Shown: positions 1-64,000 of the stretch, in pieces
Layout of the letters: every line of letters begins with the position of its first letter
How positions within the stretch are numbered: position 1 is the stretch's first letter
DNA from: Hyaloraphidium curvatum SAG 235-1
Taxonomy: Eukaryota; Fungi; Monoblepharomycota
Direction of reading: 5' to 3'
Assembly (NCBI GenBank): GCA_025558095.1
Contig: JAIVFI010000007.1
Coordinates: 124,001 to 188,000 of the forward strand
Length of the DNA: 64,000 bases
Made by a program: the position numbers and the translations under genes
The notes under the pieces: model-generated
Told to the model about the DNA's origin: nothing
Seen by the model: the letters and a program-made list of their open reading frames with translations, nothing else
Databases searched by the model: none

Positions 1-957
1 CTTCGCTTCTCGGTTGTGGCGCAAGCGTGTCGAAGGGGTCGTCGAAGCGGCTCTGTCTGCGGCAAAGTAAGGTCGTCGGTGCTGCTTATGGGACTTACGA
101 CAAGTTGCTCATTTCACCATTGCAGGTTTAGCCCGGACAGGCTCGCAATGGACCTGATGGTGCTCGAGGGCATGACGGGCAAAGCCGTTTCCGCGCAGCG
201 CTTTCTCGACCTCGTCGGCATCACGAAGGAGTCGGACTTCCTGGCCTTTCTTACCGTCTACTTCTTCAAGTGCCAGCCCACCTTCAGCTGCCGACGCCTG
301 GCCGAGTTCATCGCCGCCAACCGCGGCCGCACCTCCGTGGACAACATGCTGCAGCGAACCATCGACAGGGGCAGGAAGTTCGGGTTCATACTGGAAGGCC
401 TCGCCGCCGTCCGCTTCTACGGGACCCTCATCTTCGAAGGAGCGTTCGAGGGCGACAGGTTCCACGACCCCGTGCGCCGTCTGGCCTACCGCCATCTCCT
501 CGGTGCCGAAGCCTTCGCCGACAGGTGGTTCCAGCCCGATGGACCCGGCCTCCAGGCAATCATCGAAACCGTAAAGACCTCCTGGAACACCACCTTTGGG
601 ATCGGCATCGACCTCGCCTACCGGGAAGCATGCTTCGTCAAGCACTGCCTCGTCAACGGGATGCACGCGCTGGCTATCCTGGAACCCGCTTGCGACGTCG
701 AACGCGCTTTCACCGTGTGGGAGAAGCTCAAGAAGATCGTCAAGACCGCGCTCGAACAGTTTGGGGAGGGGGTGGACGTGGATCTGGTGGCAGTAGCATG
801 CATGGACGTCCTGGAGGACTTCCTCTCGGGAGATTGGGCCGACTCGGAGTACCCCTACAAGTCGTCGGATTTCAATCAGCGCCCAGCAATGCAGGCCGCC
901 GTGGCTGCCGGTGTTGGTTCGAAAAAGGCCGTCCCCAGGCCTCTGTGGGCCCGCTGA
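1..957 (+). CDS. 3' part of an uncharacterised protein gene (probably begins before the window)
   Basis: Open frame to TGA at 955-957 with GC3-biased codons from about 127; probable intron 67-126 (gtaagg...ttgcag); no recognisable motif. Confidence 0.55.
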   Translation, partial: LRFSVVAQACRRGRRSGSVCGKVRSSVLLMGLTTSCSFHHCRFSPDRLAMDLMVLEGMTGKAVSAQRFLDLVGITKESDFLAFLTVYFFKCQPTFSCRRLAEFIAANRGRTSVDNMLQRTIDRGRKFGFILEGLAAVRFYGTLIFEGAFEGDRFHDPVRRLAYRHLLGAEAFADRWFQPDGPGLQAIIETVKTSWNTTFGIGIDLAYREACFVKHCLVNGMHALAILEPACDVERAFTVWEKLKKIVKTALEQFGEGVDVDLVAVACMDVLEDFLSGDWADSEYPYKSSDFNQRPAMQAAVAAGVGSKKAVPRPLWAR

Positions 958-1198
958 ACATCAACAGACGATCGAAAGCGCTTCCTGACCCGAAGCGGTG
1001 ATGGCCACCTCCGCTGCCTTGCCGTTCAAGATCTTTGGCAGCTGCTACACGGACTTGTCGACGAAACGGGGCCAGCCTATGTTCGGATTCAGCCCTGACT
1101 CGATTATGTATCACCGTTCTTGAGCTTGTTGAAGATATTCCTATTCTTTTGCGTAATGGTATGTACAAGAACGCAGCTGCGGCAAATCGATGGTCCGA

Positions 1199-2540
1199 TC
1201 ACTGCTCCTGAGGCTTTATGACCGCGCGACCGACGATCTTGCCGGCCTAGAAGGCAAGCGGAGCGCGAAGTTAACCACCGAAATGCGGCAACTACACAAC
1301 ACGACACGCACCCCGAGCTCCTTGAGGATCTCGTTCGCCTCCTCGAGCTTCCGCTTGCTGATCGGGATCGGGTCCAGCTTCCCGTCGCTGGCCAGCTTCG
1401 CCAGCTCCTGCAGCTCCCCCAGCGTCCCCGTCCCGTGCCCCTGCAGCGTCCATCCCATTACGAGCATGGTGACAGGGATCGTGGCGAGCCCGCCAAAGAG
1501 GCCGACGACGGTGAGGGTGGCCCCGCCGAGGCGGAGCATGGGTGCGGCGGCCTGGACCGAGGCGCCGGCGCCGACAAAGTCGATGATGCGGGCGAAACCG
1601 CCGCCGGGAGCTGCGTGTGCCGCGGCGATCGTTAGCCGGAAACGATGGTGAGGTGTGCATCACTACTCGCTGAAGGATTCGGCGGCGCGCCTTTGGAGCT
1701 CCTCGGGGTTCGATGCGTCGATTACCTCCCCCGCCCCAGCGTCCAGAGCCGCCTGTCTCTTCTTGGGGTCGATGTCCGCGACCGTGGGCTTGTAGTCGGG
1801 GAAGAGCGCCTTGACGATCCTGATGGCCTGCAAGCCCAGACCGCCGGCGCCGAATATGCACAGCCTGTTGTTCTCGTCGAACTTCTCCCCCGGCAGCCCC
1901 ACCAGCGACTTCTTGATGGCCCCGTAGGCAGTGAGCCCCGAGCACGCCAGCGTGCAGGCGAACTCCTCCGTGATCCCCGAGTAGGGCACGAGGTACTTGG
2001 CCCGCGGCACCAGGCAGTGCGTGCTGAACCCGCCGTCGATGGCGCACCCGAGGTAGCGCGAGCCGTTGGGGCACTGCTGCAGCCCGGCCTCGCATGCGGC
2101 GCAGTCGGTCTTGCCGCAGCCTCCCCACGGCCATGCGATGTAGGATTTGCCGATCTCGATGCCCTTCGCGTCCGGGCCGACGGCGACGACGGATCCCACT
2201 ATTTCATGGCCCATTGCCAAATCTTTGTCCGCCATCCCGATCAGGGAGTAGGGGAGCTTCATTGTGCCCATGTCCATGGTGCCCTCGTGGATGTGGATGT
2301 CGCTGGGGGCCAGTCAGCGGGGTCTGCTACGTGCAAACGCCAGCCCACCTGTGGCACACGCCCGCCGACGTAACTTTGATCAGGACTTCGTCGCCTTTGG
2401 GGACGGGCAGGTCTTCCTCTACCCGCTTCAGGGGCTGGCCCACTGTGCGCAAGGGGGCGGCGGGCATTCAATGATGCCCTCCCCGGGCTGGACTCGTGCA
2501 AAGGACCTGCGGGGAACTTCTGCGACACTTTCTTGCTCAT
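1199..2540 (-). CDS. Zn-dependent alcohol dehydrogenase (MDR family), spliced
   Basis: GVCH|SD, GHE, structural-Zn CGKTDCAAC...C, GAGGLG Rossmann motif; spliced ends MSKKVSQKFPA|VGQ and ELG|AGKIVGRAVIKPQEQ*. Confidence 0.9.
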
Positions 2541-2794
2541 GTTTGGCGGGCGATGACGCACGATTCGGCGGGTGCTCGTTCGGGGCGGTTTGCTGGGTCT
2601 GGGAGACAGTACGGAGGTTTTCAGGTAACTTTCCCCCGCGGAACGGTGGAACGCGCCACTTGCCGGTTTCAAACTTGCATGCCCTCCCAAATTACGCACA
2701 GAGAATGGAACGGCTGCAACGATCGGTGCGATTCGTGTCCTCGCACTCGTTAGATGGCGGGGAATACACGGGACCACCGCCCCCTCCGCAGGCG

Positions 2795-4123
2795 CTACAG
2801 GTCCAGATCCGCGATCACCCCCTCCACCTCCTGCCCATCCAGCAGCCTCCTTAGCTGCGCGGCGAACCTGTCCACGAAGGCGATGCCCGAGGCCTGGCTG
2901 GCCCAGCTGATGTGCGGGGTGAGAAGGACGCGGTCGGCGGGGAGGAGGAGGAGCGGGGAGCCGTGCGGGAGGGGTTCGGGGTTGAAGACGTCCTGCGGAT
3001 GGCGGAGGTGTCAGGGACGGGCAGGGCAGGGGCGGTGCGGGGGCAGGAGCCCACCAAGGCGGCGCCGGAGAGGTGGCCCGAGTTGATGGCGGCGCAGAGG
3101 TCGTCGTCGTCGATGATCTCGCCGCGGGCGATGTTGACGACGTAGCAGCCCCTCTTGAGCTTCGAGAGGAGGTCCTTGTTGACGAGCTTCTTGGTCGCCG
3201 CCGTCAAGGGCGAGCTGATGACGAGGTAGTCGGCCTGAAGACAACAGGAGAAGTCAGCAATGTGGCTCGTTGCCAGAGCGCGGGCCAACCACCTCCGGCA
3301 GGTACTCCTTCCACTTGTCGTCGCCGACCAGCACGTCGCACGTCCCCGCGGCATCAATCTCCGTGTTCCTCCTCACCCCAATGACCCGCATCCCAAACGC
3401 CTTGCACCTCCTCCCGACCTCCATCCCGATCCCCCCGAAACCATAAACGACCACCGTCGCCCCATCCAACGACATCATCGTGGGGGCGATCTCCCTCGTC
3501 CCCCTGCGCCACCAGTTCTTGCCGTTGGCGTCGTCCTCGCCCCCCGCCGCGGGCTTGGGCGACGCCTGGTGCGCCGTCACCCGCTTGGCGTGGAACAGCA
3601 TCGCCATCACGACGAACTCGGAGATGGGCACCGCGGTGCCGCCGGGGGTGTTTGTGAGCACCGTCCGCCCCGCCGGGAGGGCCGATAGGTAGGACAGGTC
3701 GACCTTCTGCCGCGGCGGTGGGGCCAGCAGCCGGCCGCGGATCCCGGCGGAGCGCAGGATAAAGTCGACGCCGGCCGAGGGCGAGTGGAACCACCGCACT
3801 TTGGGCGCGCCGGCGAGCACGCGCTCCGAGATGGCGGCGGGGGTGCCGTCGGCCCGGACGTAGACGAGGGCGTCGTTAAGCAGCGCGGCGTCCTTGCCGT
3901 CCACCGGCTCCCCTCGCGGCGTCAACTGCACGGCTCTGAAGCGTGGCACGAGGTCGGCGTGGTGCGATTGGATCCGGGAGTAGAAGTTGGCGGGCAGAAG
4001 AACAATAGGGGTGTCCCCCGCGGCGCCCGACGTGCGGCACGCGTCCAGCGGCGCAGACAGCGCATCGGGCGTTGCGATCGCGGCATCGAGGTGCGCAGAG
4101 AGCTGGGCGACGCGTCGGAGCAT
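2795..4123 (-). CDS. D-isomer-specific 2-hydroxyacid dehydrogenase, spliced
   Basis: SAGVD, YGFGGIG, PLTAATKKL, VNIARG, AAL|DVF..EP, TPHIS. Confidence 0.9.
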
Positions 4124-4271
4124 CGCGATGGTTGACAAGAAGGAGGCTCCGAACGATTCAGCCGCCGGGATCGGCGACGTTGTAGCACTCTCGCGCTGTC
4201 AAATCGAGGGGCGGGTATAAGCGGACCTTCATTTCCAGCAACTAGGACCTCTATCTATTGCTCCAAATAAT

Positions 4272-5681
4272 CTAGATCCTCGCCCTGCCCGGGTTGATCG
4301 GATCCATGAACCCGACGTTCGGCTTGGGCCTGTACTCCTTCTCCAGCGCCGCGATCTCCTCCTTGGTCAGCTTCAGCGCCGTCGCCCTGCACGCGTCGTC
4401 GATGTACGTCGTCTTGCTGCACCCCACGATCGGGCTCGCCACGAACGGCTTCGAGAGGGACCACGCCAGCGCCACCGTCGCCTGCTTCTCGCCCCGCGCC
4501 TCGGCGACCTTCTGCAGGGCGTCCAGCGTCTTGCCGACGTCGGGGAGACGGAGCATGCCCGAGAACTCGTTCTTCTTCTCGCGGAGGGTGGCGCGGTTCA
4601 GGCCGCCGAGGAGGCCGCCGGCGAGGGGGGACCAGGGGACTGGAGGCACGGTCAGCAGCGAGCACGGGCTGGAAACGAGGGGAGACCCACTCATGCCGAC
4701 GCCCCACTCCTCACACACGGGCACCATCTCCCGCTCCTCGTTGCGGTAGATCAGGTTGTGCAGGTTCTGCATCGACACGAACGGCGTCCAGCCGTTCATC
4801 TTGGCGATGAACTGCATCTTTTGGAACTGGTGCGCCCACATGGACGAGGCCCCCAGGTAGCGCACCTTGCCCGACCGGACGAGGTCGTGCAGCGCGAGCA
4901 TGGTCTCCTCGACGGGGGTGTCGTAGTCGAAGCGGTGGATCTGGCTGTCGGCAACCCACGATCAGCGTCGAAGCCGGCACAGCGGACGGCCGTGCCCACT
5001 AGAGGTCGATGTAGTCCGTCCCCAGCCTCTTCAGGCTGTGTTCGACCTCCTGCATGATGGCCTTGCGGCTCAGCCCGCCCGGTCCGCCGCGGTTGGTGTG
5101 CTCCAGGGCCTTGGGGAAGCCCTGGCCGAAGTGGCGCCGGCCGGGGGTCTCGGGGAACACGGAGTTGTAGACCTTGGTCGCGATGACGAGCCGGTCGCGG
5201 TCCAGCTGGTACTTCTTGATGGCGTTGCCGAGGATGATCTCGGACTGCCCGTTCGAGTAGACCTGTCGCCGTTGCGCGTCAGCGACCGACAAACGCCAAG
5301 GAAGGCAGGGGGGAGACGGACGTTGGCAGTGTCATGGAAATTTATACCCCGGTCGTGCGCGTACTTGATCAGCGGCAGCGCCGCGTCCTCCTCGAGGACC
5401 CAGTTGTCCCATTTGGACGATCCGTAGGACATGTGCCCGAGGCATATCCGCGAGACCTGCAGGCCGGTGCTGCCCAGGCGCGTGTACTGCGCCCGCACAC
5501 CGCGCCAGGTCGAGAACAACGGCCCGAAGCACCGCGTTGGTAAGCAGCGGCGCGGGCGTGGTGGGAGCAGGCGATGCGGCACGGGAGACATGAACGTCCT
5601 CTCCGCAAGAATCGGCGGGGAACCCACGGTCATCGGCGGCACCGACGCATCGGTCTCCGCGGTGTGGTTGATGTCGAGCAT
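4272..5681 (-). CDS. Aldo-keto reductase (aryl-alcohol dehydrogenase/YajO-like), spliced
   Basis: [23 protein letters not shown]|[43 protein letters not shown]. Confidence 0.92.
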
Positions 5682-5854
5682 CTTTGGCGGCGGTTTCCGC
5701 GGTCCTGCACGCGGTACTGGCGGTGCTTTATGCCGCGGCGGGTAATGTTTGGACGGGCCGCGCCGATCGCGTCTCCCAGACGTAGCGCCGTCACCGTTGC
5801 CTCTTCCGGGGGCCATTCGCGCCTCTTTGCCCGATCCGACATCGAAAAGTCTTC

Positions 5855-7153
5855 ATGATGTCCTCCGCGATCGACCGCCTCCGCGCCGCGCTCCCCTCCC
5901 TCGCCCTTTACCTCCACCCGGCCCCCGAATACGCCGACTCGACCGCGGTGTACAACCTCCGCACCCGCCCCGCCGCGATGCCGCTCGCCGTCGCGTGGCC
6001 GACCTCCGCGTCGCAGCTCGCCGATCTCGCGCGTGTGTGCGGGGAACTGGGCCTCGGACGGCCGGGGATCCGCTCGGGGGGCACGGACGTCTCGTCGAGC
6101 TGCCTGCGATCGCAGGTGATGGCGGACCTTTCTCCGGGCTTGCGGGGGTTCGATATCGTTGCCGCGGAGGGCAAGGCGGTGGCGAGGTTCGGGGGGGGAT
6201 GCCGGCTCGTGGATCTGCAGGACAGGGCGCGGCACGATGTCCCCGGCGGGCCGCACGTGGCGGCGGTGGCCACCTGGCCCGCCCTGGGTGCGGGGTCGAT
6301 CGTGAATGCGTGCGGGTACGGGAACCTCTCGCGGACGTACGGGCTCGCCGTGGAGAATCTGGTGGCGGCGGAGGTGGTGATGCAGGACGGCTCCGCGTTG
6401 CGGACGTCCCCCACCGAGCGGCCGGACCTGTGGGCGAGGCTGGTCCGCCCGCCGTGGGACGAGCCCGAGGGGGGGATGCTCTGCGCCGCGGAGCTGGAGA
6501 TGCGGCTGCACCCGCTGGGGGAGGCGTACTGCGGGCAGGTGGCCTTCTCGGTGCCGGCGGCGGACCTGGAACGGCTGCTCGCGATGTGGGGGGACGCGTT
6601 TCCGGTTTCGTCGCCGCGGGAGATCAACACCGCCCTGCGGCTGTACCACACGGCTGAGGGCACGCCCGCGGCGCTCTTCACCTTCCTCGCGGCCCCCGCA
6701 CCCCAGGGGGTGCCGGACAACCTCGCCGCTGCCAGGGCGGCGATCGACGCGTTCCTCGCCGCCGCCAACGCGCGGTTCCCGCGGGTGCGGGGGACTCCCT
6801 GGGACGCGCGGCCGGGGATGCGGCAGGCCGCCGAGTTCGAGCAGACGGCGTGGCGGCTGCCGGGGGTGCTGCCCGTGGGGATCAGGCAGGAGGTGCGTAT
6901 CGAGTACGTGCCGATGGAGATCGACGCGTCCGAGGGGGCGCGCAGGCAGCTTTGGGACAAGGTTGCGGGCGCATTCCGGGGGATGCCGGGGTGCGCGAGG
7001 CCTCTTTCGGTCATCTACGTCAACCTGGCGGCGATCCCGGGGTGCACGACGCCGCCGTTTGCCGGGGCAGCCTACGAGATCATCTACAATGTCCGGTGGC
7101 GGGATGAGGGTGACGACGAGCAGGCAATGGCGTGGATCGCGGGCCTGCAATAG
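5855..7153 (+). CDS. FAD-linked oxidoreductase (PCMH/BBE-like), intronless, divergent
   Basis: P..VAWP, IRSGG, GYGNLSRTYGLAVENLVAAEVV..DG, PDLWA. Confidence 0.75.
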   Translation: MMSSAIDRLRAALPSLALYLHPAPEYADSTAVYNLRTRPAAMPLAVAWPTSASQLADLARVCGELGLGRPGIRSGGTDVSSSCLRSQVMADLSPGLRGFDIVAAEGKAVARFGGGCRLVDLQDRARHDVPGGPHVAAVATWPALGAGSIVNACGYGNLSRTYGLAVENLVAAEVVMQDGSALRTSPTERPDLWARLVRPPWDEPEGGMLCAAELEMRLHPLGEAYCGQVAFSVPAADLERLLAMWGDAFPVSSPREINTALRLYHTAEGTPAALFTFLAAPAPQGVPDNLAAARAAIDAFLAAANARFPRVRGTPWDARPGMRQAAEFEQTAWRLPGVLPVGIRQEVRIEYVPMEIDASEGARRQLWDKVAGAFRGMPGCARPLSVIYVNLAAIPGCTTPPFAGAAYEIIYNVRWRDEGDDEQAMAWIAGLQ

Positions 7154-7430
7154 TGTTGTGACTCAGCGCGCCGATAGAAATCCGAGCACCGCGGCGCCCT
7201 CCCGAGCGGTCACGCAAATGCAACGCGGCACGAGGATTCCAAGCTCTCGGGGACGCCGGATCCGTCGGGGTTCCGCAGCACGGATTCGAGGGATCCCCGA
7301 TCGCATTCCCTTTTGGGTGGGTTCGGGAGTAATGAGGGACCGCGGCGCTGCGCCTCGGGCGGCGACGGCAGCTTTTGACTACCCTGTGGTTCGCCTGCCT
7401 GAGTGCCGGCCGCGGACCCGCCGACCCGCG

Positions 7431-8954
7431 ATGCGCTGGCCGGTGGTTGCCCTGATGCTGGCGGTGGCGCTGGCGGGCCGGCCGGGGGCGTGTGCGCCGC
7501 TGGGCGCGGTGCCGACGGGCGGCGGCCCTGCGGCGGGCACTGCTCACCCCGGCCAGCTGGCCCGCCGGACGCCTTCCGACCATTTTTCCCCGGCTAATTC
7601 CGACATTCTGCCCCGCGTGGGGGCGCTCCCGCCGCGGCTGGGCGCGCGCCAGCTGGGCAGCCCGCTGTCGCCCAACATCGCCGGCGGCAGCCCCGTCCGC
7701 AACCCCGCGGCGTACAACGCCTTCCTCGCCGTCGTCCTCTTCGACGGCGCTTTCTACTGCGGCGGCGCGCTCATCGCCCCGAACGTGCTGCTGACCGCCG
7801 GCCACTGCACCTTCGACGGCACCGCGTCGATCGCCCCCTCGCGGCTGCGGGTCGCCACCCACCGGACAAACCTGCTCTACACCACGGCGCAGGAGGGCGG
7901 CAACGAGTACGCCGTGACGCAGGTTCTGCGCAACCCGCGGTTCGAGTGGGACTTTTACGCCGGGCTGTACGCCGACGTCGCGCTGCTCGTGCTGGGGCGG
8001 CGCACCGTGTCGGGCGGCAAGCGCGACGCCGTGGTGGCGTACAATACCAACCCTGCCGTTCCCGCCGTGGGCAGCCGGACGACGGTCGCGGGGTACGGCT
8101 CCGTGGACCGCGGCGGGCCCATCAACGCGGTGCTCTACGAGCTCAACATGACGGTGCTCGCCAACGACGTGTGCGACAGCGCGCACGGGATCACCGTGCG
8201 CGAGAGCGAGATCTGTGCCGGCACGCCCCGCACCAGCACCTGCTCGGGGGATTCCGGGGGCCCGCTGCTGCAGCGCGTCAACGGCACGCTGACGCTCGTC
8301 GGCGCCGTGAGCATGGGGCCGAGCGTGTGCGCAAACCAGGCCGTCGAGTACCCCAACATCTTTTCCCGCGTGAGCTACGTCGCCGACTGGATCCGGAGGG
8401 TCGTTGCCGCGAACGCACCCAGGGCGTGGGTTGAACAACGCCGTCTATCCCCCGCCTTCGTGCTGACTCCTCCACTTTCTTGCAGCCCCGTCGCCACGGG
8501 CACCTTCCTCATCACCGCCCGCCCCGGTGCCCGCCCCAACTACTCGGGCCCCGCGCGCTTCGGGTTCTCCGTCTCGTGCACCGCCCGCGGGCAGCCGTGC
8601 ACCCTCGCTGCCGCCGGCGCCGCGTTCCAGGCCACCGCACCCGCCGGGCCCGGCGCCGCACCGAGCGAGCTAGCGAGCTTCGCGCGCTGCCCCGCCACCG
8701 GGGCGCGGACATGCCTGGCCGTCGGCAGCCTCCGCAACGGCACGCGGATCGTCACCTCGGCCGCATGCACCACCGCATCCACACAGCGGTTCGCACCCGT
8801 CCCGTGGCCGGGCGACGCCGCGGGGCGCTACAGGCTGCGCACGGCGGCGGGGCTGTGCGTGGGCGCGGCGGGTGGGGGCGCGCTGGTGCCCGTGGCGTGC
8901 AACGGGACGGGCGCGCTGCCCTTCTCGTTCGGGAGCGCGGGGAGGGCATGCTGA
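7431..8954 (+). CDS. Secreted S1 (trypsin/chymotrypsin-fold) serine protease with C-terminal ricin-B-like Cys domain
   Basis: Signal peptide MRWPVVALMLAVALAG; IAGG mature start; CGGALI, LTAGHC, ADVAL, TCSGDSGGP; one probable intron near 8425-8484. Confidence 0.9.
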   Translation: MRWPVVALMLAVALAGRPGACAPLGAVPTGGGPAAGTAHPGQLARRTPSDHFSPANSDILPRVGALPPRLGARQLGSPLSPNIAGGSPVRNPAAYNAFLAVVLFDGAFYCGGALIAPNVLLTAGHCTFDGTASIAPSRLRVATHRTNLLYTTAQEGGNEYAVTQVLRNPRFEWDFYAGLYADVALLVLGRRTVSGGKRDAVVAYNTNPAVPAVGSRTTVAGYGSVDRGGPINAVLYELNMTVLANDVCDSAHGITVRESEICAGTPRTSTCSGDSGGPLLQRVNGTLTLVGAVSMGPSVCANQAVEYPNIFSRVSYVADWIRRVVAANAPRAWVEQRRLSPAFVLTPPLSCSPVATGTFLITARPGARPNYSGPARFGFSVSCTARGQPCTLAAAGAAFQATAPAGPGAAPSELASFARCPATGARTCLAVGSLRNGTRIVTSAACTTASTQRFAPVPWPGDAAGRYRLRTAAGLCVGAAGGGALVPVACNGTGALPFSFGSAGRAC

Positions 8955-9730
8955 GGTGCGGTAGCGCCGCAGATTCATGGTCTCGCGTGCACATGTAATG
9001 TAAGATCTGCGTCCATACCTTATTCGAACTGCATGCCGCTGGAGATCCTTTGCGTTCGGATGCACTTTCTCGGCGCATGACAAGGTGTCCGTGTTCTATG
9101 GCTAACCTTCAAGAGCCACAAAAGTCGCACTCAAGACCACTTCCTGTACACGTCCTTGTGGCCGCCCCACGCCGCGCGCTGGCGCATCCGACCCCGCACT
9201 AGCGCGTGACCTGGCAGCCCGAGGACCTGAGGAGCGCCTCACTCGGCATCGGCACCGCATCGGTCGCAGCGCGAATGGATCGGGCGCGCCGCGATCCTCG
9301 CGCTCTGGGCGGCGGGCAGCGCCGCGGGAAAGATCAGCTGGGGTTCGACGGCGCTCCCACTGGCCCTCGACGCCGTGTGGCTGGGGCTCGTTTACAGGGC
9401 GCTCTCGGCTGAAGGGCAAAACATCTTCTGAAGGTGTCACCCCCTGCAAACTTCGACCTCCCGGCACCCGGAGGAGAGGCAGCGAGGCCAAGATGGGTAT
9501 GAAAGAAGGGCGTTGGATCGCGCGCCCTTCCGAATCCCCGCGAGTCTCGAACATGACGTGGCGATCGGTGCCTTAGGTTCCCACCGTAGCCATCGATGTG
9601 GACCACTGGCACTGAAATCAAATTGCATTTTGAGCAATCTTGGATGCGAAGAGAGGAGAATTCACCTGCTCACCCTGGTGACCGAAGACGCAACCGTCGT
9701 ACTCAACACGTCCGAACAACCGCATTTACG

Positions 9731-10398
9731 ATGGCCACGAGCCCTCTCACCGCAGAGCCAAACGTCGTCTCGCAGATCTTGGAGGAAGTGAAACGCCAGC
9801 TTGTCCTCCTCGGGCCCGCCGTGCAGACGCTTGCGGCGGCCCGACCAAAGGGCGCCGTTGGGCCGTCCGGCCGCCCGGCAGCATCGGAACCTTGCGTCGA
9901 AGTCCTCTCTGCGTCGTGTACAACGCGACCGAAGACGAACTACCGGAACGCCTAGCGGGGCTGATTACTGCCAGCAACTCGGTCGTTCCATCAGTGCTAG
10001 AAAACGGCAGGTGCTGGAGGCGCCACTGCGCCCGGAGCAGCGGACCCTCTGCGGCATCTGTCTTCGTCGGCGTCGTCAGCGCACTTTGCACGGCCGTGGA
10101 AATCAGGTACCCAGAGGACGAGATGCGGCAGCGGGACGCCAAGCAACTCCGCACGTTCTCCGGCGTGATCTCGCGCGTCGCGCTCGGAGGCACGGAACCG
10201 GAGACCGGTGCCGAGTTTATGGCCCAGCTCCGCCGAAGATTCGACCTCGGCCATATTCCTGACAGCTGCGATCGGTGCGGAACCGAGGCGGAGGGGCTTC
10301 TCCGCTGCTCGGGATGCCGCGTCACACGCTACTGCGTAACCGACTGCCAGAGGGCCGCCTGGAAGGACCATAGGGACTTTTGCAGGGAATGGCATTGA
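9731..10398 (+). CDS. MYND zinc-finger protein, frameshifted near 9850 (possible pseudogene)
   Basis: C-terminal CDRC...CSGC..TRYC..DCQ..AWKDH..FC; the ATG frame at 9731 differs from the MYND frame and no clear intron joins them. Confidence 0.7.
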
Positions 10399-10466
10399 CC
10401 AGCAGAAGAGAGAGCACGGACAACTAGATCCCGCATCGACGATCGCTACATCTGCCTCCTGGTTCC

Positions 10467-10670
10467 CTACCAATAGTCGTCATCACTGTCCGAATCATCG
10501 CTCCCCCAGCCCCCCCTGTAGCTGTTCGGACCATCGCTCTCCCAGCTCCCCCTGTCCGACAGCTCAACATCCGCGCCGCCACGAATCTTGATCCAGCGTC
10601 CGTCGTCGTAGACGCACATTCCCGGCTTCGAGTCCAAGGGCACAACCAGCACCCTCGTGATCCCCGCCTC
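10467..10670 (-). pseudogene. Orphan 3' gene fragment with acidic tail
   Basis: TRVLVVPLDSKPGMCVYDDGRWIKI...SDDSDSDDDYW*; no convincing upstream exon; abuts repeat copy 1. Confidence 0.35.
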
Positions 10671-11370
10671 CTTGCCACAGGACACCTCTCACCGTCGACG
10701 TTTTCGGCTCCCCCATGCTGTTGATCGTGGCTGCCGCTGCATGCCGCGGCGTTTGGCTGTGGATATCGAGGTGGGGTCGGCCGGATCTTGGCGGTAGCTC
10801 TGCGGAGGCGTTATGATCGTCATGTGCCCCACAGATTCTCATCAACGATCCTCGATGCGGTCGAAGAAGATCGCAAGTGGACGCGGGAGGCAATGCCGGC
10901 GCGGACGGACGAACGGACCGCTTGCAATTGACGGGCTTCGCAGGTGGGGTGCCTCTGTGCTGGTCGCGGGAAATCCTGCGCGACCAGGCCTCATTGAATC
11001 TCCACAGACGTTCCACGGCGCGAGGAGATCCGAAGCTGAGCGCGGCTCTGGCAGGGGATCGGGCCTGGCGGCAGCTGAGGTGGGCAGGACTGCGGGCCTG
11101 CCCGGTTGACTTCGGATCGGCCTGACGGCTTCCGGAACGGCCTTTTCCCACAGGGCGCTGGTCCTGTTGGCGACGGACGTTGGACGGCGGGGACCACTTG
11201 GAGCAAGCGGAGCGAGTCGGCGCAGAGACGAGTGAGCTACAGCTCGAAGCCATCCGAACGGCTAGGGAACGAATAGGAATAGGTAGGCTCGAATCGTTTG
11301 CACCGCTCGGCTCTAGTGCTGGCCGCCGCCTCCGCCACTTGGGATCGCCCTCCGGGCCGCACTGGGGTCC
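10670..11370 (+). repeat. Diverged repeat of about 700 bp, copy 1
   Basis: Collinear blocks shared with 14995-15718, e.g. AACGATCCTCGATGCG, GACGGGCTTCGCAGGTGGGG, GACCACTTGGAGCAAGCGGA, GAATAGGTAGGCTCGAATCGTTTGCACCGCTC. Confidence 0.9.
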
Positions 11371-11463
11371 TATTACTGCCTTCCATGTGGGACCCATGGG
11401 CCCAACGAGGAGCGTTTTCCGGTTGTCGTTCCCATTGACTTCTACGACGTCAATCCGGCCACG

Positions 11464-11850
11464 TTGGTGGACACTGGCGAACCATTGGACGACTCCGAAG
11501 CCCAGTTCTGGCGGAAACTTTCACCCGAGCTTCCCTCGCTCTGGGTGGAGACCTTTTCCGACGATATCAACGTCAAGCAACGCATCGCTCGAACGATCCG
11601 CCCTGGGGTCGCTGACCCCAAGCTCGGAAACACAGATAGGTTGTTCGAGTACGAGAGATCAATCATCCTCAACGACGCTGCTGACTTCCATGGCAACGAG
11701 TTAGTGTGCCAGGATATCAGGATGCGTTTTCGAATCAAGATGGACCGACCGTTCATTCGCACTCGGCAAGTAAACGCGGAGAGATTCGCCGCGGACTTTT
11801 CGGATTCCATCCTTCACGATTGGGATCACTATCGAATCTCGGCGCAGTAA
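11464..11850 (+). CDS. Hypothetical protein or gene fragment
   Basis: 128-codon frame with globular-protein composition; no ATG start; unknown family. Confidence 0.3.
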   Translation: MVDTGEPLDDSEAQFWRKLSPELPSLWVETFSDDINVKQRIARTIRPGVADPKLGNTDRLFEYERSIILNDAADFHGNELVCQDIRMRFRIKMDRPFIRTRQVNAERFAADFSDSILHDWDHYRISAQ

Positions 11851-12002
11851 ACTGGCTCGCGGCCTTTTCGGCTCAACCAAAACCGAGAGCCAGGAGCCTC
11901 TGCGCCAGCTTGGGGCGGCCGTTGGAGGCCGGACCATGTGCTACGTACCAGCCGTACGGACTCCGAGCGCCCGACCTGCGCAACGTTGTCGGGCCTGCTG
12001 CG

Positions 12003-13593
12003 TCACTGCACGGTACAGAACACCTCGAGCGTCAGCGCAATCCCCATGGCCCTCGCGATGCTCCACACCCCCACGGCAAGCGTGAAGGCCGTCACCACGA
12101 CGGTTCGCAACCGTCGCGGTTGCCTCCGCATCCGGGCGCGACGCGGCATCGCACGCCACCTCGCGGAGCCGCATACGCGCGTCGTGGTAGAGCCGGGCGA
12201 CAGCTTCGAGGACCGCGTTGCTGCCGGCGAGGTTGACGAGGTTGATGACGAAGAACAGGAGGTACGTGGCGGCAACCGCAAGGAGCCACGAGGGGACACA
12301 GGAGCCTGCGGCCTGGAGCGGGAGTCAGTGCCGTGTTGCTGCGCGGCGCACGGTGCGCACCATCGATATGACGAAGCCGAGGACGATGGGCGGAATGCCG
12401 AAGTAGAGACTGCTGCGGGCTAGAAATCCCATGTCCTGACTGTCCCAGAACAGCCATGCCGAGGCCATTTGAACGTGCAGCCGCCTGTAAAGAGGCCGGT
12501 CTGCGTCGCCAAAGGCTGCCTTCCGATCAGGGGCTGGGATAGGGGGTGCGGCGAGCGCCGCATCCAGCCAGCCAAACAGGTCGCGGAAGGCGATCGTGAC
12601 CGCACGGTGGTATAGGCGCTCCTCAAGAGACGAAATCGGGAGGATCCGTATCCAGTTGACACGATCGATTCCGTTGAGCCCATACGCTGCGATTGTAACG
12701 CCTGCGGGTGCGTTGCCGAGATATTCCGGTTCAGGAGTACTCCGGGCGGGCGGAATGGCGCACCTACACGCCAGTGTGCCAAGGAGAACGCCCCACCACG
12801 GCGCCCAAAGTTCAGAGGAGTACGTCACGAGCGCCGAGTAGTTGATCAGGAATTGGGCTGCGTACACGACCAGCGTGTTTGTGGCCACGTCCACGACGTT
12901 TGCCGTCGCCCCGCGCAGGACGAGCGCCCCCGCGCACGAGCCGGCCGGGCACGGACAGCGGGGATCGCGCTCCTCGTGTGCGATGAGGGGCGAGTCTGGC
13001 TCTGCACGGCACAGGCGCAACCACCGGGTCATGCGCGCATACGGGTGCAAGTCCAGGGCGTTTGGCGTCGCGGGCTGCAGAAACCAGCCGCGCGGCCCGC
13101 CTGCCGCTGCAGCGCGCCGCGAAAGAAGCACCGCGATGGCGGCCGAGCCGACGACGCCCACGGCGAACAGCGCGAGCGCGGCGAGCCCGCCGGCGACCTG
13201 CCTCGCGCCGAACGCGCCGCTCCCGCGCCCGCCGCCCCACACGGCCGCCAGCGACGCCAGCGCCAGGTCCACCAGGCACAGGGCGGCCATATGCAGCGCC
13301 ACGCTGAGCGGCGACAGGCGCGCGCCCAGCCCCGCGCGGACCAGCGCGCCCAGCAGCGGCGACGCCGCCGCGAGCGTGCGCGCCATCGCGGCGCCCGAGA
13401 GCGGCTCGCGCGCGGCGGCCGCGGGGTCGGCGTGCGCGGCGCCGCCGTCCCCGAAGGGGTCCGGCCGCGGCGCGGCGAACGGCGCGAGCGCGAGCCACTC
13501 GGCCGCGGAGAAGTCGGCGTGCCTCGGCTTGGCCCCGTCCGGACGCGGCCCTCCTGCCGCGTCTCTGCGGCCGGCCGTGCTCTCCAGATCCAT
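12003..13593 (-). pseudogene. Multi-pass membrane protein (about 7 TM); last helix out of frame
   Basis: Several hydrophobic helices; introns near 12690-12750 and 12312-12360; frame switch near 12120 needed to reach LRTVVVTAFTLAVGVWSIARAMG...CTVQ*. Confidence 0.6.
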
Positions 13594-14994
13594 GGCCCGG
13601 CGCTCGCTCGTGCTGGAGACCGCCCGGCTGTCGAACGCACGAAGGGCCGTAGCAAAAGTTGGCGCTTAGAGCGAGCTGGCCACGCGCAGCTTTCGGCCCC
13701 AAAGCTGCCCAGAGCCTCTAGTCCCCGTCTCGGCCTCCAGAGACCCAGCAACGCGTGTCTTGACTCTTTGACGTCGGGTCTGGTGCCGCTGAACCCCCCT
13801 ATTGAGCCGCAAAGGGTTTCCACGGCCTCTCGGGCGCGGGAGCAAAGTTGGCACGTCGCTTGTGCACAGCCAGATTGAGAGGGGCCACGTTCGAGAGTTG
13901 ATCTCGGACACTTTGCGGGATTGAAAACGGATGCCGGGGCGCGGTGGGCTCCAGAGCTTGGAGGTCTCGGTGGGGGACGTTTCAAGCCGGGCCACCGGGA
14001 GACGACGCCAAACGCGGAGGATACGCGGCCGTTGGAGCCAATTGTTGACCGTTGCGAAAAGCTCTGATTGAATTTGGCGAGGAATGGACCCCTGTTGCCC
14101 CCGATGACCGCTGTTCAGCTCGGGAACCAGTCCTGCTGCCGTCGCCGGAGCAGCTGTCTGCAACCTCTTCTTCGGGACCTGGGTTCAACGGCGCACTGGA
14201 GCCGGTGGCAGTGACGTATATCGTCCCTCCAGGGAGGTGTATTGCGTCATGATGGCCACCGTTGGAACATTATGGCATTTGACATGTGTCGGTACTTTCG
14301 AACTTCTCATTGACGCTGCTGACTAGCTGGAAGACCATTTGGGGAGACTGTGTCCTAATCGATGAAGCGCGCTCTGATCATGGTCCCCGACGTCCGGCCA
14401 TGAACGGCAAGAATCCATCTTGCTTTCATCGCTCCTTTGAATGGCTCGATCTAGTTTGTGCTGAAGAAGGCGCTGGAGATTCAGAACGAGTTTTGGTCGC
14501 AAACGCGGGCGCGACGAATCATCGATCCTGCTTCAGTCGCACCTCCTCCTCGACCGCAAAGGCCTCAGCCGCGGCTCCAACGGGCGCGGAAGAGCTCGCC
14601 TGCTATCCCGAGGCGCGTTTCCGCCCGTCGCCGCTGTCGGACTCCTCTGCCTCGTCCTCCTCCCCAGCTAGGTCTCGCGCGACAGTCAGGGCATGGGGGG
14701 TGCTCCGCGCTTCCACGACGCCCGCCGCCTCGTAGCCCTTCGCGTGGCAGAAACACGCGAAACGTTTTCACACCAAGGTGGGAAAGGCGCGGAGTCGGAC
14801 GCCAGCGCCGCTGACATTCGTCCCGTCGTCTTTTTCCCACGAGACGGTGCCCGGCCGCGAGGAGCCTTGAGCTTTTCCTTTCCTTCACTCGATTTGATCC
14901 AATTGCTCTGATCTTCCGAACTCGGACGACGACGTGGGCGGCCGGGGCCTCTGATCGGCGGCGAGCTGCTCATCCAAGTCCATCTGACTCTGGT

Positions 14995-15718
14995 CTTGCT
15001 CACAGAACGCCTCTCCCGTTCGCCGTTTTCGGCTCTCGGCAAATCGGCACGATCTTTTCTACAGCTAGCTGTATCCCAGGGCACCCCGAAGCCGATCTTG
15101 AGGTGTGGGGTCAGCCGGATCGTGCCGGTGGTTCTGCCCAGACGTGACACCGCAGTTGTTTCGGAACCCCACAGATTCGCAGCAACGATCCTCGATGCGA
15201 TCGAAGAGGCGCCACATGAACGCGAGAGGCATGTGCGCGAGGACGGACGGACAGAGTGGGCGGGAGTCGACGGGCTTCGCAGGTGGGGAGCTTTGGCGCT
15301 GGTCGAGGGGGAACTCCGCGACCATGTAGGCCTAGATGAGGACCGTCCCCACAGATTTTCGACAGCTCGAGGAGATCCCGAAGTTGAACGCGGCTCGGGG
15401 AGGGGATTGGGCCTAGCGGCGACTGTGTGAGAGGTGGGCAGGACTACCGGCATGCATGTCCGGTTCGGATCGGCCTAGCGAATCCTGGAATGATCTTTCC
15501 CCACAGGGCGCTGGTTCCGTCGGCGACGGACCTGCGGAAGCGGTGACCACTTGGAGCAAGCGGACCGAGTCGGCGCGGAGACGAGCGTGCTACAGCTCCT
15601 CGCCCTCCGGACTTCTCGGGAAACGAATAGGTAGGCTCGAATCGTTTGCACCGCTCCATTCTAGTGCTGACCGACGCCTCCGCCATTTGGGATCGCCCTC
15701 CTTGCCGCACTGGGGGCC
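14995..15718 (+). repeat. Diverged repeat of about 700 bp, copy 2
   Basis: Same blocks, order and orientation as 10670-11370. Confidence 0.9.
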
Positions 15719-16500
15719 CGTCCCTCAAATTCCCGTTGCCGTTGCGCTGTGCCCCTCGCCGACCCTTCAGCACCGCCGGCCCGATTTCCCTTCACCACGA
15801 GCATCAAACGGGTCGCAAGAGACCGTGGCCACCGTCGGAAAAGCTTCCGGGGGTTTTGGGTCGGTGTCCCTGTGGGAGGTTCTGGCGCGGTGAGTCGCCT
15901 TCAGGGACGTGCCTGCTGGACACGGGGTTGACCGAATCCCGCCAGATGGGATCCGAATCGAGCTCATGGGACGACGTGCAGCATCTGGACGCCTGGATCT
16001 GCTCGGTCGGGCCTTTTCTTCGGGAGCTTCGAACGTTCGGCAGTCGGGCCTGGGCGGAGCTCACCAGCCCCCAGCCAGGTCAGCGCTGCCCCATCTGGCG
16101 CAGTGACATTTTCCTTCCCGCGCTCGCCGAGGGGTCTGCGACACCGGCGCCGGACCGCCGCCGCCGTCTGCGTGCTCGGACGGCCCCAACGGTCGAGCAG
16201 CCGGGCGCCAGGCCGGGACGCCGCCGCGGATCCGCTGCGGAATCGTCCCGCCGGAAGGGCCCCCACGCCGTGCAGCAGGGCGCGCCCGCCGCGCCGCGCC
16301 CGACGCCCGCCGCACGCGGCACGCCGCCTGAGACTCCCGCGATGGCCGGCGACCGCGCCCGGCGCCCCCGCGGCCGGGCGGCACCGCCCGCCGCCGTCCC
16401 CTGCCCCGCCTGCCCGCCCCCATCGCCCGGCCGCGCGCACGCCGCCGGCCCGCGCACCGTGCGGATCGCCCGCCGGGGCCCGATCCGGCTCGGCGCCGCG

Positions 16501-19018
16501 ATGGCCGCCGCCGCCGCCCTCGCCCTGCCGGCGCTGCTGCTCGGCTTCCTCGGCTCAGCAGCGGCAGTCGACCTCCGCATCGCGGCGCTGCTGCCCGACC
16601 AGAACCCCTTCTACGACGCCATGTACGAGATGATGGACATGACCGTCAGGGAGGAGCAGGGGAACGGCATCCTGGCCACCCACAACTTCGGCCTCGAGTA
16701 CACCATCTACGAGTTCGACCAGGGCTACCTCGAGAGCGACATCAACACCTTTGCCAACAACTCGGTCGTCGGCTTCGTCGGTGCGTTGCGCTCGCAGACC
16801 GGGGCCCGGTTTCGCCGCCTCTGCTGACCGTCTTCCCCCCATTCAGGCCCCAACTGGTCCAACGACACCGCCCTCGCCCTAAGCGTCGCGGTCAACCAAT
16901 CCATCCCCGTGTGCGACGGCGGTGCGACCGCCATGTTCTCCGGGTACCCCCAGTTCTTCCGCACCATCCCCTCGGACGTGCAGGCCGCCGCCGGCGCGCT
17001 CAGCTTCGTGCAGAGCAAGAACTGGGGCGCCGCGGTTCTCATCACCACCACCGATGCCTACGGCACCTCGATGGCGGCCTCGTACGAGGCCGCGAGGCAG
17101 CAGTCGGGCAGCCCGGTGCGCGTCGTGGGCCCGTTCTACTTTGACCCCGTCACGCCCTTCGACGAGTCGCTGGGCCAGATGCCGACCGTGGAGGGCACGG
17201 TCGGATGCAGCAACATCGTCAATGCGGTTAAGTCCACGGGCGTGCAGATCGTGCTGTTCGCGGTCGATGCCTTCCAGATGTTCTCGTGCTTCCCGCACCT
17301 CGAAAGGGCGGGCATGCTCACCCGCGACTACGTCTACATCACGCACGATGCGGGCACCGAGTACTACTGGCGTTTCGGTGGGCATTTGATACCGCTCCCG
17401 CTTCGCGCAGCCGGCCTGACCTTGCTTTGCAGGCGAAGCCGACACCCAGAGGTACGCCAACTCGATCGTCATGCTCTACCCCAAGGACCAGATCCCCGGG
17501 GCCGGCCTCGACGCCTTTAGGCAGACCTGGGACTCGTTTAACGAGGGGCAGTACCCCACCCTCGCGGCCTCCCGCGCCGCAGGCGTGATTCCGCCCTACC
17601 TGCTTTACGTGCGCGACTGCGTGCGCATGTTCATGCGTGGGTTCGACAAGGCCATCGGCAACGACGCCGCGCGCGCCGACGAGCTCGCGAAAGGTGCCAA
17701 CGGCGCGCTCCTGCGCACCCTCGACGCGCAGTCCTTCTCCTTCCCGGACGTTCCCACTGCGACGGGCCGCCTCGTCCCGGCCACGGACTCCACCGCCCGC
17801 GACTACGACCTCGCCTACGGGTGGGACGGCGCCTGGGTGCCCTTCGCCACGTGGAAGGGTGGGCAGCAGTTCACCATCGCCCAGGCCAACCGGTACCGGG
17901 ACGGCTCGACGACCCCGCCCTCGGGCGGCGCCGTCCCCGGCGGCGGCTCCTCCTCGGGCGGCCTCACGCCCCTGGGCATCGGGCTGATCGTCTGCGCGGT
18001 GCTCGCGGTCGCGCTGCTGGCCGTGCTGGGGTGGTACCTGTATCGCCTGCGCAAGCTCAGGGAGGAGCAGAAGGCCCTGGTCGAGGCCAGGCAGCTGCTC
18101 GTGACGTGGTCCAGCAGCCCGCACAACACGCAGCTGGTCAGGCAGCTGACCGTCAACCAGGGGGGCAGGCCCAACGACGACGACGAGGACGGGATGGAGG
18201 AGTCGCCGACGTCCGAGATGCAGGCGGTGCCGTACAAGAGTGCGGGCGACAAGGCGGCCGAGCTGCTCGGCGTCTCGTCCTTCTCGGCACCCCCCGCCGC
18301 ATCCTCGTCGTTCGCCGCCAAGCCCGCGCCGGCACCCGCCGCGCTCGACGCCACCGTTGCGGCGGCCAGCTTCTCCGCGCCCTCGGCGCCGCCGACACCC
18401 GCCCCTATCGCCGAGCCGGCGCCGGCCGCGCTGCCCGACCGCAGCGTGACCGTCTCCTCGCGCGTCATCTCTCCCCCTGTGCCCCCTTCGCCCGCGCCGC
18501 CGCCGAGTGCCGCCGGCTCTCGCAGGAAGAAGAAGAAGAAGCCGACGCCGGAGGACGCGATCGACTCGTACCTCGACGAGGCCGACTACGGCATCTCGCC
18601 CTCGGCGAGCACCGAGACGCTCGCCGCCGACGCCGAGCCCGAGCCCGAGTACACCCCGCGGCTGTCCAAGCGGGCGCGCGCGCAGGCCGAGGCGCTGGCG
18701 GCGCTGCAGGCCGCCGAGGCCGAGGCGGACCTGCCCAGGGCCGCAGAGGCCACCATCCCGGCGCCCACGGTCGCGGCGCCCGCTCCGGTGGAGACTGCGG
18801 CGCCGATGCCGCCGGCGCCGGTTCCTGCCGCTTCGGTCACCGTGCCCGCCGACACCGTCGTTGCCTCCTCCTCCTCCTCGGCCAAGCCCGCGGGCGACGA
18901 GGCGGCGGTCGCCGCTGCCGCCGTGGCCGCGGCGCCGGCGCCCAAGGGCGGCTTCTCCAAGATGATGACGCTGGTGACGAGCAGGGGCGTGCGGAAAAAG
19001 CCGGTGGTCATGGAGTGA
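16501..19018 (+). CDS. Type I membrane receptor-like protein: signal peptide, periplasmic-binding-protein type 1 (ANF-receptor/Venus flytrap) domain, one TM, Ala/Pro-rich tail
   Basis: VVGFV|GPNWS, YPQFFRTIPSD, NWGAAVLITTTDAYG; TM LGIGLIVCAVLAVALLAVLGWYLY; two introns. Confidence 0.8.
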
Positions 19019-19256
19019 TCGGCAGCGACGGGTTCAGGGGAATGCCTTCATTCTGATATCTGAGGATCATTATGCGCCGGACCGGATAGGACGGGCGCTA
19101 GACTGCGGGTTGTAAGCTATGGTCTTGAAGATTCGCGTTTGCAGTACAAGAAGCCTGTCCGAGACGGTCCGGGAATCTGGCGAGGAGGGAAAGTCTGCGC
19201 AGAACGCACCTTCGATCAGCCCCAACCGGAGATGACCGAAGGTTGTGTCCCCTCGC

Positions 19257-21250
19257 CTAGGCAGCAGCGGCCGAAGGGACGGCCTCCTCCGTGCCTGCGG
19301 CCTTGCGCGCGAACATGCTCTGCCCGCGCTCGCGGCCGAACTCGGTGGTGATGACGCACTTCACACAGCTGCGCGGATCCTCAATCAGCGCCAGACGGCC
19401 ATGTAGCGGGAATGAAACCCACCCGTTCGACTTGTCGTCGAACATCTTGTACGCCTTGGGCGCGTCCTCGAGGTTCATGCAGGGGTGGGTGATAATGACG
19501 GTGGGGTCGATCTCGCCGCGCTCGATCACCTGTGGAAGAAGACGACGGCCAATTAGAGCCCAGAAGCCTGATTGTATCGCGTTCCGCCCACCTTGAGCAG
19601 GTCCTTCCAGTAGCGCTGGACGGGGGCCTGGCCGCCGCGGATAATGAGGCCCTTCTCCATGACCGCACCTGTGAGGCCAGATGGAACAGACGAGGGTGGT
19701 CAGTTGCCGCGAAACCATCCACCGCCGAAATCCGGGTCTCGCCGATGTTAAAGGCGTTGGTGTAGCCGATGTAGTCCGCGATCAGGCTGACGTGGCCGCC
19801 CTTGCGGACGACCTTGATGGCCTTGTTGAGGACGTCGGAGGAATCGGTCTCGAGCATGAGGTTGAGCTGTAGGCAAGGGCATCCAAGAATCGACGTCACC
19901 GTTGTTACAACCGTGACCGACTCCAGCGTGGCCCGCCCACCTGTATCTTGGAGCTCCAGTTTAGGGCGTACCGGAACCCCGTGGCGTCGATCACGCTGTC
20001 CGGTTCCCCCGGGTAGATCTCCCTGAACCTGGCCACGACGTCCTTGTGCTCCTTGATGTCCACCGTTTCGGCGCCGCACTTTTCGCGGGCCATGGCCAGC
20101 CGCTCCGGCACCGACTCGACGACGATCACCCGCGCGGCCTTCTTCCACTTGCACCAGAGCGCGGTCATGAGGCCGATCGGGCCGGCGCCAAAGATGGCGA
20201 CGGTGTCGCCGGGCTGGACGTCGGCCATCTCGGTGGCGTGGAAGGCGGTCGGGACCCTGTGGGTTGCGTGGGAATCAGATCTTGCGGCTCTTTTGGATGG
20301 CCTGACTTCGCAACAGCAACCCACACGTCCGAAAGCAGGACGACCTGTGGGTGCGGAAGTGGTACCGTAATGCTACCCCGTCAGCAAACTCTGGCAAGCA
20401 TTCCGGCCCTCGAGCGACCCACCTGCTCGTCCTTGAGGTGGTCCGGGATCGGCAGCAGCGCGACGTCGGCGAACGGCACGCGGTTGTATTCGGCCTGCCC
20501 GCCCTGGTACCCTCCGAGCATGTGCGTGCTGGATCGCCATGGCGTCACATCGTTCGTTCAGCAAGCGGAGCGGTGGAGCTCACTAGCCGTAGATTCCTGG
20601 GAGGTGGACGATTGATCAGCGGATGCAAATATGGATATCGTTGTGCGACCCACCAGCAGTACGGTGCCCGTACATCTTCTCCATGAGCTCCGAGTCGTTG
20701 GTCTGTGAGATGGACGAACGCCGAGGAGGAATCCAATCAGATCAGATTCTCCAGCGTTGCCGCGCAACCCACCGTGTCGCACAGCGTGAACTCTCCCTTC
20801 CGGCAAAACTTGCACGTCCCATCGGCGATCGGAAACGCGACGACGACCTCATTCCCGGCTTGATCTTCTCAACCTCCTCGCCCACGGCCTCCACAATCCC
20901 CATGAACTCGTGCCCCAGCGTGTCGCCCTTGACCATCCCCGAGACCATGTTGTTGTAGAGGTGTAGGTCCGACCCGCAGATGGCCGTCTGGGTGATGCGC
21001 ACGACGGTGTCCTTGGGGTGCGTGACCATCGGCACGGGGCGGGAGGCGACGTCGACGCTGCGGGTGCCGAGCCATTCCACGGCCTTCATGGTGCGGTTGG
21101 GGTCGGTCTTGGGGACAACGGGGATCGAGGGGACGGGGGTGGTCTGGTCGGCCTTGCGGGCCGTGGCTGCGGGCGCGGTACCGTGTGAGCCGGCTGCGCT
21201 CGCGGGCGGCTACACGGCGAACCTTTGGTAAAGATCATACTGTCCGTCAT
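19257..21250 (-). CDS. Formaldehyde-dehydrogenase-like Zn MDR (YbdR/AdhB type), many introns, 1-nt frameshift near 20848
   Basis: ICGSDLHLY, LGHEFMG, CKFC...C, GGQAEY.RVP, IFGAGPIG, RGGQAPVQRYW. Confidence 0.88.
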
Positions 21251-21410
21251 CGTGTCGTGCGCGAGCGAGGTTGGCCGCGGTGCCGCGGTGGTTGGAATCG
21301 GCGACGCGAGTGGTGACGTGGCCTCGGGATCACAAAGCCCGTCCCGCTTCATCTGCGAACCGAACTCCGAGCGAGCTTTCCTCTCAGTCACAAGTGCGCT
21401 TTCTAAGACC

Positions 21411-21806
21411 ATGGCTTCCAACACCACCATGCCCTCCTCCAAGAAGGTTGCCGATGCCGTCTTCGAGGCCGCCGCGCGGGACCAGGTCCTCGTCGTCGGC
21501 GCGAGCTGGTGCGAACACACCCTCGGCGCCCGCAGCTGCTCGACGAGATGGGGGTGGCCCATGCGGACGTAGATATCGATCGATACGGTGCACCTTGGAC
21601 ATCTCGCGCGGGACGGACTCGAACTGATCTGCTTCGCAGACGATACGGACGGGATTAAGGACCTCCTTGGTGCAAAGACCGGGGGACACCACACTACGCC
21701 CTGGGTCTTCATCCGCGGCGAATTCATGGGCGGGGAGTCCGAGCTGAAGGCCGCGGCGGAGGAGGGGAGGCTGGCGGACCTGGTTGCCCCGGCCGTGGCT
21801 TCTTGA
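21411..21806 (+). CDS. Glutaredoxin-like protein (WCEHT active site), 1 intron, 1-nt frameshift near 21533
   Basis: VLVVGASWCEHT, TTPWVFIRGEFMGG. Confidence 0.8.
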
Positions 21807-21842
21807 TCGGAGGTGCTGCGACTGCTGCATCTTGGCGGAATC

Positions 21843-23093
21843 CTACAGTTCCTGGGCAAACGGATCCCAGCCATCTTCGGCCTCGTCCGCTGCCGTCCAG
21901 TCCATCATCTCCAGGTGCCCAGGTCCCGTCGAAACCCACTCGAACATGTCCCCGTCGTCCATGATCGCCAGCCTTTCCATCATCCTGCACCCGGGCCCGG
22001 CCTCCGCGACCGCCCTCGCATGGTCCGCCCAGAGCTGGTCCAGCTGCTGCGGCAGCCACTTCCGATCCTCTTCCCCGACGCAGCGCGAGATCCGGAGCCG
22101 GCGCGGCCCGGGCCGCGGGGGCGGCCTCGCGTGGAAGAAGTGCGCAAAGATGGGGAGGAAGCCCTCGACGGATTTCTCATTGGCCACGGCGTAGTCGAGG
22201 TCCTCGACGGTGCGGAGCTCGTGCAGCGCCCGCCAAAGCCGGTCCGCCTCGGCTTCGACTTCGTGCCCGGGGTGGAAGCACCACGGTTCGAGGATGGAGA
22301 GGCGGCGGAGGGAGGGGAAGACGGCCTGCAGCTCGGCGGCCGAGAAGCGTATCCGCAGGCCCGTGGAGCCGCGGAGGACGAGCTCCCGTGCGGCAAAAGG
22401 GGCGGGGCACGAGGCGCGCGAGATGATGCCCGGCGGCAGCTCGTGAGCTTGGGTGTAGACGGCGAGGTCCAGACGGACGAGGGCGCGGCACGAGCCCGCG
22501 ATGCGGCGCAGCGCGCGCTTCAGGTCGCGAATTTCGCCGGCGTCCGCGGGTGAGGGTTTTCCGAAGCCGTCCGTTCCGGGGGGGATCCTGACCTCGAGCG
22601 AGAGCCGGGCGAGCTGCGGCCACGGTGCCGAAAAGGCGTCGACCACCGCACCGGCGCGAAAGTCCTTGATGCCAGCAATCCGCAATCGCGTCAGCCAGGG
22701 AGCCTGGAAGTCCCGCAAAGACGAGAGCAGCGCCTCCTGCTTCGATGGAGAAAGCGTGCCTGCAAACAGGAGGCGGCACTGGGCAATCCCCCGCGTCCCC
22801 TGCGCATGGGCCGCGAGCGCCGTGTCCCTCGCGAGGCCGATCACTGCCGTGTGTGGCAAATGGCCGATATCGTCCCGGCGAATATGGCAAGCCAGGCCCA
22901 CGTTCTCTCCCGGGATGTACGACGCGTCCAACCTCTGCCACAAGGTTGGGTCGAGCGCCACGGCGGCCAGCGACGTGCACGTCCGGCGAACTTGCAGCAG
23001 CGACCATGCCGACACCCGAACGAAGGACAAGATCCGCAGCAGCAGTTCGTGCGGCAGGGTAGCAAGACCAACCCCATCCGACGCGTCCATCTG
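21843..23093 (-). CDS. F-box protein (possible LRR-like C-terminus)
   Basis: LATLPHELLLRILSFV...VRRTC...DPTLWQRLD. Confidence 0.75.
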   Translation of the reverse strand, partial: QMDASDGVGLATLPHELLLRILSFVRVSAWSLLQVRRTCTSLAAVALDPTLWQRLDASYIPGENVGLACHIRRDDIGHLPHTAVIGLARDTALAAHAQGTRGIAQCRLLFAGTLSPSKQEALLSSLRDFQAPWLTRLRIAGIKDFRAGAVVDAFSAPWPQLARLSLEVRIPPGTDGFGKPSPADAGEIRDLKRALRRIAGSCRALVRLDLAVYTQAHELPPGIISRASCPAPFAARELVLRGSTGLRIRFSAAELQAVFPSLRRLSILEPWCFHPGHEVEAEADRLWRALHELRTVEDLDYAVANEKSVEGFLPIFAHFFHARPPPRPGPRRLRISRCVGEEDRKWLPQQLDQLWADHARAVAEAGPGCRMMERLAIMDDGDMFEWVSTGPGHLEMMDWTAADEAEDGWDPFAQEL

Positions 23094-23266
23094 CGCGTCC
23101 GCCCGCGACGGCGGCCTCGCCCGCACCCTCTAACAAACTCCGGAAGTTTAACGCGAATTTAAAGCAGATTCAGAGCATATTAGCGTGGTCAACGAACGCT
23201 CGGGCGCGATCGTCGAACGCAGCGCAACGTGCATGCAGTGGCAAGTTAGGTCGCAAACAAGACACG

Positions 23267-24326
23267 ATGTCTCCCCCGGGTGCTGCGAACACCACGCCTT
23301 CCAAGCTCGTCCGCAAGGTTGCCATCGTAACTGGCGGTGCCAGGTGCGCCCGGTCCGGCCGCGATTCGCCCCCCGGCGGTCCTGAACGCGCCTCCGCAGC
23401 GGCTTCGGCGCAGCGACCGCCCGCAAGCTCGCAGGTAACCTGTCGATAGCAAATCGAAAGCTTTCTTGCTCTTACCGTTGTCTTTTCAAACTCGTCTTGC
23501 GCGTGTGAACGCCGAGACAGCCAAGGGCGCCATCGTCGCCATCCTGGACCAGAACGAGGAGCTGGGCGAAAAGGTCGTCGCCGAGCTGGTCGAGAACTTC
23601 TCGGGCGAGCTCGACATCGACTTCTTCACCTTCGTCAAGACGGATCTCTCGGATCTAAAGGATTTGAAGCGCGCCTTCGACAAGGTCGTCAACAAGTACG
23701 GCACGCTCGACATCATGATCAGCAACGCCGGCTTGGGCCTTGGGGACCGCGCGTTCGAGCGCTGCCTGGATGCCAAGGAGCCCGAGACGCCGGACGAGTT
23801 CGGCGACGGCACCGAGTACGCGCAGTGGCTCAAGATGCACGCCGTCAACACGGCGGCCGTCTTCTACGGCACCCAGCTGGCGATCAACGAGTTCCGCAAG
23901 GCCGCGGGCGGGAAGGGCAAGAAGGGCGTGATCGTCTCGACGGCGTCGATGGCGGCGCTGTGGCCCACCGGCAACCTTCCGGTGTACGGCGCGGGCAAGG
24001 CAGCCGTGCTCTACTGGACCCGCAAGCTGGATCACATGCTGCGGCCGAGGGACGGATCGCTTCCCGCGATCCGCATCAACGTGGTGTGCCCCGCGGCCGG
24101 GCTGACGGGCATGTACAAGGAAGGGCTGGCCGATCCGGTCTGGGGCAAGATGTTCAACCGGTTGATGGACACCCTCAAGATCCCCGTCGAGGCCGTGGCC
24201 GACGCCATCATCGCGGCAGCGGAGGATGATACGATGGCCGGGGAGGTGATTCGAGTGCTGCCCCAGGGTATCGATATCTGGGACTGCGACAAGAACGAGC
24301 CCAAGAGGCTGCTGGCAAAGATCTGA
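23267..24326 (+). CDS. Short-chain dehydrogenase/reductase (15-PGDH-like)
   Basis: VAIVTGGA|SGFG, DIMISNAG, STAS, YGAGK; two 5' introns. Confidence 0.9.
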
Positions 24327-24372
24327 GCTCGTGTTTAGGGCCCAAAAACGTGTAATCGGACGCCGGTGTTCG

Positions 24373-25672
24373 TTACAGCTTCTGCTTCTGCTCCTCCTTT
24401 GCCCACTTGCGGTCCAGCTCGTCGATGAAGTCGAGGGTGCGCTTGTTGGACCTGCGAGGAGCAACGACAGCACGGTCAGCGATCCACGACCCCAAGTCGG
24501 CAAGCCGCCGTCTCCAACCCACTTGGGCAGGCCCTGTGCGTACGTCGCCGCCGCCGGGCTCGCCGCCGTCCCGAGCAGGTACCTCGACGCGATCCCCTGG
24601 TGGATCACCGCCGTCCGGAAGAAGCTGAACGCCACGTTGTACTCGAACCGCGGGATCGGGAACGGCCGCCCGGCCGCGGTGCAGTAGATCTCCAGGCACT
24701 GCTCCGCGGTGGGGATGCCGTCGATCTCGGAGCGGGGGGCGCCGATGTAGCCGCCGTCGCCCCAGGGCTTGAAGTGCGGCTGCATGCTGTGGGAACGGGT
24801 TGTGTAAGCGCCGCGGACAGCGAAATCGCGGGATACCTACAAGTATCCGAGGTCGGCGAGGGGGTGCCCGATGGTCGAGGTCTCCCAGTCGAGGACGGCG
24901 ACGACGCGGTTCTCGGTCGGGTGCAGCATGAAGTTGTGGAACATAAAATCGAGGTGCGCCACCGTCGCCTCGTCCGGCGGCATGTGCTTCTTGAGCCATT
25001 CGACCTGGAAGTCCAGTCTCTCGAGGTCCTTGGTCTTCTCGCCCGTCTTGGGGCTCCGGACGGCGGCCTGCTGCCCCGAGAGCTTGGCCCAGTTCTGGAT
25101 CGAGCGCGGATAGTAGCCCTTGTCCTTGCCGTAGCCCTCGAGGCCGATCTTCTTGTGGTCGTAGGAGTGGAGAAGGGCGAGGGTCTGGAGGGCCGAGATG
25201 TAGGCTTCTTTCCTGTCCTTGGGCGGCACCTTGTGGATCCCGTCATGGCCGAGGACGCGGCCCTCTGCAGACACGACCCATCAGCCTCGTTCTCGGACGC
25301 CGAGAGGGCGGACCGACCGGTGTAGAGCATCACGTAGAACTCGACGCCGATGACGTCCGTGTCCTTGCAGTAGCAGAGCACTTTGGGCACGGGGAACCCT
25401 TGGGCGCCCACCGCCTTCTGGACGCGGAACTCGCGGTCGATCTGGTGGGCCCCAAACGCGAGCTTCCCGGCGGGCTTCCTCCGGCAGACGTATCGCGTGC
25501 CCCGCGAGTCCTCGAGGTAGTACGTCGGGTTCGACTGCCCCAGACCAAACTGGCCAATCTCCCTGAATGGCCCGCGGAAGCCCTCCGCATTGGCCTCGAG
25601 GTAGGCCGCGAGCTTGTCAAAGTCCACAGGGGCCCGGACGGGGCCCCACGCCTTGCCGCCCTCGGATGCCAT
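24373..25672 (-). CDS. APH/choline-kinase-like phosphotransferase (ACAD10/11 N-terminal type)
   Basis: GQSNPTY, RRKPAG, AHQIDREFRV, HLDF..HN, VLDWETSTIGHPLADLGY. Confidence 0.9.
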
Positions 25673-25996
25673 CACCCCGCACACGAGGAGACCGAGCCCG
25701 GTCGTGTTCCGATGCGCTTCCGGCGACTTCCGGGCCGCGTGCCTCGAGCTCAACCGCTTGGGAGACGCGAGCGTGCGAGCTTCGGGCCGACGTTTCGCCC
25801 TAGCGTCCCTAGTCGCGAGCGGGGCCTAGCGGGACGCAGATACCACAATTCTTTCTCGCGCACCAACAACCAACGTCCGCCTTTCCCCGGCCCGGACGCC
25901 GTCGTCGACGTCTTTGCGGACTCGGAAGCCGCTCTCCAGTCTTTTCTCTTCCCCTACCCCTGCCACCGTAGCCCGCGGGCCGGCGGCACCGGCGCC

Positions 25997-27217
25997 ATGC
26001 CGCAGAACGAGTACATCGAGGAGGCCATCAAGAAGCATGGCCGGCGGCTCGACCACGAGGAGCGGAAGTGGGTAGCGCGGGCTCTACGGTCGGAGGACTT
26101 GGACGCGGGTGCTTGGTGTTGCCTTGAGGAGGCAGGGAGGACGGGATGGCCAGCCCGGGGTTCCCCGCTCTTCGGGCGTCGAAAACGCTCCCCCTGGGGC
26201 ATACTGGAGCCGATGGGCCCGCTCCGGCATCATCGCAGCTGTATGTCAGATGCCACGGTGTTGTTGGAGGCTTTGGAGGGGGGGTCTCGGGGACCTTCTG
26301 GACAGCAGAGGCTGACGACTTCGCTCCGCTCCGCGCAGACGGAAGCGAGAAGCTCGTGAGGGCCACGAACGCTCCGAATATGCCCAAAAGGTGCGGGGCC
26401 TGAAGGCCAAGATCTACAACAAGAAACGGCACACGGAGAAGGTCGAGATGAGGAAAAAGTGGGTCGCTTGCTCTGCTCCCAACGTCGAGCCTTCCTGACG
26501 CTTCGGCACCCAGGATCAAGATGCACGAGGAAAAGAACGTCACGAAGAAGGGCCCGGCGGAACCGCAGGACGGCGCGATCCCGACGTACCTGATGGACCG
26601 CGAGAAGCAGACGCGGGCCAAGGTGCTCTCGAACATGATCAAGCAGAAGCGGAAGGAGAAGGCCGGGAAGTGGAATGTGCCGCTGCCCAAGGTGCGGGCG
26701 GTCGCGGAGGAGGAGGTGTTTAAGGTCATGAAGAGCGGGAAGCGGAAAAGTGGGCATCTTCGGCACGGCTCGGACGGCGTCCCTGACCCCTTCCCCAGCC
26801 AAGCAATGGAAGCGCATTGTCACCAAGCCCACCTTTGTCGGGGAGGGCTTCACCCGGAAGCCGCCAAAGTACGAGCGCTTCATCCGGCCGATGGCGCTGC
26901 GGTACAAGAAGGCGCACGTGACGCACCCGGAGCTCGCCGCCACCTTTTGCCTGCCCATCCTCGGGGTCAAGAAGAACCCCAACAGCCCCATGTACACGCA
27001 GTTGGGCGTGCTGACCAAGGGCACGGTGATCGAAGTCAACGTTTCGGAGCTCGGGCTGGTGACGCAGAGCGGCAAGGTCGTCTGGGGCAAGTACGCTCAG
27101 GCTGGTTTCACTTGCCGGTTTGTTTTGCCCCGTCTTGTTGCTGATTGGCGCTGTCCTCCGCAGATTACGAACAACCCCGAAAACGACGGCTGCGTGAACG
27201 CCGTGCTGCTCGTCTGA
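25997..27217 (+). CDS. NSA2: Ribosome biogenesis protein Nsa2, 4 introns
   Basis: [44 protein letters not shown]|[17 protein letters not shown]. Confidence 0.97.
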
Positions 27218-27576
27218 GCCACTCTGCCACCTCTGCCATCTCTTGGTCATCATGGTTGACTTTATTCGGAGCTTACAATGTAGATGGATACCCGCAATTC
27301 GATTGTTTGGAGTTTCACTCAACCGTCACCCGCTCCGTCCGGCATCGATTGTCGGTCCGCCCTGTTGCAGGAGGCATCCCTGCCGCGGCCGAAGCTCGCG
27401 GACACAACTTTCACCCCCCGAATCAAGCTCACTCAATTGACCGCGCCGGCCCCGCCAGACACCGCGCAGCCATCCGACGCTTCTAGAAGGACGATTCCCG
27501 CGTTCTACTGGGCGCCCGAGGCCCTGCAGGTCGCGCATCGCAGATCCGCCCCCAAGGCCAAACAAAGGACGGCACG

Positions 27577-28663
27577 ATGGCGGACCCCGACTGGCTCACC
27601 TGCGCGGTCTGCCTCGGCACGATGCTTCCGTCAGAGATTCCGGTGGTGCTTTACAAGTCGAACACTTTCGGCTCCTGGACGGCCTGCCAGCACATTTTTT
27701 GCAGGAACTGCATCTCCCCGCTGTCCTCCCTCGGACCCGCGGCGCGCCGATGCCCGACCTGCCGCAAGCGCTGGAACACCGCCGTGCCCCTCCTGGAGAC
27801 CAACATCGAGCCGCTGAAGATTGCGTACCGCTCCAGCTACGTGTCGTGCCCCCACGAGTGCGGCGCCGCCGTGCAGATCTGGGACCTCGACGCGCACTCC
27901 CGCGCCTGCCCCTTCGCCGCCGTCGCGTGCCCCCACGAAGGCTGCGGCCTGCAGCTCGCTCGCAAGGACATGGAGAAGCACAAAGAAGAGTGCCCGAGGG
28001 CTTTCGTTGCTTGCGAGAACGAGGGGTGCGGGGAGGCCGTCCGGAGGGAGGAGGCCGAAGCCCATGCCGAGGAGTGCCCCAAACGCATCGTTCGTGCGCG
28101 CTGCATCCCTTCTGCACCCACGAGGTAGGCGCTCCGCACATGATCCGAACGGACGGCAAACTGACCGCGACGCTGCGCAGGCGGCCCTTGACACGATCGA
28201 CGAGCACATGCAGGAGGCCGCCGCGCACCACGGGGAGCTGTTGGACCAGCTCGCGGCCGAGCTCGACACCAAAGACCTCGAGCTCCGCCGCAAAACCAGC
28301 GCCCTGCGGATCAAGGCCCGCCTGCTCCGCGCCCGGGAAGCCGAGATCGCCGAGCTCCGAAGGAACCTCGCGGTGACCGTCGCGGACAGGGACGGCATGC
28401 TCCAGGAGCGCGACGAGGAGATCGCCCGGCTCCGCAAGCAGAACGAGGTCCTGCGGTCCTTCGCTACGGGGAGCAAGGACCGGCTCATCAAGAAGCTCGC
28501 CGCGCACAAGGACCGCCTGCTCGATAGGCGAGGGTCCGACATCGCGGAGCTTCGCGGCGGCGGGGACAAGGAGAACGCCACGAGCTGGTTCATCGATCTC
28601 TCGGACGGGCAGGGAAACGGGGCCGAGCCTCACCAGAAGCTCGAGACAAACGGAACGGACTGA
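27577..28663 (+). CDS. RING plus TRAF-type zinc fingers plus coiled coil (putative E3 ligase)
   Basis: CAVC...CQHIFCRNC...CPTC; repeated CPHEC/H...CP units; one intron near 28.1-28.18 kb. Confidence 0.85.
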
Positions 28664-29040
28664 TGGCTTTTGTTCGGTTAGGTCGGGAACTCGGGCTCTT
28701 GCGCTCAGTTCTGGTGAGGTTGGCGGACTCTTGCGACCTTTGAGTTGTCCTGCCTCTCCAAAAGTCTGCCTGCGCGGTTTCGGCCAGCGTCAGTTTAACA
28801 GAAAGGGGCGGTGGCGAGTAGATAGGACAGAACTTGTTCCGTGCATAGGGTCAACAAGAGAGCAGATCCATTACTAGTCGTCGCGACAGCCTGATAAGCT
28901 ACAGTAGATTCAGCAGCATCAAGACCTTTGCAGTTTGCAGGTCGCTTGTAGAAGCCCCTCCCCGCTCCTCCCGTCCTTCCATACGCACCGCACCTCCTCC
29001 TTCCCGCATCGCCCTCCGCCCCATCGGGCCCGTCCGACGC

Positions 29041-31421
29041 TCAAGCCTTGCCGATCCCGTTGCCCTTGAGGATCTCGTCCAGCATCACCGAGTCCGGGCA
29101 CAGCGCCGAAAAGAGCTTCCAGTCGAACTCGGTGCGCGGCTCGCCGCGCTCGTCCAGCAGCGGCTGCCCCGAGGCGTCCTTGAGCGGCTTCATGAGCTTC
29201 TGGCACATCTTGTCGACTGTGGGTAGGCCGCCTGTCAGCGTCGATCGGCATACCACGGCCCAAGGCGCGCAACCCACTCGCGACGATGCTGAGCACCGTC
29301 TGCACGTAGGCGTCGATCAGGTCGTCCACCCCGATCCCGAGCTTGTTGAAGTCCTTGCGGTCCATGAGCAGCAGCCTGTTTGCCTCGGTGGTCCACTCAT
29401 TGTCGTCCAGCTTGACGCTCAGGTTGGTCCCCAGCATCTCCCACGACGTCACGTCCGGGTGGTCCTCGAGCTTCTTGACCAGCGGGTGCCGCGACCGGCG
29501 CGCGTAGATGGCCACGGGGCGGAAGCCGCTGTCGTTGGCGCAGACCATCATGCGGAGGTCGCTGACGTAGATGTCCTTCTTCTTCTGCTCGGCGGGCAAC
29601 GTCAGGCACCCAGGCCGAATGGCAACGAGGAAAACCCACGTCAGGAACGGTGCCGACGTGGTAAAAGACGCCCTGCCTCCCGGCTCGGTGGGCCTGCCAG
29701 CTCGGCGATCCGACGAGCGACTGCACGATGAACTGCGGGCCGGCATTCAAGGACAGTCAGGATCCGCTGGTTGACAGCCCCGCGCCCCGACCCACCTTCT
29801 CGTACTTGTGGTCGATCGCCATGAAGTCGTCCAGCTCCTTCTGCCCCAGGATGGTGTACACCCCCTGCCCCGCGTTGGAGTAGGGCACCTTGATCACCGC
29901 CTGGCCCCCGAGGCTCTCGACCCACAGCGGTATCTCGGCCTTGGAGCAGTTCTTGACCGTCTCGGGGATGTGAATCGCCAGCCCGGTGCCGGCCAGCTCC
30001 GCGTTGAGGAAGTCGTACGCGCGCGCCGCCAGGGCCTTGTTGCGCCCGCCGGCGATGCACGCCAGGATCGAGTTCATCACCACCGTCCTGGGCTGGATCG
30101 GGAACCGCGTCCACGGCTTCTGCGTCGTGTACTTGAAGCACGCCCGCACGGCGTGCCACGCCCCGCCGGCGTCGCGGACCTCCATCACGCCGTCGGCCCA
30201 GCGCACGGGCGGGTCGGGGTCCGAGTCGTAGAATTCGACGAGCCAGACGCGCTCGCGGGTGACCTCGGCGATCACCTCGGCGTAGCCGCTGCAACGCGCG
30301 GGGTGTGAGGTGTCAGACCTCCCGCCACGCCACCGGGAGGGAGCACCGCCCCACCTGTTCTCCATCGCGTTCTTGTCAAACACCACGGCAATGTCCCCCG
30401 CGGCCTTGTCGGTGCGGTCCAGGATGGGCTTGAGCGCGTGCTCGACCACGATCCCGTAGCCGCCGTACTCGTCCTGCACGTCCTGCAGCAGCGGCATCGA
30501 CTTCTGGCCCGACGGGCACGAGTTCGTCTGTGGGGCAGACCCACCACCAGGAAACGCCGTCAGCAAGATCGCCGCCGGCACCGGCCGCGCACCGCCCCAC
30601 CTCGACGATGATCATCTGCCTCCTCCCGTTGTAGCTCACCGCGTTGAACAAATCCGACCCCGCCCAGTGGAAGTGCCTGGGCCTGTACGACAGCAGCGAG
30701 GCCAGCACGTCCACGTCCACCTGCGGGTTCAGGTGCGCGTAGCGCGCGATCATGCGCTCGTTGCCAAGGGTGAGGAAGGACGAGACGAGGGGGTGCAGCT
30801 GCGCGTTGAGGACGCGGGGGTACCAGTGGCGTTCGGGCTCTGGAGATTGGTGGGGGGGATGGGGAGAAGGTCGGGGAAATGGAGGGAGGGCAGGGGAGGG
30901 GGGTTTGGTGGCCGACGGAGGGGAGATCACGGGATCAGTGATCGCGCCGGATCACGACGTCGGATCGCGGGAAGGGGAGACGAAAGAAAGTCAGTCATGC
31001 GTGGTCCGACCGGGCGGCGCCGGACGTATAACCCACCGTAGGAACCGGCCGCGACGGGCTTGGCAAAGTACCCCGTGAGCGGCTTCTTCTTCCTGGCCGG
31101 CTTCTCCTCCTCCGCCGCCGCGCCGGCCTCGGCGCTGACCAGCCCCCCGCTGTTCCCCTGCACCGCCGGCTTCCCGACCGCCTCCTGCGCGTCGAACGAG
31201 TCCTTGCGCGGCTGCTTGCCGTCCGCAACGGCGTCGGTGGGGCCCATGGGCGGCGACCGCTCGAACGCCGAGTCGGCGATGGAGGGCTTGCGGGCCAGCG
31301 GGGGGAGCTCAGCGGTGGCGGCGGTGTCGCCGAGCGAGAGCATCGAGAGGTTGGAGGGGAGCGAGGAGAGGGCGGTGGAGGGGGCGGGCGAGGGGCCCTG
31401 CGGGGGGGTGGCGTGCAGCAT
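29041..31421 (-). CDS. Uncharacterised ATP-grasp-like protein with disordered N-terminus, multi-intron
   Basis: E|[50 protein letters not shown]. Confidence 0.75.
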
Positions 31422-32005
31422 GTGTGTTTGGGGGAGGCGGGGTGCCGACGGAGGCCGGGCTGCCCGGGGGTGCACGGGCAGACAGCTAAAATGCTGGCTG
31501 AATTGGTTCCGCCCTGTTTGGCCTGTTGCGGCGCGGGGGTGCTGGTTGCGCAAGGTGCTCGGACGACACGTCAAGGCTGCGCAGTGCGCCGCGGGGGTTT
31601 CCTGCGTCCGGCGCCGCCTCCGCGTGGAATGTTCCGCACGGCCTGTCCGCCGGCGTGTTTCTCCGGCGGTGCGACGGGCGGCGCGTGCGGCGTGCCACGC
31701 GAGCGGTTGGGACCGCCGACTCGGCTCCGACGGCGACCGCTGAGCTGGCCCTCGGGGCACCGCGGGGGAGCGCGCCGGGCTGCGGAGGACGCTGCGACGC
31801 CGCCGCCGGGTCGCCGCTGAGGTGCGCGCCCGCCGCTCGCGGTGTTGCAGCTTCGGGGACGGGCTGGTAGGGGCGCGGCACGCACGCGCTCCCCACACGA
31901 AGACGGTGTGGCTGTGCCGCCTCCCGGGAACCCAAGGGACACCTGATCGGAATCAGATGGTCATGCATCGGGCACTGATGTCACAGATCCAATGAGCACC
32001 GATGT

Positions 32006-33076
32006 TTATGCCCAGATGCCAATCAAGCACATGACCGCGGCCCCCGCAAACACCGTCGCGGCCCCCGCCGCTCGCCCGGCCATCGGCCTCCCCCGGAACG
32101 CCGCCTCGGCCTCGGGCAGCAGCTCCGCGAACGCGTCCTTGGCCAGGATCCCGCCCGCCGCCGCCTCGAGGAGGTTGATCCAGCCCGCCATACCCCCGTT
32201 CGGGTCGTACGACGACGAAGCTCGCAGGAAGGCGCCGAGGAGCACCCCCGTCGGGGTGGACGCGGTGTACACCGCCAACGCCGCGTTCCTGCGCCACTCG
32301 GGCATCCCTGCATCCAGCACCGCCCCGCACAGCGCTACGCCCTCGAAGAACTGGTGCACCGAAAGCGCGATGGCAAGCGCGGCGGCCTGCCCCGCTTCCG
32401 CGGCTCCCAGCGCGATCCCGATTACGAGGGAGTGCGAGGCGATTCCGAGCTCCAATGAGAGTGTCGCAGAATGGCCGTGGCCGCCGTGCGGGTGGTGGAG
32501 GTGGCTTCCACTCTGCCGCCCCGGTCCGCGGGCACGGAACGCCCTCCCCGACGCCGAGCTTCCCGCTCCGACCGACTCCCCCGTCCGCTCCACGTCCAGG
32601 CCGTCCGTGGGGATCTCCAGCAGCTCCGCCTCATCCTCCTCGCCCCCCACCCCCGGCACCGGCGACCCGCCCCTCTTCCCCCCCGTTCCATCATCCCCCG
32701 GAACCGCCTGCGCCGCCCACCCCAGCAGCGCCGCCCCGCACGCCGCCGCCGCCCCCCAAGGATACGTCCCCCAGCCCAGGCATTCAGAGGACAGGAAGGC
32801 AAAGGAGGGAGCGAGCACGTGCACGAAAGCGGTCGCGAGCACGGCGCCGGCGCCGAACGCACGAAGGTACGGCGCCGCGGGCGGGGGGGAGAGGAGGGGA
32901 AGCGCGGCGCCGAGGCCCGACGCGAGGAGCTGCGGCATGTTGGACGCGGGGGGAACACTGAACGTGAGACGCGTCCAGCCGGGGGACAGCAGAGGGCCCA
33001 CGAGGAGGAACGCGTAGCCGAGCCGCGGCCACGGGGAAAAGGGCGATGTGGGGGCTTCGCAGCCGGGCGGGGGCAT
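32006..33076 (-). CDS. ZIP-family zinc/iron transporter
   Basis: FGAGAVLATAFVHVL, His loop HLHHPHGGHGH, LELGIASHSLVIG, HQFFEG. Confidence 0.88.
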   Translation of the reverse strand: MPPPGCEAPTSPFSPWPRLGYAFLLVGPLLSPGWTRLTFSVPPASNMPQLLASGLGAALPLLSPPPAAPYLRAFGAGAVLATAFVHVLAPSFAFLSSECLGWGTYPWGAAAACGAALLGWAAQAVPGDDGTGGKRGGSPVPGVGGEEDEAELLEIPTDGLDVERTGESVGAGSSASGRAFRARGPGRQSGSHLHHPHGGHGHSATLSLELGIASHSLVIGIALGAAEAGQAAALAIALSVHQFFEGVALCGAVLDAGMPEWRRNAALAVYTASTPTGVLLGAFLRASSSYDPNGGMAGWINLLEAAAGGILAKDAFAELLPEAEAAFRGRPMAGRAAGAATVFAGAAVMCLIGIWA

Positions 33077-33160
33077 CGTGCCGGCGGCACTGCGGGGTCG
33101 GAGCGGAGGGCGGATTCGGGGTGACGGTGCACGCGCCGCGGAAATCACTGTCGCGCGAGC

Positions 33161-33370
33161 CTCCAAACAAACGTCGAATTGCGGGTATCCATCCACATTT
33201 TGAGCTCGGAAGAAAGCATCCATGAGGACCAAGAGATGGCAGAGGCGGCAGAGTGGTATGGACAAGCAGCACGGTTCCCGCAGCCGTCGGTTTCGCTAGG
33301 CTGCGGAGGAACGCGCCATCAGGATCACGATCAGGCAAGATAGATAGGAAGGTGAAACAGACCTGAGCGT
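33161..33370 (-). pseudogene. Decayed inverted copy of the NSA2 3' end (last intron, last exon, 3' UTR)
   Basis: Reverse complement matches 27093-27312, including CTCTGCCATCTCTTGGTC and GATGGATACCCGCAATTCGA. Confidence 0.9.
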
Positions 33371-33492
33371 TGGATCAGGGACAGCCGTCGGAGCCGGGCT
33401 TCTAACACCGTGAAAAATCTTCCTCCGCGACCTCCCGTACCTTGGGCAGAAGCACGAGGCACGTGTCTTATAGTGCTTTGCCATTTAGAAAA

Positions 33493-34233
33493 ATGGATGG
33501 AAAGACTGCGCCTTTGGCGCCTCGGGGGATGACAATTCCTTTGGGCCCGTGGCTTGCACGGTGCACCGTCATCGTTGCCCACTCAAGGACCGCACCACTA
33601 GATGCTCGCACCGGCCAACACCATCATGGGAAGCACTGCCACATTGCGCTTCGCCTGGAACGAGGACGTACGGCCGGAAGCGCTGCCTCCGTCCGGCTCC
33701 TCAGGGGTATCCTGACGCTGGACTACGACCCGCGCATCCTCCGCGCCACCCTCCACCCCGTTCACCATGTCCTGGGGGAAGTGGTGTTTGGGGCTGCTCT
33801 GAACGATGACTTTGTCATCGAGTCAGGGCACTCGTACATCTTCCAGCAGAGCGTGGGCAGCGGCGGGCGAGACAGCGAGGAGCTGCTGGACGACCAGTTC
33901 ACTGCTCTCGCGAGCCTCCTCAATCAGCATGATATGAGCTTTCAACTGCTCCATTTCGCGTTGAGGAAGCTGGCCGAGCTGGTCATAAAAGGGCAACGGC
34001 TCCAGAAGGACAAGGAACGGGCGGACGAGGAAGCGCGTGAGCGCACGCGGCGCCGCGACTGGATATGGAAGGTGGCGGCTGTGATTGGCGCCGTCATGCT
34101 CTTCGTTGCTGCAGTCAGCATGGCGCCGGACGTCGCCGGCGGCGCAAAAGCAGCCGTTAACTACTTCCTGGGCTTGCTTGCTTCGGTTGGGAATCTCTTG
34201 CAGACGATCCGGCTGCTTCTCTTGCCGGTGTGA
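33493..34233 (+). CDS. Hypothetical coiled-coil protein with C-terminal hydrophobic helices
   Basis: Open frame; KELRE-rich helix followed by WIWKVAAVIGAVMLFVAAV. Confidence 0.5.
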   Translation: MDGKTAPLAPRGMTIPLGPWLARCTVIVAHSRTAPLDARTGQHHHGKHCHIALRLERGRTAGSAASVRLLRGILTLDYDPRILRATLHPVHHVLGEVVFGAALNDDFVIESGHSYIFQQSVGSGGRDSEELLDDQFTALASLLNQHDMSFQLLHFALRKLAELVIKGQRLQKDKERADEEARERTRRRDWIWKVAAVIGAVMLFVAAVSMAPDVAGGAKAAVNYFLGLLASVGNLLQTIRLLLLPV

Positions 34234-34386
34234 ACCCTGGTGTAAAGCTCCTGATGGAAATGGACTCTGGGGGGCTGCAAGATAGAGTGGTCCTTTTCGC
34301 CAGCACGAAGCGGTGCATGTGCACGATTCTAGACGAAGTCGTCAACCTCGGCGAAGTGGGTGCGCGCATCTCGAACTCCAGACCAA

Positions 34387-35160
34387 TGGACGACCCCTAC
34401 GCGCTGGTCTGCGTGCCCGGCGTGACGCGCGACTTTGTGCGCGTGCGGCTGCGCGGCGTGGAAGACGAGGCGGCGCTGCGGGCGGCGGTGGGGCGCGACG
34501 CGGGGCTGCCGGCGACGGCGGCCGTGCTGGAGCTCCGCAGCGCCGGGCCGCTGCGGCCGAGCGTTCCCGGCGCCGCCGCCGCGTGGGACGCCGCGGCGCC
34601 ACTGCCGCCGCGTGGGCCGGCGTTCGCGCGGGCGCTGCACGCGATGCACCTGCTGGGCCGCGTCGGCGGCCGATCCCTGGCGCCCGAGCCGCTGCCGCCG
34701 CCGCTCGCGCCGCGGAGGCCCGACGCGACAGGGCCCGCCGTCTGGGCGCTGCTGCGGTACGACCGGCTGTGGGGCCTCCACCGCGTACCCGCGGGGCGTG
34801 GCGTGCGGCTGGGACCTGAAGGCGGCATTCCGCGAGCAGGCCGGGCTCGATGCTCGCGCGTTCGGCTCGCTCGAGCTGCGGTGCGTGGGGCTCGACCCGC
34901 CCGGGAAGGCCCCGGGCGACCGCGAGGCCGCGTGGAAGGGGGCGTCGTGCGTCGCGGACGACGACCCGTTCCCGGACCGGGCGCGAGGGCTGGACTGGGA
35001 CTCCTGGCTGATTGCGCAGACCTGCTGGCATCGCGTGGAACCGGACGACGTCGGGGACGTCCCGGGCGGGCTGGCAGGGGCCGCCATGTCCGCCGGGGCG
35101 CGGATCCGCTCGTGGTTGGGGTGGGCCGCAGGAGCCGGCATCGACGCTGGCGGTCGATGA
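34387..35160 (+). pseudogene. Two-repeat protein (ubiquitin-like/Crinkler-NTD-like), frameshift near 34790
   Basis: Two similar units (LRAAV..DAGL..LELR..AW and LKAAF..QAGL..LELR..AW) in different frames. Confidence 0.5.
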
Positions 35161-35699
35161 CGGCTCCAGACGTTTACTAGCATCTGGTCCTGAGCTCCAG
35201 ACCGGGCATCCCTGGCGGGCCGCTGCCTGGGACCCAAGCCGCGAGTGGGGACTTGCAGACCGTGCCAGTATCGTCGCGATATGCCAAGGCCTTGATGCTG
35301 GTGCTGAATCTACTGTAGCTCATCAGCCTGTCACGACAAGGGTAGTGAATCTGCTCGACGTTCTTGCCGACGTAGCGCTGCCCCGCTGCCCTCCTTCACC
35401 CCGATCCCCCGCGTGGGATGATTCTCTTCCGTGTTGAATAGGACGCGCGGAACGACCTCACAATGGTCCAGCGAAAGCAGTTCTTGAGCTCTGGAGCATG
35501 TTGCGGTTCGGGCACTCGGTCGCGGGTGTGGCCCCCTGGGGGATGTTGGACGGGGCAATAGGTGCTGTGGTGGCAAGGAGGCGGTGCGCGGGGGAGCACG
35601 CCCGGCGCAGCACAACATCCCTCACCTCGCTGCACATTGGTGGGCAGCTTTGGCCGTGTTCAGGTCGTCCTTGGCTGACTTCTTTGCCGCGACCCATGA

Positions 35700-36473
35700 A
35701 TGACGATGGAAGCCACATGGTCGATCCGTCGGACATCGCGCTCCCAACCAGCGGGACACCCATCCCTCATGAGGGTAGCTGCGACCGGTTCCGGATTGAA
35801 GGTCCTGCGGAGCGCTCGGAGCAACGTCTGCGAGCTCTCGATGAGGGCCCGCACCAGGCGATCGGGAGGTGGGGTGCGGATGCGACTACCCCGCAATCCC
35901 CGGAAGAACCGGTCAGGTGTCCGATGTACCACCTCTGCAACTACGAGGCAAGCGCGACCGAGCAGTCTGTCTCCGCTTCGATTGACCGCCTGTCGGCAGG
36001 GAACCCCCGAGGCCGTCGCACGCCATCGGAGCGACGCGCAGCTCCATCTCGACCTCGCGCTTTCGCTGCTGAGCTCCCGAGAGCGGATGCTTGTTGCCCT
36101 GGAGCTCCAGAGGGTCAACTTGGAGTCGGTCAATCGGGCTCTTTCGGCCCGCACCAGGGACGAGACGATTGAGCCGGCGGCGCCCCAAGCCACCCCAGCC
36201 CCGCCGGCGGTTCGCCACCGGCTGGACGACCTTCGGGACAACCGCAGGTCCATGAGCCGGCCCGAACGCGCTTTGGACGTCTCGTTCGGCGTCTTCCTCG
36301 CCTCCTTGGCGGTGTTTGTCATCTCTTGGTTCCTCCCAAAGAGCGAAGCCAGCAACTGGATCCTGATCGGGCTGGCCATCTTGCTCGTGATCGAGATCGT
36401 GGCCATATTCTTCCTGCACCAGGCCGTTGAGCGCTCGAGGCTGCGGCGCCAGACCCAAGTGCTGCCCCGTTAG
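35700..36473 (+). CDS. Hypothetical protein with two C-terminal TM helices (paralog A)
   Basis: VSFGVFLASLAVFVISWFL and WILIGLAILLVIEIVAIFFL; 5' region similar to 36667-36853. Confidence 0.55.
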   Translation: MTMEATWSIRRTSRSQPAGHPSLMRVAATGSGLKVLRSARSNVCELSMRARTRRSGGGVRMRLPRNPRKNRSGVRCTTSATTRQARPSSLSPLRLTACRQGTPEAVARHRSDAQLHLDLALSLLSSRERMLVALELQRVNLESVNRALSARTRDETIEPAAPQATPAPPAVRHRLDDLRDNRRSMSRPERALDVSFGVFLASLAVFVISWFLPKSEASNWILIGLAILLVIEIVAIFFLHQAVERSRLRRQTQVLPR

Positions 36474-36787
36474 GGCGGGAGGAGCGTGTAGACTTCGGCA
36501 GCGTCTGAGCGAAATGAAAGCAGGTACATGTACGCGCGAATCGATTAGGCAACGAGCGGATTGATCTAGTTGTGAGCACGAAAAGCATGTCGCGGCTCGG
36601 GCAGCCCGTTCGTGGATGTGATCCCAAGGGGACGGCGAAAAGGGAAAGGGACGAGCAGTGTGTGAGGCAGTGCGCGGGGGAGCACGCACGTGCACCTCCT
36701 GCACTATATACGTGTACAGCCGTTGTTCACTTGGCAAGCGGCCAATCTGTCCTTCTGTTACCTCTCTTGCGCCGGGCGATGAGCGGA

Positions 36788-37197
36788 TGGGGAAGCCACA
36801 TGGCGGACCCGCCGGACCCCGCGTACCCAACCAGCGGGACGCCCATCCCTCACGCTGAAGGCAATCGGGCTCACGAACGAGAACGCGGAGCTCCTGGACA
36901 AGACTGCGCGGCTCGTGGAGAAGGAGATCGTTTTCGTGAAGCGCGAAACGGAGCTGCTCGGGACGATCGGAGACCTCAGGACCGAGCGCCTGGCCGACGT
37001 CCGCCGCGAGGGACGTGGCGCGGCTCGCCGTCGAGCGCAACGAGGCCTACGTCAGGCGCAAGGAGGCCCACGTCGAGCGCAACGAGGCCCAGGAGGCGCA
37101 GATCCGGCTTCTGAAGGAGCTGAACAGATGGTACTGGGCGGCATGCCTGGCCATCTGGGCGGCGGTTTTCGCGCTCGTCTACTGGAGGTTCTGCTAG
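36788..37197 (+). pseudogene. Coiled-coil tail-anchored protein (paralog B), frameshifted
   Basis: Coiled coil then WYWAACLAIWAAVFALVYW; frame breaks near 36790 and 37010. Confidence 0.5.
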
Positions 37198-37250
37198 AAT
37201 GCACGTTCTCCACGAGACTCTTGTTCGTCGATCAGCGGACGGTGTAGCAA

Positions 37251-38750
37251 CTAGGCAATCTCATCCGGCACCCGCCCGCCCCCCTCCGACGCCGCGATCC
37301 TCCTCGCCAGCTCCATCACCGACCCCTCCACCGCCATCTTCCGGTCCTCGATCGGCGCCAGCACTGCCGAAAGCTCCGCGGCCTCGGCGGCGAGCCGGTC
37401 CCGCTCGGCCACCAGCTCCTCAGGCTCCCGGGCATGGCCGGCGGGGTCGCGGGCCAGGCACTCGCGGATAGCGCCGAACGTCCCCCGGGCCTCGCGGACC
37501 TCGTCCACGCGCATCACGCGGCCCTCCTCAAACGGCAACCGGGGCTCCCTGATGGGTTCCATCCCCGCCGCAACCAGCGCCGCGTTGGTCCGCATCCAGA
37601 TCCTGCCCTCCAGGTCGCCGACCCTTTCCTTGAGCTCCGCCTTCCGCGCCAACAGCGCAATGCCCGCGCGCTGCAGCTCCTCTTTGGTAGCAAACAGCTC
37701 CCGCAGCCTGCCGCGGGGCGACTCGCTGGGCGGCATCGGCGGGGCGTCGTCGCAGGGAAGAGGGGGTGCGGGGTAGCCGGCGACGAGCATGAAGGTGCGG
37801 AGGTCGCAGGTGATGCCCGAGGGGTACTTGGGCAGGACGTTGGTGCTGAACCGCGTGGCGAGTGGGTCGCCAGGTCCGCGGCCAAGGTCGATGGTGAAAG
37901 AGGAGACCGAAGCGATGGCGAAGCCGGCGGCGAGGAGTGCGGGGGCCCGCCACAGGGGACGTTCGGTCACGATCCATTGCTCAGGGTGCTTCTGAACCGG
38001 AGTGGAGGCCCGAAAGTCGATGCGCACGAGCTTGTCCCCTCGGCGGTCCGCCGATTGTGCCTTTGCCTCCCGCAGAACACGTCGGGCAGTCAACCGCTCG
38101 TCCTCAGCAGGGCATGTTGCACCAGAGGCAAAATGCAGCTCGACCTGGAACTGTCCGCCGAAGAGCTCCATGAGGAACTTCGTCGTTGGTTCCTCCGGAT
38201 TGCGCGCGGCTCTCTGCAGCGGAAAGAGCGGCGCGCTCGGCGGTGCCCTGAGCGAGCAAGCTCCCGCGGTTTGCAAATCTTCGAGCAGCGAGACGAGCGA
38301 GACGTCCTGCGCGCTTTGGCCGAGAGCTCGGTTCCACAGCAACTCGGCCAGGAGAAAACTCAAAGCCGCGTCCGGTCCAGGGCTCGATGCGACGGCTATC
38401 GACGCCTTTACCGCCACAGAATCGAATGTTGCGATATCAAAGGGCCCATCGACGACGAGCAAGGTCTCCGCAGCGCGGCCGGAAGTGGCGAGCACGGCTG
38501 CCACGTTTACCGCGCAGTCCGCCACCCCCGGCCCGCCCACGAGGTGCACCAGCTCAAAACCTGCTGGCTCCGCGTCCCCGGATTTCTCGCGCAAGGCGTC
38601 CGCAAGCTCCTCGGGGCCGGCGGTGGCAGCCAACGCGGACCTCCCGAATCCGAAGGCGCTTTCGAGCACCAGGGCCAGCAGCTCGGCCGCGTCCGCGGCC
38701 ATCGGGGACTCCGAGGGCGTGCCGGCCACGATGGACGTGATTCGCGGCAT
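37251..38750 (-). CDS. Uncharacterised protein with C-terminal coiled coil
   Basis: About 500-codon uninterrupted frame with coding-like bias. Confidence 0.6.
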   Translation of the reverse strand: MPRITSIVAGTPSESPMAADAAELLALVLESAFGFGRSALAATAGPEELADALREKSGDAEPAGFELVHLVGGPGVADCAVNVAAVLATSGRAAETLLVVDGPFDIATFDSVAVKASIAVASSPGPDAALSFLLAELLWNRALGQSAQDVSLVSLLEDLQTAGACSLRAPPSAPLFPLQRAARNPEEPTTKFLMELFGGQFQVELHFASGATCPAEDERLTARRVLREAKAQSADRRGDKLVRIDFRASTPVQKHPEQWIVTERPLWRAPALLAAGFAIASVSSFTIDLGRGPGDPLATRFSTNVLPKYPSGITCDLRTFMLVAGYPAPPLPCDDAPPMPPSESPRGRLRELFATKEELQRAGIALLARKAELKERVGDLEGRIWMRTNAALVAAGMEPIREPRLPFEEGRVMRVDEVREARGTFGAIRECLARDPAGHAREPEELVAERDRLAAEAAELSAVLAPIEDRKMAVEGSVMELARRIAASEGGGRVPDEIA

Positions 38751-38932
38751 TCTGCGCTCAGAATCAGGGCGAAAATTGTGTTGAGAGTTGGAGTTTCTGC
38801 GCCTGCGCAGCCGCACAGCCCTCCGTCCGACTCAGCTGAAGCCATACGCGTCAAGACGGAGTGAGCTATCTCTGTTGGGAAGCATTGCAGAAAAAGAGTA
38901 CGGATCTCAAGTCTTGGCATCCTCGCCTGTCC

Positions 38933-40031
38933 TCAAATCTTGGCATCCGTCCGCCTGTCCTTCTGCACCCGCGTCCGGAACCGGTCATTGATCTCCTTGG
39001 CCTCGCGCGACGTCAGCACCATGATCTGATTGGAGTCTTCGCTGGTGATTGCCGCACGCAGCGGGGCACCGTCCGCGTTCAGGTTCAGCTGGGACTTGGT
39101 GACGAAGAGCCCGGCGTGGGACATCTGCAGCATGTCCCGGGCGATCTCGCGGCCCTCTGCCTCGAGCTGCTCCGGGGGCACGATGTCGCTGACGACGCCG
39201 GTCCGCAGACACCGTTCTGCAGGGGGGAAGGATGAGAAGCTGGGGCTTGCGGTTGGCGACGACGGAACGAACCGGCTCGGAGCCAGCGGAACGTCAACAT
39301 GAGCTCCGCGGCCGCGGCGGGTCCGGCGGTACGAGGAAGAAGGTATCCCAGCCCGATGTCGGCGCCCCCGGCGCCCATCCGGTTTGCTCCCTGGCCGCAA
39401 GAGTACAGTTCAGAAGGTATCTCGATGGTCCAGTAAACCGGACTCACAACAGAGATCTCGAGAGTCGGGTCCCCGATCCGCACGTCCCCCGCGAGGGCGT
39501 AGGCGAGCCCGCTGCCGATCGCCTTGCCCTTCATGAGCGTAATGATCGGCTGCGGGATCTGCCGGAGCTTCAGCGTAAGCAGGCTCAGCTTCCTGGGGGT
39601 ACAAGATCAGTCTTGAGCCCCCGCGAGTCGGAGCAGCGACTCACCGCTGGTTGAAGTAGGAGTCCGCCGTGTCTACCGGTCCACCCTTGTAGACGCTGTC
39701 GAAATCGAGCCCCGCGCTGAAGTTTTTGCCTGTGTCCGCTTCAGTTTGGGGTCTCCCTATCCCGAGGATGTCCGCGGTGCCCACCCTCGGCCGCCAGCAC
39801 GACAACCCGGATCTGGCGGTCCAGGAGGAGCTCATCGAGGATGTTGTGGAGGGTGTTGTACATCTCCTGAGTAATGGCATTGACTTTGGACGGCCGGTTC
39901 AACTTGATCCAGAGCACGCGCCCGTCCTCCTCGACGTTGAGCACCAGGCCGTCGCAATCGAAGCGGGCGTAGCGTTCCGAGGCCGGGGCGCTGAGCGGAT
40001 CGAGCACATCGCCAATCCGCTCCTTCGCCAT
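38933..40031 (-). CDS. Enoyl-CoA hydratase/isomerase (crotonase) family, spliced
   Basis: IKLNRPSKVNAIT, FSAGLDF, AIGSGLAYALAGDVRI, GLGYLLPR. Confidence 0.88.
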
Positions 40032-40105
40032 TGTGAGACAGACGCAGATACCGGCGTGGGAGACGCGTCGTGATTGCGCGGCGTCGGGGGACGGTCGGCC
40101 CGCGA

Positions 40106-41245
40106 ATGCTTCGCTTGTCGAGGAGGGTGGCCAATCCCGCGTTCCGCCAACTCCGCCGCTACGGAATGGCCGTCCGCACGCCGCTCACCGGCGCGAACGC
40201 GTCGCGCGAGGTCGACACGGTGCCCGCGGGGGTGGATCCGACAGGGCGGTTCTCGGTTCGCGCCGAACTCTACCGCCTCCACCGCCCGACGTACCCCGGG
40301 GAGCAGATCCTGCCGATGCTCGTGCAAGAATGCGCGCTCGGGGACGCGATCGCGTCGGGATCGGGGCCCGTCGCGGTCGCGGATGTTGGCTCGGGAACCG
40401 GAATCTCGACCAAGCTTTTCCTCACATCGCCGTCGATGAAGGAGGCGCTAGAAGGGGCAGGCCGGAGCATGATTGTCTACGGCGTGGAGCCGAACGCGCC
40501 GATGAGACAAGGCGCCGAGGAGGACTTGCGAGAGCACGAGGTGCCCGCGGACGGGAGCGCGCTCGAGGTCGGACATGTCTACTTCAAGAGCATTGACGGA
40601 TCGGCGGAACAAACGGGTCTGCCGGACAGCAGCATCGACATGATTGTTGCTTTTCAGGTCTGACCCCTCTTGTGTCGACCGCCGGCGGAGCCATTGCTGA
40701 CTTCTCGCCATTTCTCCCTTCGGAACCGCTCCTTCCAGGCCGGTCACTGGTTCGAATCGCAGCAGACCATCGCCGAATTCCGCCGCATCCTCCGCCGCGG
40801 CTCCGGCAAGCCCAACCTTGCCCTGGCCTGGAACACCCGCCCCCCGCCCGACCCCGCCTCGGAATCCGAGGTCCTCGGCATGCAGATCCACGAGCGCCAC
40901 CGCATGCACGACGCCGGCGGGGCACAGGCTTCGAGTGCCGAGCGGCACACCCGGATCGCCAACGCGCTGTTCGGACCGCCGCCGGCCGGGGGCAAGCCGA
41001 CCTACGAGGTCAGGACGTTCCCGCACGCGCTGCCGTTCACGCTCGAGGGGGTCAAGGGGTTCTGGCACTCGATTTCGTTCATGCCGCAGGCGGGCACGGA
41101 GGCGGGCGACGCGCTGGATGCGGAACTTGGGCGGTTGTTCGATATGGTCGTGGCGGAGCAGAAGAAGCCAGAGAACGAGGGCAAGGACCGGGACCAGGTC
41201 GTGGACCTGAAATTCGAGACTTATGTATTCTTCGGTGTGATCTGA
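40106..41245 (+). CDS. Class I SAM-dependent methyltransferase, possible mitochondrial presequence
   Basis: RFS..AELY..HRPTYP, VADVGSGTG, GVEPNAPM, GSAEQTGLPDSSID; intron 40658-40738; Arg-rich N-terminus. Confidence 0.85.
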
Positions 41246-41525
41246 AGGGATCTGCCGATGAGATAGTTTGGTTTGCCGGTGGTTGTGATCGTAACGAATG
41301 ACAAACGCTGTGTCAGCGGTGCAGCGTGTCCTGCGTCCTGCAGCCCTTTCCGCCCGCTGCAATGCAGAGGCTGCAGGACTGCAGCGAACGCGGAAACAAC
41401 ATTCCAAAGATGCTGCACAGGAGCACGCAGTCGGGATATAAGCGGCTCGGCCCCCCGGGGCGGCTCCCAGCACCAGCGACTCGGCCAACGCTCGACCAGC
41501 TTCGCTCCCTCCCACCCGCCCCGCG

Positions 41526-44500
41526 ATGAAGCACGCCTTCGCCGCCGCCCTCGCGGCCCTCCTGCTGGTCCTTGCGACCCTCTCCCCGGCCCGCGCGGCC
41601 CCCGTCGACGACGCCCGGCTGCTCGAGAAGCGCGCCCCCGCCATCCCGATCGACCAGATCAAGATCCTCGACGTTTCGTACGGAGGCACGGGCTGTCCTG
41701 CTGGGTCGGCGGCTTGGACCATTTCGGAGGACAAGACGGCGCTCACGGTGATCTACGACAACTTCATCGCGAGCGCCGGCCAGAACGTCTCGTACACCGA
41801 GTGGGTCTCACAACAACCCGGCGCTCCCGACGTGCATTCGCTGACCCTGATTGATCGTCTGCAGGAACCGCAAATTCTGTCAGCTCTCCGTCAAGATGAA
41901 GTTCCCTCAGGGCCTCACCTTCAGCCTCCACGAGCTCATCGCCCGCGGCAGCGTCCAGCTCGACGATGGCACCTGGGGCAAGCACCAGAGCCTGTGGTAC
42001 TTCAGCGGCGAGCGCAGGCAGGCTGTGTACGCGTCATCGCCCGCCCACCGACCTAGACATAGACCCGATACCCCCATTCTCCTGTCGTCTCGCCCCGGTC
42101 TCTGACGTGGTGCTGCACTCCTGGCAGCCCCGTCCTCAATCAGGCCCGACGGTTCGTCGGCCTGACAGAAGCCAGCCATGGCCCGATGTAGCCTAGCTGG
42201 CCGTTGACTGAAAGGCATGTATAGAGGACAGAGATCCCGGCTACATCGCTGCGCTGCCCCGCATGTTCGGATGGTCCGGCATCTTGTTTTCCGAAACAAT
42301 GAACGCGGGCGCGTGTCGGTCTCTTTCCCTGAAATCGTCGTACTCCTCCTCCTCAACATAGCTTCGGTACTGCGCAAGCTGCCGCTTGTCGGCCTCTGAA
42401 CATGTGTGCGAAAGGGCCGAAAGTGGGATCGCCGCGCAGTCTGGGCATTTACGGAGTCCGAGGACAAGGAGCTTCCCGACATCGCACTCGGCGCGATCTT
42501 GGACGTCATGGGCTCCGGCAAGGTGGCCCATGAGGTCGCCCAGATCGCGGAGGGCCGCATCGCATCCAGGAGCCGGGCACGCGAGGCCATCGCCAGGGGC
42601 GTTTGCGGCAGCCGGCGGAGATCTCGACGCGTGCGACGCAGCCCACGTGATGAAGATCACCGGTTCAGCGGCAGGGAAAGCGGGATTCTGGGGCTGTTGG
42701 CTTGCCATGGCAGGCGACGTGCCGGAGAAGCCGACAAGCGACTGCCTTGATGACTCGGCATTTACTCAAAGGGCACAGCTGAAACAAGAGTCGTACAGCT
42801 GAAAGAAGAGATCGTACACTATGGAACTCAAGCCTTCTTGGGTTTCTTGGCCGCCCTTTCCTCCTCCTTCCGCTTCTTCTTCTCCTCCTTCTCCCGCTCC
42901 TTCTCCTTGGCCTTGCGCTTCCTCTCCTCCTCCTTCAGCCTCTTCTCCTCCTCCCTCTCCCTCTTCTTGTCCTCCTTCTCCCGCTCCTTCTCCTCCTTCT
43001 TGGCCTCCCTGGCCGCCTTCCGGGCCTGCGCGGCCTCCTTGTCGGCCTGCTCCTGTAAAACCGCCAGTCAAGGCTCGCAGCTTGCGGCGAAGCAAGTCAC
43101 ACTGACCTTCAGCAGGATCTCCGCGACGATCCTCTGGGCCTCGGTGATCTGCTCCACCGGCGACATGTTGAAAAAGGTCTCCACCGCGGCGTTGTCGCCG
43201 CGGTAGTCGACGCCGTAGTACGTGAAACTTCCCTGCAGCACAGATGTCATGGTGGTGAACACAGCACGGAAGGACGAACGTACGGTCGCGAAGAACTCCT
43301 CTACAAGAGGGGCGAAGTCCTTCCCGATCCCGTCGACATCCATGGCGCGGCCGGGGAGGAGCTGGCCTTTGTAGTTGAGGAGGCCCCGCGCCGCGGCCTT
43401 GCAGGCCCCGAGGCGCTTCCTGATGGCTCCATGGCGGTCATGCGCCAGGTGGGCCGCGAACATGCGCCGCCCCATCTCGAGGAACGCGGCGTGGGCGCCG
43501 TACTACTGCGTGTATTCCCCGTAGAACTGGTGCGTGCGGGTCGTCAAGGACCCTGCATCTGCTTTTGCGGCACATTCTCACGGTGGCCATGTTGTGTTGG
43601 ACGGGAAGGCGAACGGTGCGTTGAGTTTTCCGATGGAATGGGTGTCGGTGACGGTGCGTGCGTGTGACTCGCTCCTCCCGCTCCATTCAAATCGTCCGCT
43701 CAAATCGGGCCCACAGAGCAAACCACGGTCGCAATGGCCCACCACGGGCTGCGGAAGATCACCGAGGAAGACATGCCGACCAGTCTCCGTGTGCCGGACA
43801 CCGTCTGGGTGGGCCGCTCGCCAGCTCCGGAAACCCGGTCGTTGACAGTCCATTCCCCGATTTTGAACGCCAAGGAGGCTGGTCGGGCGGGAGCACCGGA
43901 GATGCGATGTATGGGCACGACCAAGGACGAGTACAAGTTCTGCCCGAGCGAAGGGGACGTTGTCCTGGTACGTTGGCGCTCCCATGCGTCGGGAGAGCCA
44001 GGTCCTGACGTGCTCACAGCCCGGCACGGTCCTCCTCGGACACGGATACACGGATACCGGCGGCGCGTATCACTTCGACGGTCGGGAGCTTGCGTGCGTC
44101 CCGCCCGCCGTCGTCGTTATGCTACCCAGGGACCCCGCGCGGCTCATCGGATTCACCAACCTATCGGCGGAGGCGCGTATCTACCTGCGTTTGCGCTGGC
44201 GCGCTTTCCTGCTGACCGCGCTTTCTTCCCTCAGGCCCAGGCGAGGGTGAGGCGCCTCTGCGAAAGGCGTGAGAACCCCGATTTCAGGTCCACGCACCGC
44301 GCATACCTGACCGGGCAGGACAACGACGATGAGGAACTCGATGCGTAGCTACGGATTTGGAACGTTTAATTGCGCGCAGTAGCATAGGACGTGGTCTTAC
44401 TTCCTTAGAACGTGCAATGTCTAGGCCGATCATCCGCTTGTCGGGGGTTTGGCCGCGAGGTAGGTCGTGATTTGGTTGCACATGTCGACAAACTCGTTCT

Positions 44501-47500
44501 CGAACACCGCGTTTAGGGGTGGTTTCGGCAGCTTAGCTTCGGGGAACTTGCTTAGGAGATGCGCGGGCGGCGGGGTGAGGTCCTGGGCGAGGTGAGGCCA
44601 CACCTCCGTGATCATGTTCCGACTCTGACAGCAAAAATCCGATTGCCATGACTTCACCGACACTCTCAATTGACGAGCTGATCTCGGTGCACGGCTGACC
44701 TTTTTCAAGTCCCTGAGGAGAATGGCGTGAGCAACGGCCAATAAAGGCGGCCGAAAGGGGGCCACCATTTGGGGTCGTGACGGCAATGTAGTCGAGACTG
44801 GGCTCGAGAACAGTCTTCTTGGTCGTTCTGTGCCGGGCACAACCGGGGAGCGCGCGACGCTGAATTGCACGATTCTGTACCACACGGCGTCGGGTGCTGG
44901 TAGATTGATTACTGTTGTTGACCGCGTACCTCCGCGCACGCGCTACCGCTCTACCGCTCCGTCATTCTGAGTCTCCGATCGGCGCAATGACGAGCTCTTT
45001 TTCTATCGAATCGCGGCGTGGTCGTGTCGACCGGGACGAGACCATCGCTCCGCTCGAAACTTGTGGGTGACGGTACGTCGGGCCTCGTACGCGCGCTGAG
45101 TCCCCGACAGTAGCTACGCATACATCTACAGTTCGTCAACCCTGCCGAATCATCCACCCGCCTACACCATGCTCCTCGTTCATTCGCCTAACGAAGGCGG
45201 CAAACTCGTCCGTGTTGGTGTTGTAAGCGCGGTTGCGCCAGTTCACGGCCGCGATCGGGTCCGACAAAGCGGGAGCCGGAAAAGAACCCGAAACGAGGAT
45301 CGGCGGCGGCACAAAAACCCGCTCTCGACCCGTGGTACGAGCTGGGCGAGGCAGCGGGTTCATCGGCGGGCTGTTGGTGAGGAACACCTCGAACTCGGCA
45401 GCCGTCATCTCCTCCTCCTCGTCGATGGGGGCGGGCGCGCCTTCCGACCCCCAGAAGATGCCGTCGTCCCCTTTTCCGGCCGCGGCCGGCGGCCCATCGT
45501 TGCCATCATCGCTCGTGCCGACGGGAGCCGCCGCTTCCAGGGCGCCACGCCGCCGTCGCTGCCGCTCCTTCCACCCTGGCTTCTTCTTCCCCACTCGGCC
45601 CTTCCCTCGGGGCATCCCCCGGGATCTCTTCCGCGGCGAAGCATGCACAGGGTCAGGAATCTGCAAGGCCGGCCGGCGAGGATCTCCCAGCAGAAAAGGG
45701 ACGGGAGGCGGTGTGGGAGGAGTCGCGAGCCGGGGAGATGGCGAGGCGGGAGGCGACAGCGGAAATGGCGCCATGGGGTTGGGGAAAGACGCGGGAACGA
45801 AGTTGCCGTTGTTCATCGAAATGGGGGCGCGTTGCTGTCGCGGCGCGGTTGCGTGTCTGCGGCCCGCTGTCCGCGCGTGATGGACCGCTGACGTGGACGA
45901 CCTTGCACCCCAGCATTCGGCGACCCGCACGCCGTCCGGACAAGAGCGGCACCATGTCGAAGCGCAGGCGTGGGAAGGAGGCCGAGCCGGTGCCCAAGGC
46001 GACGGACGGAGCTGCGGACGACGAGGACAAGGAGGCCAAATCTGCGGAAGCCCCGCCTGCAAAACGGTACGTGCCAAATGGAGGAAAGCCGGCCTCTGCG
46101 GGCCCGGTCCGATTCAGCTGCGGGATGTTCTCGGAACTCCCTGCGCGGAAAGGGTCGGGTTTGCGGCGGTTTGGCGGGGTCGGAGGGCCGAGTCGAGCCA
46201 GCGCCGATGCGCGGGGCCCGGGAGCGGAGAGACCGGCGGACCGGCCGGTCGAAGAAGCCCTTCCAACGGGCGATGTGAAGCAGGCGATTGGTGGTCTCTG
46301 CACGCCATACATACTGGCCGTTGCCGCCCATGTGAACGCGTGCTGCGTTCGGGACCAGGATGGAGCATGAGCGGCACGGATTAGGGCCCGAGCCGTGGCA
46401 ACCAATCAGCCGTGGAATGCATCTGGGCTGATGTAGAAGGTCGGGCTAACGGAACCTTCTTGCCAGGAGGGCCACGAGGAGTGCGGCCGCGTTGCACCCC
46501 GAGGATCCAAACCTTCAGCCCACCACGGCGAAGCTGCCGCCTGAAAAAGCTCAGCCGAGAGTCAATAAAGGTCCGTGCGCCTTTCCTGCCTGCGATTTCG
46601 ACACAGAGTACTTCGTGGTGCGCGAGTTTCCCGCCGATGAGGGAGAACCACCGGCGCGTGTCCAATTATGCGAACGCCACTGGCACAACGTGCAGACCAT
46701 CCAAAAACGCGACGGTCTTGTTTTATCGTTCAAGAAAACATTGGCAGCTATCGACAGGAAGAACGCGGCACGTCGTCCCAACACCGGCTGTGGGGTTACG
46801 GACCGGCACGGAGTTCCCTGCCACAACTTCGGGTACGTTCTACCAACCTTTCTCGCATTTTTTTTGGGGGCTAAGTGCATACCACAGGAAACCTGGCCAT
46901 AATGAAGGCTGGGACGAAGCCAGCGCGATCATGCGATGCGCTTCGTGCCGGTTGGCAGACAGAAGACCAGGCGGGGATTTTGCTTTCCAGGACCGCCTGC
47001 CGCAGCACCGCGAAGTCATTTGCATCGTGTGCAAGAGCCCGTGTGGAGGGCAAACGGGCATTCGACGTGTTACCCCGGAACTAGTCGTTCTGATTGCAAA
47101 GGCACGCCCAGGCGAGGTTGTCCCGCCTGATGCGGTGGCCTGCCAAACGTGCTACAGTAGGGCACAAAACGGAAAGCCGTTGAATCCGTGGAAGCAGAGG
47201 CGAGGCAAGGATTGGTCTGGCCCCATTCAAAATGCCAGGCCACGTCCGGATTCCAGCAAGCGTCCCGCAACCTTCGCAAAGCAACCCGGTTGTTCTTCGG
47301 TGTTTCTCCTAACACATCTCTTCGGCCTCATGGATTCCAAGGACTGGTACAACAACACCCTGGAGATGCAGAAAGCAGTCCTCGGCTTGAAGGACAGACA
47401 CATCGTCTTCATGGGACGAGAGGACGACGAGGACAATGGTTCGGGCCAGCGGCACGCGTTCCTAGATGTCCGCGGCGTGACGCCGGCTGCCCATCAAGCT

Positions 47501-50248
47501 GCCCATCAGCAAGCCAAACCGCTCTCACAAAAGCAGTCGCGCATCCTGGAAGGCGAAGAACTGCTGGAGCTCATGCGTCAGAGAGTGCCGCCGCATTCCG
47601 TCGTGGACTCGCCCGACCCACCTGCGCCGCTCGATGCCGGCGTCACCCTGCCCGATCACATGCGAAATATGCTCGTCGCCGTGAGCGAGCGTTACCCGCA
47701 ACCGGCCGCGCAGAAGGACGAGAAGCAGGGGGAGACACCTCGCGACATCCGGGCCGCGCAGCGTTCTGCGAGAAGATCCAGACTGGGAGACCACGGTGCC
47801 GCATCGCCGCCGCCCACGTGCAGTGGAACCTCGGACCTCGAAGTCGAGGAGCTTGCGATGCGCGGCGACGAGAGCTCCGGCCGCCAGGATCGCGCAGCCG
47901 GGGTTGCAGAGGAAGCTGAGCGCGCGGAACCGGAACCCGCCGCCGCCCTCGCTCACGAGCTCAGGTCGGCGGCCGCGGCGGCAGCAGGGCCTGGGCCTGG
48001 GCATGGGCGCTCCGAAATCGAGTCGGAAGATCCGAAGGTCCCGGGGGCCGAAGTGATCGAGGTGGATGTCGGACTCGAGGTCGACATGGCCGAGGAGGAC
48101 CCGGCGCCGGCACCTGCACCTGGGGGGCGCGTGAAGGGGAAGCGCAAGATCACGGACGACGAGGTGGCCCCGGAGATTCAGGAGCAGAAGAGGCTCGCCG
48201 ACGAGGAGTATGCCTGGGAGGTTCACGCTGATCTGGAGAAGTCCGAAAGACGCCGGCACCAGGAAGCGCTTGACCGGGAGATCGCCCGTGGAATGGAGGA
48301 GGAGGACATTGCGCGCGTGGTCGCCGGTCTCGTTTCTGACCACGGCGCGGACGACGCGGACATGGACAAGGACGGATCGACTGTGGCGATTCTGGGTTCC
48401 CGCGCGGACAACGACATCGGTGCCGAGGACGAGCATGCTCGGGATTCTGGCGTGGATTCGGACGGATCGGACGGAACGGACGATTGGCTTTCGGAGCCGG
48501 AGTCCGAGGCAGAGCCAGATATTGGGGACGGCGGAGACCAGGCTGCCACGGAGGGCGCAGCCAGCTCCGCTGCGGCGGAGCTTGGGAGCGGACCCAGAAA
48601 GACGGACGGCGCCGCGAGCTCGGCCTCGGCCTCCGTTCCCGCGGCCGCGGAAGTCCTCACAAAGCTGACCGCAGACCGGCTTCTGCGCACGTGGGGGAGC
48701 CCAATTGCGCCGAAGGTGGAGGTTTCGCGAGCCACGGTCTTCGTGGACCAAGCCACGTGGGACGAGGCCGCAGCCAACCGCCGCATCGTGGGCCTCCATA
48801 TGACCAATGAGGACGGCAAGAACGGTATCGACTCGAGTGGCTTCTTAAAGGCTCTCTTTCTGCGGCTGCGTGCGGACTACGGATGCCCTCCGGGTTCGTG
48901 CCTGTTGTGCCATTATGGTCGGCGAATCTCACGACCGAGCACCTCCAGGTATAGCTGCCCTATTCATCTTTGCTCTCCTCACGCACTTGGCGCTGGACGT
49001 GCCCCTGTCCGAAGGTGTCAAGTTCGCAGTGGGCAAAGCCATCCGCCACCGGGAGGCGCTCCCGGACAAGCTGTACGGGTACATTGTGGCCGACCCCCGG
49101 GGCGTGATCACCCCCGAAACCCTCATCTACGGCAAACACTACACGTTTTGCGCTGCCCCTCCGAGGAGGGCCGAGGAGGGTTCCACCGGCATCGAGGCCG
49201 CTGCAAATGTTCTTGCTTCCGTCGCTCACGGCCGGACCGTCCGTGTCGAGGAGATGCACGCAAGCCCCATCATCAGGATAACATCGGCTCATCCGCTCGT
49301 ACGGTATTTGGAGGTCAACAGCCCGGAAAAGGTGCGGGACGTGAAGCAAAAGTACCTTGGGCTTGCCGAGGAACAGGAGCTGCCTCCGTCGCTGGCCCCT
49401 GAGCTTGAGATCTACGCCAGGATCGGTATGGCGTGGTACTCTTGTTCCGTATGGCACTGCTGATCTTACTATCAATCAGAACTGACGCTAACCTGGGTGG
49501 ACGAACAACACAAGAGAGATTTTCGCGATTGGTATGTTGACATCTCGCGGCACCATCGGGACAAGTATCTGCGGACGAACGCCGATTCGATGGGGAGACG
49601 CCGTAGGGCCAACCGGATTGAGAAGAGGCACATGCAGCGGATGCAGCAACTGGCGGAGCAATCCAAGGCATCTTGAAGAGCACTTTGGTCTATGTGTTCC
49701 ACGTGCGCGAGGTCTGGAAGGTGATTGTGGCGGTCCAGGCCGCCTGTACATAGTCTTGCTCCTAATCTCGTCGATTCAGGCTATTCCGGCAGTTGTGCAT
49801 TCGTTGACATTGGTGCGCAGCGCATTTCTGTGACATGATTCCGTGACATGCTTCAATGTCAGCTGTGCTGACCCCTGGACTATAAAAACAGCGCAAAATG
49901 TAGTTCGGATCGTGTTAAATCGTACCAGAAGTCGTCGTAACTCCCTGATAACGCACCGTTCGGAATCAGACTCTCCGAGTCCGATTCCGTGACCGGCGTC
50001 CCTTCTGAGAAGACTCTCCGAACTCGCACAGCAACCACTTCAACGACGACTACCTGCTCACCAACACGCTCGCCGACGTCGATCTCGTCTGGTGCCCGTG
50101 CGGGGCGAACCGCGACCTCCAGATCAAGCAGTCGGTGCAGGTTTCCAACGCCGGCAGCCCGACCAAGCAGGCCATCGTGATGGTGGACTCGACGGACTTG
50201 AAGTCGACGACTACATTCCGCCTGCAGTGGAAGTGGTGCCAGGCGTGA
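41526..50248 (+). CDS. Secreted DUF4360 protein, split by an 8-kb intervening segment (exons 41526-41799, 41865-42026, 50032-50248)
   Basis: Signal peptide; YGGTGCPAGS, RKFCQL, RGSVQLD, YFSG; in-frame terminal exon NHFNDDYLLTNT..WCPCG..VDSTD..LQWKWC. Confidence 0.85.
42241..42708 (-). CDS. Small zinc-finger protein (C2H2-like plus CxxC..H.C) within the insertion
   Basis: CPAPGC..L..LMGHLAGAH; CPDC.....SHTC. Confidence 0.6.
   Translation of the reverse strand: MASQQPQNPAFPAAEPVIFITWAASHASRSPPAAANAPGDGLACPAPGCDAALRDLGDLMGHLAGAHDVQDRAECDVGKLLVLGLRKCPDCAAIPLSALSHTCSEADKRQLAQYRSYVEEEEYDDFRERDRHAPAFIVSENKMPDHPNMRGSAAM
42828..43590 (-). pseudogene. Orphan with Lys/Glu/Arg-rich charged C-terminal helix; in-frame TAG near 43505
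   Basis: Intron about 43052-43106 joins AEILLK to EQADKEAAQARK...KKPKKA*; upstream frame FYGEYTQ*YGAHAAFLEM. Confidence 0.55.
43734..44348 (+). CDS. Orphan protein with two probable introns, within the insertion
   Basis: gtacgt...ctgac..cacag intron (about 43968-44019) joins GDVVL to PGTVLLGHGY; second acceptor ccctcag near 44234. Confidence 0.5.
   Translation: MAHHGLRKITEEDMPTSLRVPDTVWVGRSPAPETRSLTVHSPILNAKEAGRAGAPEMRCMGTTKDEYKFCPSEGDVVLVRWRSHASGEPGPDVLTARHGPPRTRIHGYRRRVSLRRSGACVRPARRRRYATQGPRAAHRIHQPIGGGAYLPAFALARFPADRAFFPQAQARVRRLCERRENPDFRSTHRAYLTGQDNDDEELDA
44430..45816 (-). CDS. Orphan Pro-rich/basic (NLS-like) protein; exon structure unresolved
   Basis: MNNGNFVPASFPNP..., RGKGRVGKKKPGWKERQRRRR; downstream open frame 44430-44770. 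Confidence 0.4.
45954..49676 (+). CDS. Large (about 1000 aa) multi-zinc-finger orphan protein within the insertion; frameshift near 48895
   Basis: MSKRRR start; introns with gtacgt/gtatgg donors; CAFPAC..CERH, CGV..CHN..CASC, CIVC..CQTCY; acidic linker; last exon ELTLTW...QSKAS*. Confidence 0.6.
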
Positions 50249-50349
50249 GCCTCCAGGGGACGCGAGATGTAGAAGTGCAGAACTTGAATTGAAGCTTTCA
50301 ATGATTGCTACAGCAAACTGGTGCTCGCCGTTGTCCGTGCCCGAAGATA

Positions 50350-51297
50350 CTATTCGCAGCGCCTCTGAGGTCCGTCAAGATCAGCAATCGCCGCGTGTTC
50401 GGTGGCGATCGGACGCACCCATTGCAAATGGAACACCTGCTTGACGCTCAGGTCCGAGCTGTCAACCGACAGCAGCCCTTGCGTGCCCTCGGGAGCGGTC
50501 ACCTCGGCTTCGTGCGTCACGAGCAGGTCCTTGCCGGCGGGCGAGCAGGGACTCGCCACTCGTTCGTGGGCCGGGAACGCCCGGGATCTACAAGGGTTGG
50601 TCAGCGAGCGGTCGCCCTATGCCAAATGGTGTTGACGCACTGCACGTAGTTCCTGTCCGCCGGACCGCGAAAACGCGCCTCCGAGCGAGCGCGGCGGGGT
50701 GAGTCAGAGAAGCCCATGGAGGTGGAAAGGCGAGCTTGGGCACTGCGATCGAGCTACGAAACCACAATCAGGAGTTGATCAATCGCGATCCGAGTGCTCG
50801 TACCGAGACAAAGCCTCTGGTATCGAGCTTGATCACGGTGAACGTGAAGCCGGGAGGGAACTCCAAGCCGATGTCGAGGTCGCAGGCTTTCCGGGCTCTG
50901 GAGGCAGAAGCGGCTCAGATCCTGCCAATCAAGATCGATGCGAATGAGATGTACTCCAAAACATCGATTCCGGGTCCCGCCGAAGAAACGAACGCCGAGT
51001 AGAGCACTGCCGCGTGCCACAGCGTCAATCGTCGGCCCTTGCTTCCGGGCAGCGAGAAAGGCGCAAACCTGTCAAGGCAAGCTTATCCTCGCTCAAGGAG
51101 ACAGTTGCCCTTCCCATAGGGCAACCGCTCCCTCCGTAGGTCGCGCCGGTGAGCCGCACACTGCCCGAGTCAAGGCGAGGAGGCGGCGCCCGTCCTGCGA
51201 GACCATGGTCACCGAGTTCCCCGGCAGGAGCCGCAGCGACGACGGCAAGGGCAAGCAGGACAAATGCGCAAAGAGCGGGCAGGATTCGTCCGGACAT
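50350..51297 (-). CDS. Second secreted DUF4360 protein, intact, 5 introns
   Basis: Signal peptide; YGGSGCP, ARKACDL, RGFVS|LD, FRGP, SPC, VDSSD, LQW|RRCE*. Confidence 0.85.
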
Positions 51298-51420
51298 CTC
51301 GGCGCTGGTGCCCTGTTGCTTGCGTGTTTGAGTGCGGTGACTCGTCGGTCGCGGAGCGGCCGGCCCAGGAACAGGCTTTCCACTCTCTCGTACACGCCGG
51401 TTTCGGTCTCCAGACCGTCG

Positions 51421-52352
51421 ATGCCCAAGAGCGCGAAAGTCAGAAAGACCACCGACGGAGGAAAAGGCGCGGACGCGAGCCTGACCGCGTCGGCGCCGCG
51501 CAACGAGGACGAGGAGCACACCGCTGCATTCGGCATTCACGATGTTCCCCCTGAGATACTCCGGAGAATCGCGCAGTTTCTTCTCGAGGAGCCCTTTCCT
51601 CGCGACTACGCCGAGCTCAGCGACTATCTGCTCGCGAAGGCCGTTCCTGCCCGGAGTCTACTTCACCTGGCCCACGCGTCGCCGGCAATCTGGCACACCC
51701 TTCGGAAGAGCCTTGCGCAGCTGGCACCGCTGTGACTCTACATTGGTGCGCGAACGGACACTGACTCTAGCTTTCGCTGCGGAAGTCTGATCCCGTTCCC
51801 CCGCCGCTGCCTTCCTTGCTAGATTCGCGCGGAGCGCTACCTTCCGCGGTAGGACGTCTGGTTCGACGCATATGGAATCATGAGGCCCTGCTTCTACGAC
51901 GAAGTAGCTGAAGAGCGGGACGAGTCGCTGAAGGACCTCCCCAGGCCGGCCTAAGCACTTTATTGGAGCATTCTTCCAAGTCGGACAAGAGCTCACCCAC
52001 GGCGAATGTGAAGCGCACGATCGAGGAGCTATCTGATCGCTGGCGGTCGTCCGATCCGTGCTTCTGCTGCTCTTGGAAGCTCGTTACCTCCAGCGGCACC
52101 GAGCTTTGCCAAGTGTGCGGCACTTACCTCTGCGCACCGCCTCTGGGTTACTGCGCCGAGCTCCCCGTGATGTGCCAAGGCAATTGCTCCACTCACGGTT
52201 GCGCCGCCTGCTGCATAGAGGAGGACCTTGTCTGGCGGGATGATTGGGAGGACACGGTCCTGTGCGTCAAGTCTGTTCCTCGCGAGTAGTAGTACGACAC
52301 CGATGAGGTGTTGGAGGACATTGCGAGGGATCCCGATTGCCAGCAGATGTGA
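51421..52352 (+). pseudogene. F-box-like gene with Cys-rich C-terminus and several in-frame stops
   Basis: IHDVPPEILRRIAQFL; TAG/TAG/TAA in 51810-51955, TAGTAG at 52287; CQVC/CxxxC clusters. Confidence 0.55.
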
Positions 52353-52436
52353 AGATGCGCTCTACTGGTAGCTCTTTCTTCTCTTTACTGTACCGCATCA
52401 TTGAATCTCACCATTGCCACGATGGGGCCAGCGGCG

Positions 52437-55120
52437 ATGATCCCTAACGCCAACTACGGCCAGCTTCGCCACAGCGCGGGAGACAGTCGCCACCCCAGTA
52501 ACAATGGCGCCTGTTCAGCAAGTCGACCAAGAGGCGCTCCGACAGCGCTACAAGGAGGTCCTCTGCGTCCTCTAACGCGGCGGAAGCGGCGCCTCTGACG
52601 CCCTGGATCGTGCAGGAAAGGGACAAGCGACTCCGCCCGGGCGGCACTTCGCAGTACATCGGCCCCGAGGGCGTTTTTGCGGACTTCGACAAGGATCCCT
52701 ACACGGAGCGCACCGAACGGGATGCGGTTGTGGAGGAGCTGGACGCAGTCATTCTCGGTGGAGGGTCTGTGGACGGGTGGACGACGGTTCAAACTGAGGT
52801 TCATGCCGGTTTCCCGCAGCTATGCAGGCATGCTCGCTGCGGTCCGCTTGGACCAGAAGGGGATCGACAGTTTCAGGATCATTGAGAAGGCGGGAGACTT
52901 TGGAGGTGGCTGTCCTTTCGCAGCGGAGCCGACTTGGGTCTGATGGAGTCTTTCTTGGCGCACTTCTTCTCTCTCCCTGGAACAGGAACTTGGTACGTCG
53001 TCGTTGTTAATGTGAATCTTGGGCAGATTGGCTCACCATTCCCTCTTCCAGGTATTGGTGAGGTCATCTCCATCCTTTTGGAGTCGAAGCTTATTCTTCC
53101 TCGCCCACCTTTCGCTCCAGGAACCGATAGTGAGTTCGATTGCGGCCCATTTTGGCGGTTCGCCCACGGCTGAGCATGTCCGGTAGCCCAGGAGCGCAGT
53201 GCGACGTCGCAAGCATGATCTACATGCCTTTACTTGAGGAAACTGGCTTCATTCCCGTTCGTTTTGTTCGCCCGCAGCGTTTTGGCGCCCTTCGACGCTC
53301 ATTCTAACCTGACACAGACCGAGAAGTACGCCCACGCGCCGGAGATCTTCGCCCAAGCCCAGATCATCGGCCGCAAGTTCGACCTGTACCGCCGCTCGCT
53401 CTTCCAGACCGAGGTCACGTCAATGCGGTGGGACGAGTCGACGGGTCGGTGGGACGTGCGGACGAACAGGGGAGACAGGCTTTCGGCTCGGTTCGTGGTG
53501 ATCGGGAGCGGGCTACTGCAGGTTGGTTCGCCATGCCGCGAACGTTGGAAGGTGTTGACCGTCGTGCAGAAAGTGAAGCTTCCCGGGATCGGCGGCATCG
53601 AGAGCTTCATGAAGCACGGGAAAGCGTTCCACACCAGTCGGTGGGACTATGCGTACACTGGTAAGGACCTGGAGAATCTCATGGACAAGCGGGTGGCCGT
53701 CATCGGGACCGGAGGTGGGCAGAAGATCGATGGACGCGATTGCCAACTGAATGGTGTGGCCAGCCACCGCCGTGCAATGCGTGCCCGAGCTCGCAAAGGT
53801 CGTCAAGCAGCTTTACGTCTTCCAGGTGATTGTGGCGGCGTCCCGATGCAGCTCCCGCATGCTCACCGATTCGATATCCAGCGAACTCCTTCGTCGATCG
53901 ACGTGCGAGACAACAAGCCTCTCGACCCCGACTGGATCCGCAGCCTCGAGCCCGGCTGGCAGCGCCGGATGATGGACAACTTCACCTCGATCATCGGCGG
54001 CGTGTTACCGGAGCGCGATATGGTCGACGACGGTTGGACTTCCATGTTCAAGATCAACGTCGAGAACGTGGCCAAGGGGGGCGACGTGGCCGCGTCCATG
54101 CAGCTGTCGGACGACCTGAAGATGGAGGAGATCAGGGCCCGGACGGACGAAGTGGTGAAGGACAAGAAGACGGCGGACGCGCTCAAGCCGTTCTATTCGC
54201 GTTGGTGCAAGCGACCGTGCTTCCACGACGAGTACCTGCAGGCCTTCAACCAGCCCAACGTCACCTTGGTCGACACCGACGGGTACGTGAACCGTCGGCA
54301 GCCCTGCTTACCTCGCTAACGGTTCGCCAATCCCACAGCAAAGGCGTGGATAGGATGACGGAGAAGGGTGTGGTCGCCAACGGCACCGAGTACGAGGTCG
54401 ACCTCGTCATCTTTGCCACGGTGAGCTTCGCCCGCCCATCCACATTATGCATCCTTCTGACCATCTTTCCCAGGGCTTCGAATGGGGCACCAGCTTCTCC
54501 TTTGCCCACCGCCACGGTTTCGAGGTCTACGGCCGGGGCGGCGTGTCCCTCTCCGAGAAATGGGCCAACGGCAAGACGCGCACCATGCACGGTATGTTCA
54601 CGGCGGGATTCCCAAACTTCGGCGTCGTGCAGCTCGCGCAGACGGGGTGGGTAGTGCTGCACGGCTCCTGCGGGCGCTGCTGACGGGCGATTACGCAGCG
54701 TGACGATTTGCTTCCCGCACACGCTCGATGAGGTGTCGAGCCACATCGCCGACGCCATCGCCGAGTCCATCAAGCGCGGCATCAAGGCGTTCGACGTGTC
54801 GGAGGCCGCTGAGGACGAATGGGTGAGCTGTTCCGCGTGCTCGCAGTCGAGAGCATGTTCCTGACAAGACACAGACCAACACCTGCCTCGAAATGGCCAA
54901 CGGCAAGTCCGAGTTCCTCACCACCTGCGTGTCCGGGTACTATAATGCCGAAGGATCGTTCGACAAGATGAAGGATCTCATTTTGCACAACGAGGCGTAC
55001 GGTGGCGGGCCGCTCGTATTCTTCGACATGCTAAAGAAGTGGCGGGAGGCGGGCGACTTCAAGGGCATGGAGCTGACGCCGATGGCGGATTCTGAAGCGA
55101 GGGTGTCTGCTCAGCTTTAA
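52437..55120 (+). CDS. Baeyer-Villiger monooxygenase (type I; cyclododecanone/pentalenolactone-synthase-like), about 14 introns
   Basis: GGG|[33 protein letters not shown]|[19 protein letters not shown]|[12 protein letters not shown]. Confidence 0.92.
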
Positions 55121-55192
55121 GCAACGTGGCCGTGTCTGTTTTTCGTGGACTTTAGTGACATTGGATTGTGAGAGCGAGAAAGAGATCAAGAT

Positions 55193-57127
55193 TCAGCCCA
55201 ACATCAAAGAGTACATGAGTCCACCCCACCCCACGAACACGAGGAACGGCACGATCTGCCTCCCGTCCGCCCACCCCATCTCCCCCAGCGCAAAGAACGC
55301 CACCACGGCCGACATGCCGAACACCATCGCCGCGTGGTCCGCGAAGAAGGCTGAGGGCGGCAGCACCGCCGTCGGCCCCAGCGCAACGAGGTGCACGTGG
55401 GTGGGGGTGAAGAGCAGCGCGCGGGGGTGCTCCTCCCCCCGCGTGCCCGGGCTCGCGGGGACGAAGAGCAGGCCGAGGGGGACGGTGTCGCCCGGGAGGC
55501 GGCGCAGCGCGGCGTGCGCGGCCCAGCCGCGCTCCAGTCGGCGGCGTTCGAGGTCAGCCCATGCGCGGGCGGCGGGATCGGGGGGCCGTTCGGCGGGGGG
55601 GACGTAGTTGCCGAGGTCATCGCCGGCCGAGTCCGGGGCCCAGAAGCCCGCGCCGGGCTCGGCGTAGTCCTCGTCGGTGCCGGCGCGGCGGAACACGGCG
55701 AGCTGCCCGCCTTCGCCGACGGCGAGGAGCCAGTTGCCGTGAACCGCGAGGCGCTCGGTGCAAAGGATAAAGTCCAGGGAGGGGAGGGGCTGCTGCGTGG
55801 CGCGAAACCTGGTCGCCGAGGGCGACGACAGGGGCAGCGTGTGGATGGTGAAGATGTGGGAGAGGAAGATGAAGGTGACGGATTCGGGAGTCTGCGCGTA
55901 GGCCGGGCGCGAGAGGAAATGCAGCTGGGCGGGGTCGTCCATGAGGGAATCTTCCTCGGTCTGCAGCGGCATTGTGAGCTGGATCAGCTTCTGGCTCGAC
56001 CATTCGGAGCCAACGCCTTGGGGAATGAAGTGGGGTGGGCGCAGAAGGTAGCCTGGCCTGGTCAGCAATCTCGGTTGCGAGGCACTGGGCAAGGTCAACC
56101 TACCGGAGCTCGCAGCGAGCGAGTAAACAGAGGCGTCCAATGTCACATCCGTGTCGGTCAGTGCATACCGCACGTCCAACACGGCTGCTGCGTGCCCTTC
56201 GCCGGACAGGGGCACGAGCAGCAGAGGCCGCAGCCTCCCGGAAGGGTTAGCCGTCGGCAGTCCGTCCGCGGACTGGGAGCCCGTAAAGGAGTGGTAGCGG
56301 AAGACGGCCTTGTCCTTCTCGCGCGAATAGAACACGCCGTTGGGGCCGAGCGCGGCGCGGACTACGGGTGCCGAGCCAGGGAACGGCTGCCGGGCCAGGG
56401 TCACCTGGTACGGCAGCGATCTGAGGCACGTGGGCCGCTCCGGGGTCAGCTCCGCCGGCTGGCACGCGTCGGCGACCACGTAGGAGGGCGGAGAAAAGCC
56501 AGGCTCCGGTCCCGGCTCCGAGGCAGAGAAGGTGAGGTTCACGAGGGTGTAGGAGAGCTCCTCGTCGGCGACAGTGCGCACGACGACGGCGGCCGAGGCA
56601 CTGGCGTTCTCCCTGGGGGCCTCGAAGGGCTGCAGCAGCGCGTCCGCGGGGCCGGGCAGCCGGGTCCAGCCCCTGAACTTCCAGCCGCGGTCCGAGCGGC
56701 CGCCTGCCTCGAAGGCGTCCGACGGCAGCTCGAACGAGCCGACCAGCGCGGCCAGCTCCTGCCACTCGTCCTGCCACACGTCGGGCACCACCACCGACGC
56801 GCCGACGCCCTTTTCCGTGAAGTAGAAGGCGGCCCACTCGGGCTTTGCCTTGCCGGGGAACGCCGCCGGCGCCCACGCCATGACCGGCACCGGCAAGCTC
56901 GGCGAGTGCAGCAGCGCGACCAAATAAGTGAACATTATACCCGTCAGCACGACGATGAACGCGCGCGCGGGCCGCCCGCTGTTGACGAACGCCGCGAGCA
57001 CCGCAGAGAACCCCGTGGGGGCAGCCACTTCGGTCTGCGTCGGCGGACGCGTCGGCGTCGGCCCCGGCGCGGGCTCCGTCGGCCCCTCGCGCCAGGAAGC
57101 CGGCACGGGCGTGGGATCGGGTGGCAT
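55193..57127 (-). CDS. Uncharacterised membrane protein (one N-terminal and two C-terminal TM)
   Basis: 644-codon frame; AFIVVLTGIMFTYLVALL; two hydrophobic helices at the end. Confidence 0.65.
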   Translation of the reverse strand: MPPDPTPVPASWREGPTEPAPGPTPTRPPTQTEVAAPTGFSAVLAAFVNSGRPARAFIVVLTGIMFTYLVALLHSPSLPVPVMAWAPAAFPGKAKPEWAAFYFTEKGVGASVVVPDVWQDEWQELAALVGSFELPSDAFEAGGRSDRGWKFRGWTRLPGPADALLQPFEAPRENASASAAVVVRTVADEELSYTLVNLTFSASEPGPEPGFSPPSYVVADACQPAELTPERPTCLRSLPYQVTLARQPFPGSAPVVRAALGPNGVFYSREKDKAVFRYHSFTGSQSADGLPTANPSGRLRPLLLVPLSGEGHAAAVLDVRYALTDTDVTLDASVYSLAASSGRLTLPSASQPRLLTRPGYLLRPPHFIPQGVGSEWSSQKLIQLTMPLQTEEDSLMDDPAQLHFLSRPAYAQTPESVTFIFLSHIFTIHTLPLSSPSATRFRATQQPLPSLDFILCTERLAVHGNWLLAVGEGGQLAVFRRAGTDEDYAEPGAGFWAPDSAGDDLGNYVPPAERPPDPAARAWADLERRRLERGWAAHAALRRLPGDTVPLGLLFVPASPGTRGEEHPRALLFTPTHVHLVALGPTAVLPPSAFFADHAAMVFGMSAVVAFFALGEMGWADGRQIVPFLVFVGWGGLMYSLMLG

Positions 57128-57293
57128 GATATGAAACGGGGATTATCACGGCTCCTGGCCCATGTTCTCGGCGAAACCGGAGGAGGTGGGAACAGACGAG
57201 CAGAGCCCAACGATCAACTGCCACGTCCACACCCGTCTCCGGACGCAGAACAGCGACTCAAAAGCTTGTGTATTAGAGCTTGCAACCCGAAGC

Positions 57294-58331
57294 TCACTTC
57301 CGGTTCTCCTTAATGAACGCCACGATCTCGTCAATGGCTGTCACGCACTCCGGCGGCTCCGTCCCTGAGTCTTCCCACCCAAACGCTGGGTTTGCGGGGT
57401 AATCGTCCGGATACTTGATGTTCCACGGCCCGTTGAGGATCCAGATGTGGTTGACGTTCGGGTACACGCTGAACTTGATCGGTGTGCCGCCTTCCTTGGC
57501 CCGAGCTGCAAGCCGGACGCTGTCGTCGTAGCAGATGTCAAGCCCCGCGGCCTGCAGCAGAATGGGGGGGAGCTTGCTGAGGTCGCGGTAGACGGGCGAG
57601 TGCCGCGGGTCGCGGGGGTTGATCCCGCCGGGCAGCAGGAAGTTGTGGTTGAGCATGACCACGATCTCCTTGCGGATGTCGTGTTTGAGCTTCTCGGGGT
57701 CGTCGAGCGATGGCGTGTTCCTGTCCGCAGACAGGAGCGACGTCAGCAACCCTGCGTTGGCGATTGCCGCGGGAGACTGACATGTCAATGTCGGCCCAGA
57801 GCGAATTCGTGATGATGCAGGCAGGGAGGGGCAGCCCGGCGTCCCTGGCATCCGCAGCGCACGAGACGGCGAGGGCGCCGCCCGCGGAATCGCCAATCAG
57901 CACGACCCGGCCCGGCTTGTATCCCGCGGGGCCGATGACGTGCTTGTACACCGCGAGCACGTCCTCGTGCGCGGCAGGGAAGGGGAACTGCGGGGACAGA
58001 CGGTACCTAGAAGCCAGCGTGCGTTAGCCCGGGGGCGTTGCACGCGCTCGGAGGAAGATACCGACTCGACAGCGGCCACCTTGCATCCGAGCGCCTTTGC
58101 CAGCCTCGCCGTGCCCCTCCTCGCCCACGCAGCGAGGCCCGACGAATAACCTCCCCCGTGGGTGTACAGCACGATCGTGTCGGGGTCCGTGACCCCGCTC
58201 TCCGGGATCGTCCACTCCACGTCCACGCCGCCGAGCTCGCCACGCTCAAGGCGGACGCCCTCGGGCTCGATGATGAGGGGCCGGAAGAGGGCCATCTGCC
58301 GCTCGATCTGCTCCGCGATTTCGGGCTTCAT
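57294..58331 (-). CDS. HSL-family alpha/beta hydrolase (esterase/lipase), 2 introns
   Basis: LYTHGGGY, GDSAGG, LPPILLQAAGLD, NHIW. Confidence 0.9.
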
Positions 58332-58685
58332 TGCGGCGGCGGGCTGCGGGGAAGGTGGAGGAAGGGAGCTGCAGGTCGCGTGTCGAACGAGTGGGGCAAG
58401 GGGGCGCAGACGCGTCGTGCGGGGCGGAAAGAGGCAGGGTGAGATTCTGCAGCTTCTTCGGGCCTGGAATCGTGCTACATTGATTGCAAGTCGGGATTTC
58501 CGCGCTCCTTTGCGAGGTCGGAGTTGATTGCGGGAGACAGTCGGCCCGTCCAGTCCGCCCCCACTCGGCCAAACAGTCATCGAATCTGACGGCCAGCCGA
58601 TGTGGACGCTGGAATCCGGCGATCGGTCACATACTTTTATGCAGTTAGTTACAAAACACAAGTCACTTTGCCATGCTCATGCAGT

Positions 58686-59608
58686 TCAATCGCCGCGGCT
58701 CTGCTTCTGGTGCCCAGGATGCGGCGGAGGAGGATCCGTTATGCCCTTCGGCGCCAGCGGCAGCTTCTCCGTAGGCAGGCGCATCTGCGGCTGGAAGGTC
58801 GGGTTGCTGACCATCTGGACGTTGCGGGCGTCGGCCAGGATCGGCACGAGGCCTTCGACGGCTGCGTGAGACACTTCGAGCGGAGCCGGATGAGCCTGGA
58901 GGGACTACGGGGGAGCAACTTTGACTCACGGCGGTCGACCCGACCCTGGTAGACGACGTCCACGCGGCCGTCCTTGCGCACCAGCACCTGCGTCATCTTG
59001 GGCTCCCTCAGTGCCTCCTCGATGATCTCGTCCGACGTGTCGGCCTGTACCATGACCCAGATCGACTGCCGTAGCGCCTGCTTGGTCACCTGGGTGTATT
59101 CTTGTACCGTAGCGCAGGATTGGCAGAAGCACGAGACGCAAAAGTCGCAGTGGGGGAAGGGGTACTCGGGCAAACCGCGGGTCTCGCGGATGTGCCGCCG
59201 GCGCGGGAGAAAAGCCAGCCACGGGAAGCCAAGGTAGCAAAGGAAGGTCGCCATGAAGCAGTGCAACCAGCACGGGCCCAGTCCTTCGGCTTCCATCATC
59301 CATCCGTGCGTGATCATGGGACAACAGCATCCGAGACACCAGGTCGGGAAATCGTAGCAACAGTTACAGTCCGGCGGTGTAATCCAGCGCCCGTACGCGC
59401 GACAGTTCCCCGTAAGGAAGTCGACGGGGAGGTAGGTCCGCGGAGTGAAGAACCCCTCCGGTTCCCGGAACTCGGGCTCCCCGAGGCGGTAGGACTGCAC
59501 AAAGCGTTCCTCCTCTTCCTCATCCGGCGGAACCTTCTCAGACGCATCAGATGAGACGGTTCCGAGAGCAATCTGGTCTCCTTTGTCCGCCATGGTGGTG
59601 GACGGCAT
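58686..59608 (-). CDS. PLAC8-family Cys-rich protein
   Basis: CNCC.D...CLGCCCPMITHG, RRHIRETRGL, DFCVSCFCQSCATVQE; one 3' intron. Confidence 0.85.
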
Positions 59609-59721
59609 GGTTGAGTTTGGGACCCTGGCCGACGGCGGCCGGACGCGATCATACGCGATCATTGGCAATCGCCGCCTTGCCGCCCAAACAGGAGATTCAA
59701 CTAAAGCTTCTATACTTTATC

Positions 59722-60189
59722 TCATTCTCTTCGTGCATCCTCCGCCGAAAGTTTCTTCGTCATGCGGACGTGCGGCACCCCTGCCTCGTCAAAAGTGGCC
59801 CCCTCCACGGCGAAGCCGAAACCCCTGTAGAAGTCTACAGCAGTCGTCAGAGCATGGAGGTAAACTGTCTGCTGCTGCTCCGTCGGCCCCATTCCCTTCG
59901 ATATCTCGAGCATCCGTCTGACAAGCAAGGTTCCGATGCCTCTCCCGCGATGATCTCGCAACACCGCTATCCGGCCGAGTTTCCCAGACGGCTCCAGTCT
60001 GCCGGTGCCAACTGCAACACCGTCCGATGTCCGTGCAAGCACGTGCCGCGAAATGGGGTCCAGATCGTCGAACTCTTCATCCTCCGTGAAACCTGTTTCG
60101 GCGACGAAGACGGCAGTCCGGACGCTCCGAATCGCGTCGCAATCGGCGGTCCAGCTGGCAATCTCGACGATTGCGGGCTTTGCCGCCAT
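59722..60189 (-). CDS. GNAT acetyltransferase (YjcF/ElaA-like), intronless
   Basis: VRTAVFVAE, VGTGRL, LGRIAVL..HRGRGIG, LHA..AVDFY..FGF, FDEAGVPHVRM. Confidence 0.9.
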   Translation of the reverse strand: MAAKPAIVEIASWTADCDAIRSVRTAVFVAETGFTEDEEFDDLDPISRHVLARTSDGVAVGTGRLEPSGKLGRIAVLRDHRGRGIGTLLVRRMLEISKGMGPTEQQQTVYLHALTTAVDFYRGFGFAVEGATFDEAGVPHVRMTKKLSAEDARRE

Positions 60190-60293
60190 CAACGCGTCCC
60201 GTTGGATTAGGATGCTGCCCTCCGAGGGGACTTATCGCGCAATGGGATGGGAGACGATCACTTGCCTCCAATCCGCACATTCGAGTGCCTTTG

Positions 60294-61525
60294 ATGCTCC
60301 TCATCCGGAGCTCCTTACCGCTAACAACCCTCGCATCTCGCGCATTTGCCGCTGCATTCCGTGGAATGGCCACCGGACGCGCCATCCGGGTGTCCCAGGT
60401 CGGCGGGCCCGAAGTGCTCGCCGTCGCCGAGGGCATAGAGTTCCCCGCGCCCAAGGGGACCCAGGTGCTCATCAAGGCCGCCTACTCGGGGGTCAACTTC
60501 ATCGACATTTACCACCGGACCGGGATGTATCCTCTGCCGTTGCCCTTCACGCCGGGAAGGGAAGGTAGCGGCGTCGTCGAGGCGGTCGGCGAGGGTGTGA
60601 CGACACTGAAGAAGGGGGACAAGGTCTGCTTCCTCAACGGAGGGACGTGTGAGTGGATGGAGGCTGTTTGCGTCTAAAATTTCTTGAACCGACGCGTTCC
60701 TCTTTCCTTGCGCGTTGTTGATTCCGCGGATCGTCCTCTTTGGCACCTCTCCACCCCTCTAGATGCCGACTACGTGCTCGCGGAAAAGCCCGACCAGATC
60801 GTTGCGCTCCCCGACAACGTCACCCTGGAAGCCGGCGCCGCATCGCTCCTGCAGGGCCTCACCGCCCTCACCCTCGTCCGCCAGTCGTATGAGGTGCAAA
60901 AGGGCGATTGGATTCTCGTGCACGCGGCGGCAGGAGGCACGGGCGCGCTGCTCGTCCAGCTCGCAAAGCACTTTGGCGCCACGGTCATCGGAACCACCTC
61001 CTCGCCTGAGAAGGAGGCGATCGCGAAAGCGGCCGGCTGCGACCACGTGATCAACTACAAGACGACGGATTTCGCCGAGGAGGTCAAGAAGCTGACGGGC
61101 GGCAAGGGCGTCGCGGCGGTGTACGACGGCGTGGGGGCGGCGACGTTCGACAAGAGCCTCGCGTCGCTCAAGGCGCCGGGCGGGTTCATGCTCAGCTTCG
61201 GGAACGCCTCGGGCAAGGTGCCGCCGCTGGACATTGCCAAGCTGTCGGCGGGCAACTACCGCCTGATGCGTCCCACGCTGTTTGTCTCGGTCTCAAAGAA
61301 GGAGGACTTCGAGAAGTGTTGGTGCCGGCTTTTCGCGGTCTGCATGTCGAAAGTCTCAAGTGTTGGCGCCCATTTCCCGCAGACTCCAAGCAGCTTTACG
61401 AGCTCATCTCCTCGGGCGTCCTCAAGATTGCCGTGAGCACGGTCTACCCGCTCGACCAGGCCAAGGAAGCCCACACGGATCTGGGGAGCGGCAAGACGAC
61501 GGGGAAGCTGCTCATCAAGATGTAG
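60294..61525 (+). CDS. NADPH:quinone oxidoreductase (zeta-crystallin/Qor), 2 introns
   Basis: GVNFIDIYHRTGMYP, PGREGSG, LLQGLTA, HAAAGGTG, VYDGVG, TTGKLLI. Confidence 0.93.
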
Positions 61526-62166
61526 CCGGGCGGAAAAGTGTACTCGATCTGCGGCATGGTATGAAAGATGATAGTGTCGGCCATGAGAGCGAATGATTGG
61601 CGGGATCGACACGCCATCCGTCCGTCGAACGCCTCCAAAACTCCCCCGCGCCTCACGCGCGCTACCGCCGCGCTCCCTCCCTCTGCGCCACCGAAGCAGC
61701 CCATATGATCCTCCTGGACACGCTGCCGGTGCGGCCGGCCGCGAGGTGCCGCGAGACACCTCCCCATGCCCCTCCTCGCGCCGGCGACGGAAATCGCCGC
61801 CTCTCGCGCGCTGGAGACCGCGAGCCTCGCGTTGCGGCCACGAACGGGCCCGTACATATGTGGAGGTCGGGCTTCCGCAACTCCCCGTCCGGCCCACCGG
61901 GCGGCCACCTCTCCGCGGCCGCGGCCCGCTCTCCTCTCCTCTCGAACAGAACATGCTTGATTGACGGCACGCACGGACGGCTGGCCTCCACCGCGTAGTG
62001 CAACTCCAAGCGGACGGAACGGACTCTGGACGGGGACGGCCACGGCGGCAAAGTGCAGATCCAACGAAAATCAATTCCAACGAGGATACATCTCGGGGGG
62101 TGGCGTTTAAATACGCCGGTGGGGCCTGTCGCCCTGGAGCCTCTCGGGCCGCGAGGGAGGGTGCGC

Positions 62167-63502
<1,336 letters not shown>

Positions 63503-64000
63503 GCGGCCGTGTGCCTGGCCTCGGACGATAGCGGGCACCCGCTCCCCGGCGTATCTAAACGCCACCACCCGGACTCGCGGCGGAGTTGGACTTTGGACGG
63601 AGATGGAGAGGATTGGCTTGGCTTGTACTTTGGGCGATTTGTGGCCCGATAACACGGTTGTTCTCCTTCATCTGCTCGTCCCGACCGCTCTCGGCGCTGC
63701 TGTCCTTCTCCCTTGTCCGCACACTCCCGGAGGCTACCCGAGTGCCCTACCGCCCTCCAGCACCCTGCTGCCCCGCCGTCATGGGGAGGGGGGGGGGGGG
63801 AAAGGAGGGGGGCAACCATATCGACCTTCTTTGACTGCTCCGACCCTCAGTCAACTGCTCAGCACCAGGACACGGACTTCATCCGCCGCGCAGCCCAGTC
63901 CAATCCGTGAATCGCCCCCGGCCGGCCTCCCCACGAACCGGCTCCGCAATTCTCTTGACAGCCCGACCGCGCCGTACATTGGCGGCCACCCCGCTGCATC

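What the first reader, a model, noticed from the sequence alone, without database searches (positions are those of the whole stretch)
42027..50031. An 8-kb multi-gene island inside an intron of a DUF4360 gene: candidate novel cargo element
Seen: exon 2 ends ...YFSGERRQAV at a GTACGC donor (42027). The missing C-terminus (NHFNDDY...LQWKWCQA*) follows a CACAG acceptor at 50031, and the direct join is in frame. Other introns here are mostly under 100 nt. The 8005-nt gap is visibly less GC-rich and packs about five orphan genes in alternating orientation with their own introns: small Zn finger, charged-helix protein, unknown, Pro/basic protein, large multi-Zn-finger protein. I see no DDE, tyrosine recombinase, RT, helicase or capsid motif. 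Inference: a mobile or virus-like element of an unrecognised class, or a non-autonomous derivative, inserted in an intron and either spliced out or inactivating the host gene. The intact paralog next door could compensate.
Basis: partly seen in the sequence, partly recalled or inferred. Interest (0 to 1): 0.85.

Follow-up and report, generated by a model that had tools for sequence, protein, structure and literature searches.

The report
Orphan-gene mobile island breaking fungal gene
An 8-kb block of tightly packed predicted genes with no known relatives splits a gene of the early-branching fungus Hyaloraphidium curvatum, and a near-identical copy of the block's left end sits beside different DNA in sequencing data, so it is likely a recently moved, gene-carrying mobile element of no recognised family that likely broke the gene rather than being spliced out.

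Summary
The split gene and the island are real. Both DUF4360 halves match Pfam, and a raw-data contig bridges the right junction with no differences. "Inside an intron" is not supported. The 42027 donor has a canonical acceptor 101 nt away, which the public annotation uses. The direct join is 6 residues short of two homologs, and 7 host codons are missing at the site. One contig shows 42023-42238 again (1 difference in 216 nt) beside a different flank, so the left end exists twice. The right end has subterminal repeats; there is no clear target duplication. One island gene has a diverged paralog under purifying selection (p=0.0018). No transposase, recombinase, helicase or viral protein was found, and a Mutator-profile test was negative. 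Best reading: a young gene-carrying DNA element, probably mobilised in trans, that inactivated the gene (0.55). Main rival: a chunk copied from a larger donor during break repair (0.25). The scan had no look-alike on other DNA.

The parts
41526..41800 (+). Host DUF4360 gene, exon 1 (hydrophobic N-terminus, signal peptide judged by eye)
   Evidence: Pfam PF14273 profile 1-51; P0001
41865..42022 (+). Host DUF4360 exon 2, host-derived part (ends in the first base of the Ala codon of ERRQA)
   Evidence: Pfam profile 51-104; the match in P0001 stops at residue 145 = profile 103
42023..42027 (+). Left terminus CTGTG; the identity with the second copy begins here
   Evidence: X1 contig 1 matches 42023-42238 with 101 other letters before it; inverted repeat with 50027-50031
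42027..42127 (+). 101-nt intron-like segment (GTACGC donor, CTGAC branch, CAG acceptor) inside the duplicated unit
   Evidence: used by annotated P0001; no RNA data
42128..42191 (+). Short terminal exon (20 codons to a stop) giving a truncated 166-aa chimeric host protein; may be the end of a truncated island gene
   Evidence: no better fit to DUF4360 than random island sequence (80 of 500 as good)
42241..42708 (-). gA: 155-aa single-exon protein with a C2H2-like and a CxxC zinc-finger motif
   Evidence: weak sub-threshold Pfam hits FOXP-CC E=1.6e-4 and zf-tcix E=0.007
42830..43590 (-). gB: about 209 aa, ending in a Glu/Lys-rich charged helix; two predicted introns
   Evidence: open with the 79-nt first intron; an in-frame stop with the 55-nt alternative; no family
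43734..44348 (+). gC: about 150-aa orphan with at least one canonical intron (43968-44019); 3' end uncertain
   Evidence: no significant family
44430..44960 (-). gD2: orphan coding tail (5' structure unresolved) with a diverged paralog elsewhere
   Evidence: X1 contig 3: 17 other letters and 3 gaps over 44421-44606; 11 of the 15 listed substitutions at third codon positions, p=0.0018
45136..45816 (-). gD1: 226-aa Pro-rich, basic then acidic ORF; may be joined to gD2
   Evidence: no family
45954..49676 (+). gE: about 1,050-aa protein: N-terminal Cys/His clusters, about 450-aa low-complexity middle, about 300-aa C-terminal domain; best candidate for an enzyme, unassigned
   Evidence: partly annotated as P0003, fused to the host tail; no real homolog
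49822..50031 (+). Right subterminal region: two 11-bp direct-repeat pairs, a TATAAA at 49881, and the terminal CACAG (50027-50031)
   Evidence: (1 of 304 tiled 210-nt windows has two such pairs)
50032..50248 (+). Host DUF4360 distal exon (NHFNDDY to the stop), stranded
   Evidence: Pfam profile 113-178, E=1.5e-11; junction bridged by X1 contig 49885-50164 with 0 differences
50350..51297 (-). Intact DUF4360 paralog, 223 aa, five predicted introns (not part of the island)

Best explanation
The 8,009-bp block 42023-50031 is likely a young gene-carrying DNA transposable element, bounded by a 5-bp inverted repeat, that likely inserted into a coding exon of the DUF4360 gene, where about seven host codons are missing, and likely inactivated it. 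Shown: the split gene; the inverted ends; the right-end repeats; the 7-codon gap; a second, 99.5% identical left end beside another flank; a diverged paralog of one internal gene. Inferred: cut-and-paste (DDE-type) movement, with the enzyme binding the short ends and subterminal repeats. The enzyme is supplied in trans, or by gE if it is a transposase too diverged to detect. The target duplication and about 20-22 nt of host were lost by a deletion at or after insertion. Transcripts from the host promoter would most likely splice from 42027 to the near acceptor 42127 and stop after 20 foreign codons (166 aa), leaving the distal exon stranded.
For: Second left end with a different flank, starting at 42023 (contig 1: 216 nt, 1 difference). 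The boundary set by that contig and the one set by the Pfam resumption coincide with a 5-bp inverted repeat; chance 0.0016 for fixed ends and 0.018 with 5 nt of slack on the right. Two 11-bp repeat pairs lie in the last 209 nt, a pattern seen in 1 of 304 tiles. A 7-residue filler aligns gap-free with both the paralog and P0002. The right junction is bridged by raw-data contigs. Genes are packed 49-175 nt apart. GC3 is 0.60-0.87 in correctly framed island exons against 0.92-0.94 in the host halves. The gD2 paralog is under purifying selection. The public annotation uses the near acceptor.
Against: The second copy rests on one contig of depth 5.5 in a run holding 22% of the stretch's words; no second right end was listed (3 loose ends and 6 pieces not shown). 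No X1 contig shown covers this copy's own left junction. With generous slack a 5-bp inverted repeat is common (0.12-0.20). No target-site duplication beyond an optional 2-bp GC. No transposase detected. gE has no second annotated copy of similar length. Low GC3 is not unique to the island: the paralog has 0.71 and two orphan ORFs outside have 0.76 and 0.81. The other flank can be read as the continuation of a gene into the 101-nt intron, which favours the donor-chunk rival.
Confidence: 0.55

Rival explanations
1. Templated insertion or segmental duplication. An 8-kb piece of a longer donor (ordinary chromosome or a larger element) was copied into a double-strand break in exon 2, with loss of about 20 nt and short microhomology. 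The 101-nt intron and the 20-codon exon are the 3' end of a donor gene cut by the breakpoint, and the inverted repeat is chance.
For: The 30 visible letters of the other flank contain a branch-point-like word and an AG 12 nt before the donor, and are also open in the frame of the short exon (read by eye). The short exon ends 49 nt from gA, as tightly as other island gene pairs. Host deletion and no target duplication. No mobilising enzyme found. Error-prone break repair with large insertions is reported in fungi (PMC9684475 and PMC9779921; search listing and abstract starts only).
Against: The inverted repeat falls exactly on independently defined ends, and the right end has subterminal repeats. 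A 99% identical donor should give second annotated copies of island proteins; P0003 is a cluster of 1 member on 1 contig and one search found no other.
Confidence: 0.25
2. The 101-nt intron and the next 11 codons are the host's own, and the element starts at about 42162 inside exon 3, leaving an in-frame empty site with a 1-2 bp C or GC overlap. The second locus would then be a derivative that carried 139 nt of host flank.
For: Canonical intron signals. An in-frame empty-site model exists. The 11 codons end in F-x-G like the paralog's FRG; such a motif arose in 11 of 500 random island stretches.
Against: The alignment needs two extra gaps (5 residues too long), and the score gain is not better than null (80 of 500). 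The Pfam match of P0001 stops before these codons. The second copy's breakpoint is at 42023, not 42162.
Confidence: 0.1
3. The whole block is removed as one 8,005-nt intron using the element's own end signals (a giant introner), giving a protein 6 residues short that still works.
For: The direct join is in frame. A strong donor lies 4 nt inside the left end, with CAG at the exact right end and a CTGAG word 27 nt upstream. Both host halves are free of stops. Introners that carry both splice sites and leave a few bases behind are described (PMC9860276, passages).
Against: The nine other introns examined are 46-81 nt, a canonical acceptor competes at 101 nt, and internal convergent genes lie in between. 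Reported introner family medians are 30-654 nt. The join deletes the conserved stretch before the DY motif. Intact halves are expected anyway for a recent insertion.
Confidence: 0.06
4. Assembly misjoin, or halves from different DUF4360 copies; or a fragment of an endogenous virus.
For: This copy's left junction is not covered by any X1 contig shown. X1 may be the source sample and so not independent. The genes are dense orphans.
Against: The right junction is bridged with 147 and 133 nt on either side and 0 differences. The halves are complementary and non-overlapping on the profile. No PHROG or viral-contig relatives. The genes have host-type spliceosomal introns.
Confidence: 0.04

Closest known systems
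Non-autonomous gene-carrying TIR elements (Pack-MULEs; enlarged multi-ORF En/Spm-CACTA elements of Chondrus crispus; PMC6431247, passages)
   Same: Several ORFs between inverted ends; no recognisable transposase needed in cis; subterminal repeats near an end (CACTA trait, recalled).
   Different: The inverted repeat is only 5 bp and runs CTGTG…CACAG, the reverse of CAC…GTG ends (recalled). No 8-11-bp target duplication. The cargo looks like whole intron-containing orphan genes, not fragments of recognisable host genes.
Starships (PMC9156397, passages)
   Same: Fungal element carrying several whole accessory genes.
   Different: No DUF3435 captain at either end; 8 kb against 77-195 kb for the four elements in that paper; that study found them in Pezizomycotina only.
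Introners (PMC9860276 and PMC12130899, passages)
   Same: Exonic insertion whose ends offer a donor and an acceptor, with an in-frame splice-out and a few element bases left in the exon; lower GC than host exons.
   Different: More than ten times the largest reported family median length (654 nt); carries genes; host codons were lost; no evidence of splicing or of five or more copies.
Templated insertions at double-strand breaks (PMC9684475, PMC9779921; listing and abstract starts only)
   Same: Deletion at the site, no target duplication, no enzyme gene, near-identical sequence elsewhere.
   Different: Would not predict inverted ends or subterminal repeats; the donor is not yet seen.

Membership tests
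Starship | DUF3435 tyrosine recombinase as the first gene (PMC9156397) | tested here: not met
   No such Pfam hit in the island ORFs and exons scanned
Starship | Flanking direct repeat or target duplication | tested here: not met
   Only an optional 2-bp GC overlap
MULE / Pack-MULE | DDE transposase of the Mutator family | tested here: not met
   No PF10551 hit. Against a 16-sequence IS256 profile the gE C-domain scored -3.0, with 315 of 500 shuffles as high; hhalign probability 0.27. A non-autonomous member would also lack it.
MULE / Pack-MULE | 8-11-bp target duplication and TIRs of 14-500 bp (PMC6446971) | tested here: not met
   5-bp inverted repeat and no such duplication; a deletion at the site could have removed one, and non-TIR MULEs exist
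CACTA / CMC | Termini CAC…GTG (recalled) | tested here: not met
   Ends read CTGTG…CACAG, the reverse orientation
CACTA / CMC | Subterminal repeats and a 2-3-bp target duplication (recalled) | tested here: inconclusive
   Repeats at the right end only; GC overlap possible, but the implied empty site is out of frame
Introner | Removed from mRNA by splicing | not testable with these tools
   No RNA holder listed
Introner | Multi-copy family (5 or more) of short elements, median 30-654 nt | tested here: not met
   8 kb long; only one further left end seen; copy number not countable without the genome
Helitron | 5' TC, 3' hairpin plus CTRR, insertion between A and T, RepHel gene (recalled) | tested here: not met
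   Ends and flanks do not fit on either strand; only weak hairpins; no Pfam hit
LTR retrotransposon or derivative | Long direct terminal repeats | tested here: not met
   No direct match longer than 8 bp between the end regions compared; none in the window self-BLAST
Crypton / DUF3504 elements | Tyrosine recombinase domain (PMC13465315, abstract) | tested here: not met
   No Pfam hit; folds too poor to test by structure
Polinton-like or other endogenous virus | Capsid, packaging ATPase, polymerase or integrase genes (recalled) | tested here: not met
   No PHROG hit below E 0.008 among 10 ORFs; no credible viral-contig relative for 4 exons
Templated insertion at a break | Deletion at the site without target duplication | tested here: met
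   7 codons missing
Templated insertion at a break | Contiguous donor that extends beyond both breakpoints | not testable with these tools
   No genome held; only 30 of 101 flank letters visible

The most novel reading that the evidence does not exclude
A new family of compact, autonomous, multi-gene DNA transposons in Monoblepharidomycota. It has 5-bp CTGTG/CACAG ends, six intron-bearing accessory genes, and gE as a zinc-finger DDE transposase beyond the reach of current profiles. By eye gE shows an Asp, an Asp, a CxxH-like word 20 residues later and a W…W…TN word in Mutator order (motifs recalled), and hhalign's best local match fell on the IS256 catalytic-Glu motif, though no better than shuffles. 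Its ends double as splice sites, so whole-element splicing could soften exonic insertions: an 8-kb gene-carrying introner.
Probability: 0.15. Interest if true: 0.8.

Novelty: new variant of a known kind. Interest (0 to 1): 0.5.

Why it matters
Chytrid-grade fungi are reported to hold very few DNA transposons (PMC5751038, passages; five taxa listed, not this one), and Starships were found only in Pezizomycotina in the defining study. A recently active element that moves six whole orphan genes in a monoblepharid fungus would extend cargo-carrying mobility to an early fungal branch. It would also offer a source for this genome's many orphan genes. If gE is the enzyme, it is a transposase that Pfam, a search of 1.84 billion representatives (one exon) and a language-model atlas all miss. 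One BLASTN against the public assembly and one RT-PCR would settle most of it. If the donor-chunk rival holds, it is an ordinary repair accident.

Tried and rejected
No whole genome is held, so copy number could not be counted. No RNA holder was listed; this is no evidence on expression or splicing.

My first reading, that the insertion lies in a host exon 3 at 42162, lost support; it is kept as a 0.10 rival.

gE C-domain: the representative search with one exon (158 aa) gave itself and a bacterial Ig-repeat protein that is a repeat artefact. The ESM Atlas best score was 0.88, with a PARP/DarT cluster at 0.87 (PF00644 in 38% of members; lead only). Single-sequence folds had pLDDT 39 and 41. 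Foldseek on the second gave nothing at E<=0.001. The VIA wide search was not run. PDB sequence searches were blank. A GIY-YIG resemblance seen by eye got no Pfam support. The Mutator profile test was negative.

gE zinc-finger exon: atlas best 0.85 to unnamed animal proteins, and 0.75 to a cluster with RAG1_imp_bd in 32% of members; lead only.

A search for an annotated protein sharing the short terminal exon found only P0001 among 12 candidates; weak. Exact look-ups of four single-exon guesses were not in the collection. A metagenome scan for the left 20-mer gave one bacterial contig matching only those 20 bases: chance. Viral contigs: none for three exons and a 20-residue match for one, rejected. 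Prokaryote genomes: none. Rfam: none in 41000-52000. The other flank is not elsewhere in the window. Uncovered parts of the island in X1 and X2 are not evidence.

Literature searches listed no paper on this element or on H. curvatum transposons. Subscription papers and supplements were not seen, including the introner and ploidy tables.

Full report
Source and observation. The window is from Hyaloraphidium curvatum: two window proteins are identical to NCBI models of that species on an 890,790-base contig. Pfam DUF4360 matches exon 1 (profile 1-51), exon 2 (51-104) and the distal exon (113-178), so the halves are complementary. An intact 223-aa paralog lies next door. A contig from run X1 spans the right junction, 49885-50164, with no differences; X1 may be the source sample.

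The island is not in a host intron. The 42027 donor has a CTGAC branch point and a CAG acceptor 101 nt downstream. The public model P0001 uses it and stops 20 codons later. Nine other introns I picked are 46-81 nt and 8 of them have a CTRAY branch point; the 50031 acceptor has only CTGAG. Against the paralog and Clydaea P0002, the direct join leaves 6 gaps, while a 7-residue filler between ERRQA and NHFND aligns without gaps to both. About 20-22 nt of host coding sequence are therefore missing at the site.

Where the ends are. I first took the 11 codons after the short intron as host exon 3. They end in F-x-G like the paralog, a motif seen in 11 of 500 random island stretches. But their alignment gain is matched by 80 of 500, and the Pfam match of P0001 stops before them. 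The decisive datum is X1 contig 1: 216 nt match 42023-42238 with one difference, and its first 101 nt are another flank, absent from the window. The left end therefore exists at a second place and begins at 42023. The block then reads CTGTG…CACAG, a 5-bp inverted repeat (6 bp in this copy). Its chance is 0.0016 for fixed ends, 0.018 with 5 nt of slack on the right, and 0.12-0.20 with generous slack. The last 209 nt hold two 11-bp direct-repeat pairs, seen in 1 of 304 tiles of the window. There is no target duplication beyond an optional GC, and no LTR.

Limits of that evidence. laid 14 contigs and showed 8; it showed 6 of 9 loose ends. The second copy is one contig of depth 5.5. No second right end was listed, and no contig shown covers this copy's own left junction. 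The run holds 22% of the stretch's words, so gaps mean nothing.

Contents. Six predicted coding units lie 49-175 nt apart: gA (zinc fingers), gB (charged helix), gC, gD2, gD1 and gE (about 1,050 aa). Several have host-type introns. Correctly framed island exons have GC3 0.60-0.87 against 0.92-0.94 for the host halves (two mis-framed rows there are ignored), but the paralog (0.71) and two outside orphans (0.76, 0.81) are also low. gD2 has a paralog about 90% identical: 11 of 15 listed substitutions fall at third positions, p=0.0018. It is thus a real gene of a small family. Orphans are common in this window: most of 145 long ORFs outside the island, many of them wrong-frame shadows, had no Pfam hit. 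Orphan status alone says little.

Search for an enzyme. Pfam, PHROGs, PDB sequences, viral contigs and prokaryote genomes gave nothing significant. One gE exon searched against 1.84 billion representatives found only itself and a repeat artefact; paralogs over 50% identical would be hidden there. Folds were low-confidence and uninformative. Atlas hits were all under 0.9. By eye the gE C-domain has acidic and Cys/Trp/Thr-Asn words in Mutator order (motifs recalled). A profile of 16 IS256-family proteins (kept from 21 distinct ORFs out of 30 loci) scored it no better than shuffles, 315 of 500 as high. hhalign placed a 17-column match on the catalytic-Glu motif at probability 0.27, which 10 or more of 30 shuffles exceed. 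This is a lead, not support.

Mechanism. Most likely (0.55) a young gene-carrying DNA element, moved by a cut-and-paste enzyme in trans or by an unrecognised gE, inserted in exon 2. A small deletion removed the target duplication and 7 codons, and splicing to the near acceptor truncates the host protein. The movement, the enzyme and the splicing outcome are inferred. The main rival (0.25) is a chunk copied from a longer donor during break repair: the other flank can be read as a gene running into the 101-nt intron, and no second annotated gE exists. A search for such a donor gene found only P0001 among 12 candidates. Boundary at 42162 (0.10), whole-block splicing (0.06) and misjoin or virus (0.04) follow.

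Comparison. It works like a non-autonomous gene-carrying TIR element but fails the membership tests for Starship (no DUF3435; PMC9156397 passages), MULE (no DDE match, no 8-11-bp duplication; PMC6446971 passages), CACTA, Helitron and viral elements (features recalled), LTR derivatives, Cryptons (PMC13465315 abstract) and introners (size; PMC9860276 and PMC12130899 passages). PMC5751038 (passages) reports very few DNA transposons in five chytrid-grade genomes. PMC9457484 (passages) extends diploidy to Monoblepharidomycota without giving this species' state in the main text. Searches listed no paper on this element; supplements and subscription papers were not seen. Earlier scan notes held no look-alike. 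One note reports a Gypsy element with accessory genes in this genome, and another a templated-insertion patchwork in a different fungus; both are unchecked leads.

Verdict. A real, recent, gene-breaking insertion with direct though thin evidence of a second copy, and no assignable family. New variant of a known kind; interest 0.5. The boldest reading, an autonomous new transposon family whose ends double as splice sites, has probability 0.15 and would merit 0.8.

Noticed in passing
window 51712-51840: Short high-copy repeat: many X1 and X2 contigs with loose ends on both sides and summed depth 36 in that bin; it lies in or beside a small orphan ORF.
   Followed up: no
window 27093-27312 and 33161-33370: Inverted 220-nt repeat pair, 77% identical; further short pairs 26677-26714/33418-33455 and 28860-28932/35282-35356. 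Possibly dispersed non-coding elements or an old inversion.
   Followed up: partly
window 10771-11370 and 15105-15718: Direct duplicate of about 620 nt, 75.5% identical; no Pfam hit for the long ORFs overlapping it.
   Followed up: no
window 35495-35769 and 36584-36852: Two small orphan genes share upstream and start-region sequence (71-85% identity over 113 and 62 nt), suggesting a local duplication.
   Followed up: no
window 47327-50248: The public model DFJ74DRAFT_703427 (P0003) fuses the island's large gene to the stranded DUF4360 exon, and 703423 (P0001) is the truncated 5' half. Both are probably annotation artefacts of the insertion.
   Followed up: yes
window 49881: A TATAAA 150 nt inside the right end points outward at the stranded DUF4360 exon; it could drive a transcript of the gene's tail.
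   Followed up: no
window 4275-4961: A long aldo-keto reductase exon is 44-51% identical to many bacterial proteins; fungal relatives were not compared, so transfer is not implied.
   Followed up: no
window 6381-8951: A long ORF carries a trypsin domain and lies just downstream of an FAD-binding ORF.
   Followed up: no
window 50350-51297: The intact DUF4360 paralog has low GC3 (0.71) against 0.92-0.94 for the broken copy, which argues against simple equivalence of the two.
   Followed up: partly
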